Shown here: piece by piece, positions 1 to 64,000 of the stretch | Position numbering within the stretch: the first letter of the stretch is position 1 | Layout of the letters: every line of letters begins with the position of its first letter | Source: Thermoleophilia bacterium | GTDB taxonomy: Bacteria; Actinomycetota; Thermoleophilia; Miltoncostaeales; Miltoncostaeaceae | Length of the DNA: 64,000 nt | Direction of reading: 5' to 3' | Assembly (NCBI GenBank): GCA_016780995.1 | Contig: JADHKZ010000001.1 | Span: forward strand, 22,473-86,472 | Notes under the pieces: generated by a model | What the model saw: the letters and a program-made list of their open reading frames with translations, nothing else | What the model was told of the DNA's origin: nothing | The model's database searches: none | Made by a program: the position numbers and the translations under genes

Positions 1-1521
1 AAGCGCCCGGTGCATGGGCGGCAGCAGGTTGTCGGTGCCGCGGGCGGCGGAACGCACGGCGTCCAGCGCCGCGGACACCTCGGCCTGGTCGCGCGACGCG
101 CGCAGGTCGGCCAGGCGCTGCACCTGGGCCCGCTCGATGGCGGGGTCGATCTTGAGGATGTCGATCTGGGTGTCCTCCGGCTCGGCCTGCACGTTGATGC
201 CCACCACCTTGCGCTCGCCGCTCTCCATCGCCTTGTGCCAGCGGTAGGCGGCGTCGGCGATCTCGTCGCGCATGAACTCGATGCTGTCCACCGCACCGCC
301 GCGCTCGTCGATGCGGGTGATCAGGTCGTTCGCCCGCTCCTCGATCTGCGCGGTGAGCGACTCCACCATCCAGCCACCGGCCATGGGGTCGGCGCTATCG
401 GTGATGCCGGTCTCCTCGGCGATCACCTGTTGCGTGCGCAGGGCCAGCTTGGCCGACTGCTCGGTGGGCAGGGCCAGGGCCTCGTCGTAGCCGTTGGCGT
501 GGATCGACTGCGCCCCGCCTAGCGCCGCCGAAAGCACCTGCAGCGCCACGCGCACCACGTTGTTGTCGGGCTGCTGGGCCGTGAGCGTGGACCCGCCGGT
601 CTGCGCGTGGAAGCGCAGGGCCATGGACTTGGGGTCGGTGGCGCCGAACCGCTCGCGCATGATGCGCGCCCACAGGGTGCGCGCCGCGCGGAACTTGGCC
701 ACCTCCTCCATGAAGTTCGAGTGGGCGTTGAAGAAGAACGACAGCCGGGGGGCGAAGCGGTCCACGTCCAGCCCGGCGTCCACGGCGGCCTGCACGTAGG
801 CGATGCCGTCGGCCAGGGTGAACGCCACCTCCTGCACCGCGGTGGAGCCGGCCTCGCGGATGTGGTACCCGCTAATGGAGATGGTGTTGAAACGCGGCAT
901 CTCGGCGGCGCAGTACGCGAACGTGTCGGTGGTCAGCCGCATGCTGGCGTGCGGCGGGAAGATGTAGTTGCCGCGGGCGATGTACTCCTTGAGCACGTCG
1001 TTCTGGATGGTGCCCCGCAGCTGGTCGGCCGCCACGCCCTGCGACTCGCCCACCAGCCGGTACAGCAGCAGCAGCACGGCCGCGGGCGCGTTGATGGTCA
1101 TGCTGGTGGACACCTCGTCCAGCGGGATTCCGTCGAACACCCGCAGCATGTCGTCCAGCGAGTCGATGGCCACGCCCACGCGCCCCACCTCGCCCAGCGC
1201 CCGCGGGTCGTCCGAGTCCATGCCCAGCTGCGTGGGCAGGTCGAACGCCATCGACAGCCCCGGCGCGCCGTTGGCCAGCAGGTACCGGAAGCGCTCGTTG
1301 GTCTCCTCGGCGGTGGCGAAGCCCGCGTACTGCCGCATGGTCCACGGCTTCTCGCGGTACATCGTGCGGTAGGGGCCGCGGGTGAACGGGTACTCGCCGG
1401 GCTCGCCCAAGGCGCCCGCCAGGTCCAGCGCCGCGGTGTCGTCCGCGTGGTAGACCGGCTCGATCTCGATTCCGGAGTCGGTGCTCCGGGCTCCGCCCGC
1501 GGCGTCGGTGCTGCTGCTCAC
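1..1521 (-). CDS. methylmalonyl-CoA mutase family protein, large substrate-binding domain (partial; 3' end lies beyond the window)
   Basis: My own minus-strand translation from GTG at 1521 reads [10 protein letters not shown]...[63 protein letters not shown]...[26 protein letters not shown]. The frame stays open to base 1. It is missing from the ORF track because no stop falls inside the window. Confidence 0.85.
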
Positions 1522-1606
1522 GCGTCCCCCCAGAAGTCGCGGCACGCTACCAAAACGGGGGTGCCCGCCAGCACGCCCGCGCGGCCGCCGCGATAGCCTC
1601 ACGGGA

Positions 1607-1999
1607 ATGAGCGATCAGGACCGCCGGCTCGATCCGGCCACGGGCCCCGGCGTGGGCGTTATCGACGCCCCCGACCAGGCATCGGACGTCGAGGAGAACC
1701 TCTGGACCGACGACTCCGGCGAGGACCTGCAGGGCTGGTACTGCATCGCCACCGACCCGTGGCCGTGCCCGGCCGAGGGGTGCGGGTTCGTGGCCAACCA
1801 CATCACGGCCGCCCACCTGGTCATCTGCTGGCCGGAGATGGATGATCCCAACCTGCTCACCCACGCGCAGATCGCCAAGGAGGTGGGGCGCAACCCGCGG
1901 GTGGTGGAGTACCAGACCGGCATGGGGCCGGCGTGCTCGTACTACCAGTGGATCGCCGCCGGTCGGCCCGTGCACGGCGTGAGGGCGCAGGACGCCTAG
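1607..1999 (+). CDS. hypothetical small Cys/Trp-rich protein
   Basis: ATG at 1607 inside track ORF 1481..1999 ([10 protein letters not shown]...[18 protein letters not shown]...). G/C dominates third codon positions. No family recognised. Confidence 0.6.
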
Positions 2000-2742
2000 A
2001 GCAGCCGGCGGGCCTTCAGGTCGGCCACCACGGCATTGGAGAGCGTGGTGGCCAGCAGCCCCGTCCTCCTCAGGAACCTGTTGTCCTCGGGCGCGGCGCC
2101 CGCCTCCACCAGCACGCGCGACTGCGCGGTGGTGCGGTAGAAGCCGTAGAAGTGGTTCATCCGCCGGTTGGAATTGGGGGGGATGACCCCGTTGAACCGC
2201 CCCCGGGCCCCGTTGGCACGCGTGAAGATGCGCTTGAGGGCCACTGACACCCGGCGCGCGGTGCCGGCCGACGTGCGCTGCACGGCGGGGCTCACCGTGG
2301 TGGCCGGAGTGCGGTGCGGCGCGCTGTCGGGGTACGGGGTGGGCCTGCCGGTGCCGAAGCCCTGGCCCCGGTAGTAGTTCTCATTGCCGCCGGTGATCGC
2401 GTGCCCCACCATGGCCGCGCCCCCTGCGGAATCGTGGTGGATGCTGATGAACGTGGCGCCACCCACGCCAAGGGGCGTCACGCGCGCGGCCTGCGGCCGG
2501 GCGTCCACGCCGGCGGTCCTTAGTCGCTTCACCATCAGGTCGCGCACGCGCCGGTTGAACTCCGACTCCAGGCCGAACGGGTTGCCCGACGCGCCGGTCT
2601 GGGCCAGGTAGCCCGGCTCGCCGGGGGCCAGGTGCCCGGCCTGCACCAGCACCACGGGCCGTGCGCCCCACGCCGCCGCCGGCGCCAGCACGGCCGCGGC
2701 CACGACCATGGATGCAATGGCTGCGCGCATGCGCCGCAGCAT
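1996..2742 (-). CDS. secreted N-acetylmuramoyl-L-alanine amidase (Amidase_3-like)
   Basis: Track ORF 1996..2781. Signal-like MLRRMRAAIASMVVAAAVLAPAAAWG starts at the ATG at 2742. Zinc-ligand pattern QAGH ... ESEFN ... ISIHHDS fits Amidase_3. Confidence 0.7.
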   Translation of the reverse strand: MLRRMRAAIASMVVAAAVLAPAAAWGARPVVLVQAGHLAPGEPGYLAQTGASGNPFGLESEFNRRVRDLMVKRLRTAGVDARPQAARVTPLGVGGATFISIHHDSAGGAAMVGHAITGGNENYYRGQGFGTGRPTPYPDSAPHRTPATTVSPAVQRTSAGTARRVSVALKRIFTRANGARGRFNGVIPPNSNRRMNHFYGFYRTTAQSRVLVEAGAAPEDNRFLRRTGLLATTLSNAVVADLKARRLL

Positions 2743-2823
2743 GGCAGTGCCCCCGGACCACAACCGCACGGGTCGTTCCACCGGCCCGTGGAGCCCGCAC
2801 CGGGGTGCCCCTATGCTTGCGGC

Positions 2824-3399
2824 GTGAGCGGCCGGTCATCCCTGAACCCCGCCCTCGTCGTGACGGCGGCGCGCATCGCGCTGATCCCGATCGTGATGGT
2901 GCTCATCCTCATCGACGACGAGGGCGGCCGGTACTGGGCCTTCGGCCTCTACGTGGTGGCGGCGGCCACCGACTCGCTGGACGGCTGGCTGGCCCGCTCG
3001 CGAGGCCAGGTGACCGTGGCGGGGGCGTTCCTCGATCCCCTGGCCGACAAGCTGCTGGTGGCGGGCGCGCTGCTCTGCCTCATCGAGGTGGGCGACGTGT
3101 CGGCGTGGATCGCCATGGTCATCATCACCCGTGAGTTCGCGGTCACCGGACTGCGCCTCATCGCCGTGCGCGAGGACCTGGTGATTCCCGCCAGCAACCT
3201 CGGCAAGATCAAGACCCTCAGCCAGAACGTGGCCATCGCGTGGGTCATCCTGAACGTGGCCCCGCAATGGCAGTACGACGCCCTCCTGTACCTGGCGGTG
3301 GCCCTCACCGTCATCTCGGGCGCGTACTACTTCATCATGGCGCGTCGCCGGCTCTTCGAGGGCCGCGTGCCTGCCCCCGACGTCACCGGAGATCCGTGA
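2824..3399 (+). CDS. pgsA: CDP-diacylglycerol--glycerol-3-phosphate 3-phosphatidyltransferase
   Basis: CDP-alcohol phosphatidyltransferase motif DSLDGWLARSRGQVTVAGAFLDPLADKL. GTG at 2824 removes the Arg/His-rich junk N-terminus of track ORF 2632..3399. Confidence 0.85.
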   Translation: MSGRSSLNPALVVTAARIALIPIVMVLILIDDEGGRYWAFGLYVVAAATDSLDGWLARSRGQVTVAGAFLDPLADKLLVAGALLCLIEVGDVSAWIAMVIITREFAVTGLRLIAVREDLVIPASNLGKIKTLSQNVAIAWVILNVAPQWQYDALLYLAVALTVISGAYYFIMARRRLFEGRVPAPDVTGDP

Positions 3400-4004
3400 A
3401 CCAGGCCCTCGCACTCGTCATCGCCTACCTGCTGGGCTCCATACCCTTCGCCTACCTGGCGGGTCGCCTGAACGGCGTGGACCTGCGCACCGTGGGCAGC
3501 GGCAACCTCGGAGCCACCAACGTGTTCCGCACGCTGGGGCGCACCGTGGGGATCGTGGTGATGGTGCTGGACATCGCCAAGGGCGCGGCCGCGGTGCTCA
3601 TCGCCCAGTGGCTGGCCGGGGGGTCCTGGTGGCCCATCGCCGCGGGCGCGCTGGCCATCCTGGGCCACGTGTTCCCCGTGTGGACCGGGTTCAAGGGGGG
3701 CAAGGGCGTGGCCGTGGGCGCCGGCGCGCTCATCGGCCTGGTGCCGTTGGCCAGCGCCGTGCTCATCGTCCTCTGGGTGCTGCTGGTGCTGCTCACCCGC
3801 TACGTATCGGTGGCCAGCATCGTGGCCGCCCTGGCCGCCGCCCCGCTGGCGTGGCTCTTCGGCGCGCCGTGGCCCTACGTGGCCTTCATCGCCCTCGCCG
3901 CGTTGTTCGTCATCGTCAAGCACGGCGAGAACATCCAGCGGCTGCTGAACGGCACGGAGAACCGCATCCACCTGGGCGGCAAGGGCACGCCGGACCCCAC
4001 CTGA
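3396..4004 (+). CDS. plsY: glycerol-3-phosphate acyltransferase PlsY
   Basis: VNQALALVIAYLLGSIPFAYLAGRL...GSGNLGATNVFRTLG...FKGGKGVA. The GTG at 3396 overlaps the pgsA stop (GTGA). Confidence 0.9.
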   Translation: MNQALALVIAYLLGSIPFAYLAGRLNGVDLRTVGSGNLGATNVFRTLGRTVGIVVMVLDIAKGAAAVLIAQWLAGGSWWPIAAGALAILGHVFPVWTGFKGGKGVAVGAGALIGLVPLASAVLIVLWVLLVLLTRYVSVASIVAALAAAPLAWLFGAPWPYVAFIALAALFVIVKHGENIQRLLNGTENRIHLGGKGTPDPT

Positions 4005-4019
4005 CGGCGCCCGGGTGGT

Positions 4020-4132
4020 GCGCTACCGGGGTATTCCCTCCGGTCGCGAATCGGAATCGCGAGTCCTCCGGGGCTTCGCCCCGGAGGCCAGGGCGTCGTT
4101 TCGTCTTCCCTCCGGGATTACCCCGGTAGCGC
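4020..4132 (+). repeat. conserved structured element, copy A (candidate ncRNA, 3'UTR element or complex terminator)
   Basis: Shares two identical 27-nt blocks (4034-4060 and 4091-4117) with 55773-55881. Closing stem is 19 bp with 1 mismatch (4020-4038 with 4114-4132). Inner hairpin is 4065-4073 with 4079-4087. Confidence 0.6.
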
Positions 4133-4145
4133 TCATCCGTCCGGG

Positions 4146-5132
4146 TCAGGCAGGGCCGTCGAGCCACTCCGGCAGGGTGATGTGGCGGCTCGCGTGCGGT
4201 CCACCGGCCACCTCGGCACGCATCTCGCCCAGCAGGCCGTGGCGCTCGGCCTCGACGTCGTGGGTGTGGATGGTCTCGTAGTTCTCCTGGTGCGCCGACA
4301 CGAAGGCCTCGTCGGGCAGGTCGGGGAACCGGGCGATGACGCCGGCCACCATCTCGCGCACGGAGTCCTCCACGAACCGCGGGCGGCGGTGGGCCTTGTC
4401 CACCACGTAGAGCTCGTCGGGGCGCTTGAGCAGCTCGTAGATCTCCGACGACATGCCGTCCTCGACGATCCCGATGAGGGCGTCGGCGGGGATGTCCACC
4501 GGGCCGGGTGCACCCACCAGCAGGGTGCCGCGGGCGCGCTGGTTGTGGGTGGCGATCGGCACCCGCGCGACGATGCGGTCGATCTCCTCGGGGCTGAAGC
4601 CGTCATCGGCCAGCGCCGCCTCGGCCTGCTCGCGCACCAGTCCCTGCGCGCACGGGCAGGCGTTCATGCCCTGCGCCGACACGCCCACGGCGCGTCGGCT
4701 GCTGCCCGGGCGGGCGGCGGCCGTGCCGATGAGGCCGTACATCTCCTGGGTGGCCACGTCGGTCACCGGCGTGCGCTTCTCCACCGGGTACCGGGCGCGG
4801 ATGGTGGCCATGCCGCGCAGCGCGCCCTGGCGCTCCACCACCCGGCGGGCGATGTTCTCGGCCAGGGCCTCGATGGCCACGGGCTCGCCGATGAGCACGG
4901 CGTCGATGGCCTCGTTCACCTCCTCCTCGAAGCGCGACATGTGCACGCCCTTCTGGTCGGGGTCGAGGTCCACCACGCACTCCACGGTGGCGTCCATGTA
5001 GTGCTCCCCGCCGCCGAACGCCAGGCGGATGGCCTTGGCCGACCGGCTCACGCCGGCCCGCGACAGGCCGATGCGGGTGGCGGGCGATGTGTCCTGCAGG
5101 TCCTCCGAGAACTCCAGGGGGTGGCTGGTCAT
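4146..5132 (-). CDS. folE2: GTP cyclohydrolase IB (FolE2/MptA family)
   Basis: MTSHPLEFSEDLQD...GVHMSRFEE...GMNACPCAQ...IATHNQRARG, typical of the FolE2 family. The ATG at 5132 overlaps the Grx stop (ATGA). Confidence 0.85.
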   Translation of the reverse strand: MTSHPLEFSEDLQDTSPATRIGLSRAGVSRSAKAIRLAFGGGEHYMDATVECVVDLDPDQKGVHMSRFEEEVNEAIDAVLIGEPVAIEALAENIARRVVERQGALRGMATIRARYPVEKRTPVTDVATQEMYGLIGTAAARPGSSRRAVGVSAQGMNACPCAQGLVREQAEAALADDGFSPEEIDRIVARVPIATHNQRARGTLLVGAPGPVDIPADALIGIVEDGMSSEIYELLKRPDELYVVDKAHRRPRFVEDSVREMVAGVIARFPDLPDEAFVSAHQENYETIHTHDVEAERHGLLGEMRAEVAGGPHASRHITLPEWLDGPA

Positions 5133-5467
5133 CAGGCGGGCACCATCTTCTGGAGCTCGCCGTCCTGGTAGAGCTCGGTCACGATGTCGCACCCGCCCAC
5201 CAGCGTGCCGTCCACGAACAGCTGCGGGATCGTGGGCCAGTCCGACCAGCCCGACAGCACCATGCGCACGCGCGGGTCCTCCAGGATGTTGCGGGAGCCG
5301 TACTCCACGCCCAGGTGGCCGAGGATCTGCACCACGCGCATGGAGAACCCGCATGCGGGAGCGTCGGGCGTGCCCTTCATGTAGAGGAACACGCGATTGG
5401 CGGCCACCTCCGCCTTGATCTGCTCGAGGATCTGCTCGTCGGTCATCGTGGTGACGTCGCTCATCAT
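5132..5467 (-). CDS. grxD: monothiol glutaredoxin (Grx4/GrxD family, CGFS active site)
   Basis: VFLYMKGTPDAPACGFSMRVVQIL...WPTIPQLFVDGTLVGGCDIV. The ATG at 5467 overlaps the BolA stop (ATGA). Confidence 0.9.
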   Translation of the reverse strand: MMSDVTTMTDEQILEQIKAEVAANRVFLYMKGTPDAPACGFSMRVVQILGHLGVEYGSRNILEDPRVRMVLSGWSDWPTIPQLFVDGTLVGGCDIVTELYQDGELQKMVPA

Positions 5468-5697
5468 GCCTCCGGGGCTCGCGTCTTCAGCGCGAGGGCG
5501 TGGATCTGGCCGTCGTCGATGCGCGCCTGGACGGCGGCATACACGGCCTTGTGCTGGTCGATGCGGCTCATTCCCTCGAACTGGGGCGCCACCACGATCG
5601 CGGCCAGGTGATCCCCGCCGCCGTGGTCCTGCACCTCCACCTGCGCGCCCGGGAGGGCGTCTTCGATCATCTTCCGGAGCTCGTCGAGGTCGGCCAT
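5464..5697 (-). CDS. BolA family protein
   Basis: Track ORF 5464..5697: MADLDELRKMIEDALPGAQVEVQDHGGGDHLAAIVVAPQFEGMSRIDQHKAVYAAV, BolA-like. Confidence 0.85.
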   Translation of the reverse strand: MADLDELRKMIEDALPGAQVEVQDHGGGDHLAAIVVAPQFEGMSRIDQHKAVYAAVQARIDDGQIHALALKTRAPEA

Positions 5698-5715
5698 GGC
5701 GGGGAGGATAGGGCG

Positions 5716-7725
<2,010 letters not shown>

Positions 7726-7771
7726 GTGGCTGATGGTCGCACCGAGGCCGCGCGCGGCGCCCGCCGACCGG

Positions 7772-8167
7772 TCAGTGCACCAGCGCAACCCCTGCGGCTG
7801 TCGCGGCACCCCTCAGCCCGCGATCCAGGCTGGCCAGCGGGATGCCGCGGCGCAGCGCGATGGAGAGGTACGACGCGTCGTACGGCGTGATCCCGTGGCG
7901 GCCGGCCAGGGCGAGCAGCCATCCGAGCGCCGGCGGGGCATCGTCCTCGACCGGGTCCAGGCCTTCGATCAACCGGACGGCCGTGGCCAGGCCGGCCTCG
8001 TCCACGCGCCCGCGCCGGAGCGCCGTGTCAAGCGCGTTCGCCACCTCGAAGCGCCAGAGGGCGGGCACGATGGCCGCCCCGGATCGGAACGCCGACACGA
8101 TCGGCACCACCGGATCCTCCGGCTCGTCGTCCATCACCAGCACCATGGTGGCCGAGGCGTCGAGCAC
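7772..8167 (-). CDS. vapC: PIN-domain toxin (VapC-like)
   Basis: [10 protein letters not shown]... with the acidic PIN positions ([27 protein letters not shown]). Lies 8 nt downstream of the antitoxin gene. Confidence 0.8.
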
Positions 8168-8175
8168 GAAGTCGC

Positions 8176-8460
8176 TCAGTACCGCCGCCCCTCACGTATC
8201 CACGCCACGATCTCCTCGTGGCTGGCCCGTATTCCCTTGCCGCTTGCGCGAAACGCCATGAGGTCGGCGATCCATTGCTCGCGTGTGGGCCGCGGGGCCT
8301 CGGGCGGCACGATGCGGGCGACCGGACGCCCGTGGCTGGTGACCACGATCTCCTCGCCTTCGCCTGCCCGCCGCAGCATCTCGCTGAACTTCGCCTTCGC
8401 CTCGGCCACCGGCACGTGCGTGGCGGTGGAGGGGGTGGCAGATGAGGGCGTGGTGGCCAT
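8176..8460 (-). CDS. Phd/YefM-type antitoxin
   Basis: VPVAEAKAKFSEMLRRAGEGEEIVVTSHGRPVARIVP is a typical Phd/YefM N-terminal fold. Sits directly upstream of the PIN gene. Confidence 0.8.
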   Translation of the reverse strand: MATTPSSATPSTATHVPVAEAKAKFSEMLRRAGEGEEIVVTSHGRPVARIVPPEAPRPTREQWIADLMAFRASGKGIRASHEEIVAWIREGRRY

Positions 8461-8466
8461 GCGGTC

Positions 8467-8472
8467 ATTCTA
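8467..8472 (-). promoter_or_regulatory. candidate -10 box (TAGAAT) giving a leaderless antitoxin mRNA
   Basis: The minus strand reads TAGAAT-GACCGC-ATG, so the hexamer ends 6 nt before the antitoxin ATG at 8460. No convincing -35. Confidence 0.3.
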
Positions 8473-8533
8473 GTCACCGTCTGGTCATATCTCCCGCACG
8501 GCACCGTGACGGCACTGCACTACCGTTGGCGCC

Positions 8534-9631
8534 GTGAGCGACTCCTTCATGCAGGCCGCGGGTGGCATGCCCCCGCGTGGCGACGCGGCCCGGTGGCGCC
8601 AGGTGGCGCTGCTGGCGGTGGCCGCGTCGCTGGGCCACCGCGGCGCGCGCCCGTCGCTGGCCGCGGCGCTGCAGTCGCTGGACCACCCCGTGGAGGCGGG
8701 CCGCGCCCTTGCCGCCGCGCCCGATGATGATCCCTGGACCCGCTGGTGGGCGGTGCTGGCCGTGGGCCAGGGGGAGGGGGCCGAGGGGCTGGACCGGGCG
8801 CTGGCGTCCGCGCGCCCGGTTGCGCCCGAGGGACCCGATGGCCGCGACGTGGCGCGGCGGCTCGACGACCTGGCCGCGGAGCTCGCCGCCCTGCGCGGTC
8901 AGGGGGGCGAGGCCCGCTTCGCCCTGTTGGGCCATCGCGCCACCCCGGAACGCCGGGTGCTGCTGGCGGGCAGGTCGTCGGCGGCGTTCATCGTGGACCC
9001 GTCATGGGACGCCCTTTCGCTGGTGCGGCTTGCGCCGTCCGACGGCCCCAGCATGTCGGGTTCGGCGCACCACTCGCTCGACGAGGTCATCGCGCTGGTG
9101 CGCCAGGGCCAGTCGGGCCAGGGCCGGCCGGTGCCCGGCGACGCCCCGTCGCCCGCCGACCCCCAGGTGATGCTCGAGCTGCTCCGCAGCGACAGCGGAT
9201 CACGCGACCGGGCCCTGGCGTCGCTGGCCGAGGAGGTGCGCGAGGAGCGCGCGCGCCTGGCCGAGCGGCAGGAGGCACTGGACGACGAATGGGGCGAGAT
9301 CCAGGCCGAGAAGGCGCGGCTTCGCACGCTTGCCCAGGGCCTGCTGGAGAAGCAGCAGGCCGGCGGCGTGACCACCCCCACCAGCGCCGCCGAGGCCGCT
9401 GAGTTGCTGGGGCTGGGGCCGCGCCCCGACGCCGTCGAGGTGGAGCGCGCATGGCGCCGCGCGGTGGCCCGGTGCCACCCGGACCGCACGGCCGAACTCC
9501 ACCCCGAGCTGCAGAAGCGTGCCGCCGACATGACCGTGGCCCTCAACGCCGCCCGCGAGATCCTGCTGGCGGCTACTCCCAGTCGTCCTCCGCGGCAAGG
9601 CGGGCGTACTCGCGCCACTCGTCCAGGATGA
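8534..9631 (+). CDS. hypothetical protein with coiled-coil region and C-terminal J domain (HPD motif)
   Basis: C-terminus reads AAELLGLGPRPDAVEVERAWRRAVARCHPDRTAELHPELQKRAADMTVALNAAREIL. The preceding REERARLAERQEALDDEWGEIQAEKARL looks like coiled coil. Confidence 0.6.
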   Translation: MSDSFMQAAGGMPPRGDAARWRQVALLAVAASLGHRGARPSLAAALQSLDHPVEAGRALAAAPDDDPWTRWWAVLAVGQGEGAEGLDRALASARPVAPEGPDGRDVARRLDDLAAELAALRGQGGEARFALLGHRATPERRVLLAGRSSAAFIVDPSWDALSLVRLAPSDGPSMSGSAHHSLDEVIALVRQGQSGQGRPVPGDAPSPADPQVMLELLRSDSGSRDRALASLAEEVREERARLAERQEALDDEWGEIQAEKARLRTLAQGLLEKQQAGGVTTPTSAAEAAELLGLGPRPDAVEVERAWRRAVARCHPDRTAELHPELQKRAADMTVALNAAREILLAATPSRPPRQGGRTRATRPG

Positions 9632-9821
9632 CCCGCACGTCCCGGCCGCTCACCTCCGGGTGCAGCCGGGTGATCAGGTCCACGGCCATGCCGTCGGCGT
9701 TCCGCACGGGCGGGTCGCCCAGTTCCTTCAGCACGGTCCACACGTCGTCCTCGTGCAGCCGGGGGCGCTCGCCCAGGATGAAGGCCGCGGCCTCGCCCAG
9801 GTCCAGCGGGTCGTCATCCAT
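9573..9821 (-). CDS. hypothetical small acidic protein
   Basis: [38 protein letters not shown]... (82 aa). Its ATG at 9821 overlaps the stop of the upstream acyl-CoA ligase gene (ATGA). Confidence 0.55.
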   Translation of the reverse strand: MDDDPLDLGEAAAFILGERPRLHEDDVWTVLKELGDPPVRNADGMAVDLITRLHPEVSGRDVRVILDEWREYARLAAEDDWE

Positions 9822-11452
9822 CAGGCGCTGATCTTCGGGCCGCTCTTCACGCGGTCGTACACCCCGTCGTCCAGCGGCAGTTCCCGCAGCTCCACCTTGC
9901 GCACGCGCTCGGTGGGGGTCTTGGGGAGGTGCTCCATGAACCGCACGTACCGGGGCACCGCGAAGTAGGGCATCTTGTCGCTGCAGTAGGTGAGCAGCTC
10001 GTGCGGGTCGGGCATGCCCTCGCGGGGCACCACGCAGATCAGGATCTCCTGCTCCGACCCCGCGCCCTCGCCAGCCGCCACGCCCACCGCCGCGGCCTCC
10101 AGCACGCCGGGGTGCGACGCCACGATGCGCTCCACCTCCATCGACGACACGTTCTCGCCACGCCGCCGGATGTAGTCCTTCACGCGGTCCTTGAAGTACA
10201 GGTAGCCGTCCTCGTCCATCTCGCCCAGGTCGCCCGTGTGAAGCTTGAGGTTCTTGAAGTCCTCGGCGGTCTTCTCGGGCATCCCGGCGTAGGCGCGCAT
10301 CACGATGTTGGGCAGCTTCATGTCCACCACGATCTCGCCGGGCATCCCGGGGGGCAGCGGCCGGTCTGTGCCCGGCTCCACCACGCTCACCTCGAACCCC
10401 GGGCTGGCCTTGCCGCATGAGCCCGGCTTCTCCACCCCGGGCGGAACGTAGGTGACCATGCCGGTCTCGGTGAGCCCGTAGCCCTCGTGCCACCGGATGC
10501 CGAAGCGCTCCTTGAACTCGTGGTAGATGTCCTTGGGCGCCGGCATGGCCATGATGCGCTCCACCGAGTGGGCGCGGTCGAACTCACCGGGCTCGGTATT
10601 CCAGATGAAGTAGTTCATGGCGCTGACGGTGTTGAGGATCGTGGCCCCGCACTCGGTGACCTCGCGCCAGAAGTTGGTGGATGAGTACCGCGCCGACAGC
10701 TGGATGCGCGCGCCGGCGATGAGCGCCGGGTAGCAGTTGAGCACCTGCGCGTTGCTGTGGAAGAGGGGCAGGCAGGTGTAGAAGACGTCGTCCCCGGTGA
10801 CCCCGCACACCTCGATGTAGGTGCGGCCCGAGAAGTAGTCCGACGCGTGCTGCTTGATCACGCCCTTGCTCCGCCCGGTGGTGCCCGACGTGAACATGAT
10901 CCGCGCGTCGTCCACCCAGGTCACGTCCACGCCCGGGTCGGAGTCGGGCGCGTCGTCCAGCACGCCGAAGGGCTCGAACGCCACGGCCGGGTTGGGCCCG
11001 TGCGGCGATCCCGACTCCCACACGAACACGTGCTCCAGCACCGGCAGCTCGGTCGCCACGTGATCCAGGCGGTCCAGGAGGTCGTCGGAGATCACCAGGA
11101 ACCGCGACTCGGGCAGGTTGATGACCCACGACAGGAAGTCGCCGCGGTACGCCAGGTTGATGGGCGACTGCACGCCGCCGGCGCGCAGGATGCCGAACCA
11201 CAGCGCTACCTGGTCCACCGAGTTGGGCATGAGCGTGCTCACGCACTCGCCCTTCTGCAGTCCGCGGGCGATGAGGGCGTTGGCGATGCGGCTGGCGCGG
11301 GCGTCGATCTCGCCGTAGGTCACCCACTCGCCGTCGCCGAACCGGATGTACGGCCGGTCGGGATGCGCCTCGGCGCGCTCGCGGAGGATGCGGGGGAGCA
11401 CCCACCCCGTCACGTCCTCCTTGGTGTACCAGTCACTCCACTCGGCGGTCAT
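9821..11452 (-). CDS. AMP-dependent synthetase/ligase (acyl-CoA synthetase family)
   Basis: Track ORF 9821..11452. AMP-binding motif [14 protein letters not shown], then ...GYGLTETG... and ...[21 protein letters not shown]. Confidence 0.85.
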
Positions 11453-11484
11453 GCACGCAGGCTACCGGGGCGGCCAAAGCACTG

Positions 11485-11493
11485 TGGTACGGT
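11485..11493 (+). promoter_or_regulatory. candidate extended -10 promoter element for rpmG (TGgTACGGT)
   Basis: TGn plus a TAnnnT hexamer 31 nt upstream of the rpmG GTG. It lies inside an 18-nt block that matches the rpsL upstream region at 16 of 18 positions. Confidence 0.35.
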
Positions 11494-11524
11494 GCCGGAC
11501 CCGCCAACGACCGGAGGCTTCCCT

Positions 11525-11689
11525 GTGGGCAAGACCGGCCAGCGCATCGCCGTGACCCTGGCATGCCAGGACTGCAAGAGGCGCAACTACCAGTCCAATA
11601 AGAGCAGGCGCAACACGCCCGACCGCGTGTCGCTCTCGAAGTTCTGCCGCTGGTGCGGCCGCCACACGGAGCACCGCGAGACGCGGTAG
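11525..11689 (+). CDS. rpmG: 50S ribosomal protein L33 (zinc-ribbon form)
   Basis: [57 protein letters not shown] at 11525 is preceded by GGAGGC. Confidence 0.9.
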
Positions 11690-11700
11690 GGGCAGTACCT

Positions 11701-11773
11701 AGGGTCGTAGCTCAATTGGTAGAGCACCGGTCTCCAAAACCGGGGGTTGGGGGTTCGAGTCCCTCCGGCCCTG
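11701..11773 (+). tRNA. tRNA-Trp (anticodon CCA)
   Basis: Hand-folded cloverleaf. Acceptor AGGGTCG/CGGCCCT, anticodon stem CCGGT/ACCGG with loop CTCCAAA, T-loop TTCGAGT. The rpmG-secE position is classic. Confidence 0.95.
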
Positions 11774-11812
11774 TCCAGCAGATCGCGAAAGACTGAGAAG
11801 GCCGCCAGCCAC

Positions 11813-12196
11813 ATGGCACGAATCCGCCCGTCAAAGGGCCAGAGCTCAGGGGAACCAGGCCCCGACGAAACCGGCCCCGGCGGGGCGGAGCCGCCGCCCG
11901 TACCCAGCAGGCGGCGCAACAAGTCGTCCTCGGGGGGCGGGCAGCCCGCGGCGCAGCCGCGCCCGCGCCAGCAGGCCAAGAGCGAGAAGGCTGGTTCGGT
12001 CACCAAGTCGGTCCAGGAGAGCCGCAGCCGCCGCTACGTGGGCGAGGTGGTCACCGAGCTCAAGAAGGTCACCTGGCCCAACCGGGCCCAGCTGCTCCAG
12101 GCAACCGCCGTGGTGCTCATCTTCGTCGCCGTGGTCACCGTGTACCTCGGCCTCATCGACTTCCTCATGGCCGCCCTCGTCGACGCCCTGTTCTAG
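11813..12196 (+). CDS. secE: preprotein translocase subunit SecE (long N-terminal tail)
   Basis: C-terminus VGEVVTELKKVTWPNRAQLLQATAVVLIFVAVVTVYLGLIDFLM is the SecE TM segment. Start at ATG 11813. Confidence 0.85.
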   Translation: MARIRPSKGQSSGEPGPDETGPGGAEPPPVPSRRRNKSSSGGGQPAAQPRPRQQAKSEKAGSVTKSVQESRSRRYVGEVVTELKKVTWPNRAQLLQATAVVLIFVAVVTVYLGLIDFLMAALVDALF

Positions 12197-12205
12197 GAGA
12201 GTTAC

Positions 12206-12748
12206 TTGCTGCGCTGGTACGTCATCAACACCTACTCGGGCCACGAGAACAAGGTGCGCGCCAACATCCTCCGCCGGGTGGAGAGCCAGCACCGCCGCCG
12301 GTCCATCCGCGAGGTCGTCGTCCCCACCGAGCAGGTGGTGGAGACCAACAAGGACGGCCAGAAGGTGCAGACCGAGCGGCGCACGCTGCCCGGCTACGTG
12401 CTGGTGAACATGGACATGGGTGACGACGACGCCTGGTCGCTCATCAAGGACACGCCCGGCGTCACCGGCTTCGTGGGCGCCACCAAGCACGACGACCACC
12501 GCCCGCCGCCGCTCACTCGCTCCGAGGTGGACCGCCTGCTGCACACCCAGACCGAGACCCGCGTCAAGGTGCGCGCCGAGTTCACGGTGGGCGAGAGCGT
12601 CAAGGTCATCTCGGGCCCGCTGTCGGACTTCACCGGCGAGATCGCCGAGATCAACGCCGAGCAGGGGCGCGTGAAGGTGCTGGTATCCATCTTCGGTCGC
12701 GAGACGCCGGCCGAGCTGTCGTTCGACCAGGTGAAGAAGCTCACGTAG
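12206..12748 (+). CDS. nusG: transcription termination/antitermination factor NusG
   Basis: LRWYVINTYSGHENKVRANI... with a KOW-like C-terminus GESVKVISGPLSDFTGEIAEIN. TTG start. Confidence 0.95.
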   Translation: MLRWYVINTYSGHENKVRANILRRVESQHRRRSIREVVVPTEQVVETNKDGQKVQTERRTLPGYVLVNMDMGDDDAWSLIKDTPGVTGFVGATKHDDHRPPPLTRSEVDRLLHTQTETRVKVRAEFTVGESVKVISGPLSDFTGEIAEINAEQGRVKVLVSIFGRETPAELSFDQVKKLT

Positions 12749-12800
12749 GCACCGCCGACGCGGGGGCCGGCGGCAGCCGCTGGCCATTCGCGCGCGCGGA

Positions 12801-12808
12801 TGTATGAT
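12801..12808 (+). promoter_or_regulatory. candidate -10 region for rplKA (TGTATGAT)
   Basis: TGTATGAT followed by CCCGGG, about 45 nt upstream of the rplK ATG. The same octamer occurs upstream of rpoB. Confidence 0.3.
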
Positions 12809-12852
12809 CCCGGGCCGCTCGAGACGGCCCCGTTCCGGAAGGTCACGCCCAG

Positions 12853-13278
12853 ATGGCGAAGAAGGTCCTGCAGGTCATCAAGCTCCATATCCCCGCAGGG
12901 GGAGCCTCGCCGGCGCCGCCGGTGGGTCCGGCCCTGGGTGCCGCGAGCATCAACATCATGGACTTCTGCAAGGCGTTCAACGCCGAGACGCAGAACCTGG
13001 GCGGCGTCATCACGCCCGTCGAGATCTCGGTCTACGAGGACCGCTCGTTCTCGTTCATCACCAAGACCCCGCCGGCCGCGGTGCTCATCAAGGAGGCCAT
13101 CAAGCTTCCCAAGGGCTCGCCCGAGTCGCACCGCGTGAAGGTGGGCACCATCACGCGGGCCCAGCTGCAGCAGATCGCCGAGACCAAGATGCAGGACCTG
13201 AACGCGAACGACATCGACGCCGCCATCACCATGATCGCGGGCACCGCCCGGTCGATGGGCGTCACGGTGGAGGGCTAG
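12853..13278 (+). CDS. rplK: 50S ribosomal protein L11
   Basis: [43 protein letters not shown]. Confidence 0.97.
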
Positions 13279-13280
13279 GA

Positions 13281-13997
13281 ATGGCCAAGCACGGCAAGCG
13301 CTACGACGACGCCAAGGCGCAGATCAACCCCGAGGGCAACTACCACCCACTCGAGGCCTTCCGCCTCCTGGTGGGCCAGGAAGTGGCCCGCTTCGACACC
13401 ACGGTGGAGGCCCACTTCCGGCTGGGCGTGAACGTGCGCCACGCCGAGGAGCAGCTGCGCGGCACCATCGCGCTGCCGCACGGCACCGGCCGCGCGGTCA
13501 CGGTGGCCGTGTTCGCCGAGGGCGAGAAGGCCCGTGAGGCCGAGGAGGCCGGCGCGCAGGTGGTGGGCGGCGAGGACCTGGTCAAGAAGGTGGAGGAGGG
13601 CTTCACCGACTTCGACGTGGCCATCGCCACCCCCGACATGATGGGCGCCGTGGGCCGCCTTGGCCGCGTGCTCGGCCCGTCGGGCAAGATGCCCAACCCC
13701 AAGACCGGCACCGTCACGTTTGACGTGGGCAAGGCCGTGGCCGACGTCATCGGCGGCAAGGTGGAGTACCGCACCGACCGCTCCGGCATCGTGCATATCG
13801 GCCTGGGCAAGAAGTCGTTCACGGCCGAGCAGCTCACCGAGAACTACGCCGCCATCCTGGATGAGATCCTCCGGGCCAAGCCGGCGTCCACCAAGGGCAA
13901 GTACATCAAGTCGATCAGCGTGGCCCAGACCATGGGACCCGGCATCGACATCGACCCGCAGTACACGCAGAACCTGCTCGAGGAGGCCACCGCCTAG
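13281..13997 (+). CDS. rplA: 50S ribosomal protein L1
   Basis: [30 protein letters not shown]...[11 protein letters not shown]...[14 protein letters not shown] at 13281 inside track ORF 12804..13997. Confidence 0.97.
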
Positions 13998-14179
13998 GGC
14001 GGCCCCACCGCAGAGCATCCCGACCGAAGATCACGGGGGCGACCGGCAGGTCGCCTTGAACCAGGGGGACACCCCGACCCGTGTGAGGACGGAGCCACGG
14101 AGAGTGCGCGCGGCCACGTGCCACGCGCCACCTCCCCTCGGCCCGCCCTCGCGCGGCCAGCAGAGGAGGAGGTGAGGAA
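13998..14179 (+). promoter_or_regulatory. structured rplJL leader (possible L10-leader-type autoregulatory RNA)
   Basis: 182-nt spacer before rplJ. Contains hairpin GGCGACC-GGCA-GGTCGCC (14048-14065) and further GC-rich helices. Assigned by position only, no covariance model was run. Confidence 0.35.
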
Positions 14180-14911
14180 CTGAACAGGGAGCAGAAGGCA
14201 GAGGCCATCGCGGTGATCGCGGAGCGCCTCTCCACCACCGATACCGTCATCGCGACGGCATTTCACGGGCTGAGCGTCCGGGAGGTCGATGACCTCCGCG
14301 GCTCGCTCCGCGAGGCCGGCGGCCAGTTCCAGGTCGTCAAGAACACCCTCGCGCGTCGCGCGTGCGACGAGGCCGGTGCCGAGGCCCTGATCGAGTACCT
14401 CGAGGGACAGACCGCGCTGGTGTGGGCGGCCGGTGACGCGGCGGCGGTGGCGAAGGCCCTCAACGGCTTCGCCAAGGCCACCGAGAACCGGCTCAGCATG
14501 AAGGGCGGCATCCTGGATGGCGCCCCCATCTCGGCCGACGAGCTCAAGCAGCTCGCATCGCTGCCGTCCCGTGACGAGCTGCTCGCCCGCCTGGTCGGGG
14601 GCGTCGCAAGCCCGCTGCAGGGCACCGCCAACGCGCTGAACAGCCTCCTCTCGGGCATGGCCCGGGCGCTGGGGGCCTACCAGGCGCAGCGCGCCGCCGA
14701 GGCGCCTGCCGAGGCAGCTGCCCCGGCAGCCGAGGAAGCACCCGCAGCCGAGGAGGCGCCTGCCGCCGAGGCCGAGGCCAGCACTGAGGACACCACGGAG
14801 GCCGCGCCCGAGGCGCCGGCCGACGACACCCCGGAGGCCGTGCGGGAGCCGGCAGCCGACGACACCGCGGACGCCGAGCCGGCTGCCGACGACACCACGG
14901 AAGGAGACTGA
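14180..14911 (+). CDS. rplJ: 50S ribosomal protein L10 with a long acidic Ala/Pro/Glu tail; probable CTG start
   Basis: The conserved N-terminal helix [16 protein letters not shown] lies upstream of the first canonical start (GTG at 14213). GGAGGAGG (14165-14172) sits 7 nt before the CTG at 14180. The conservative alternative is 14213..14911. Confidence 0.85.
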
Positions 14912-14913
14912 CC

Positions 14914-15300
14914 ATGGCGATGACCACCGACGAGTGGATCGACGAGCTCAAGGGGATTTCGGTCCTGGAGCTGAGCGAGCGCATCAAGGCGCTCGAGGAG
15001 GCCTTCGGCGTCAGCGCCGCGGCCGCGCCGGTGGCGGTTGCCGCCGCGCCGGCTGCCGGTGGCGGCGACGGCGGCGGAGCTGCCGAGCAGGACAGCTTCA
15101 CCGTCACCCTCGACTCCGCGGGCGACAAGAAGATCCAGGTCATCAAGGTGGTCCGCGCGGTCACCGGCCTGGGCTTGAAGGAGGCCAAGGACCTCGTGGA
15201 CGGCGCTCCCGGCACCGTCAAGGAGGGCGTGGCCAAGGAGGAGGCCGAGCAGATCAAGGCCCAGCTCGAGGAGGCCGGCGGCGCGGTGTCGCTCTCGTAG
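14914..15300 (+). CDS. rplL: 50S ribosomal protein L7/L12
   Basis: [33 protein letters not shown]...[34 protein letters not shown]. Confidence 0.97.
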
Positions 15301-15312
15301 CGATCAAGCCTC

Positions 15313-15349
15313 GGTGACAGTCACCGCTTCGTACCCGGTGACAGTCACC
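15313..15349. repeat. two identical 13-bp perfect palindromes GGTGACAGTCACC, 24 bp centre to centre (operator-like)
   Basis: Copies at 15313-15325 and 15337-15349, each with arms GGTGAC/GTCACC around a central A. Located 13 nt after the rplL stop. Confidence 0.6.
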
Positions 15350-15360
15350 ATGTCTTACGC

Positions 15361-15397
15361 GGCCCGGGTGGCACTGCGCCACCCGGGCCGTTTGCTT
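15361..15397 (+). terminator. intrinsic terminator or attenuator after rplL
   Basis: Perfect 12-bp stem GGCCCGGGTGGC/GCCACCCGGGCC with loop ACTGC, followed by GTTTGCTT. Confidence 0.6.
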
Positions 15398-15409
15398 ACC
15401 TGCAGGTGC

Positions 15410-16864
15410 ATGAACCGCCTGCTCATGAGCATGGCCGGCCTCGCGCTGCTCGGCGCGGCGGCCGCCTCCCCCGCTGTGGCCGTGGTGTCGCAGGGCACGT
15501 TCCGCATGGGGGCGGACGCCGCATGGGCCCGGGGCATCGATGGCAGCGCCACCCAGGTGGCCGTGCTGGACCCCGGCTTCGGCGGCCTCGACGCCTCCAT
15601 CGCCGCGGGCGAATTGCCTCCCAGGGGCGCCATGCAGGAGAAGTCGTTCGATGCCGTCCACGGCATCGAGGGCCGCGACAACCTGGGGGCGCCCACCCAG
15701 CACGGCACGCGCATGGCCGAGATCGTGCACGACGTGGCCCCGGGCGCGCGCCTGGTGCTGGTGAACTACGCCGACATCGACGGCTTCCTGCAGGCGGTGG
15801 AATGGATCGCGGCGAACGGGATCCCCGTGGTGAGCCACTCCAATTCCATCCTGGGCGGGCCGTTCGACGGCACGGGCCCGCTGGCGCGGGCGGTCGACTC
15901 GGCCGCGGCACGCGGGGTGCTGTGGGTGAACTCCGCGGGCAACTTCGCCGAGCGGCACTGGCGCGGCGTGCCGTCGCCCACGGGCACCGAGGTGCCCGTC
16001 GCTCCCGCACCCGGCCAGACCATCGCCTTCGGCGTGGGGTGGAACGCGCCGGGCGTGCAGGCCGTGCTGGCCGTGCAGCGCCAGCAGGCCGACGGGGCGT
16101 GGGTGGACGTGGCGCGCAGCGACTCAACGCGGCGCACGCCGCCCATCACCGTGGACGGCGGGGCCTGGCGCGTGCTGGTCATCCGCACCGCCGGGGGGGA
16201 TGCCCCGGTCAACCTCTTCTCGCGCACCGTGGGCTTCGGGGCCCTGGCCGTGCCCGACGGCAGCGTGGCCACGCCGGGTGATGCCGCAGGCGCGCTGTCG
16301 GTGGGCGCCGTGCCATGGCAGGGCACCGATCCCGAGAGGTACTCCTCGCGCGGGCCCACGCAGGACGGCCGGTCCAAGCCCGACCTGGTGGGCCCCACGT
16401 ACGTGACGGCCAACCCGCTGTTCCCCGGCACGGCGGGCACCTCTGCGTCCACCGCGCACGTCGCGGGCGCGGTGGCTCTCATCCGCCACGAGCGCCTGGC
16501 GTCGGGACAGCCGGTGGACGTGCCGTCGCTGCGCGCCGACATCGTGCGGCGCGCGCGTGACCTGGGCGTGCGCGGACCGGACGCCGCCACCGGCGCGGGC
16601 ATGGCCCGTGTGGATGTGCAGGCGCCGCGCATCACCGTGGCCGTGCCCCGGGGCCCGCGTCCACGGGTGCGCGTGATGGCGTTCGACGCAGGCACCATGG
16701 CGGCCGTCGAACTGCGGCTGAATGGTCGCCTCATGCGCACCGCGCCCGGACCCCAGATGCGCCAGCGCATCTGGCTGCGCAAGGGCCGTAATCGCGTTGA
16801 GGTACGGGCGCGCGACCTGGCCGGCAACCAGTCGGTTGTCCGGCGCGTGGTGGTGCGCCGATGA
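15410..16864 (+). CDS. secreted subtilisin-like serine peptidase (S8) with C-terminal Ig-like module
   Basis: Signal-like MNRLLMSMAGLALLGAAAASPAVA. Triad contexts VAVLDPGFGG (Asp), TQHGTRMAEIV (His), GTSASTAHVAGAVALI (Ser). Oxyanion NSAGN. Confidence 0.85.
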   Translation: MNRLLMSMAGLALLGAAAASPAVAVVSQGTFRMGADAAWARGIDGSATQVAVLDPGFGGLDASIAAGELPPRGAMQEKSFDAVHGIEGRDNLGAPTQHGTRMAEIVHDVAPGARLVLVNYADIDGFLQAVEWIAANGIPVVSHSNSILGGPFDGTGPLARAVDSAAARGVLWVNSAGNFAERHWRGVPSPTGTEVPVAPAPGQTIAFGVGWNAPGVQAVLAVQRQQADGAWVDVARSDSTRRTPPITVDGGAWRVLVIRTAGGDAPVNLFSRTVGFGALAVPDGSVATPGDAAGALSVGAVPWQGTDPERYSSRGPTQDGRSKPDLVGPTYVTANPLFPGTAGTSASTAHVAGAVALIRHERLASGQPVDVPSLRADIVRRARDLGVRGPDAATGAGMARVDVQAPRITVAVPRGPRPRVRVMAFDAGTMAAVELRLNGRLMRTAPGPQMRQRIWLRKGRNRVEVRARDLAGNQSVVRRVVVRR

Positions 16865-18834
16865 TCCGCCACCGCGCCGCGGTCGGCGCGGTGGCCGCGG
16901 TGGCACTCGTCGCCACCGTGCCGACGACGGCGTCCAGCGCGGCTCCGCCCCTCTTCCCGCCGGTGGCAGCGGGCGACACCGACCCCGACGAGCCGGGTGC
17001 CGCGGTGCGGGCCACCGGGCGCATCCGCTCGGAGGGCTTCGAGCGGATCGGCGCTGATGCCATCCAGCCGCTCGCCGCCGATGGCCGCGGCGTGGTCATC
17101 GCGGTGCTCGACCTGGGGTTCGGTGCATCGCGGATCCCGGCGCTCCAGCGTCGGCGTGAGCTCCCGCCATCCGGCCGGCTCGAGACCATGAGCTTCGACC
17201 CCACGTGGGGCCTCGCCGGGCGCAATGCCTATGGCAACGCGACGAACCATGGCGAACTGGTGGCGCAGACGGTGTACGACTTCGCACCGGCAGCCCGGTA
17301 CCTGTTCGTGAACTACCACACCGAGGACCAGTTCCTGTCGGCGGTGGACTGGCTCATCCAGCGGCGCCCGGACGTGGTGGTGCACAGCAACAGCTTCATC
17401 GAGGGAACCTTCGATGGCGACGGCGCCCCGGCCCGCGCCGTGGACCGCGCGGCCGAGGCCGGCATCGCATGGGTCAACTCCGCGGGTAACTACGCCCAGC
17501 GCCACTGGGAGGGCTCGTGGGCCGACGCCGACGATGATGACGTGCTCGACTGGCCCGTGACTCCCGGCTGGACATTCCCCGTCGATCCGGATCGGCCCAT
17601 CACCTTCGCGCTGTCATGGGAACAGGACGAGGGCGCCGAGGTGACCGATCTCGACTTGGTGCTCCAGAAGCGCGACGCGGCGGGCAACTGGTTCGAGGTG
17701 GCTGCGTCCCGTGACTCGCAGCAGGATGGCGCGCGGGCGAGCGAGCGCGTGACCGGGGTTCCGTCAGGCGACGGCGGCGAGTTCCGCCTTCGAGTGGTGC
17801 TTGCATCCGGTCCGCCACCCCCTCGGCGTCTCACGCTGTTCTCGCGCGAGATCCCCATGAGCGCCCTGGGCGACCCCGCCCCCGGCAGCGTGCCCACCCC
17901 CGGCGATGCCGAGGGTTCGATCACGGTGGGCGCGGTGGGCTGGACGAGCAACGGGCTCAAGGCCTATTCCTCGCGCGGGCCCACCGACGACGGACGCATG
18001 AAGCCCGACATCACGGCGCCCACCAACACCCGCGTGCTCACCGCCACCGGCCCGCGCGCCATCGGCGGCACCTCCAATGCCGCGCCCAACGCCGCAGGCG
18101 CCATCGCCCTCATCATCGGCGCCCGCAAGATGGCTGGTGCTCCGCTCACGGTGGACCAGCTGCGCGACCTGCTGGCCACCCAGGCCCTCGACCTGGGCGC
18201 ACCGGGACCCGACGATCAATTCGGCGCCGGCCGCATCCGGGTGGACGTGGACCCGCCCCGGATCGCGCTGACCCGCCGCCCCGCCCGCCTGGTGCGCAAG
18301 CTCCCGGTGCGCCTGGGCGCCCAGGTGGACGACGCCTCGCGGCTCACGGGATGGACGCTGCACGTGGACGGCCGGCGCATCGTGCATCGTGGCGGCGAGC
18401 GTCCGCCATCGGCCGCCCTGGGTCGTCGCTGGCTGCCCGACGGGCGCCATGTGATCGAGCTGCGGGCGTCGGACTGGCCCGGCAACGTCGGCGTCCGCCG
18501 CATGAAGGTGCTGGTGGACACCCGCGCCCCGCGCCTGAGGTCGTTCCGCGTGGAGCGGGTGGGTCGCGAGCGCGCCGTGGCATCCGGGCAGGCCGCGCGT
18601 CGCCCTGCGCGCGCAGTGCTGGTGGCATCCGACGTGAGCGCGTCACGCATCCGCGTGGTGCTGCGCGCGCGAGATGGGCGCGAGGTCCGGCGCCAGGTGC
18701 GATTCCGAGGCAAGGCCCGTCGGGTGCTGGGACTTGGATCGCTTCCACCTGGTCGGTACACCGCCACCATCACGGCCTCTGATGCCGTGGGGCACAATCG
18801 CACCGTCACGCGCGTGGTGCGCCTGCGCCCGTAG
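16861..18834 (+). CDS. secreted subtilisin-like serine peptidase (S8), tandem paralog with a longer C-terminal repeat region
   Basis: IAVLDLGFG (Asp), TNHGELVAQTV (His), GGTSNAAPNAAGAIALI (Ser). Clear similarity to the upstream gene (SNSFIEGTFDGDGAPARAVDRAAEAGIAWVNSAGNYAQRHWEG). The ATG overlaps the upstream stop (ATGA). Confidence 0.85.
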   Translation: MIRHRAAVGAVAAVALVATVPTTASSAAPPLFPPVAAGDTDPDEPGAAVRATGRIRSEGFERIGADAIQPLAADGRGVVIAVLDLGFGASRIPALQRRRELPPSGRLETMSFDPTWGLAGRNAYGNATNHGELVAQTVYDFAPAARYLFVNYHTEDQFLSAVDWLIQRRPDVVVHSNSFIEGTFDGDGAPARAVDRAAEAGIAWVNSAGNYAQRHWEGSWADADDDDVLDWPVTPGWTFPVDPDRPITFALSWEQDEGAEVTDLDLVLQKRDAAGNWFEVAASRDSQQDGARASERVTGVPSGDGGEFRLRVVLASGPPPPRRLTLFSREIPMSALGDPAPGSVPTPGDAEGSITVGAVGWTSNGLKAYSSRGPTDDGRMKPDITAPTNTRVLTATGPRAIGGTSNAAPNAAGAIALIIGARKMAGAPLTVDQLRDLLATQALDLGAPGPDDQFGAGRIRVDVDPPRIALTRRPARLVRKLPVRLGAQVDDASRLTGWTLHVDGRRIVHRGGERPPSAALGRRWLPDGRHVIELRASDWPGNVGVRRMKVLVDTRAPRLRSFRVERVGRERAVASGQAARRPARAVLVASDVSASRIRVVLRARDGREVRRQVRFRGKARRVLGLGSLPPGRYTATITASDAVGHNRTVTRVVRLRP

Positions 18835-18929
18835 GACCGATCCCCGGGCGCCTCCGTCCCGGATTTCGCACAATTCACGTGCGCGCCCCAGACGCGCGAC
18901 TCCATCCTTTTCCCGAACGAGGTACGTCA

Positions 18930-19163
18930 ATGCCGCTCGATCGTGAAGTGAAGAGCAAGCTGAGGGACCGCGTCTCCCTCGCCAACAAGTCGAACGCCGA
19001 CGAGGTCATCGCCGAGGTCGAGGCGGCCCGCGCCACCCTGGACCCCGACGACAAGGACTACGCCCGCCTGACCGGCTGGATCGAGGACGTCCAGCACGTG
19101 GCCGGCGGCAAGGTCATCGGCCGCACCGGCGACCCGGGGGCCCAGGCCGACGGCATGGCCTGA
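18930..19163 (+). CDS. hypothetical small protein
   Basis: MPLDREVKSKLRDRVSLANKSNADEVIAEVEAARATLDPDDKDYARLTGWIEDV. GAGG lies upstream and third codon positions are G/C-rich. Confidence 0.6.
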   Translation: MPLDREVKSKLRDRVSLANKSNADEVIAEVEAARATLDPDDKDYARLTGWIEDVQHVAGGKVIGRTGDPGAQADGMA

Positions 19164-19194
19164 GCAGCGGTGATGCGCCCCGGGCCGGCCGGCC

Positions 19195-19701
19195 TCAGGA
19201 CCGGCGGGCCCGGGTGGCGCGTCCCCCTGCGATAAGTCGCTGCAGCCGGCGGGTCTCGGCCAGCGCGTTCACCTGGCGGCGGTCGGCCGAGCTCCAGTGG
19301 CCCCGGCGCAGGCGCTCCTCACGCCCCTCGCGTGCCTCCACCCAGCGCTCATAGCCCTGGATGAGGCCGTTGATGGCGCCGGCCAGCGCGATGCCCTCGG
19401 GCGTGGCCGTGAACGGCCCCCCGTCCAGCGTGAGGCCCGCCGTCGGTGACCACGCCAGCTCGCCACCGCCGTCCTCCGACACCACGCGCAGGGAATCGGG
19501 TCCCACGCGCACCTGCGCGGCGTCCCACTCGCGCTTGAGCACGCCCTCCTCGACGGCGGGGCGGAAGCCGAACGCCCGCAGGCGCCTGCGCTCCTGGGGC
19601 GACGACCACACCTGGTGCGTGGAGTCGAGCAGGGGCACCAGCCGCGCCACGATGGCGTCGTCCTGCGACTCCCCGGTGCGGTGTGCAGCGCTGTCGTCCA
19701 C
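19195..19701 (-). CDS. hypothetical protein
   Basis: The GTG at 19701 inside track ORF 19195..19902 gives VDDSAAHRTGESQDDAIVARLVPLLDSTHQVWSS... Third positions are consistently G/C. No family recognised. Confidence 0.55.
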   Translation of the reverse strand: MDDSAAHRTGESQDDAIVARLVPLLDSTHQVWSSPQERRRLRAFGFRPAVEEGVLKREWDAAQVRVGPDSLRVVSEDGGGELAWSPTAGLTLDGGPFTATPEGIALAGAINGLIQGYERWVEAREGREERLRRGHWSSADRRQVNALAETRRLQRLIAGGRATRARRS

Positions 19702-19762
19702 CCCGTGAGTATGGCGCCGGGTTCGGCGGCGTGCCGCCTCCGGGGCATTGCGGAGGCAAAGG

Positions 19763-19770
19763 TGTATGAT
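19763..19770 (+). promoter_or_regulatory. candidate -10 region for rpoBC (TGTATGAT)
   Basis: Same octamer as upstream of rplK. Lies about 170 nt upstream of the rpoB TTG. No clear -35. Confidence 0.3.
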
Positions 19771-19942
19771 GCCCGCTCCGCCGTCGCCGCCCCTCGCGCC
19801 CACGCCCGGCGCGGCCGCAGTCGGCGGACGCGTACGACGTGCCCGGACCGCTGCTCGCCCACATACTCCGCGTCCTCGCGCCCACGGCGCCCGCCGCCGC
19901 ATGCCCGTTCACCAATGAGCTCACGTCAGGAGGCATTGCGAC

Positions 19943-28290
<8,348 letters not shown>

Positions 28291-28318
28291 CGGCAGGCAG
28301 GCATATGCAGGGCGCGGA

Positions 28319-28358
28319 GGGCGCCGTCGGGATCAGGTCCCGGCGGCGCCCTTCTTCC
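28319..28358 (+). terminator. intrinsic terminator after rpoC
   Basis: 14-bp stem GGGCGCCGTCGGGA/TCCCGGCGGCGCCC (one G-U pair), loop TCAGG, followed by TTCTTCC. Overlaps the 3' end of the convergent gene. Confidence 0.55.
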
Positions 28359-29112
28359 TGCGCTGCCAGAACCACATGGGCATGCGGCGGTCCTCCGGGT
28401 AGCGCGCATCCGCCCGGGCCTGGGAGCGCTCGCCGTACACGCGCCGCGCCCACCACGAGCTGGGGCGGGCCAGGCGCACGGCGCCGATGAACCCGAACAC
28501 CCACACGAGGAGGCCCAGCGCTCCGAGGGTCCACTTCCCCTTGAGGAAGCACACGACGGCGAAGGCGGCGGCCAGCACGTGCCATGCGCTGATGATCCAG
28601 CTCCCCGCGACGTTCGCGTTCACCCAGACATCGCGCCAGAACGGGATGCCCAGGGCGATGAGCCCCAGCACCGCGGCAAGGGTGATGACCGCGTCCACCG
28701 ATCGCCGCCCCTCCTGCTCCCAGTACACGTCCTTGAGCGTGAGCCACAGCGCGAACTCATCCAGGGTCAGCGCCGCGCCGATGCCGAACATCGTGGGCAC
28801 GATCAGCGCCGCCGCGCCGCCCGGCTGCCAGTCGATGGCGATGCCGATGACCCCGCTGATGAGCAGCAGGAAGATCCCGGGTACCAGGTGGTGCAGGTGC
28901 GTGCCGCCCACCGATATGTCGCCGAACGGGCCCTTGCCCGCCTTGATCATGTGCGTGATGGTGCGCGTGATCACGAATGTGACCAGGAAGGCCACGAGGG
29001 TCATCCACACGGTTCCGAGCCCGGTGGAGCGGATGCGCTCCTCGAACGCGTCCGCTACCGGGAAGATCTCCGCGAAGGCGCTGGCCGATGTCAGCAGGTC
29101 AGGGGAGGGCAT
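28333..29112 (-). CDS. integral membrane protein, unknown function
   Basis: Track ORF with several hydrophobic spans (VWMTLVAFLVTFVITR, LVPGIFLLLISGVIGIAI, AVITLAAVLGLIALGI, LGLLVWVFGFIGAV). Confidence 0.7.
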   Translation of the reverse strand: MPSPDLLTSASAFAEIFPVADAFEERIRSTGLGTVWMTLVAFLVTFVITRTITHMIKAGKGPFGDISVGGTHLHHLVPGIFLLLISGVIGIAIDWQPGGAAALIVPTMFGIGAALTLDEFALWLTLKDVYWEQEGRRSVDAVITLAAVLGLIALGIPFWRDVWVNANVAGSWIISAWHVLAAAFAVVCFLKGKWTLGALGLLVWVFGFIGAVRLARPSSWWARRVYGERSQARADARYPEDRRMPMWFWQRRKKGAAGT

Positions 29113-29144
29113 GGGCCTACGCTAGCGGCGGCCCCCGGCGGGCG

Positions 29145-29918
29145 TCAGCCGGGGAAGCGTACGTGCAGGTGGTCGTCGTGGTTGGGCCAGCGCACCACCA
29201 CGCCAGCCGGTCCGCGCAGGTCGAGGGACGGCCCGATGAGGACGAGCGACGCCCCGCGCGCCACCAGGCGGTCCACGATGTCCTGGGTGAGCGCCCGGTC
29301 GTAGTTGGACGGGTTCGCCGGGCCGCGCACCCGGTCGCGGCGGGGCAGGCGGATGTCCACGTCGAGCCCGTTCTGGTGCGACGCGTGCCCGTCGATGGTG
29401 CCGCCGCCCGCCCGCGCCAGGTCGCCGATGCCGATGGGCCCGGCACCGGGGTGCGTGGCCGCCCACCAGCGACCCAGATCCACCATCTCGCGCACCAGCC
29501 GGGCGGTGCCCCAGCGCGTCTGCAGCCCGCCGGGCTCGCTCTGCGTGCGCGGGTCATAGGTGTAGTAGCCGGTGCCCGACGCCGGCAGCCGCACCCCACC
29601 CGCCAGGTGGCCGCCGTTGGGCGACCCGCCGGCGCGGCTTCGCCGCCAGTTGATGATGGCCCCGGCCTGCTCGCCCGTCACCCGCATGGTGTCAGGCACC
29701 AGCACGGGCTCGCGAGGCACCGTCATGGTGACGGGGCTCGTGGGCACGGGAATGGTGGCCGCCGTGTCGTCGGGCAGCGCCGCGGCAAGGGGAACCGAGC
29801 ACGCCAGCAGGCCGATCATGCCGATCCAGGCGGCGCGGCCGCGCGCGTGGCGCCGGGCCTCGCGGCGATGGCCGCAGGCCACGCAGGGGCAGGGCGTCGT
29901 GAGGAGGCGTGGGCTCAT
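29145..29918 (-). CDS. murein endopeptidase-like LAS metallopeptidase (MepA/M74-like)
   Basis: GHASHQNGLDVDIRLP and NHDDHLHVRF resemble the MepA zinc-ligand motifs. N-terminal hydrophobic signal or anchor. Confidence 0.65.
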   Translation of the reverse strand: MSPRLLTTPCPCVACGHRREARRHARGRAAWIGMIGLLACSVPLAAALPDDTAATIPVPTSPVTMTVPREPVLVPDTMRVTGEQAGAIINWRRSRAGGSPNGGHLAGGVRLPASGTGYYTYDPRTQSEPGGLQTRWGTARLVREMVDLGRWWAATHPGAGPIGIGDLARAGGGTIDGHASHQNGLDVDIRLPRRDRVRGPANPSNYDRALTQDIVDRLVARGASLVLIGPSLDLRGPAGVVVRWPNHDDHLHVRFPG

Positions 29919-30040
29919 GGGCCGGGCACGCTAGGCACCTGCCGCACGCCCGTGGGAAATGCCCGTTTCGGGTTGGTGCCGTCGACGCGTGCGACCGGTC
30001 TCCTGCCCTGTTCGCAGGGCTGCCCTACCATCACGCGGCG

Positions 30041-30805
30041 ATGTCCCGATTGGCCCGCCCTGCATTCCTCATCCCCCTGGTGGCCGTGCTGGTGCTCATC
30101 GGCGCGGGCGCGTGGTGGTGGTCGCAGGCGCAGAGCAGCACTCCGGTGTCGGAGCAGCAGGCCCAGCAGGAGTTCGGCGGTGGTGACGAGGCCCCCCGCG
30201 TGGCGCCCGGCGGCCCGCGTGCCGGGGTGTGGAACTACCGCGCCACCGGTGATGAGACCGTGGGCGCCGGCCCGATCACGGTGGACCGTCGCCTGCCGGC
30301 CACGGCGCGCGTGGTGGTGCGACCCGCCCCGGGCGGCTTCTGGCGCACGCTGGTGCTCAGCGAGGAGCACGTGGAGGCATCACGGCTGCGGGTGCGCCCC
30401 CGGGGCACCTACGTGGTGGAGCGCGTCACCACGGTGAAGGTGGCGGGCATCGGCCGCGACGACCGACAGATGCTGGTACCGCCCGCGCTGTCGCTCCCGC
30501 GCTCCATGGAGCGCGGTGATTCCTGGGTGGAGCGTTACCGCCTGGACGAGGTGCGGGTGGTCACCCGCGCCCGCGTGGTGCGGGCCACCACCGTGGACGT
30601 GGGCGGGCAGCAGGTGCCGGTGGTGCTCATCGACAAGAAGGGCACCGTCACCGGGCCCATCGAGGGATTTCGCGACGACCTGATGTGGTGGTCGCCCGAG
30701 ATGGACATGCCCGTGCGCTGGAAGATGGCCACCAAGCTGGACGGCTTCGCCTCCATCCGCACCGATGCCGACCTGGTGCTGGAGAGCACCGAGCCCACTA
30801 CCTGA
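30041..30805 (+). CDS. hypothetical membrane-anchored or secreted protein
   Basis: ATG at 30041 gives MSRLARPAFLIPLVAVLVLIGAGAWWW followed by a soluble domain. The stop overlaps the next start (TGATG). Confidence 0.6.
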   Translation: MSRLARPAFLIPLVAVLVLIGAGAWWWSQAQSSTPVSEQQAQQEFGGGDEAPRVAPGGPRAGVWNYRATGDETVGAGPITVDRRLPATARVVVRPAPGGFWRTLVLSEEHVEASRLRVRPRGTYVVERVTTVKVAGIGRDDRQMLVPPALSLPRSMERGDSWVERYRLDEVRVVTRARVVRATTVDVGGQQVPVVLIDKKGTVTGPIEGFRDDLMWWSPEMDMPVRWKMATKLDGFASIRTDADLVLESTEPTT

Positions 30806-31707
30806 TGGGCCCCGTGTCGGGGGACCGGGCGCCCCTGCCCGTGGTGCTGCTGGCCGTGGTGGCCGGCGTGCTGGCGTTCACCACCGACCAGCCCCTGGTG
30901 CTGGCGGCGCTGGCGGTGGGAGCCATGGTGCTGCTGCGCGCCGCGCCAGGGCATCCCGGGCGGCTCGTGCTGATCGGTGCCGTCATCTCGGCCGTGGCGG
31001 TGTTCGTGCTCACGCCGCTGCTCACCGCGCAGGGTGACCTGGTCCTGTTCGCCATCCCCGTTCCCCCGCCGCTGAATGGCGAGATCACGGCCGAGGCCGT
31101 GGTGCAGGGCGCCACGGCGGCGGCACGCGTGGTGGCCACCATCGCGCTTGCGGCGGCCATATTCGCCTGGGCCGACCCCGACCGCATGCTGGCGGGCCTG
31201 GGGCGCGTGGCCCCCAAGTCGGCCCTGGTCACGGCGCTGGCGGCCCGCCTGGTGCCCACCATGCGCCGTGACGCCCGCGCCATCTCCGAGGCCGCGCGCC
31301 TGCGCGGCGTGGCGCTGACCACGGGCCCCCGCCTGCAGCGTGCGCGGGCCGCCGCGCCCCTGGCGTTGCCGCTGGTGGGATCGGCGCTGGAGCGCGGGCT
31401 GGATGCGGCCGAGGCAATGGCGGCGCGCGGCTACGGCGAGGGTCGGCGCACGCGGCTGCCCGAGCGCCGGCGCGACGCGGGGGAGTGGGTCGTGCTGGCG
31501 CTGGCGGTCCTCCTGGTACCCGTGGTGGCGTGGGCCATCGCCTCCGGAGCCGCGGGGTTCGCCTTCTACCCGGTGCTGGGTCCGGTGGTCACGCCGGGCG
31601 CCGTGGTGCTGGCCCTGGCCGCGCTGGTGGCCCTGCTGGCCTCCGCCCTCGTGCTGGCTGTCACCGGCACCCGCCCGAGTGGTGTTGGCCCGCCTGATTC
31701 CCCGTGA
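30805..31707 (+). CDS. energy-coupling-factor transporter T component-like (EcfT/CbiQ family)
   Basis: Polytopic protein with two coupling-helix Ala-Arg-Gly motifs ([13 protein letters not shown] and [12 protein letters not shown]), typical of EcfT/CbiQ. Confidence 0.65.
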
Positions 31708-31713
31708 TACGGT
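31685..31713 (+). promoter_or_regulatory. candidate rpsL promoter (TTGGCC, 17 nt, TGaTACGGT)
   Basis: A -35-like hexamer at 31685-31690, a 17-nt spacer, then an extended -10 at 31705-31713, 61 nt upstream of the rpsL GTG. Overlaps the 3' end of the EcfT-like gene. Confidence 0.45.
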
Positions 31714-31774
31714 CCCGGACCGCTCGCCCCGAGGGGTGGGCCGGTGTTCCACGTCCACAGTCCGGAAGAGGCTC

Positions 31775-32146
31775 GTGCCTACGATCAACCAGATGGTCCG
31801 CAAGGGCCGAAAGCCCAAGGCGACCAAGACCTCCACGCCCGCGCTCCGCGGCGCGCCGCAGAAGCGCGGGGTGTGCACCAGGGTCTACACCACCACCCCG
31901 AAGAAGCCGAACTCGGCGCTGCGCAAGGTTGCGCGTGTGCGGCTGACCAACGGGATGGAGGTCACGAGCTACATCCCCGGCGAGGGCCACAACCTGCAGG
32001 AGCACTCCGTTGTGCTGGTGCGTGGTGGCCGCGTGAAGGACCTTCCGGGCGTCCGGTACAAGGTCATCCGCGCCGCCCTCGACACCGCCGGCGTGTCCGA
32101 CCGCAAGCAGGCCCGTTCCAAGTACGGCGCCAAGACCCCGAAGTAG
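31775..32146 (+). CDS. rpsL: 30S ribosomal protein S12
   Basis: [57 protein letters not shown]. Confidence 0.97.
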
Positions 32147-32150
32147 GCAC

Positions 32151-32621
32151 ATGCCCCGCCGCGCAGCAATCACCCGCCGTCCGCTCATCCCGGACCCCGT
32201 CTACGACAACGTCGTCGTGACGCAGCTCATCAACAAGGTCCTCCTCGACGGCAAGAAGTCCGTGGCCGAGCGCACCGTGTACGACGCCCTCGAGCGCATC
32301 CGCGAGCGCACCGGCCGCGACCCGGTCCAGGTGATGGAGGAGGCCATCCGCAACGTGACGCCCGTGCTCGAGGTCAAGAGCCGACGCGTGGGTGGCGCCA
32401 CCTACCAGGTCCCCATCGAGGTGCCGCCGCGCCGCGGCCGCACCCTCGCCATCCGCTGGATCGTGCTTTTCGCGCGGCAGCGCCGCGAGAAGCAGATGAG
32501 CGAGCGACTCGCCAACGAGCTGCTGGACGCCCTCGGATCGCAGGGTGGCGCGTTCAAGCGCAAGGACGACATCTACCGCATGGCCCAGGCCAACAAGGCC
32601 TTCGCGCACTACCGCTGGTAG
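32151..32621 (+). CDS. rpsG: 30S ribosomal protein S7
   Basis: [47 protein letters not shown]. Confidence 0.97.
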
Positions 32622-32629
32622 CCCCCGTT

Positions 32630-32658
32630 CCCCGTCCATCCCGGACGGGGTTCGGCTT
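32630..32658 (+). terminator. hairpin or attenuator between rpsG and fusA
   Basis: CCCCGTCC-ATCCC-GGACGGGG (8-bp stem) followed by TTCGGCTT. Confidence 0.35.
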
Positions 32659-32666
32659 GCATTAAT
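32658..32666 (+). promoter_or_regulatory. candidate internal extended -10 (TGcATTAAT) before fusA
   Basis: AT-rich island in an otherwise GC-rich spacer, 58 nt upstream of the fusA GTG. Confidence 0.3.
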
Positions 32667-32723
32667 CAGAGACGACGCGGGGGAACATCTCCCGTGCCAT
32701 ACGTGACGGACAGGTGAGATTCA

Positions 32724-34817
<2,094 letters not shown>

Positions 34818-34827
34818 CCGCCCGCGG

Positions 34828-37509
34828 CTATTCGTGCAGGAGGCGTGACAGGTGCACGGCGGGGTGCTCGGCCTCGCGGCCCGTCAGGTCGCGTATCTGC
34901 TGGCGGCAGCTCACGCCCGCGGCCACCACGGGGGCGGCTGACGCCCGCACCTGCGGGGCCAGCCGGTCCTCGCCGATGAGGCGCGACTCCTCGGGGTGCT
35001 GGTAGCCGAACGCGCCGGCCATGCCGCAGCACCCGGCATCGGTGGCGTGGGCGCCCGGGCCCAGCGCGGCCACGGCCGCGGTGTCACCGTCGGCGCGCGC
35101 ATGGCAGTGGCGGTGCACCAGGGGCGCGTCGGCCATGCCGGCCACCTCCAGGCCCAGGTCCATCACGGCCTGCTCGAACGACACCACGGCGCCGGCCACC
35201 CACTGCGACCGGGGATCGTCGGGCAGCAGCCACGGCAGGTCGGACGCCAGCATCGACAGGCACGAGGGCTCCAGCACCACGATGGGGTGGCCGCCCATGG
35301 CCCATGGCGCAAGGGTGTCCAGCACCTTGGCCCCCTGGCTGCGCGCCAGGTCGGGCATGCCCTGCGACAGCGCGGGCCGGCCGCAGCACCCGCCCGACAG
35401 CACCCGCACCCCGGCGCCTGCGGTCGTGAGCACCCGCACCGCGGCGTCGCCCACAGGCGGATGCAGGAACCGCGTCCAGGTGTCGGCGAACAGCCCCATC
35501 GGCGTTCCCTGCCCCTGGCCCCGCGGCGGCTTCCACTCGCGCACGGGCATGGGTACCGGGCGTCCCATGCGGCGCTCCGCCGCCCGCGCCATGCGCCGCG
35601 CCAGGCGCGGCGACGCCGACCCCGCGCGCATCACGTCGTGCGCGTGCGCCGCGGCCAGCACCGACGGCGGCGGGCGCCGCTCGGCGTGCCGGTGCACCAG
35701 CGCCTCCACCTTCAGGCGCGACATGTCCACGCCGGCCGGGCACTCGGTGGCGCATGCCCGGCACGACAGGCACAGGTCCATGGCCTCGGCCAGGCCGGGG
35801 TCCGCCAGCCCCAGGTCCAGGTGGCCCTCCAGAGCCGCGCGCAGCAGCACGGCCCGCCCGCGCGTGGAGTGGCGCTCGTCGCGCAGCGCCTGGTACGAGG
35901 GGCACATCACGGCGTCCGACCTGCGGCACTGGCCGTTGCCATTGCACGCTTCGGCCGCGCGCTGCAGACCGCCCGCGTGGTCGAACGGCACCGCCGTGCT
36001 CATGTGGTGGAGCGGGGGGGAGGACTGGATGCGCAGGCCCTCGTCCATCGGCTCGGGACGGGCGATGATGCCCGGGTTCAGGATGCCCTGCGGGTCGAGC
36101 GCGTGCTTCACCTGCGCGAACCGCGTGATGAGGTCGTCGCCGTACATGCGCGGAAGCATCTCGCCGCGGAGCCTGCCGTCGCCGTGCTCGCCCGACAGCG
36201 ACCCGCCATGCGCGGCCACCAGGTCGGCCACGCCCTCGGCCACGCGCCGCACCCGCGCCACGGCGCCCTCTTCCCGCAGGTCCACCATGGGGCGGATGTG
36301 CAGGCACCCCACGCTGGCGTGGCCATACCACACCGCGTCGCCCAGCCCCTCGTGGGCCAGCAGGCGCCGCACCTCGCGTGCGAACGCGGCCAGCTGGTCG
36401 GGCGGTACCGCGGGGTCCTCGATGAACGGGATGGGCTTCTGGTCGCCCTCGGTGCGAAGCGCGCGGGCGATGCCGGTGCGCCGGATGGTCCACACCGCGG
36501 CCTGGTCGCGCGGCTCGGTGACCACCGTGGCGCCCGCCAACGCGCGCGCCTGCCCCACGGCCTGCCCCCGCTCTCCTGAGTACTCCACCACCAACATCGC
36601 GGGCGCCCGGCCCAGCAGGCCGAGCAGCGCGCGCTCGGCCGGCTGGCGGTTGGCCGGGTCCACCAGCGACGCGTCCATCAGCTCCACGGCCGACGGCCCC
36701 GTGGCGATGAGGGCGGGCACGGCCTCCAGCGCGGCGTCGACGTCGGGGAAGGGCATGATGGCCAGCGCCCGCTCATCGGGCACCGGCACCAATCGCACCA
36801 CGGCCTGGCGCAGCACCGCCAGCGTGCCCTCGCTCCCGGAGAGAAACGCCGGCCAGTCGGGTTGGGGCCCCACCAGGCGATCCAGCGCATATCCGGACAC
36901 CCGGCGCATGAGGGAGGGGAAACCCCGGTCGGTTGCAACCGCCCGCGCGGCCTCCAGCGTCGCCGGCGCCGCGCCGCCCCTGCGCAGCGACGCCTGCGTG
37001 CCGTCGGCCAGCACCACGTCCAGCTGCACCAGGTTGTCGGCGGTCATCCCGTGCACGATCGACCGGGCGCCCGCGGAGTTGTTGCCGATCATCCCGCCCA
37101 GGGTGGCGCGACTGCCGGTGGCCACATCGGGCCCGAACATGAGCCCGTGCGCGGCCGCCACCCGGTTGAGCTCGTCCAGCACCACCCCCGGCCCCACGCG
37201 CGCGGTCATGGATCCTGCGTCCACCTCCAGGTCGCGCAGCCGCGAGCAGTCCACCACCAGACCGCGGCCCACCGCCTGCCCGGCCAGGCTGGTGCCCGCA
37301 CCCCGCATGGTGAGCGGGATGTCGTGGCGCGCGCAGGCGTCCACGGCCAGCGCCAGGTCGTCCGCATGCCCGGCCAGCAGCGCACCCACCGGCACGCGGC
37401 GGTACAGGCTGGCGTCCACGGCGTAGATCTCGCGGGTGGCCGCATCGCCGCGCACCGTCCCCCGCGCTTCGCGGGCCAGTTCCAGCAGCGCCTGACGGGC
37501 GGGATCCAT
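34828..37509 (-). CDS. fused FAD-linked oxidase (GlcD-like) / Fe-S (GlcF-like) oxidoreductase
   Basis: N-terminal FAD-binding PCMH-type region (PLTMRGAGTSLAGQAVG...GGMIGNNSAGARS). C-terminal half has Cys clusters (CNGNGQCRRSDAVMCPSYQ and CLSCRACATECPAGVD). Confidence 0.8.
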   Translation of the reverse strand: MDPARQALLELAREARGTVRGDAATREIYAVDASLYRRVPVGALLAGHADDLALAVDACARHDIPLTMRGAGTSLAGQAVGRGLVVDCSRLRDLEVDAGSMTARVGPGVVLDELNRVAAAHGLMFGPDVATGSRATLGGMIGNNSAGARSIVHGMTADNLVQLDVVLADGTQASLRRGGAAPATLEAARAVATDRGFPSLMRRVSGYALDRLVGPQPDWPAFLSGSEGTLAVLRQAVVRLVPVPDERALAIMPFPDVDAALEAVPALIATGPSAVELMDASLVDPANRQPAERALLGLLGRAPAMLVVEYSGERGQAVGQARALAGATVVTEPRDQAAVWTIRRTGIARALRTEGDQKPIPFIEDPAVPPDQLAAFAREVRRLLAHEGLGDAVWYGHASVGCLHIRPMVDLREEGAVARVRRVAEGVADLVAAHGGSLSGEHGDGRLRGEMLPRMYGDDLITRFAQVKHALDPQGILNPGIIARPEPMDEGLRIQSSPPLHHMSTAVPFDHAGGLQRAAEACNGNGQCRRSDAVMCPSYQALRDERHSTRGRAVLLRAALEGHLDLGLADPGLAEAMDLCLSCRACATECPAGVDMSRLKVEALVHRHAERRPPPSVLAAAHAHDVMRAGSASPRLARRMARAAERRMGRPVPMPVREWKPPRGQGQGTPMGLFADTWTRFLHPPVGDAAVRVLTTAGAGVRVLSGGCCGRPALSQGMPDLARSQGAKVLDTLAPWAMGGHPIVVLEPSCLSMLASDLPWLLPDDPRSQWVAGAVVSFEQAVMDLGLEVAGMADAPLVHRHCHARADGDTAAVAALGPGAHATDAGCCGMAGAFGYQHPEESRLIGEDRLAPQVRASAAPVVAAGVSCRQQIRDLTGREAEHPAVHLSRLLHE

Positions 37510-37548
37510 GGGTTCGATCCTATGCGTGACGGATCACCGAAGTCGCGC

Positions 37549-37576
37549 TTGCGAGCCGCCCGCCGCGTGCTATGTT
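37549..37576 (+). promoter_or_regulatory. candidate tuf promoter (TTGCGA, 16 nt, TGcTATGTT)
   Basis: A -35-like hexamer at 37549-37554 and an extended -10 at 37568-37576. Implies a 5'UTR of about 135 nt. Confidence 0.45.
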
Positions 37577-37718
37577 CCCCCGGCTCGAAAGAGCAACGGC
37601 CTTCACACGCGCGGCCATTCAGGGCCGCGCGTTGCATGTGGAAGCCTTTTCGGAAGCACTCAGCGGGTGGCGACCCGGATGGTCGCACGCCCGCTCGGAC
37701 GCGCATGAGGAGCATGGG

Positions 37719-38906
<1,188 letters not shown>

Positions 38907-38921
38907 CAGTTCCCGTAGTGC

Positions 38922-38961
38922 GGGCCCCGTCGCCCCTTGAGGGCGGCGGGGCCCTCGTTTT
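38922..38961 (+). terminator. intrinsic terminator after tuf
   Basis: 14-bp stem GGGCCCCGTCGCCC/GGGCGGCGGGGCCC (one G-U pair), loop CTTGA, followed by TCGTTTT. Confidence 0.7.
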
Positions 38962-38997
38962 CCCCGGGCAGCACCAGACGAACGAGAAGACCGAACC

Positions 38998-39309
38998 TTG
39001 ATCACGCAGAACAAGATCCGAATCAGGCTCAAGGCCTATGACCATGAGCTGATCGACAAGAGCGCGGCGTCCATCGTGGAGACCGCGCAGCGGAGTGGCG
39101 CGACCATCTCCGGGCCCGTGCCGCTCCCCACCGAGTGCCACCGCTACTGCGTCATCAAGGGTCCGTTCAAGGACAAGGACTCGCGCGAGCACTTCGAGGT
39201 GCGCACGCACAAGCGCCTCATCGACATCTTCTCGCCCACCCCCAAGACGGTGGACTCGCTCATGCGCCTGGACCTTCCCGCCGGCGTCGACATCGAGATC
39301 AAGGTCTGA
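38998..39309 (+). CDS. rpsJ: 30S ribosomal protein S10
   Basis: [47 protein letters not shown] start. Confidence 0.97.
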
Positions 39310-39311
39310 CC

Positions 39312-39941
39312 GTGGCGGCGATCATCGGACGCAAGGTCGGAATGACCCAGATCTTCGCCGAGGACGGCCAGCGCGTGCCGCTGACCGTCATCGAGGCGGG
39401 CCCCTGCCCCGTGGTGCAGGTGAAGACCGAGGAGCGCGACGGCTACTCCGCCGTGCAGCTGGGCTTCGGCGCCTCAAAGGCGAAGCACATCAACAAGCCC
39501 GAGCAGGGCCACCTGCAGAAGTCGGGTTCCCCGCTCATGCGCCACCTGCACGAGTTCTCGATGGACGACCTTGGCCCGGGTGCCGAGGAGATCGCCGAGG
39601 GACAGGTGGTCACGGTGTCGTCGTTCGTGCCCGGCTCCTACGTGAAGGTGACCGGCACCTCCAAGGGCAAGGGCTACGCCGGCACCATCAAGCGGCACAA
39701 CTTCGCAAGCGGCCCCAAGAGCCACGGCTCGCACAACGTGCGCCGACCCGGCTCCATCGGCGCCGCGGCCTACCCCGCCCGCGTGTTCAAGGGCCAGCGC
39801 ATGAGCGGCCACATGGGCGCGCGCCAGGTCACCCAGCGCGGCCTGCAGGTGGTCGACCGCGACCCGGAGCGCAACATCCTGCTGGTCAAGGGCGCCGTGC
39901 CCGGGGCCGTGGGTTCGATCGTGTTCGTGAGGCCCGACTGA
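39312..39941 (+). CDS. rplC: 50S ribosomal protein L3
   Basis: VAAIIGRKVGMTQIFAEDGQRVPLTVIEAGPCPVVQVKT. GTG at 39312. Confidence 0.97.
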   Translation: MAAIIGRKVGMTQIFAEDGQRVPLTVIEAGPCPVVQVKTEERDGYSAVQLGFGASKAKHINKPEQGHLQKSGSPLMRHLHEFSMDDLGPGAEEIAEGQVVTVSSFVPGSYVKVTGTSKGKGYAGTIKRHNFASGPKSHGSHNVRRPGSIGAAAYPARVFKGQRMSGHMGARQVTQRGLQVVDRDPERNILLVKGAVPGAVGSIVFVRPD

Positions 39942-40603
39942 TGCCAGCGCACCTCCTCACCAAGACCGGCAAGGCCTCCGGCGACGCCGACATGGGCGCC
40001 GAGCTCCAGGCCCAGGCCATCAAGCCGCACCTCATCCACGAGGCCGTCACGGCCGAGATGGCATGGCGTCGCGCCGGCACGCACAGCACGAAGACCCGCA
40101 CCGACGTGAGCGGCGGCGGCAAGAAGCCGTGGCGCCAGAAGGGCACCGGCCGTGCCCGCGCCGGATCCAACCGCTCGCCCATCTGGGTGGGCGGCGGCGT
40201 GGTGTTCGGCCCGCACCCGCGCAGCTACGGCGGCAAGATCAACCGCAAGGCGCACCGCCAGGCGTTCCGCTCGGCCCTCAAGGCCCACGTGGAGCGCGGC
40301 AGCATCGCCGTGATGGAGCCCACCGGCTGGGACGCCCCGTCCACCAAGCGCGCGGCCGAATACCTGGCCACCGCGCCCGAGCAGATGGCCGCGCGCCCGC
40401 TGCTGGTGGTGGTGACCGAGTCGTCGTCGCCCGAGGCCCTGAGCTTCCGCAACATGCGCGACGTGCGCGTGCTGGAGGCCCGCGACATCGAGACCGTCGA
40501 CATCATGGCCGGCCGCTCCGTGCTGGTGGAGCGCGAGGTGTGGGAGCGCTGGAACGGCGCCGCCGCGCCCGCTGCCGCCGACGCCGAGGGAGATGACGCA
40601 TGA
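39941..40603 (+). CDS. rplD: 50S ribosomal protein L4
   Basis: ...THSTKTRTDVSGGGKKPWRQKGTGRARAGSNRSPIWVGGGVVFGP. The ATG overlaps the rplC stop by 1 nt. Confidence 0.95.
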   Translation: MPAHLLTKTGKASGDADMGAELQAQAIKPHLIHEAVTAEMAWRRAGTHSTKTRTDVSGGGKKPWRQKGTGRARAGSNRSPIWVGGGVVFGPHPRSYGGKINRKAHRQAFRSALKAHVERGSIAVMEPTGWDAPSTKRAAEYLATAPEQMAARPLLVVVTESSSPEALSFRNMRDVRVLEARDIETVDIMAGRSVLVEREVWERWNGAAAPAAADAEGDDA

Positions 40604-40911
40604 GCACTGCCAGTGACCTTCGCGGCGACGTCCGCCGCGCCATCGTCAGCCCGGTGGTCTCGGAGAAGAGCTACCTCCTGGTGCAGGCGCACAACCAGTA
40701 CACCTTCCGGGTGCTCGACCATGCCAACAAGGTGGAGATCCGCCAGGCGGTCGAGGAACTGTTCGACGTCACCGTCACCGACGTGCGCGTGGTGAAGGTG
40801 CAGCCCAAGCCCAAGCGGCGCGGGCGCAGCATGGGCACGCGCGCAGGTTGGAAGAAGGCCATCGTCGAGCTCGTGCCCGGCGACTCCATCGACATCTTCG
40901 AGGGCGCCTGA
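40600..40911 (+). CDS. rplW: 50S ribosomal protein L23
   Basis: [48 protein letters not shown]. Confidence 0.95.
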
Positions 40912-41759
40912 TGGGTATCCGCAAGCACAAGCCCACCTCGCCGGGTCGCCGGTTCGTGGCCAGCTCCGACTTCGCCGAGGTCACCAAGGCCACGCCCGAG
41001 AAGTCGCTGCTCGAGCCCATCCACAAGACGGGCGGGCGCAACAACAACGGCCGCATCACCACCCGGCACAAGGGTGGCGGGCACAAGCGCCGCTACAGGG
41101 TGATCGACTTCAAGCGCAACAAGGACGGCGTGCCCGCCCGCGTGGCGTCCATCGAGTACGACCCCAACCGCACCGCCCGCATCGCCCTGCTGCACTACGC
41201 CGACGGCGAGAAGCGCTACATCCTGGCGCCGCAGCGCCTGGAGGTGGGCGACACGGTGATGAGCGGCCCCGGCGCCGACATCCGCCCGGGCAACGCCTTG
41301 GCGCTGCGCGACATCCCCACGGGAACGATCGTGCACAACATCGAGCTGCAGATCGGTCGTGGCGGCCAGATGTGCCGCTCCGCCGGCACCGGCGCCCAGC
41401 TCATGGCGAAGGAGGGCGACTACGCCACCCTGCGCCTGCCCAGCTCGGAGATGCGCATGGTGCACATCAACTGCCGCGCCACCGTGGGGCAGATCGGCAA
41501 CTCGTCGCATGCCAACGAGGTGGGCGGCAAGGCCGGTCGCAGCCGCTGGCGCGGCGTCCGTCCGACCGTCCGCGGTTCCGCCATGAACCCGGTGGACCAC
41601 CCGCACGGCGGTGGTGAGGGCAAGAGCAACTCGGGTCGCCACCCGGTGACCCCCTGGGGCAAGCCGACCAACGGGCACCGCACGCGTGACCCGAAGAAGG
41701 CGAGCCAGAAGTTGATCGTCCGCGGTCGCAAGCGCGGCAAGCACACGGAAGGCCGATGA
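40911..41759 (+). CDS. rplB: 50S ribosomal protein L2
   Basis: [25 protein letters not shown]...[22 protein letters not shown]...[13 protein letters not shown]. Confidence 0.97.
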
Positions 41760-42034
41760 GCAGAAGCCTCAAGAAGGGTCCGTTCGTCGACCCCAAGCTG
41801 ATGAAGAGGATCGAGGAGATGAACGCCTCCAGCGAGAAGCGCATGCTTCGCACCTGGTCGCGCACGTCCACGATCTTCCCCGAGATGGTGGGCCACACCA
41901 TCGCCGTCCACGACGGTCGCAAGCACGTGCCCGTGTTCATCTCGGAGAGCATGGTGGGCCACAAGCTGGGCGAGTTCGCCCCCACGCGCACCTACAAGGG
42001 CCATGGCGACGACCGACAGACCTCGAGGCGCTGA
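41756..42034 (+). CDS. rpsS: 30S ribosomal protein S19
   Basis: [23 protein letters not shown]...[35 protein letters not shown]. Confidence 0.97.
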
Positions 42035-42035
42035 C

Positions 42036-42545
42036 GTGAGCACCGAGACCACCGCAGAGGCGACCGAGGCAGAGGTGGAGGCCACCGACGTGGAGGCCAC
42101 CGACGCCGAGGGCACCGAGGCCCCCGAGGCCCCCGAGGCCACGGCCCAGGTCCCGGCGCGCTCCGACAGGGTGCGCAACCGCAAGCCCGCGCGCCCGCAG
42201 GCCACGGCCAAGTTCGTGCGCGTGTCGGCCCGCAAGGCCCGCCTGGTCGCCGACCTCATCCGCGACAAGTCCGTGCCCGAGGCGCAGGCCATCCTGGCCT
42301 TCTCCACCCGCGCGGCCGCCGAGCCGGTGCGCAAGGTGCTGGAGTCGGCCATGGCCAACGCCGACCACAACGCCGGCATGGACGTGCGCGAGATGTACGT
42401 CACCCGCGCCACCATCGACGAGGGCCCCACCATGCGGCGCTTCCGTCCGCGGGCCCAGGGTCGCGCCAGCCGCATCAACAAGCGCACCTGCCACATCACC
42501 ATCGGCCTGGGCATCCCGGGCGCCGACGCAGAGGGACGTGCCTGA
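42036..42545 (+). CDS. rplV: 50S ribosomal protein L22 with an acidic N-terminal extension of about 54 aa
   Basis: Core [32 protein letters not shown]...[25 protein letters not shown] at 42036 lies 1 nt after the rpsS stop with GAGG upstream. The in-frame ATG at 42003 is an alternative. Confidence 0.9.
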
Positions 42546-43348
42546 TGGGACAGAAGGTCAACCCCACCGGATTCCGCATCGGCATCCTCCAGGGCTGGAA
42601 GAGCAACTGGTACACGGAGCGCGACTACGCCGCGTATCTGGATGAGGACCGCGCCGTGCGCGACCACATCACCCGGAAGCTCAGCCACGCCGGCCTGTCG
42701 GACATCCAGATCCGCAAGGACGCCACCAAGCTCACCGTCGACATCATGACCGCCCGCCCGGGCATCGTCATCGGCAAGAGCGGGTCGGAGGTGGACGCCC
42801 TGCGCCGCGAGCTCAACCAGCTCACCGGCAAGCAGATCCAGATCAACATCAACGAGATCAAGCGCCCGGAGCTGGACGCCACCCTGGTGGCCCAGTCCAT
42901 CGCCGAGCAGCTGGAGAACCGCGTCTCGTTCCGCCGCGCCATGAAGCGCGCCCTCACCTCGGCCATGCGCTCGGGTGCCCAGGGCGCCAAGATCCAGTGC
43001 GGCGGGCGCCTCGGCGGTTCCGAGATGTCGCGCTCGGAGCACTACTCCGACGGCCGCGTGCCGCTGCACACCCTGCGCGCCGACATCGACTACGGCTTCG
43101 CAGAGGCCAAGACCACCTTCGGCCGCATCGGCGTGAAGGTGTGGATCAACAAGGGCGAGGTGCTGCCCGAGGGCGTCGTGGATGCCCGCGGTCGCAGCAG
43201 CGATCTCGAGGCCCCGCCCGCCCGACGCCCGCGCCGTGATGGCCGCGGTGGCCCGGGCGGTGGCGGCGGCGGTCGTGGCCGCGGTGGCCAGGGCCGTGGC
43301 GGCCAGGGCGGCGGCCAGGGTGGCCCGCAGGGCCAGGGAGCCAGGTGA
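42545..43348 (+). CDS. rpsC: 30S ribosomal protein S3 with an RGG/GGQ-rich tail
   Basis: [32 protein letters not shown]...[23 protein letters not shown]. Confidence 0.97.
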
Positions 43349-43352
43349 CGCC

Positions 43353-43766
43353 ATGCTGATGCCCAAGCGCACCAAGTACCGCAAGGCGCACCGCGGCCGT
43401 CGCCGTGGCGAGGCCAAGGGGAACCAGGAAGTCCACTTCGGCCAGTACGGCCTCAAGTCGCTCGAGAACGGCTGGATCACCAACCGCCAGATCGAGAGCG
43501 CCCGTGTGGCCATGACCCGCTACATCAAGCGCCAGGGCAAGGTGTGGATCAACCTGTTCCCACACCTTCCCGTCACCAAGAAGCCGGCCGAGACCCGCAT
43601 GGGCTCGGGCAAGGGCTCGCCCGAGGGCTGGGTGGCCGTGGTGAAGCCGGGCAAGGTCATGTTCGAGCTGTCGGGCGTGCCCGAGGAGACCGCGCGCGAG
43701 GCCATGCGCCTGGCCGCCATGAAGCTGCCCGTCAAGTGCAAGTTCGTCATCCGCGAGGACGCCTAG
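43353..43766 (+). CDS. rplP: 50S ribosomal protein L16
   Basis: [38 protein letters not shown]. Confidence 0.97.
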
Positions 43767-43769
43767 GCA

Positions 43770-43991
43770 ATGCCCACCCAGAAGGCCACTGAACTGCGCG
43801 AGCTGTCCGACGACCAGCTCGCCATCCAGCTCGAGGACGCCCGCCAGGCGCTGTTCAACCTGCGGTTCCAGCTGCCCACGGGCGCGCTGGAGCGCACGAG
43901 CGAGATCCAGATCCGCAAGCGGGAGATCGCCCGCATCCTTACCGTCGCGCGTGAGCGCGAGATCGCCGCGCAGGAGGCAGCACGTGGCTGA
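43770..43991 (+). CDS. rpmC: 50S ribosomal protein L29
   Basis: [52 protein letters not shown]. Confidence 0.95.
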
Positions 43992-44262
43992 GGCCAAGAC
44001 ACCGCAGGAGAGCGTGGCCGCACGCAAGGTGCGCCAGGGCGTGGTGGTGAGCGACTCCCGCGACCGCACCATCACCGTGCGGGTGGACACCTCGCGCCGT
44101 CACCCCATCTACGGCAAGACCGTCCGCTCGTCGTCCAAGCTGCACGCCCATGACGAGCAGAACCAGGCCGGCGTGGGCGACGTGGTGCGGGTCATCGAGA
44201 CCCGGCCGCTGTCCAAGCAGAAGCGCTGGCGCCTGGTCGAGATCGTCGAGAAGGCCCGCTAG
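43984..44262 (+). CDS. rpsQ: 30S ribosomal protein S17
   Basis: [48 protein letters not shown] at 43984 lies 6 nt after AGGAGG. Confidence 0.93.
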
Positions 44263-44271
44263 GAGCACCTG

Positions 44272-44640
44272 ATGATCCAGAACGAATCACGACTCCGCGT
44301 GGCGGACAACACCGGTGCCCGCGAGATCCTGTGCATCCGCGTGCTGGGTGGCAGCCGGCGTCGCTACGCCCACGTGGGCGACACCATCGTGGCCACCGTC
44401 AAGCAGGCCACCCCCAACGGCGCCGTGAAGAAGGGCGACGTGGTGAAGGCCGTCGTGGTGCGCACCAAGAAGGCGCACCCGCGCGATGACGGCACGTTCA
44501 TCGCCTTCGACGAGAACGCCGCGGTCATCATCGACAACGCCCAGAACCCGCGCGGTACCCGCATCTTCGGGCCGGTGGCCCGCGAGCTGCGCGAGAAGCA
44601 GTTCATGAAGATCGTCTCCCTCGCACCGGAGGTGCTGTAG
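44272..44640 (+). CDS. rplN: 50S ribosomal protein L14
   Basis: [44 protein letters not shown]. Confidence 0.97.
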
Positions 44641-44954
44641 TGCCTGCGCGCGTGAAGAAGGGCGACACCGTCATGTGCATCGCCGGCAAGGACAAGGGCC
44701 GCACCGGCACCGTGCTGGAGGTCCGTCCGGACGAGCAGCGCGTGGTGGTGGAGGGCATCAACATCATGAAGCGCCACACCAAGGCGCGTCCGCCGGACGA
44801 CCCGGGCGGGATCATCGAGAAGCCCGCCCCCATGCACCTCTCGAACGTCATGCCCGTGGATCCGTCCGACAAGAAGCCATGCCGGGTCCGCATCGAGGAG
44901 AAGGACGGGGAGCGCATCCGCGTGTCCACCCGTACCGGGAAGGCCCTGGATTGA
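44640..44954 (+). CDS. rplX: 50S ribosomal protein L24
   Basis: [44 protein letters not shown]. Confidence 0.95.
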
Positions 44955-45586
44955 GCACCGACACCGCCATTCCGCCCGCACGCCTCAAGGCGCGCTACGA
45001 GGACGAGATCCGGCCCAAGCTGCAGGAGCAGTTCGGCTACGACTCGCCCATGCAGCACCCGCGCATCGAGAAGATCACGCTCAACATGGGCGTGGGCGAC
45101 GCCAAGCAGAACAGCAAGGTGCTGGACGAGGCCGTGGAGGAGCTGGCGCTCATCGCCGGCCAGCGCCCGGCCATCACCAAGGCCCGCAAGTCCATCGCCC
45201 AGTTCAAGCTGCGCGAGGGCATGCCCATCGGCGCCAAGGTCACGCTTCGCGGCGCACGCATGTGGGAGTTCCTGGACCGCCTCAACACGGTGGCCCTGCC
45301 CCGCATCCGGGACTTCCGGGGCATCAACCCCGACGGCTTCGACGGCCGCGGCAACTACAACCTGGGCCTGCGCGAGCAGACCATCTTCCCGGAGATCGAC
45401 TACGACAAGGTGGGCGCTGTCCGGGGCCTGAACGTCACCATCACCACGTCGGCCAACACCGACGAGGAGGCCCGGGCGCTGCTCACGGCCCTGGGCATGC
45501 CGTTCCGTGCGGAGGGCTACAGCGCCGAGGAGCGCGCCGCCCGCCGCCGCAAGAAGATGCGCAAGCACCGCGGACGCAAGCGATAG
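44951..45586 (+). CDS. rplE: 50S ribosomal protein L5 (basic C-terminal extension)
   Basis: [41 protein letters not shown]. The TTG at 44951 overlaps the rplX stop (TTGA). Confidence 0.93.
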
Positions 45587-45604
45587 AGGAAGGTTCACCA
45601 GAAC

Positions 45605-45790
45605 GTGGCGAAGACATCCCTCAAGGTGAAGGCCTCGCGGCCGACCAAGTACCGCACGCAGGCGTACACGCGCTGCCACAAGTGCGGTCGGTCGCGCGCG
45701 GTGTTCCGCAAGTTCGGCCTGTGCCGCATCTGCCTGCGCGAGGAGGCCCACGCGGGCCACATCCCCGGCATGACGAAGTCGAGCTGGTAA
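45605..45790 (+). CDS. rpsZ: 30S ribosomal protein S14 type Z (zinc-binding)
   Basis: [45 protein letters not shown], 61 aa with CxxC...CxxC. Confidence 0.95.
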
Positions 45791-45794
45791 CCCC

Positions 45795-46190
45795 ATGCTG
45801 ACCGATCCCATCGCAGACATGCTCACGCGCATCCGCAACGCCAACATGGCGCTGCACGACACCGTGGAGATGCCGGGCAGCCGGCTCAAGTCCGACATCG
45901 CGCGCGTGCTCGAGGAGCAGGGCTACATCGTGGGGTACGACACCTCCACCGATGGCACCCGCTCCACGCTCACCATCAAGCTCAAGTACGACGACGACCG
46001 TCGTCGGGTGATCACCGGCATCGACCGCGTGTCCAAGCCCGGCCGTCGCGTGTACGCCGACAAGGACTCCCTGCCCAAGGTTCTGGGTGGCATGGGCGTC
46101 GCCATCATCTCGACCTCCCAGGGTCTCCTCACGGGCCACGAGGCCCGCCGCCGCGGTGTGGGCGGCGAGGTCCTGTGCACGGTCTGGTAG
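45795..46190 (+). CDS. rpsH: 30S ribosomal protein S8
   Basis: [45 protein letters not shown]. Confidence 0.97.
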
Positions 46191-46203
46191 GGGAGGAGCG
46201 ACC

Positions 46204-46737
46204 GTGAGCCGAATCGGACGCGCGCCCATCACGGTGCCCAGCGGGGTCACCGTGGACATCTCGGGCCAGAAGGTCTCCGTCAAGGGGCCCAAGGGCGAGT
46301 TGGCGCACACGGTGGTGGAGCCCATCCGCATCGCGCAGGAGGACGGCGCGCTGGTGGTCACGCGCCCCACCGACCGTGGCCCGCATCGCGCCCTGCACGG
46401 GCTGTCGCGCACCCTGGTGGCCAACATGGTCACGGGCGTCACCGACGGATTCCAGCGCAAGCTCGAGCTGGTGGGCGTGGGATACCGTGCCCAGCTCAAG
46501 GGCAAGAACCTCGAGCTGGCCGTGGGCTTCTCGCACCCGGTCACGTTCGAGCCGCCGGAGGGCATCACGTTCGAGGTGCCGGAGCCCACGCAGATCGTGG
46601 TCTCGGGCATCGACAAGCAGAAGGTCGGCCAGATCGCATCGGAGATCCGCCGCGTGCGGCCGCCCGAGCCCTACAAGGGCAAGGGCATCCGCTACGAGGG
46701 CGAGGTCGTGCGTCGCAAGGTCGGGAAGAGGGCCTAG
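46204..46737 (+). CDS. rplF: 50S ribosomal protein L6
   Basis: [33 protein letters not shown]...[14 protein letters not shown]. Confidence 0.97.
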
Positions 46738-46742
46738 GAGAG

Positions 46743-47096
46743 ATGGGCAAGATCAGCACTCGCGACGCCCGCGCGCGTCGTCACCGCCGCGTCCGCGGCA
46801 AGGTCCACGGCACCGCCGAGCGCCCGCGCCTGTCGGTGTCGCGTTCCAACCTGCGCATCTACGCGCAGCTCATCGACGACGACCGCGGCCACACCGTGGC
46901 GGCGGCCGGCTCGCACGAGGCACCCCTCAAGGGCATGCCCAAGGGCGACGCCGCCTCCGAGGTGGGCAAGCTGCTCGCCGAGCGCGGCAAGGCCGCCGGC
47001 GTCACCCGCGTGGTCTTCGACCGCGGCGGTTACCTGTATCACGGCCGGGTCAAGTCCCTGGCCGACGGCGCCCGCGAGGGCGGGCTCGAGTTCTAG
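46743..47096 (+). CDS. rplR: 50S ribosomal protein L18
   Basis: [37 protein letters not shown]...[26 protein letters not shown]. Confidence 0.97.
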
Positions 47097-47113
47097 GACC
47101 GGGAAAGAGAGAC

Positions 47114-47695
47114 ATGGCAGAGCGCAGGCGCGACAAGGTCTCGACTGAGGGCGTGGAGCTCTCCGAGCGCGTGGTGCAGGTGAACCGCGTCGCCAAGGTC
47201 GTCAAGGGCGGCCGCCGCTTCTCGTTCTCGGCCCTGGTGGTCGTGGGCAACGAGGTCGACGCGGTGGGCGTGGGTCACGGCAAGGCCAACGAGGTTCCGC
47301 TGGCCATCCAGAAGGCCGTGGACGACGCCAAGAAGAACATGTTCCGCGTGCCGCGGTACGGCTCCACCATCCCGCACCAGACCATCGGTCACCACGGGGC
47401 CGGCCGCGTGCTGCTGAAGCCCGCCGCGCCGGGTACCGGCGTCATCGCCGGCGGCGGCGTGCGCGCCGTGCTCGAGCTTGCCGGCGTGCGCGACATCCTC
47501 AGCAAGTCGCTGGGCACCACCAACCCGGTCAACCTGGTCACCGCCACGGTCAACGGCCTCAAGAGCCTGCGCACCCCCGAAGAGGTGGCCAAGCTGCGCG
47601 GCAAGACCGTGGCCGAGGTGCTGGGCACCTCCGGCGGCAGCACCAAGCCCGCCGACGACGTGGTGGCCGAGGCCGCCGAGGAGGTCACGGCGTGA
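47114..47695 (+). CDS. rpsE: 30S ribosomal protein S5
   Basis: [54 protein letters not shown]. Confidence 0.97.
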
Positions 47696-47883
47696 GCGCG
47701 CTCAAGGTCACCCAGGTGCGTTCCGAGATCGGCAGCACCCAGCGCCACCGCGGCACCCTGCGCGCGCTGGGCCTTGGCCGCATCGGCAAGACCGCCGTGC
47801 ACGAGGACTCGCCCCAGCTCCAGGGGGCCCTGCGCAAGGTGGCCAACCTGGTCGAGGTGGAGGAGATCACCAGTGGCAGCTGA
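47692..47883 (+). CDS. rpmD: 50S ribosomal protein L30
   Basis: [47 protein letters not shown]. Confidence 0.95.
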
Positions 47884-48406
47884 CGAGCCCAAGGTCACCG
47901 GCGAGGTGGACCCCGAAGACGTGCGCCTGGAGAGCCTGGGCCCCAACCCCGGCGCCCGGCACCGTCGCAAGCGCGTGGGCCGCGGCCCCGGCTCGGGCAA
48001 GGGCAAGACCTGCGGTCGCGGCATGAAGGGCGCCGGCGCGCGCTCGGGCCCCGGCCCGCGCCCCGGCTACCGCGGCGGCACCATTCCCATCCATATGCAG
48101 AAGGGCAAGCTGCGCGGCCCCAATCACAAGAAGTCCATGCCCATCGGGCCGTTCCGCACCCACTCGGTGCCGGTCAACGTGGGCGCGCTGGCCAAGGCGT
48201 TCTCGGCCGGTGACGTGGTGGACGCCGAGGCGCTGGCCCAGCACGGCCTGGTGAAGAACAACGCCAACCGCGACTACCCGGTGAAGCTGCTGGCGCAGGG
48301 CGACATCGCCCACGCCCTCACCGTGCGCGTGGACCAGGCGTCTGCCGCTGCCGTGGCCAAGATCGAGGCGGCCGGCGGCCGCGTCGAGCTCACCGGCAAG
48401 GAGTAG
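47873..48406 (+). CDS. rplO: 50S ribosomal protein L15
   Basis: LESLGPNPGARHRRKRVGRGPGSGKGKTCGRGMKG. GTG at 47873 lies 7 nt after GGAGGAG. The GTG at 47921 (VRLESLGP...) is an alternative start. Confidence 0.9.
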   Translation: MAADEPKVTGEVDPEDVRLESLGPNPGARHRRKRVGRGPGSGKGKTCGRGMKGAGARSGPGPRPGYRGGTIPIHMQKGKLRGPNHKKSMPIGPFRTHSVPVNVGALAKAFSAGDVVDAEALAQHGLVKNNANRDYPVKLLAQGDIAHALTVRVDQASAAAVAKIEAAGGRVELTGKE

Positions 48407-48430
48407 GACGCCCACGCCCGGGCGCCGCTG

Positions 48431-49696
48431 ATGCTCCAGGCCATGCTCAACTCGCTCCGGTCCCCGGAGCTGAGAAAGAAGCTTTGGTTCACGGCGGCGA
48501 TGCTGCTGGTGTTCCGCTTCGGCTCGTTCGTGCCGGTGCCGGGCGTGGAGCCCGACCGCCTGGCCGCCGCGCTGGAGAGCCAGGGCACCACCAACATCCT
48601 CAACTTCCTCAACCTGTTCGCGGGAGGCGCGCTCACGCGCTTCGCCGTGTTCGCGCTGGGGATCATGCCGTACATCACCGCGAGCATCATCCTGCAGCTG
48701 CTCACGGTGGTCATCCCGTCGCTCGAGCGCCTCCAGAAGGAGGGCGAGTCGGGCTACGCCAAGATCACGCAGTACACCCGGTACCTCACGGTGGGGCTGG
48801 CGGCCATGCAGTCGCTGGCCTACGTGGCGTACTTCCGCGCGCAGGATGCCCTGCCGGGCGTGGGCTGGTCGCGCGCATTCCTCATCATCATCACCCTCAC
48901 GGCCGGCACCACGCTGGTCATGTGGATCGGCGAGCTCATCACGCAGCACGGCGTGGGCAACGGCATCTCGCTGCTCATCTTCGTGTCGATCGTGTCGGCG
49001 CTGCCCGACGCCATCCGCGGCTGGCTGGGCCTGCCGCCGATCACCGCGGTGATCATCGGCATCATCGCCCTGGCCATCGTGGTGGGCATCGTGTTCGTGA
49101 ACGAGGGCGTGCGCCGCATCCCCATCCAGTACGCCAAGCGGCAGGTGGGGCGCCGCATGACATCCGGTGGCAGTACCTACATGCCCATCCGCGTGAACAT
49201 GGCGGGAGTGATCCCGGTCATCTTCGCGGCGTCCATCACCATCCTGCCGCCCACCATCGCCGAGCTGGCCGGTGGCCAGGGCTGGGCCCAGGGCGTGGCC
49301 GACTTCCTGTCGCCGGGGTCCTGGTGGTTCATCGCGTTCGAGGGCCTGCTCATCGTCCTCTTCACGTACTTCTACACCGCGGTGCAGTTCAACCCCACCG
49401 ACCAGGCCGACAACCTCAAGAAGTACGGCGGGTTCATCCCCGGCGTGCGCCCGGGCCGGCCCACGGCCATCTACCTGGACCGCGTGGTCAGCCGCCTCAC
49501 CCTGCCCGGCGCCATCTACCTGGCGCTGGTGGCCGAGTTCCCCAACATCATCTTCCGGTACCTGCCGGAGAGCAACGTGTTCTTCGGGCTCTTCGGCGGC
49601 ACGTCAATCCTCATCGTCGTGGGCGTGGCGCTCGACACCATGCGCCAGATGGAGGCCCAGCTGATGATGCGCAACTACGAAGGATTCCTCCAATAG
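48431..49696 (+). CDS. secY: preprotein translocase subunit SecY
   Basis: LRKKLWFTAAMLLVFRFGSFVPVPGV...FALGIMPYITASIILQLL... Confidence 0.97.
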   Translation: MLQAMLNSLRSPELRKKLWFTAAMLLVFRFGSFVPVPGVEPDRLAAALESQGTTNILNFLNLFAGGALTRFAVFALGIMPYITASIILQLLTVVIPSLERLQKEGESGYAKITQYTRYLTVGLAAMQSLAYVAYFRAQDALPGVGWSRAFLIIITLTAGTTLVMWIGELITQHGVGNGISLLIFVSIVSALPDAIRGWLGLPPITAVIIGIIALAIVVGIVFVNEGVRRIPIQYAKRQVGRRMTSGGSTYMPIRVNMAGVIPVIFAASITILPPTIAELAGGQGWAQGVADFLSPGSWWFIAFEGLLIVLFTYFYTAVQFNPTDQADNLKKYGGFIPGVRPGRPTAIYLDRVVSRLTLPGAIYLALVAEFPNIIFRYLPESNVFFGLFGGTSILIVVGVALDTMRQMEAQLMMRNYEGFLQ

Positions 49697-50331
49697 CCCG
49701 CCTCGTCCTGTTTGGTCCTCCCGGTGCCGGCAAGGGCACCCAGGCAGAGCTGCTCAAGGAGCGGGGCCTGCTGCACCTGTCCACCGGCGACCTGCTGCGC
49801 GCCGCGGTGAAGCAGGGCACGCCGCTGGGCCTGGAGGCCAAGGGCTACATGGACGCCGGTGACCTCGTGCCCGACCAGGTGGTCATCGGAATGATCCGCG
49901 AGGCCCTCACCGGCCGCACCGACGACTTCATGCTGGACGGCTTCCCGCGCACCATCGCGCAGGCCGAGGCGCTGGACGCCATGCTGGCCGAGGTGGGCGC
50001 GCCCGTCGACGCGGTGATCTCGTTCGAGGTGCCGCGCGACGAGTTGGTGCGTCGCCTGGGCGGCCGGTGGATCTGCCGGGCCTGCGGCAAGAGCTACCAC
50101 GAGGTGAGCAACCCCTACGGCGGCGAGCCCTGCTCGGCCGGCGCGGCGGAGTGCGACCTCTACCAGCGTGATGACGACCGCCCCGAGGCCGTGGCCAACC
50201 GCCTCGACGTGTACGACCAGCAGACCTCCCCGCTCATCGCCTACTACGAGTCGCGCGGCGTGCTGCGGCGCGTGGACGGCGGCCTGTCGCTGGACGAGGT
50301 GCAGGCGCAGGTTGTCGAAGCGATCGCGTAG
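49693..50331 (+). CDS. adk: adenylate kinase (long Cys-containing lid); no canonical start, probable ATA (or ATT at 49684)
   Basis: ARLVLFGPPGAGKGTQAELLKERGLLHLSTGDLLRAAV...GFPRTIAQAEAL. No ATG/GTG/TTG lies between about 35 codons upstream and the P-loop. The ATA at 49693 overlaps the secY TAG, with GAAGGA 9 nt upstream. Confidence 0.85.
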   Translation: MARLVLFGPPGAGKGTQAELLKERGLLHLSTGDLLRAAVKQGTPLGLEAKGYMDAGDLVPDQVVIGMIREALTGRTDDFMLDGFPRTIAQAEALDAMLAEVGAPVDAVISFEVPRDELVRRLGGRWICRACGKSYHEVSNPYGGEPCSAGAAECDLYQRDDDRPEAVANRLDVYDQQTSPLIAYYESRGVLRRVDGGLSLDEVQAQVVEAIA

Positions 50332-51091
50332 CACCGCGGGGCCCATCCCCAAGACGCCGGCCGAGGTCGACGCCATGGCGGCCAGCGGCGCCGTGCTGGC
50401 CGAGTGCCTCGACCTGCTCGAGGCCGCGGTGGCCCCGGGCGTCACCACGCTCGAGCTGGACCAGATGGCCGAGGAATTCATCCGCAGCCGCGATGGCGTG
50501 CCGTCGTTCAAGGGCTACCACGGGTTCCCCGGATCCATCTGCCCGTCGGTCAACGAGGAGGTGGTGCACGCCATCCCCGGTCCCTACGCGCTGGCCGACG
50601 GCGACATCATCAGCATCGACTGCGGGGTGACCCTGGACGGCTGGGTGAGCGACTCCGCCCGCACCATCGCCGTGGGCCAGGTGAGCCAGGTGGCCACCGA
50701 CCTCATGGACGCCACGCGCAGGTCACTGGCCGCAGGGATAAGCCAGGCCCGCCCGGGCAACCGCACCGGCGACATCGGCGCGGCAGTGCAGGACGTGGTG
50801 GAGCGCGCCGGGTTCAGCGTGGTGCGCACCCTGGTGGGCCACGGCGTGGGGCGCAGCATGCACGAGGAGCCGCAGGTGCCCAACTTCGGGCAGCCCGGCA
50901 CCGGGGTGCGGCTGGAGGAGGGCGTGGTGATCGCCATCGAGCCCATGGTCACCGAGAAGGATCCCGAGGTGGTGCTGGGGGGCGATGGCTGGGTGGTGTC
51001 CACCAGGGACATGGGCCTGGCGGCGCACTTCGAGCACACCGTGGCCATCACGGCATCGGGCCCCCGCATCCTCACGCGGGTGAGCACATGA
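50312..51091 (+). CDS. map: methionine aminopeptidase type I
   Basis: [20 protein letters not shown]...[24 protein letters not shown]...DIISIDCG...[12 protein letters not shown]...IEPM. TTG at 50312 is the start proposed here. Confidence 0.9.
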
Positions 51092-51093
51092 CG

Positions 51094-51102
51094 TGCTATC
51101 TT
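51094..51102 (+). promoter_or_regulatory. candidate extended -10 (TGcTATCTT) for the rpmJ/alpha operon
   Basis: Lies 3 nt after the map stop and about 90 nt upstream of the rpmJ GTG. No clear -35. Confidence 0.3.
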
Positions 51103-51194
51103 GCGCGGCCGCGCGTGAAGCCAAACGCGAGCGTTGTCCTGCGCCCGACGCGCATTGCAGCGTCGTTGCCGGGTCACCCATCGAGGAGCAATCC

Positions 51195-51308
51195 GTGAAG
51201 GTCCGTCCGTCCGTCAAGCCGATGTGCGAGAAGTGCCGTGTCATCAAGCGACACGGCAAGGTTCTCGTCATCTGCGAAAACCCGCGTCACAAGCAGACCC
51301 AGGGGTAG
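51195..51308 (+). CDS. rpmJ: 50S ribosomal protein L36 (zinc form)
   Basis: [40 protein letters not shown] at 51195 after GAGGAG. Confidence 0.95.
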
Positions 51309-51311
51309 TCA

Positions 51312-51683
51312 GTGGCACGAATCGCCGGAGTCAACATCCCCCGCGAGAAGCGGGTGGAGATCGGCCTCACCTATGTGTTCGGGATCGGCCGCACCACGGC
51401 CAACGAGATCCTGGGCAAGGTCGGGATCAGCAAGGACACCTACGTCCGCGACCTGACCGAGGAGGAGGTGGGCCAGCTCCGCGAGGTGATCGAGCGCGAT
51501 TACATCGTGGAGGGTGACCTCCGGCGCGAGCGCGCCAACAACATCAAGCGCCTCATGGACATCGGCTGCTACCGCGGCCTGCGTCACCGGCGCGGTCTCC
51601 CGGCCCACGGCCAGCGGACCAAGACCAATGCGCGCACCCGCAAGGGTCCCAAGCGCACCGTCGGCAAGCAGCGCAAGAGCTAG
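51312..51683 (+). CDS. rpsM: 30S ribosomal protein S13
   Basis: [38 protein letters not shown]. Confidence 0.97.
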
Positions 51684-51701
51684 CGGGAGCAAGAGGAGCT
51701 A

Positions 51702-52100
51702 ATGGCACGCCAGAAGGCCACACGAGGCCGCACGCGCCGCAAGGCCCGCAAGAACATCGCCGCGGGGCACGCGCACATCAAGACCTCGTTCAACAACACC
51801 ATCGTCACGCTCACCGACCGCGCGGGCAACGTGATCGCCTGGGAGACCGCCGGCTCTGCCGGGTTCAAGGGTTCCCGCAAGAGCACGCCGTTCGCCGCGC
51901 AGGTCACGGCCGACGCCGCCGCCCGCAAGGGCATGGAGCACGGCCTGCAGAAGGTGGACGTGTTCGTGAAGGGCCCCGGCTCGGGCCGCGAGACGGCCAT
52001 CCGCTCGCTGCAGGCCGCCGGCCTCGAGGTCACCTCCGTCACCGACGTGAGTCCCGTTCCCCACAATGGCTGCCGCCCGCGCAAGCGGCGGCGCGTCTAG
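51702..52100 (+). CDS. rpsK: 30S ribosomal protein S11
   Basis: [46 protein letters not shown]. Confidence 0.97.
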
Positions 52101-52109
52101 GAGGCCGGC

Positions 52110-52730
52110 GTGGCACGCGACCGTGACCCGCAGTGCAAGCAGTGCCGCCGCGAGGGGGAGAAGCTCTTCCTCAAGGGCTCGCGCTGCCTCACCGAGAAGT
52201 GCGCCATCGAGCGCCGTAACTACCCGCCCGGCCACAACGGCCGCGGGCGCATCCGCCAGTCGGAGTACCTCATCCAGCTCCGCGAGAAGCAGCGCGCCCG
52301 CCGGTACTACGGCGTGCTCGAGAAGCAGTTCCGCCGCTACTACGAGAAGGCCAGCCGCCAGCCGGGCATCACCGGCGAGAACCTCCTGCGCCTCCTGGAG
52401 CTGCGGCTGGACAACGTGGTAACCCGCCTGGGCTTCGCGGCATCGCGCCGCCAGGGCCGCCAGCTGGTGCGCCACGGCCACATCCTCGTCAATGGCAAGC
52501 GCGTGGACATCCCGTCCTACCAGTGCCGTCCCGACGACATCATCACCATCAAGCCGGAGTCGGGCGCCACGGACACCGTGCGCGGCGCAACCGAGATCGG
52601 CGCGTCTGTGGCCCCGTGGCTGCAGGCCGACCACGAGTCGCTTTCCGGCAAGGTGCTCAAGGCGCCGGACCGCACCGAGATCGACACCCCGGTGCGCGAG
52701 CAGCTCATCGTGGAGCTCTACTCGAAGTAA
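52110..52730 (+). CDS. rpsD: 30S ribosomal protein S4
   Basis: ARDRDPQCKQCRREGEKLFLKGSRCLTEKCAIERRNYPPGHNG...SEYLIQLREKQRARRYYG. Confidence 0.97.
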   Translation: MARDRDPQCKQCRREGEKLFLKGSRCLTEKCAIERRNYPPGHNGRGRIRQSEYLIQLREKQRARRYYGVLEKQFRRYYEKASRQPGITGENLLRLLELRLDNVVTRLGFAASRRQGRQLVRHGHILVNGKRVDIPSYQCRPDDIITIKPESGATDTVRGATEIGASVAPWLQADHESLSGKVLKAPDRTEIDTPVREQLIVELYSK

Positions 52731-52856
52731 GCAGTGCGCCGGGCCCGGCATGGGCGATGGCGGGGCGCCCCTGACGCGGGGGCCCCGGCCGAGGCCGCCG
52801 GACCCGGTTCCGCGTTCATCACATAACCGGCCACAGGGCCGGGAGGAGCAAGCCAA

Positions 52857-53792
52857 GTGCTCGACATCCAGACCCCGCGCATGTCCTACGAGCCCGAGTC
52901 CGACACGCTCGGGATGATCGAGGTGGAGCCGCTCGACCGCGGCTTCGGCCACACCTTCGGAAACTCCCTGCGCCGCGTGCTGCTGTCGTCCCTCGAGGGC
53001 GCCGCCGTGACGTCGGTGAAGATCGAGGGCGTGCAGCACGAGTTCACCACGGTCAAGGGCGTGCGCGAGGACGTCACGGACATCATTCTCAACCTGCGCG
53101 GCCTGGTGTGCCGCCTGGTGGGCGAGGCCGATGAGATCGAGGTGGAGCTCAGCCGCCAGGGCCCGGGCGTGGCCACCGCCGGCGACATCGCCTGCCCGTC
53201 CGATCTTGAGATCCTCAACCCCGAGCTGGAGATCGCCAACCTGGAGGCCGGTGCCTCGCTGGACATGGTGCTCACCATCGCCCGTGGCCGCGGCTACACG
53301 GTGGCCGAGGGCAACAAGGGCCCCGGCTCCACCATCGGGGTCATCCCGGTGGACTCCAACTTCTCGCCCGTTCGCCGCGTGCGCTACGAGGTGGGGGCCG
53401 CCCGCGTGGGGCAGCGCACCGACTACGACAAGCTCACCCTCGAGGTGGAGACCGACGGCTCGGTGGACCCGCGCACCGCGGTGGCCCAGGCATCGGCCAT
53501 CCTCATCGAGCGGCTGGCCATCTTCGCCGACCCCAAGGACATCCGCCTGCTGGCCGAGGAGGAGATCGAGGCCCCGCCGCCCGGCGGCGAGATGGCCAAC
53601 ATCCTCATCGAGGAGCTCGAGCTGGGCGTGCGCTCGTACAACTGCCTCAAGCGCGTGGGAGTGGAGACCATCGGCGACCTCATCTCGAAGAGCGAGGATG
53701 ACCTCTCGGCCATCCCGAACTTCGGCAAGAAGAGCGTCGAAGAGGTCAAGGAGAACCTGGCCCGCCACGGCCTGGGCCTCCGCGACGACTGA
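52857..53792 (+). CDS. rpoA: DNA-directed RNA polymerase subunit alpha
   Basis: IEVEPLDRGFGHTFGNSLRRVLLSSLEGAAVTSVKIEGVQHEF...ELELGVRSYNCLKRVGVETIGDL. Confidence 0.97.
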   Translation: MLDIQTPRMSYEPESDTLGMIEVEPLDRGFGHTFGNSLRRVLLSSLEGAAVTSVKIEGVQHEFTTVKGVREDVTDIILNLRGLVCRLVGEADEIEVELSRQGPGVATAGDIACPSDLEILNPELEIANLEAGASLDMVLTIARGRGYTVAEGNKGPGSTIGVIPVDSNFSPVRRVRYEVGAARVGQRTDYDKLTLEVETDGSVDPRTAVAQASAILIERLAIFADPKDIRLLAEEEIEAPPPGGEMANILIEELELGVRSYNCLKRVGVETIGDLISKSEDDLSAIPNFGKKSVEEVKENLARHGLGLRDD

Positions 53793-53823
53793 CACCTGAC
53801 CAGAACCGGTACCCGGAGACACC

Positions 53824-54207
53824 ATGCGACACCGCAGGCGCGGACCCAAGCTCAATCGCGATAGCGCGCACCGCAACGCCATGGCGGCCAACCTGGCCGT
53901 GGCGCTGCTGGAGCACGGGCGCATCCAGACCACCGAGACCAAGGCCAAGCTGGCGCGCCAGACGGCCGAGCGGGCCATCACGCTGGGCAAGCAGGGCACC
54001 CTGCACGCCCGCCGCCAGGCCATCTCGCTGCTCCGGAACAAGCCCATCACCTACCGGCTGTTCGACGACATCGCGCCGGTGTTCAAGGACGTCCCGGGTG
54101 GCTACACCCGAGTGACCAAGCTGGGCCCCCGCCAGGGCGACGCCGCACCCATGGTGCTGCTGGAGCTCTCGCGCGAGGTGCCGGCGTCGTCCACCGCCGC
54201 CGCCTAG
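53824..54207 (+). CDS. rplQ: 50S ribosomal protein L17
   Basis: MRHRRRGPKLNRDSAHRNAMAANLAVALLEHGRIQTTETKAKLARQ. Confidence 0.97.
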   Translation: MRHRRRGPKLNRDSAHRNAMAANLAVALLEHGRIQTTETKAKLARQTAERAITLGKQGTLHARRQAISLLRNKPITYRLFDDIAPVFKDVPGGYTRVTKLGPRQGDAAPMVLLELSREVPASSTAAA

Positions 54208-54217
54208 GAGGACCCTC

Positions 54218-54958
54218 ATGATCCGCATGCGCACCATCCTCGCCGCAGGAGCGGTCGTAGCCCTCGGCGGCGTGGCCGTGGTGGCCTCCCAGTCCACCGC
54301 CGTGATGGCCGCCAACCAGACCCAGATCAACGGCATCGTCAGCGCCGTCAACTACTGGACCACCCAGACGCAGGGCTACACCTACGCCGACTACACGGTG
54401 CGGAACATCGCCATCTCGTCGGTCGACACCTCGTACGCCCGAGCGCAGATCCAGCCCACGGCGAAGTACCAGGGGATCATCCCCCAGCAGTGGACCATCC
54501 TGACCGGTGCCGGCTCGCAGTGGACCGTCATCGACGGCGGCGTCAACTTCTGCGACAACGTGGGCAGCATCCCGGCCGCCGTGGTGAACGACCTGTTCCC
54601 GGGCGGTGCGCAGTGCGCGCCCACCAGCACCAAGGCCACCATCGCTTCGGCGCCCAACGGCCTCTACCGCCTGGTGGTCACCGCGCAGCGCCGGAACAAG
54701 ACCAGCAACCAGGCCAGCGTGTTCGTCAGCCTCCAGCAGAACAACGGCGTCAAGGTCACGGAGCGCCGGGTGGGGTCGGTGAATGGCTGGAAGTGGTCGG
54801 TGGTCACCAAGCCGGGCAGCGCCTACGCCACGCTCAACATGACCAACCAGTGGGGATCGGCTCAGGTGCTGCGTTCGCCGTCGTCCTCCACGCCGTACAG
54901 CATGTACGGCTTCCGGGCGACGCAGTTCGGCCTCACCCCGGCCGGCGCGTTCAGCTAG
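54218..54958 (+). CDS. secreted hypothetical protein (Gln/Asn/Thr/Ser-rich, two Cys)
   Basis: Signal peptide MIRMRTILAAGAVVALGGVAVVASQSTAVMA-AN. AGGAGG lies upstream, 10 nt after the rplQ stop. No family recognised. Confidence 0.75.
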   Translation: MIRMRTILAAGAVVALGGVAVVASQSTAVMAANQTQINGIVSAVNYWTTQTQGYTYADYTVRNIAISSVDTSYARAQIQPTAKYQGIIPQQWTILTGAGSQWTVIDGGVNFCDNVGSIPAAVVNDLFPGGAQCAPTSTKATIASAPNGLYRLVVTAQRRNKTSNQASVFVSLQQNNGVKVTERRVGSVNGWKWSVVTKPGSAYATLNMTNQWGSAQVLRSPSSSTPYSMYGFRATQFGLTPAGAFS

Positions 54959-54971
54959 GCCCATCGCGGAC

Positions 54972-55748
54972 ATGCCCGCGCTGCGGCTCGACATCGAGTA
55001 CGACGGCGCGGGCTTCGCGGGCTGGGCAGAGCAGCCGGGCCAGAGAACGATCGAGGGCGTCCTCCGGGACGCCCTCGAGGTCGTTCTGGGCCGACGCCCC
55101 GACGTGCGCGTGGCGGGCCGCACCGACGCAGGGGTGCACGCCACCGCCCAGGTGGTGAGCCTGCAGGTGCCTGCCGGCACAGGCGCCCCGCACCGTGAGG
55201 CCGCGGCCGACCCCGACCGCCTGCGCCGGTCCCTCAACGGCCTGCTGCCGGACGACGTGGCTGTGCGGGCGGCATCGCACGCGCCCGAGGGCTTCGACGC
55301 CCGGGCCCATGCCACCAGCCGCGCCTACGACTACCGCATCCTCACGGGCCCGCCGTCGCCGCTCCGGCGCGCGCGCACCCTGCGCCACACGGGCCCGCCG
55401 CTCGACCGCGCGGCCCTTGACGCCTGCGCTGCCGCCACGGTGGGCCAGCACCGCTTCACCGCCTTCACCCCAACCGACACCCAGCACGTGTTCTTCGACC
55501 GCACGGTCATCGAGTGCGCGTGGTGCGAGGGGGGAGAGGCGCGCGATGAGCTCATCCTGCGCATCGAGGCCGACGCCTTCCTCCGCCACATGGTGCGCGT
55601 GCTGGTGGGCAGCATGCTGGAGGTGGGCCGCGGCAACCGCGACGTCGCCTGGTTCACCGCCCTGCTCCACGGGGCCCCCCGCTCCGCCGCCGGCCGCACG
55701 GCCCCGGCGCACCCCCTCACCCTGGTGGCGGTGCGCTACCCGGAATAG
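54972..55748 (+). CDS. truA: tRNA pseudouridine(38-40) synthase TruA
   Basis: LRLDIEYDGAGFAGWAEQPGQRTIEGVL...VAGRTDAGVHATAQVVSL...FLRHMVRVLVGSMLEVG. Confidence 0.93.
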   Translation: MPALRLDIEYDGAGFAGWAEQPGQRTIEGVLRDALEVVLGRRPDVRVAGRTDAGVHATAQVVSLQVPAGTGAPHREAAADPDRLRRSLNGLLPDDVAVRAASHAPEGFDARAHATSRAYDYRILTGPPSPLRRARTLRHTGPPLDRAALDACAAATVGQHRFTAFTPTDTQHVFFDRTVIECAWCEGGEARDELILRIEADAFLRHMVRVLVGSMLEVGRGNRDVAWFTALLHGAPRSAAGRTAPAHPLTLVAVRYPE

Positions 55749-55772
55749 CCGGCCTCACGCGGCGCTGAGGGC

Positions 55773-55881
55773 GGGCCGAGGGTGTTCCCTCCGGTCGCGA
55801 ATCGGAATCGCAAGGTCGCCGGGGCCGTGCCCCGGCGACCTGGGCGTCGTTTCGTCTTCCCTCCGGGAACACCCCCGGCCC
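55773..55881 (+). repeat. conserved structured element, copy B
   Basis: Identical 27-nt blocks at 55785-55811 and 55842-55868. Closing stem is 17 bp with 1 mismatch (55773-55789 with 55865-55881). Inner 11-bp hairpin is 55814-55824 with 55830-55840. Confidence 0.6.
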
Positions 55882-55938
55882 TCATCGGCGTCCAGCGCAG
55901 CGCGGGCACTCCGCGTGCGGGACTACCATGAGGTCTCG

Positions 55939-56745
55939 GTGAGGATCCTGGTGACCAACGACGACGGCGTGGACGCGCCGGGCATCCTGGCCCTGCGGCA
56001 GGCGGTGGACCACCTGGGCGAGGTGTTCGTCATCGCGCCCGATGCCAACCGCAGCGCCATCGCGCGCGGGATCACCATCCACGACCCACTGGTGGTGGAC
56101 GACGTGCAGATGTCGGACGGCCACCCGGCCCATGCCGTCAGCGGCACCCCCGTGGACTGCGTGCGGCTGGGGGCGCTTGGGCTCATCGGCGATCCGCCGG
56201 ATGTGGTGGTGAGCGGCGCCAACCTCGGGCTCAACCTTGGTGACGACGTCACCTACTCGGGCACGGTGGCCGCGGCGCTGGAGGGCGTGATGCTGGGCAT
56301 CCCCGCCATCGCGGTGAGTCAGGACGCCCTTGGCGGGGGCAGCGGCCCGGGGCTCGACTACGACTTCTCGGCGGCCGTGGCGTTCGCCGCCAAGCTGGTG
56401 CCGCTGGCATGCGAGGAGCAGTTCCCTCGCCACGTGATCTTCAACGTCAACGGGCCCGGCGTGCGGCCGGCCGACCTGGCCGGGGCCAGGGTCACGCGAC
56501 TGGGCCGCCGGGTGTACGACGACTCCCTGGTGCTCGAGGGCTCGCAGGGCAGCTCACGGCACTTCCGCATCTACGGCGAGCCCATGAGCCACGACAAGCA
56601 GCCCGGCACGGACCTGTCGGCCATTGACGACAACTTCCTGTCGGTCACCCCCCTGCACTTCGAGCTCACCGACTTCCCCGGCATCGACCGCATGGAGAGC
56701 TGGCGGCTGGACGAGATGCTGCAGTCGGTGGCCGGGGTGTCCTGA
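55939..56745 (+). CDS. surE: 5'/3'-nucleotidase SurE
   Basis: VRILVTNDDGVDAPGILALRQAV...VIAPDANRSA...VVSGANLGLNLGDDVTYSGTVAAALEG. Confidence 0.93.
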   Translation: MRILVTNDDGVDAPGILALRQAVDHLGEVFVIAPDANRSAIARGITIHDPLVVDDVQMSDGHPAHAVSGTPVDCVRLGALGLIGDPPDVVVSGANLGLNLGDDVTYSGTVAAALEGVMLGIPAIAVSQDALGGGSGPGLDYDFSAAVAFAAKLVPLACEEQFPRHVIFNVNGPGVRPADLAGARVTRLGRRVYDDSLVLEGSQGSSRHFRIYGEPMSHDKQPGTDLSAIDDNFLSVTPLHFELTDFPGIDRMESWRLDEMLQSVAGVS

Positions 56746-56749
56746 GCAG

Positions 56750-59493
<2,744 letters not shown>

Positions 59494-59513
59494 GCCGTAG
59501 TCCCGGCCCGGGC

Positions 59514-60797
59514 TCAGGTGGCGGAGTCAGCCCTACCGGTGGCCAGCAGGGTGACGGCGCGGTCCATGGCCTTCTGCGCGCCGCCGACGTCGCTCGTATT
59601 CATGAGGAACGCGAAGGCGTAGGGCACGCCCGCCTTGCTGGTGACCGTGCCGGCGAGCGATGCCACGCCGTTGATGTAACCGGTCTTGGCGTGCACGCGG
59701 TAGCGCACGGCCGGGCCCTTGAGGCGGCGGATGAGCGTGCCCTCGCCGCCCCGGGGCATGGAGTCGATGAGCACCCGGCCCCACTGGGGGTTGGCCTGGG
59801 CGTCCTTGAGTACCCCCACCAGCGTGGTGGCCGACACCCGGTTGCTGTGCGACAGCCCCGAGCCGTCGATGAAGTCGTCGGATGCCGTGAGCACCCCGCG
59901 CTCGCGCATGAGCTGCTCGGCACGCCGGGTGCCGGCCGGCGTGGATCCGCGGCCGGTGCCGTAGGCGCCCACGCCCTTGGTGAGGGTCTCGGCGATGAAG
60001 TTGTCGCTGGTGGCGTTCATGTAGCCCAGGATCCGCGACATGGGCTTGGAGCGCACCTGGCCCAGGATGGCGCCGCCGGGGGCATCGCGGCCCGCTCGCA
60101 CCGGACCGGAGACCCGCACGCCCTGTCTCCGGAGTGCCGCCGCCAGGCGCTGCCCGGCGGCGATGGCCGGGCTCGACACGTTGGCGCCGTTGTCTGCCCG
60201 GTTCTGGTTGGTGGCGATGCCGGAGAGCGGCGGGCACTCGTAGCGGTAGCTGCTCTTCCACAACGGTCCCAGGCGCTGGCGGTCGAACAGGGTCTCGTCC
60301 ACCACCACGCCGCCAGTGATGCGCGTGGTGCCCTTCTCGCGGATGTCGCGGGCGAGGTCGTCGATGGGAGTTCCAAGGCCGCGGAAGTTGGCGCGCGAGT
60401 ACGCCCGCGTGGACAGCATGGGGTCGCCCGCGCCGATGAGATACGCGGGGCCGTTGACGGTGCCCCCCGGCCCCTTGGTGTCGGGGCCGGCCTCCACGCG
60501 CGTGGTGAACCGGAAGTCGGGGCCCACGGTCATCAGTGCCGATGCCGCGGTGATGATCTTCATGGTGGATGCCGGGGCCAGGGCGGTGGAGGGCCGCCAC
60601 GATGCGATGGTGGCCGGGCCCGTGGGCCCCATGCGCTCCACCAGCACGCTGATAGTGGGGTTCTTCGAGGCGAAGGCGTCGATTGTCTTTGCCACCGGGT
60701 TCTGCTGGGCCGCTGCCGTGCTTGCAGCCATGGCCAGAGCCCCCGTGGCGACAAGGGCGATGAGGGCCCGGCGGGGCCTGCGGGGCGGGCGCGTCAC
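59514..60797 (-). CDS. dacB: D-alanyl-D-alanine carboxypeptidase/endopeptidase (PBP4, peptidase S13)
   Basis: SxxK (ASTMK), SxN (TSDNF) and KTG (AKTGY) motifs. Signal-like N-terminus. GTG start. Confidence 0.88.
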   Translation of the reverse strand: MTRPPRRPRRALIALVATGALAMAASTAAAQQNPVAKTIDAFASKNPTISVLVERMGPTGPATIASWRPSTALAPASTMKIITAASALMTVGPDFRFTTRVEAGPDTKGPGGTVNGPAYLIGAGDPMLSTRAYSRANFRGLGTPIDDLARDIREKGTTRITGGVVVDETLFDRQRLGPLWKSSYRYECPPLSGIATNQNRADNGANVSSPAIAAGQRLAAALRRQGVRVSGPVRAGRDAPGGAILGQVRSKPMSRILGYMNATSDNFIAETLTKGVGAYGTGRGSTPAGTRRAEQLMRERGVLTASDDFIDGSGLSHSNRVSATTLVGVLKDAQANPQWGRVLIDSMPRGGEGTLIRRLKGPAVRYRVHAKTGYINGVASLAGTVTSKAGVPYAFAFLMNTSDVGGAQKAMDRAVTLLATGRADSAT

Positions 60798-60818
60798 GAC
60801 GGGCAGCAGGCTAGCGAG

Positions 60819-60848
60819 GGCCCCGGCGCCCGAAGCGGCGCCGGGGCC
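60819..60848 (-). terminator. GC-rich hairpin between the small HTH-like gene and dacB
   Basis: Perfect 12-bp stem GGCCCCGGCGCC/GGCGCCGGGGCC with a 6-nt loop. No U-tract (I-shaped). Confidence 0.4.
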
Positions 60849-60857
60849 ACGGCAACA

Positions 60858-61055
60858 TCACGCAGCCAGCAGCTCCTGCGCGTCGGTGTCGTCCGGGAAC
60901 CGGTGCCCGGTCTCGAGCAGGCTGGTGATGACCAGGGTCTTGTCCACCCGCCCGTTGTAGATGGGTATCGACTGCTCCAGGCAGTAGCGCACCAGCCGTT
61001 CGGTGCGCATGCCGATCGCTTCGGCCATCTGGTCCGGGGTCAGGTGATTCGCCAT
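60858..61055 (-). CDS. small putative helix-turn-helix DNA-binding protein
   Basis: MANHLTPDQMAEAIGMRTERLVRYCLEQSIPIYNGRVDKTLV... The ATG at 61055 is preceded by GGGAGGA. Confidence 0.55.
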   Translation of the reverse strand: MANHLTPDQMAEAIGMRTERLVRYCLEQSIPIYNGRVDKTLVITSLLETGHRFPDDTDAQELLAA

Positions 61056-61179
61056 GTCATCCTCCCTGTGCGATCTGCTTTGGACAACGGTACGCCGTGC
61101 GCCGGATGGCGGCACCCCGGGGCTTCGCAAAGACCGCCGAAAAAAGATGGTGATGGGCTAGGATCCCACGGCTTCATCG

Positions 61180-61253
61180 CGGGGTGTGGCGCAGCTTGGT
61201 AGCGCGCTCCGTTCGGGACGGAGAGGTCCCCGGTTCAAATCCGGGCACCCCGA
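61180..61253 (+). tRNA. tRNA-Pro (anticodon CGG)
   Basis: Hand-folded. Acceptor CGGGGTG/CACCCCG, D-arm GCGC/GCGC, anticodon stem CTCCG/CGGAG with loop TTCGGGA, T-arm CCCGG-TTCAAAT-CCGGG. Confidence 0.95.
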
Positions 61254-61286
61254 TGAAGCCGTTTCCGCGGTCGAGAAGGGGAAAAG

Positions 61287-61718
61287 ATGGGGCCCGATTC
61301 CACTCCTGCGGAGATCCTCAAGGAGACCTGCACCATCGCCATGATTGGTGCGTCGCCCGACCCCTCCAAGCCCTCCTATGGGGTGATGGAGTACCTCATG
61401 GCGCAGGGCTACAAGGTGATCCCCGTGCGCCCGGGCGACGGCGAGATCCTGGGGATGCCAATCGTCAATTCACTTCAGGAGATCGGCGAACCCATCCACA
61501 TGGTGGATGTGTTCCGCAAGTCGGAGGCGGCGCCAGAGGTGGCGCGCCAGGCGGTCGCCGTGGGAGCCACGTCGCTATGGCTGCAGCCGGGCTGCGTGAG
61601 CGACGAGGCCCATGACATCGCCACGCAGGCCGGGCTGGCATTCGCCGAGGACATCTGCACCAGGCAGGTGCACCGCGACGAGGGCGTGGGGGCCATCGGC
61701 CCTTCGCTGCTGCCCTAG
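61287..61718 (+). CDS. CoA-binding domain protein (YccU/YneT-like)
   Basis: CTIAMIGASPDPSKPSYGVMEYLMAQGYKVIPVRP...IHMVDVFRKSEAAPEVARQAVAVGATSLWLQPG. Confidence 0.85.
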   Translation: MGPDSTPAEILKETCTIAMIGASPDPSKPSYGVMEYLMAQGYKVIPVRPGDGEILGMPIVNSLQEIGEPIHMVDVFRKSEAAPEVARQAVAVGATSLWLQPGCVSDEAHDIATQAGLAFAEDICTRQVHRDEGVGAIGPSLLP

Positions 61719-61951
61719 ACGGTGACCACGCCCTCCACCTCGGGCAGCTCGCGGCGGAGCTCCGCCTCGATGCCCAGGGTGAGGGTGGCGGTGCTCATGG
61801 GGCAGCCGCCGCAGGCGCCCAGCATGTGCAGGTGGACGAACCCCTCGTCGTCGAAGTCGACCAGCTCCACGTCGCCGCCGTCCGCGTGCAGCGCGGGTCG
61901 GATGCGCTCAAGAACGTCCTCGATGCGTGTAAGGGTCTCGACGTCCGCCAT
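61715..61951 (-). CDS. NifU-like (Nfu C-terminal domain) Fe-S cluster protein
   Basis: MADVETLTRIEDVLERIRPALHADGGDVELVDFDDEGFVHLHMLGACGGCPMSTATL. The ATG at 61951 follows GGAGGA. Confidence 0.85.
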   Translation of the reverse strand: MADVETLTRIEDVLERIRPALHADGGDVELVDFDDEGFVHLHMLGACGGCPMSTATLTLGIEAELRRELPEVEGVVTV

Positions 61952-62004
61952 GGTTCCTCCGGTTCGCGTGGCGACGGGCACAATGGTAGCGCGGGGGGTG
62001 GCTG

Positions 62005-62817
62005 GTGGCAGGTGACACCGTCCGCGCCGCGGTGGTGCAACTGCTGGCCGATGACGACACCCCGCGCAACATCGCCCGCGCGGGCGAGCTGGTGCAGGCC
62101 GCCGCCGTGTCGGGGGCCCAGGTGGTGGTGCTGCCCGAGAAGTGGAACTGGTGGGGGCCCGCGGCGCGAACGGCTGAGGGCGCAGAGGGATTGGACGGCC
62201 GGTCGCTCACCGCCGCGCGCGCGTGGGCGCGGGAGCTGGGGGTGGCCCTTGTGGCCGGCAGCATCCTCGAGGCCATCGGAGGTGGGTCGCGGGCCTACAA
62301 CACCAGCGTGGCCATCGCGCCCGACGGCCGTGATGTGGCCATCTACCGCAAGGTGCACCTGTTCGACGTGACGGTGGAGGGGCGCGAGTACCGCGAGTCG
62401 GCCACCGTGGAGCCCGGCGAGGCGCTGGCCACCGCCGCGCTCGCGGGCCTGCGCGTGGGGCTGAGCGTGTGTTACGACCTGCGCTTCCCCGAGCTGTACC
62501 GGCATCTGGTTGCATCGGGCGCCACGGCACTGGCGGTGCCCGCCAACTTCACGGTGCCCACGGGAGAGTCGCACTGGGAGGTGCTGCTGCGCGCCCGGGC
62601 GATAGAGGACCAGTGCTTCGTGCTGGCCGCGGGCCAGTGCGGGCAGCACGCCACCGGCGAGGGGGCGTATGGGCACTCCATGATCGTCGACCCCTGGGGC
62701 CGGGTGCTGGCGCAGGTGCCGGACGGCGAGGGGTTCGCGTGCGCGGATCTCGACCTCGGCGAGCAGCGCCGGGTGCGTGAGGGGCTGCCGGCGCTCGGGC
62801 ACCGGCGCCTCCCCTAA
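62005..62817 (+). CDS. carbon-nitrogen hydrolase (nitrilase superfamily)
   Basis: Glu-Lys-Cys triad contexts VVVLPEKW, IYRKVHLF and GLSVCYDLRFPE. Confidence 0.88.
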   Translation: MAGDTVRAAVVQLLADDDTPRNIARAGELVQAAAVSGAQVVVLPEKWNWWGPAARTAEGAEGLDGRSLTAARAWARELGVALVAGSILEAIGGGSRAYNTSVAIAPDGRDVAIYRKVHLFDVTVEGREYRESATVEPGEALATAALAGLRVGLSVCYDLRFPELYRHLVASGATALAVPANFTVPTGESHWEVLLRARAIEDQCFVLAAGQCGQHATGEGAYGHSMIVDPWGRVLAQVPDGEGFACADLDLGEQRRVREGLPALGHRRLP

Positions 62818-62828
62818 CCTCCCCGCCC

Positions 62829-64000
62829 GTGGAGCGACCCAAGCGCGGCGATGAGCTGGAACTGACGGTGGACGACCTGGCCTTCGGGGGCCGGGGCGTG
62901 GCACGTGCCAACGGCTTCGTGGTGTTCACCCCCGATACCGCGCCGGGCGACACCGCACGCGTGCGCATCCGCAAGGCGCGCCGCAGGTGGGGCGAGGCCG
63001 ACCTGGTGGAGGTGATGTCGCCGGGACCGGGACGCATCACCCCGCCCTGCGCGTTTGTTCCCGACTGCGGCGGTTGCCGCCTGCAGCATGTGGACTACGA
63101 CGTGGCGCTGGACGCCAAGCGGCGGCAGGTGGCCGAGCACCTGTCACGCATCGGGGGGCTCGACGGCGTTGACGTGCGGCCTGCCGACCCGGCGCTGGAG
63201 CGCTTCGGCTACCGCAACAAGATGGAGTACTCCGCCGCCCCCGGCCCGGACGGGCAGCTGCACCTGGGCTTCCACCGCCGCGGGCGGTGGGATGAGGTGA
63301 TCGACATCGACCCCTGCATGCTGGCCACGCCCACCGGCAACGTGGCGCGCGAGGCCGTGCGGCAGTGGGCGGTGGCGCAGGGGCTCACGGGCTTCGACCA
63401 GCGTGAGCACACCGGCTTCCTGCGCCACGTGGTGGTGCGCGAGGGGGTGCTCACCGGCCAGGTGCTGGTGACCATCGTCACCGCGCCGGGCCCGGATGAG
63501 GTGGTGGACCTGCTGGCCGACGGCCTTCCGTCGCAGGTGCCGGGCCTGGTGGGCATCGTGCATGCGGTGAACGACGGCATGTCGGAGGTGACGGCCGGGC
63601 TGCCCAGCCGTGTGGTGTGGGGGCGTGACTGGTTCGAGGAGATGGTGGAGGTGGAGCCCGGACGCCCGGTCACCCTGCGCCTGTCGGCCGGGTCGTTCTT
63701 CCAGACCAACTCGCGCATGACCGGGCACCTGTACCGCAGGGCGGCGGAGGCCGCGGGCCTTACCGGCGGCGAGGTGCTGTATGACCTCTTCAGCGGCGTC
63801 GGCAGCATCGGCATGGCGCTGGGCAGCCTGAGCAAGCACGTGGTGGCCATCGAACTGGTGCCCGAGGCCGTGGAGGACTCCCGCGGCAATGCCGAGCGCA
63901 ACGGAATCACCAACCACACGGCGCTGGCGGGTGACGTGCGCGTGGTGCTGCGCGAGAACCGGGGGCAGCTGCCGGAGCCCGACGTGGCGATAGTGGACCC
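62829..64000 (+). CDS. TRAM-domain 23S rRNA (uracil-5-)-methyltransferase, RumA/RlmD family (partial; 3' end beyond the window)
   Basis: My own translation from GTG at 62829 reads VERPKRGDELELTVDDLAFGGRGVARANGFVVFTP...CAFVPDCGGCRLQH...FFQTNSRM...LYDLFSGVGSIGMAL. It is missing from the ORF track because it runs off the end. Confidence 0.85.
   Translation, partial: MERPKRGDELELTVDDLAFGGRGVARANGFVVFTPDTAPGDTARVRIRKARRRWGEADLVEVMSPGPGRITPPCAFVPDCGGCRLQHVDYDVALDAKRRQVAEHLSRIGGLDGVDVRPADPALERFGYRNKMEYSAAPGPDGQLHLGFHRRGRWDEVIDIDPCMLATPTGNVAREAVRQWAVAQGLTGFDQREHTGFLRHVVVREGVLTGQVLVTIVTAPGPDEVVDLLADGLPSQVPGLVGIVHAVNDGMSEVTAGLPSRVVWGRDWFEEMVEVEPGRPVTLRLSAGSFFQTNSRMTGHLYRRAAEAAGLTGGEVLYDLFSGVGSIGMALGSLSKHVVAIELVPEAVEDSRGNAERNGITNHTALAGDVRVVLRENRGQLPEPDVAIVD

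What the first reader, a model, noticed from the sequence alone, without database searches (positions are those of the whole stretch)
4020..4132. Unrecognised ~110-nt structured element present twice, with compensatory base changes (copy A, after plsY)
Two same-strand copies occur, at 4020-4132 and 55773-55881. Each begins 15-25 nt after the stop codon of a + strand gene. Two 27-nt blocks are identical in both copies: TTCCCTCCGGTCGCGAATCGGAATCGC (4034-4060 and 55785-55811) and GGGCGTCGTTTCGTCTTCCCTCCGGGA (4091-4117 and 55842-55868). They are separated by exactly 30 nt in both. That spacer is a hairpin whose sequence differs but whose pairing is kept: CCTCCGGGG-CTTCG-CCCCGGAGG versus GGTCGCCGGGG-CCGTG-CCCCGGCGACC. 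Aligned column by column, this includes two double compensatory substitutions (C-G to T-A and T-A to G-C). The whole unit is closed by a long stem whose distal half is unrelated between copies yet complementary within each copy: GCGCTACCGGGGTATTCCC/GGGATTACCCCGGTAGCGC versus GGGCCGAGGGTGTTCCC/GGGAACACCCCCGGCCC. Sequence divergence with preserved pairing points to selection on a folded transcript (or single-stranded DNA). The core also carries a tandem GAATCG-GAATCG. It carries the CU-rich motif UUCCCUCCGG twice, which is complementary to the GGAGG-type ribosome-binding sites used throughout this window. That would fit an RBS-sequestering sRNA or 3'UTR-derived regulator. I do not recognise it as any riboswitch, ribozyme or Rfam family.
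Basis: partly seen in the sequence, partly recalled or inferred. Interest (0 to 1): 0.72.

Follow-up and report, generated by a model that had tools for sequence, protein, structure and literature searches.

The report
Palindromic intergenic DNA repeat family
The two ~110-nt hairpins are real and belong to an undescribed family of hairpin-forming repeats between housekeeping genes of uncultured Thermoleophilia; the family behaves like a REP/REPIN-type DNA repeat, not like a strand-specific regulatory RNA.

Summary
Both window copies belong to a family of about 50 copies (42 unique). I recovered it from Miltoncostaeaceae-like Thermoleophilia MAGs and from metagenomes.

- **Architecture:** two near-invariant blocks flank a variable hairpin (P3). 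A site-specific, almost perfect outer stem (P1, mean 19 bp) encloses the whole.
- **Pairing:** covariation in P1 and P3 is overwhelming. It carries no RNA signature: 760 Watson-Crick pairs, 6 G·T and 3 A·C.
- **Sites:** the element sits at a handful of junctions between housekeeping genes. These are 3' ends, convergent junctions and divergent promoter regions.
- **Dynamics:** it forms tandem arrays. Relatives with abutting or overlapping genes lack it ("empty sites"). Its asymmetric core is flipped at orthologous sites in related genomes, yet stays intact.
- **Negative results:** there is no Rfam match, and no transposase lies within ~2.8 kb of the element at any site. The CU-rich "anti-RBS" motif is not conserved.

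My best reading is a REPIN-like palindromic DNA repeat whose core is recognised by an unidentified trans-acting protein. Any transcript hairpin would be a secondary effect, such as a terminator or stabiliser. I rate it a new variant of a known kind, of moderate interest.

The parts
4020..4132 (+). Copy A, whole element. It lies between the convergent genes plsY (+) and folE2 (-).
   Evidence: Model R1 scores 128.9 bits on the + strand against 37.9 on the - strand. Sequence.
4020..4038 (+). Copy A, P1 5' arm. The outer 14 nt are site-specific. The inner TTCCC is family-conserved.
   Evidence: Inverted repeat I11, 19 nt, 95% complementary. P1 covariation.
4034..4060 (+). Copy A, conserved block 1 (TTCCCTCCGG-TCGCGAATCGGAATCGC). 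GGTCGCGAATCGGAA is near-invariant across the family.
4065..4087 (+). Copy A, P3 hairpin (CCTCCGGGGC-TTC-GCCCCGGAGG). It is variable and compensated.
4091..4117 (+). Copy A, conserved block 2 (GGGCGTCGTTTCGTCTTCCCTCCGGGA). In the rod model it pairs imperfectly with block 1.
4114..4132 (+). Copy A, P1 3' arm.
55773..55881 (+). Copy B, whole element. It lies between truA and surE, both on the + strand.
   Evidence: Model R1 scores 113.3 bits on the + strand against 29.1 on the - strand. Sequence.
55773..55789 (+). Copy B, P1 5' arm (GGGCCGAGGGTGTTCCC).
55785..55811 (+). Copy B, conserved block 1.
55814..55840 (+). Copy B, P3 hairpin (GGTCGCCGGGGC-CGT-GCCCCGGCGACC).
55842..55868 (+). Copy B, conserved block 2.
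55865..55881 (+). Copy B, P1 3' arm (GGGAACACCCCCGGCCC).
3378..4004 (+). Flanking gene plsY. Its stop lies 15 nt before copy A.
   Evidence: Pfam PF02660, E=7.5e-54.
4146..5120 (-). Flanking gene folE2, convergent with plsY. Its stop lies 13 nt after copy A.
   Evidence: Pfam PF02649, E=8.1e-59.
54972..55748 (+). Flanking gene truA.
   Evidence: Pfam PF01416.
55939..56745 (+). Flanking gene surE. It starts 57 nt after copy B.
   Evidence: Pfam PF01975. 100% identical to P0001.

Best explanation
The element is one member of a low-copy family of hairpin-forming (quasi-palindromic) extragenic DNA repeats. The family is specific to a Miltoncostaeaceae-like clade of Thermoleophilia. The closest analogue is REP/REPIN-type elements.

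**Shown**
- The unit is a rod-like hairpin of about 45-50 bp. A site-specific outer stem encloses two near-invariant, mutually imperfectly complementary blocks and a variable tip hairpin.
- Copies occupy gene junctions that are empty in relatives.
- Copies amplify in tandem.
- Their P3 sequences resemble other copies in the same lineage more than orthologous copies elsewhere.
- The asymmetric core flips between its inverted arms over evolutionary time.

**Inferred**
- Complementarity of the arms is maintained at the DNA level. This could be selection for a hairpin or cruciform, arm-to-arm correction by template switching or recombination between the inverted arms, or both.
- The invariant asymmetric core is the recognition site of a conserved trans-acting protein. 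That protein could be a RAYT/HUH-like or other DNA-hairpin-binding enzyme, or a host factor. Such a partner would explain why the core stays intact whichever strand is transcribed.
- When transcribed, the element yields a very stable hairpin. On the + strand the core resembles this genome's own terminators (GC hairpin followed by UCGUUUCGUCUU). Termination, insulation or mRNA 3'-end protection is therefore a likely secondary effect, independent of orientation.
For: - **Family and distribution.** An exact 18-mer scan of 185,579 species genomes found about 20 true loci in 11 Thermoleophilia/Miltoncostaeaceae/'Actinobacteria' MAGs (some carry evidently wrong bin labels such as Bifidobacterium), several at contig ends. 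A metagenome scan with the other block found about 20 more, and block 2 was intact in them without having been selected for. The covariance model recovered diverged array members.
- **Structure.** RNAalifold gives a single rod. 94% of cells are paired, 24 of 41 pairs have double changes, 0 of 500 shuffles reach this, and the slid controls pair at 43-52%.
- **DNA-like pairing.** In P1 of 42 unique copies there are 760 Watson-Crick pairs, 6 G·T, 3 A·C and 28 other. Changes are mostly GC<->CG.
- **Orientation flips with an intact core.** At truA-surE the element is sense in the window, L032, L028, L018, L009 and L015, and antisense in L013 and L008. At plsY|folE2 it is on the plsY strand in the window and L077-79, and on the folE2 strand in L050, L067, L016 and L064. 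L050 is 94.6% identical to the window over 13.4 kb, and the element is by far the least conserved stretch of that alignment.
- **Empty sites.** plsY and folE2 overlap by 4 nt in the freshwater clade (L083/84) and are 11 nt apart in L087. truA and surE overlap in M. marina. They are 23 nt apart in L098 and 109 unstructured nt apart in L096.
- **Tandem arrays.** Arrays of 1-4 units with a 137-nt period lie upstream of sucC, with decayed end units.
- **Similarity follows lineage, not site.** P3-region identity is 0.86 between different sites within the freshwater clade. It is 0.74 for the same site in different clades and 0.73 for different site and clade.
- **A second family.** An unrelated palindrome family occupies the same plsY|folE2 junction in L080 and L085, again with a flipped core inside conserved stems.
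- **Published REPIN features that match.** Two invariant inverted ends, a less conserved hairpin spacer with compensatory changes, and tandem clusters (PMC3116915).
Against: - No RAYT, transposase or integrase lies within ~2.8 kb of the element at any of the 7+ sites. A genome-wide search was not possible.
- Copy number looks low: at most 3 loci or 7 copies per MAG by exact 18-mer. REPIN populations usually number tens to hundreds.
- Sites are stable across roughly genus- or family-level divergence. SurE is 81% identical and DNA about 72% identical between the window and L028. The core is invariant over that distance. This argues for a host-level function and against a purely selfish repeat.
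- The variable outer stem outside the conserved blocks has no counterpart in described REPINs.
- The two invariant G·U pairs of the core rod, and the three single-sided changes seen (U->C at a G·U pair, C->U twice), all keep pairing on the + strand only. That is a weak hint of an RNA or single-strand constraint on the + strand.
- No expression data exist.
Confidence: 0.5

Rival explanations
1. Host-selected RNA hairpin with a structural function only. It would act as a (bidirectional) intrinsic terminator or insulator, or as a 3'-end stabiliser, placed between tightly packed genes. The core would be an A-rich tract, then a GC hairpin, then a U-rich tract. The outer stem would be an extra clamp.
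For: - Most copies sit 5-25 nt after a stop codon on the same strand (plsY, truA, glyA, pgi, ilvN) or between convergent genes.
- This genome's own terminators are 14-18 bp GC hairpins with weak U tails, for example 38922-38954 followed by UCGUUUUCCCC. That tail resembles the UCGUUUCGUCUUCCC that follows P3.
- A hairpin works in either orientation, which tolerates the flips.
Against: - It does not explain why about 40 nt of core sequence are invariant across lineages whose DNA is about 72% identical, in either orientation.
- Copies also lie between divergent genes, where nothing needs terminating. One example is sucC and a 95-aa gene.
- The consensus terminator scan does not call the site.
- RNA polymerase terminating at the core U tract would never transcribe the 3' arm of P1.
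Confidence: 0.2
2. Sequence-specific structured RNA: a 3'UTR-derived or independent sRNA whose CU-rich motifs sequester ribosome-binding sites, or another cis or trans RNA regulator.
For: - The conserved core between variable closing stems is the classic look of an ncRNA.
- The invariant G·U pairs and the three one-sided changes preserve pairing only on the + strand.
- Orientation is sense in most unidirectional sites.
Against: - The CU-rich motif varies (TCC, TTC, GTC/GAC, CTC/GAG).
- Antisense copies at truA-surE (L013, L008) and at the ABC transporter site keep an intact core.
- There is no conserved flanking promoter, and the core has no TA dinucleotide.
- P1 shows no wobble enrichment.
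- Tandem arrays have decaying units.
- There is no Rfam family.
Confidence: 0.1
3. Chromosomal protein-binding site with a host function at the DNA level, for example nucleoid or topology organisation as proposed for REP/BIME gyrase and IHF sites. The palindromic TCGCGA-N7-TCGCGA and the rest of the core would be the binding site. The arms would promote cruciform extrusion.
For: - Low copy number, stable orthologous sites and core conservation that is independent of orientation.
- TCGCGA-N7-TCGCGA is a dyad (read from the sequence).
Against: - No candidate protein is known.
- Presence or absence varies among close lineages, and a different palindrome family occupies the same junction. This looks more like an opportunistic repeat than an essential site.
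- Column 48 in the second TCGCGA varies among G, A and C.
Confidence: 0.12
4. Classical MITE: a non-autonomous transposon with terminal inverted repeats and target-site duplications, moved by an IS transposase encoded elsewhere.
For: - Insertion relative to empty sites.
- An internal 8-10-nt direct repeat (TTCCCYYCGG) flanks the ~66-nt inner unit in many copies.
Against: - The outer inverted arms are not conserved between copies, so a transposase could not recognise them as TIRs.
- No direct repeat flanks P1.
- The internal direct repeat is absent in copies where the triplets are complementary (L051a, L069).
- Its 3' half (CTTCCC) is invariant even where the 5' half differs.
- No transposase lies nearby.
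Confidence: 0.05

Closest known systems
[quoted passage not shown]
   Same: - Extragenic.
- About 100 nt.
- Two highly conserved regions in inverted orientation, separated by a less conserved spacer that keeps a hairpin through compensatory changes.
- Folds as a long hairpin or as an alternative 'clover'. The minimum-energy fold of copy A is the clover and that of copy B is the rod.
- Ordered tandem clusters.
- Long-term, mostly vertical persistence.
- Either orientation relative to the neighbouring genes.
   Different: - Only a handful of loci per genome were seen here, not tens to hundreds.
- A further 13-20 bp site-specific, near-perfect stem lies outside the conserved blocks.
- The two blocks are only about 70% inverted copies of each other.
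- No RAYT was found near any copy.
- The host is an uncultured actinobacterial class in which, to my knowledge, no REPIN system has been described.
ERIC, BOX and Correia-type intergenic repeats (enterobacteria, pneumococcus, Neisseria); compared from my own knowledge
   Same: - Imperfect palindromes of 100-150 nt in transcribed intergenic regions.
- They fold into stable RNA hairpins and can act as terminators, RNase III substrates or mRNA stabilisers.
- Presence or absence is polymorphic between relatives.
   Different: - Those families conserve their terminal inverted repeats between copies, and Correia elements have TA duplications.
- Here the termini are the variable part and the centre is invariant.
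Integron attC sites, such as the 123-126 nt VCRs of Vibrio; compared from my own knowledge
   Same: - Imperfect palindromes of similar size.
- They are recognised as folded single-stranded DNA in which conserved imperfections matter.
- Pairing is kept despite sequence change.
   Different: - attC sites conserve the base of the stem (RYYYAAC/GTTRRRY) and vary at the tip, which is the reverse of this element.
- attC sites lie in cassette arrays next to intI, whereas these lie singly between core housekeeping genes.
Intrinsic (bidirectional) terminators of this genome
   Same: A GC-rich perfect hairpin a few nt after stop codons. The tail after P3 resembles native terminator tails.
   Different: - Native terminators share no sequence with each other.
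- This family has about 40 invariant nt, a nested architecture, and copies in non-terminator positions.

Membership tests
REPIN / REP-RAYT system | Two conserved REP units in inverted orientation around a less conserved, hairpin-forming spacer with compensatory changes | tested here: inconclusive
   The two invariant blocks and the compensated spacer are present. Block 1 and the reverse complement of block 2 match only in 11 core pairs plus the 2-bp GG/CC helix, with bulges. They are therefore not clearly two copies of one REP.
REPIN / REP-RAYT system | Extragenic location, either orientation | tested here: met
   All ~50 copies are intergenic. Both orientations occur.
REPIN / REP-RAYT system | Population of tens to hundreds of copies per genome | tested here: not met
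   At most 3 loci or 7 copies per MAG by exact 18-mer, and 2 copies in 64 kb of the window. The MAGs are fragmented and several hits lie at contig ends, so this is a lower bound.
REPIN / REP-RAYT system | Cognate single-copy RAYT (Y1 transposase) gene, typically flanked by the repeats | not testable with these tools
   None lies within ~2.8 kb of the element at any site (Pfam). Whole genomes of the clade could not be scanned.
REPIN / REP-RAYT system | Ordered tandem clusters of near-identical units | tested here: met
   Arrays with a 137-nt period, 2-4 units, upstream of sucC. Two units with a 175-nt period after truA in L028.
MITE | Terminal inverted repeats conserved among copies | tested here: not met
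   20 of 22 P1 pairs change on both sides between copies.
MITE | Target-site duplication flanking the element | tested here: inconclusive
   There is no direct repeat outside P1. The internal TTCCCYYCGG repeat is present in many copies and absent in others.
Any Rfam family (riboswitch, ribozyme, sRNA) | Covariance-model match at the gathering score | tested here: not met
   Only generic hairpin or miRNA-precursor models appear, far below threshold.
Strand-specific cis-regulatory or 3'UTR-derived RNA | Fixed orientation relative to the transcription unit at orthologous sites | tested here: not met
   Flipped in L013 and L008 at truA-surE. Antisense at the ABC transporter site.
Anti-RBS (CU-rich) sRNA | Conservation of the CCUCC-type seed | tested here: not met
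   The triplet varies among TCC, TTC, GTC/GAC and CTC/GAG.
Canonical intrinsic terminator | GC hairpin immediately followed by a run of U | tested here: not met
   The consensus scan of 1-20000 does not call it. The tail UCGUUUCGUCUU starts 8 nt after P3 proper. The genome's own terminators also mostly fail this consensus.
Integron attC | R''/R' core sites (RYYYAAC...GTTRRRY) at the stem base, inside a cassette array next to intI | tested here: not met
   The stem bases are variable GC-rich sequence without AAC/GTT. All neighbours are housekeeping genes.

The most novel reading that the evidence does not exclude
The conserved inner unit of about 66-85 nt (blocks plus P3) is a new kind of small mobile element that inserts into the tip of pre-existing GC-rich hairpins, such as terminator-like palindromes at gene junctions.

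This reading would explain four things:
- The outer stems are site-specific yet perfect.
- An 8-10-nt direct repeat (CCC-NNN-GG) brackets the inner unit in many copies. Deleting between the repeats would restore a clean hairpin, TTCCC-NNN-GGGAA.
- P3 similarity follows the lineage and not the site.
- Junctions can carry nested palindromes, such as the 254-nt hairpin in L080.

Such targeting would presumably need an unknown enzyme that recognises hairpins or cruciforms.
Probability: 0.12. Interest if true: 0.75.

Novelty: new variant of a known kind. Interest (0 to 1): 0.42.

Why it matters
- It adds an uncatalogued repeat family from an almost unstudied, uncultured actinobacterial lineage. The family has about 40 nt conserved across roughly genus- or family-level divergence.
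- Its architecture is the reverse of classical MITE, ERIC and attC elements: the centre is invariant and asymmetric, and the stems are fast-evolving but always complementary.
- Strong "compensatory covariation" here comes with orientation flips and Watson-Crick-only pairing. This is a cautionary case. Covariation alone does not establish an RNA, because palindromic DNA repeats give the same signal.
- If the trans-acting partner is found, the family could reveal a REPIN/RAYT-like or new hairpin-DNA system in streamlined Thermoleophilia genomes.
- The flips at 95% ANI offer a natural system for studying inversion and arm correction in short palindromes.

Tried and rejected
- **Rfam.** The whole window at gathering thresholds, and both copies plus an array at E<=10, gave no family.
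- **Plasmid collection.** blastn found nothing.
- **Viral contigs.** No true copy. The 7 block-1 matches are chance, and two that passed a loose regex are AT-rich giant-virus DNA.
- **Literature.** No paper holds the motif or describes repeats in Miltoncostaea.
- **Three-way-junction model with a P2 hairpin (TCGCGA/TCGCGA).** Rejected in favour of the rod. Columns 44 and 48 vary without compensation, and the rod places them in unpaired positions.
- **Origin of P1 from a terminator already present at the site.** Not supported. The empty plsY|folE2 and truA-surE sites have overlapping or abutting genes and no hairpin.
- **Target-site duplication.** Inconclusive.
- **Homology between family 1 and the L080/L085 palindrome.** The alignment shows none.
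- **The 95-aa gene next to the sucC arrays as a cognate factor.** It is only a site-specific neighbour and has no Pfam match.
- **Independent promoter in the core.** There is no TA dinucleotide.
- **The two window copies as ends of a 52-kb mobile element.** Rejected. The interval between them is core genome: it holds large conserved ORFs and ends at truA (Pfam), and in relatives truA directly follows rpoA and rplQ.

Full report
**1. Observation**

The two copies are exactly as described.
- Both 27-mers occur twice and only twice in the window, even with 3 mismatches allowed. None is expected by chance.
- The blocks are 30 nt apart in both copies.
- The spacer hairpins differ by two double-compensatory changes.
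- The outer stems are unrelated between copies but complementary within each.
- Copy A lies in the 141-nt gap between the convergent genes plsY and folE2. Copy B lies between truA and surE.
- Folding is far better than shuffled sequence on both strands (z -5.2 to -7.8).
- Rfam has no match.

**2. It is a family**

Two scans recovered about 50 copies, 42 of them unique.
- An exact 18-mer from block 2 was scanned over one genome per species. It gave about 20 true loci in 11 Thermoleophilia, Miltoncostaeaceae or "Actinobacteria" MAGs. Several hits are at contig ends and several are in tandem.
- A 19-mer from block 1 was scanned over metagenomes. It gave about 20 more, and block 2 was intact in them although it had not been selected for.
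- A covariance model from 30 copies finds only the two copies in the window. It also picks up diverged array members elsewhere.
- The window organism is a Miltoncostaeaceae-like actinobacterium. Its SurE is 100% identical to a MAG protein and 59% identical to that of Miltoncostaea marina.

**3. Anatomy**

The consensus fold is one long rod. From the outside in, it consists of:
- P1, averaging 19 bp and reaching 27 bp;
- a 3x3 pyrimidine loop, or a paired triplet in some copies;
- GG/CC;
- GCGAA/UUCGU;
- CGG/UCG;
- CGC/GCG;
- the P3 hairpin.

A clover alternative with local hairpins is nearly iso-energetic. It is the minimum-energy fold of copy A, while the rod is the minimum-energy fold of copy B.

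Covariation is overwhelming in P1 (20 of 22 pairs) and in P3 (4 of 6 pairs). Overall 94% of cells are paired, against 43-52% in the slid controls, and 0 of 500 shuffles reach the observed values. The core helices never co-vary because they are invariant. The unpaired columns 44 and 48 vary freely, which favours the rod over a P2 hairpin.

The pairing looks like DNA pairing. P1 has 760 Watson-Crick pairs, 6 G·T, 3 A·C and 28 other mismatches. Changes are mainly GC<->CG swaps.

The internal triplet is TCC, TTC, GTC/GAC or CTC/GAG.

**4. Where it sits**

The distinct sites are (Pfam; gene maps):
- plsY|folE2, convergent;
- truA to surE;
- glyA to a short-chain dehydrogenase gene;
- pgi to ahcY, with two copies facing each other in L051;
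- ilvN to leuA;
- upstream of an ABC transporter ATPase gene, antisense to both neighbours;
- the divergent region between sucC and a 95-aa gene, with arrays of 1-4 units, a 137-nt period and decayed end units.

All neighbours are housekeeping genes. No transposase, RAYT or integrase lies within ~2.8 kb of the element at any site.

**5. Dynamics**

(a) Empty sites.
- In the freshwater clade, which carries the element at other sites, plsY and folE2 overlap by 4 nt. In L087 they are 11 nt apart.
- truA and surE overlap in M. marina.
- They are 23 nt apart in L098 and 109 unstructured nt apart in L096.

(b) Flips. The model separates the strands by about 90 bits, so orientation calls are unambiguous.
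- At truA-surE the core is sense in six lineages and antisense in L013 and L008. In both antisense cases the core is intact.
- At plsY|folE2 the window and L077-79 carry it on the plsY strand. L050, L067, L016 and L064 carry it on the folE2 strand.
- L050 is 94.6% identical to the window over 13.4 kb. The element is the least conserved stretch of that alignment.
- Independent assemblies agree within each state, so an assembly artefact is unlikely.

(c) A second, unrelated palindrome family fills the same plsY|folE2 junction in L080 and in L085/86. There the whole 254-nt spacer, stop codon to stop codon, is one hairpin (-205 kcal/mol, z -16). Its core is also flipped between lineages, inside conserved stems.

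(d) P3 similarity follows the lineage and not the site. Identity is 0.86 between different sites within the freshwater clade. It is 0.74 for the same site across clades and 0.73 for different site and clade. That pattern points to spread or gene conversion among copies.

**6. Interpretation**

A strand-specific RNA regulator is hard to reconcile with three findings: flips that leave the core intact, copies in promoter regions and antisense positions, and the lack of any possible internal sigma-70 -10 box (the core has no TA dinucleotide).

A purely structural RNA role (terminator or stabiliser) is plausible as a secondary effect. This genome's terminators are 14-18 bp GC hairpins with tails such as UCGUUUUCCCC, much like P3 followed by UCGUUUCGUCUUCCC. 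But that role cannot explain about 40 invariant nucleotides across lineages whose DNA is about 72% identical.

The combination fits REP/REPIN-type DNA repeats best (PMC3116915). The matching features are:
- an extragenic location;
- a size of about 110 nt;
- two invariant inverted blocks;
- a compensated spacer;
- tandem clusters;
- long persistence;
- similarity that tracks the lineage;
- indifference to orientation.

I therefore infer that a conserved trans-acting protein reads the asymmetric core, probably in hairpin form. I also infer that the arms are kept complementary at the DNA level, by selection, by arm-to-arm correction, or both. The flips would be a by-product of recombination or template switching between the arms.

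The weak points of this reading are:
- no cognate protein has been found;
- the copy number looks low;
- sites are unusually stable;
- the outer variable stem has no counterpart in described REPINs;
- the core's two invariant G·U pairs and three one-sided changes preserve pairing only on the + strand.

**7. Verdict**

- It is not a member of any Rfam family.
- REPIN membership is unproven: the copy-number feature is not met and RAYT could not be tested.
- It works most like a REPIN/REP element.
- I rate it a new variant of a known kind, with interest of about 0.4.
- The most novel reading still open is a small element that targets hairpin tips (p about 0.12).

Noticed in passing
L080:2107-2360 and L085:2110-2363 (plsY|folE2 junction in relatives with PlsY 82-85% identical): A second, unrelated palindrome family fills the whole intergenic gap. 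The 254 nt fold into one nested hairpin (-205 kcal/mol, z -16) that includes both convergent stop codons. Its ~60-nt core is inverted between L080 and L085/86, while the surrounding 24-bp stem is conserved with compensatory changes.
   Followed up: partly
L008:1618-2414: A tacA-tacT type II toxin-antitoxin pair (TacA1 antitoxin plus GNAT toxin) is inserted between truA and the flipped element. In L074 the same junction holds FUR and ferritin genes instead. The truA-surE junction is therefore a general hot spot for insertions.
   Followed up: partly
window 28316-28353, 15359-15391, 38922-38954: Ordinary terminator-like hairpins of this genome are perfect 14-18 bp GC stems with 3-5 nt loops and weak U tails. 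The consensus terminator scan misses them.
   Followed up: partly
window 55925-55941: A conserved TACCAT/TAGCAT (-10-like) box lies about 8 nt upstream of the surE GTG start in the window, L032, L013, L008 and L096. This suggests a leaderless or very short-leader surE mRNA starting just after the element.
   Followed up: no
L041:5630-5665, L069:2639-2700, L018/L028 downstream of the arrays: Truncated or internally deleted units sit at array ends. Examples are TCCCGTCG-TTTCGT, where the core appears to have been deleted between two GTCG microhomologies, and GGCGTCGTTTCATCGTCC joined to the next unit. They show slippage and decay inside the arrays.
   Followed up: partly
L087:2104-2120: The convergent plsY and folE2 stops (TAG...CTA) are separated by only 11 nt, which contain the perfect palindrome GGCCGCGGCC. 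In L083 the two stops overlap (ACTTAGGCG). Genome packing is very tight at the empty sites.
   Followed up: no
window 4067-4069 versus L077, L079 and L050 (P3 stem position 4): The same P3 position is C in the window, A in L077, G in L079 and T in L050. Only the L050 change is compensated. One stem position has therefore mutated repeatedly among genomes whose PlsY is 94-98% identical.
   Followed up: no
window 11701-11773 and 61180-61253: Two tRNA genes are the only Rfam matches in the window.
   Followed up: no
Record titles of L008, L013, L016, L022, L027: Contigs carrying the element, with Thermoleophilia-like neighbours at about 70% GC, are labelled 'Bifidobacterium' in public MAG records. 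This looks like mis-binning or mislabelling.
   Followed up: no
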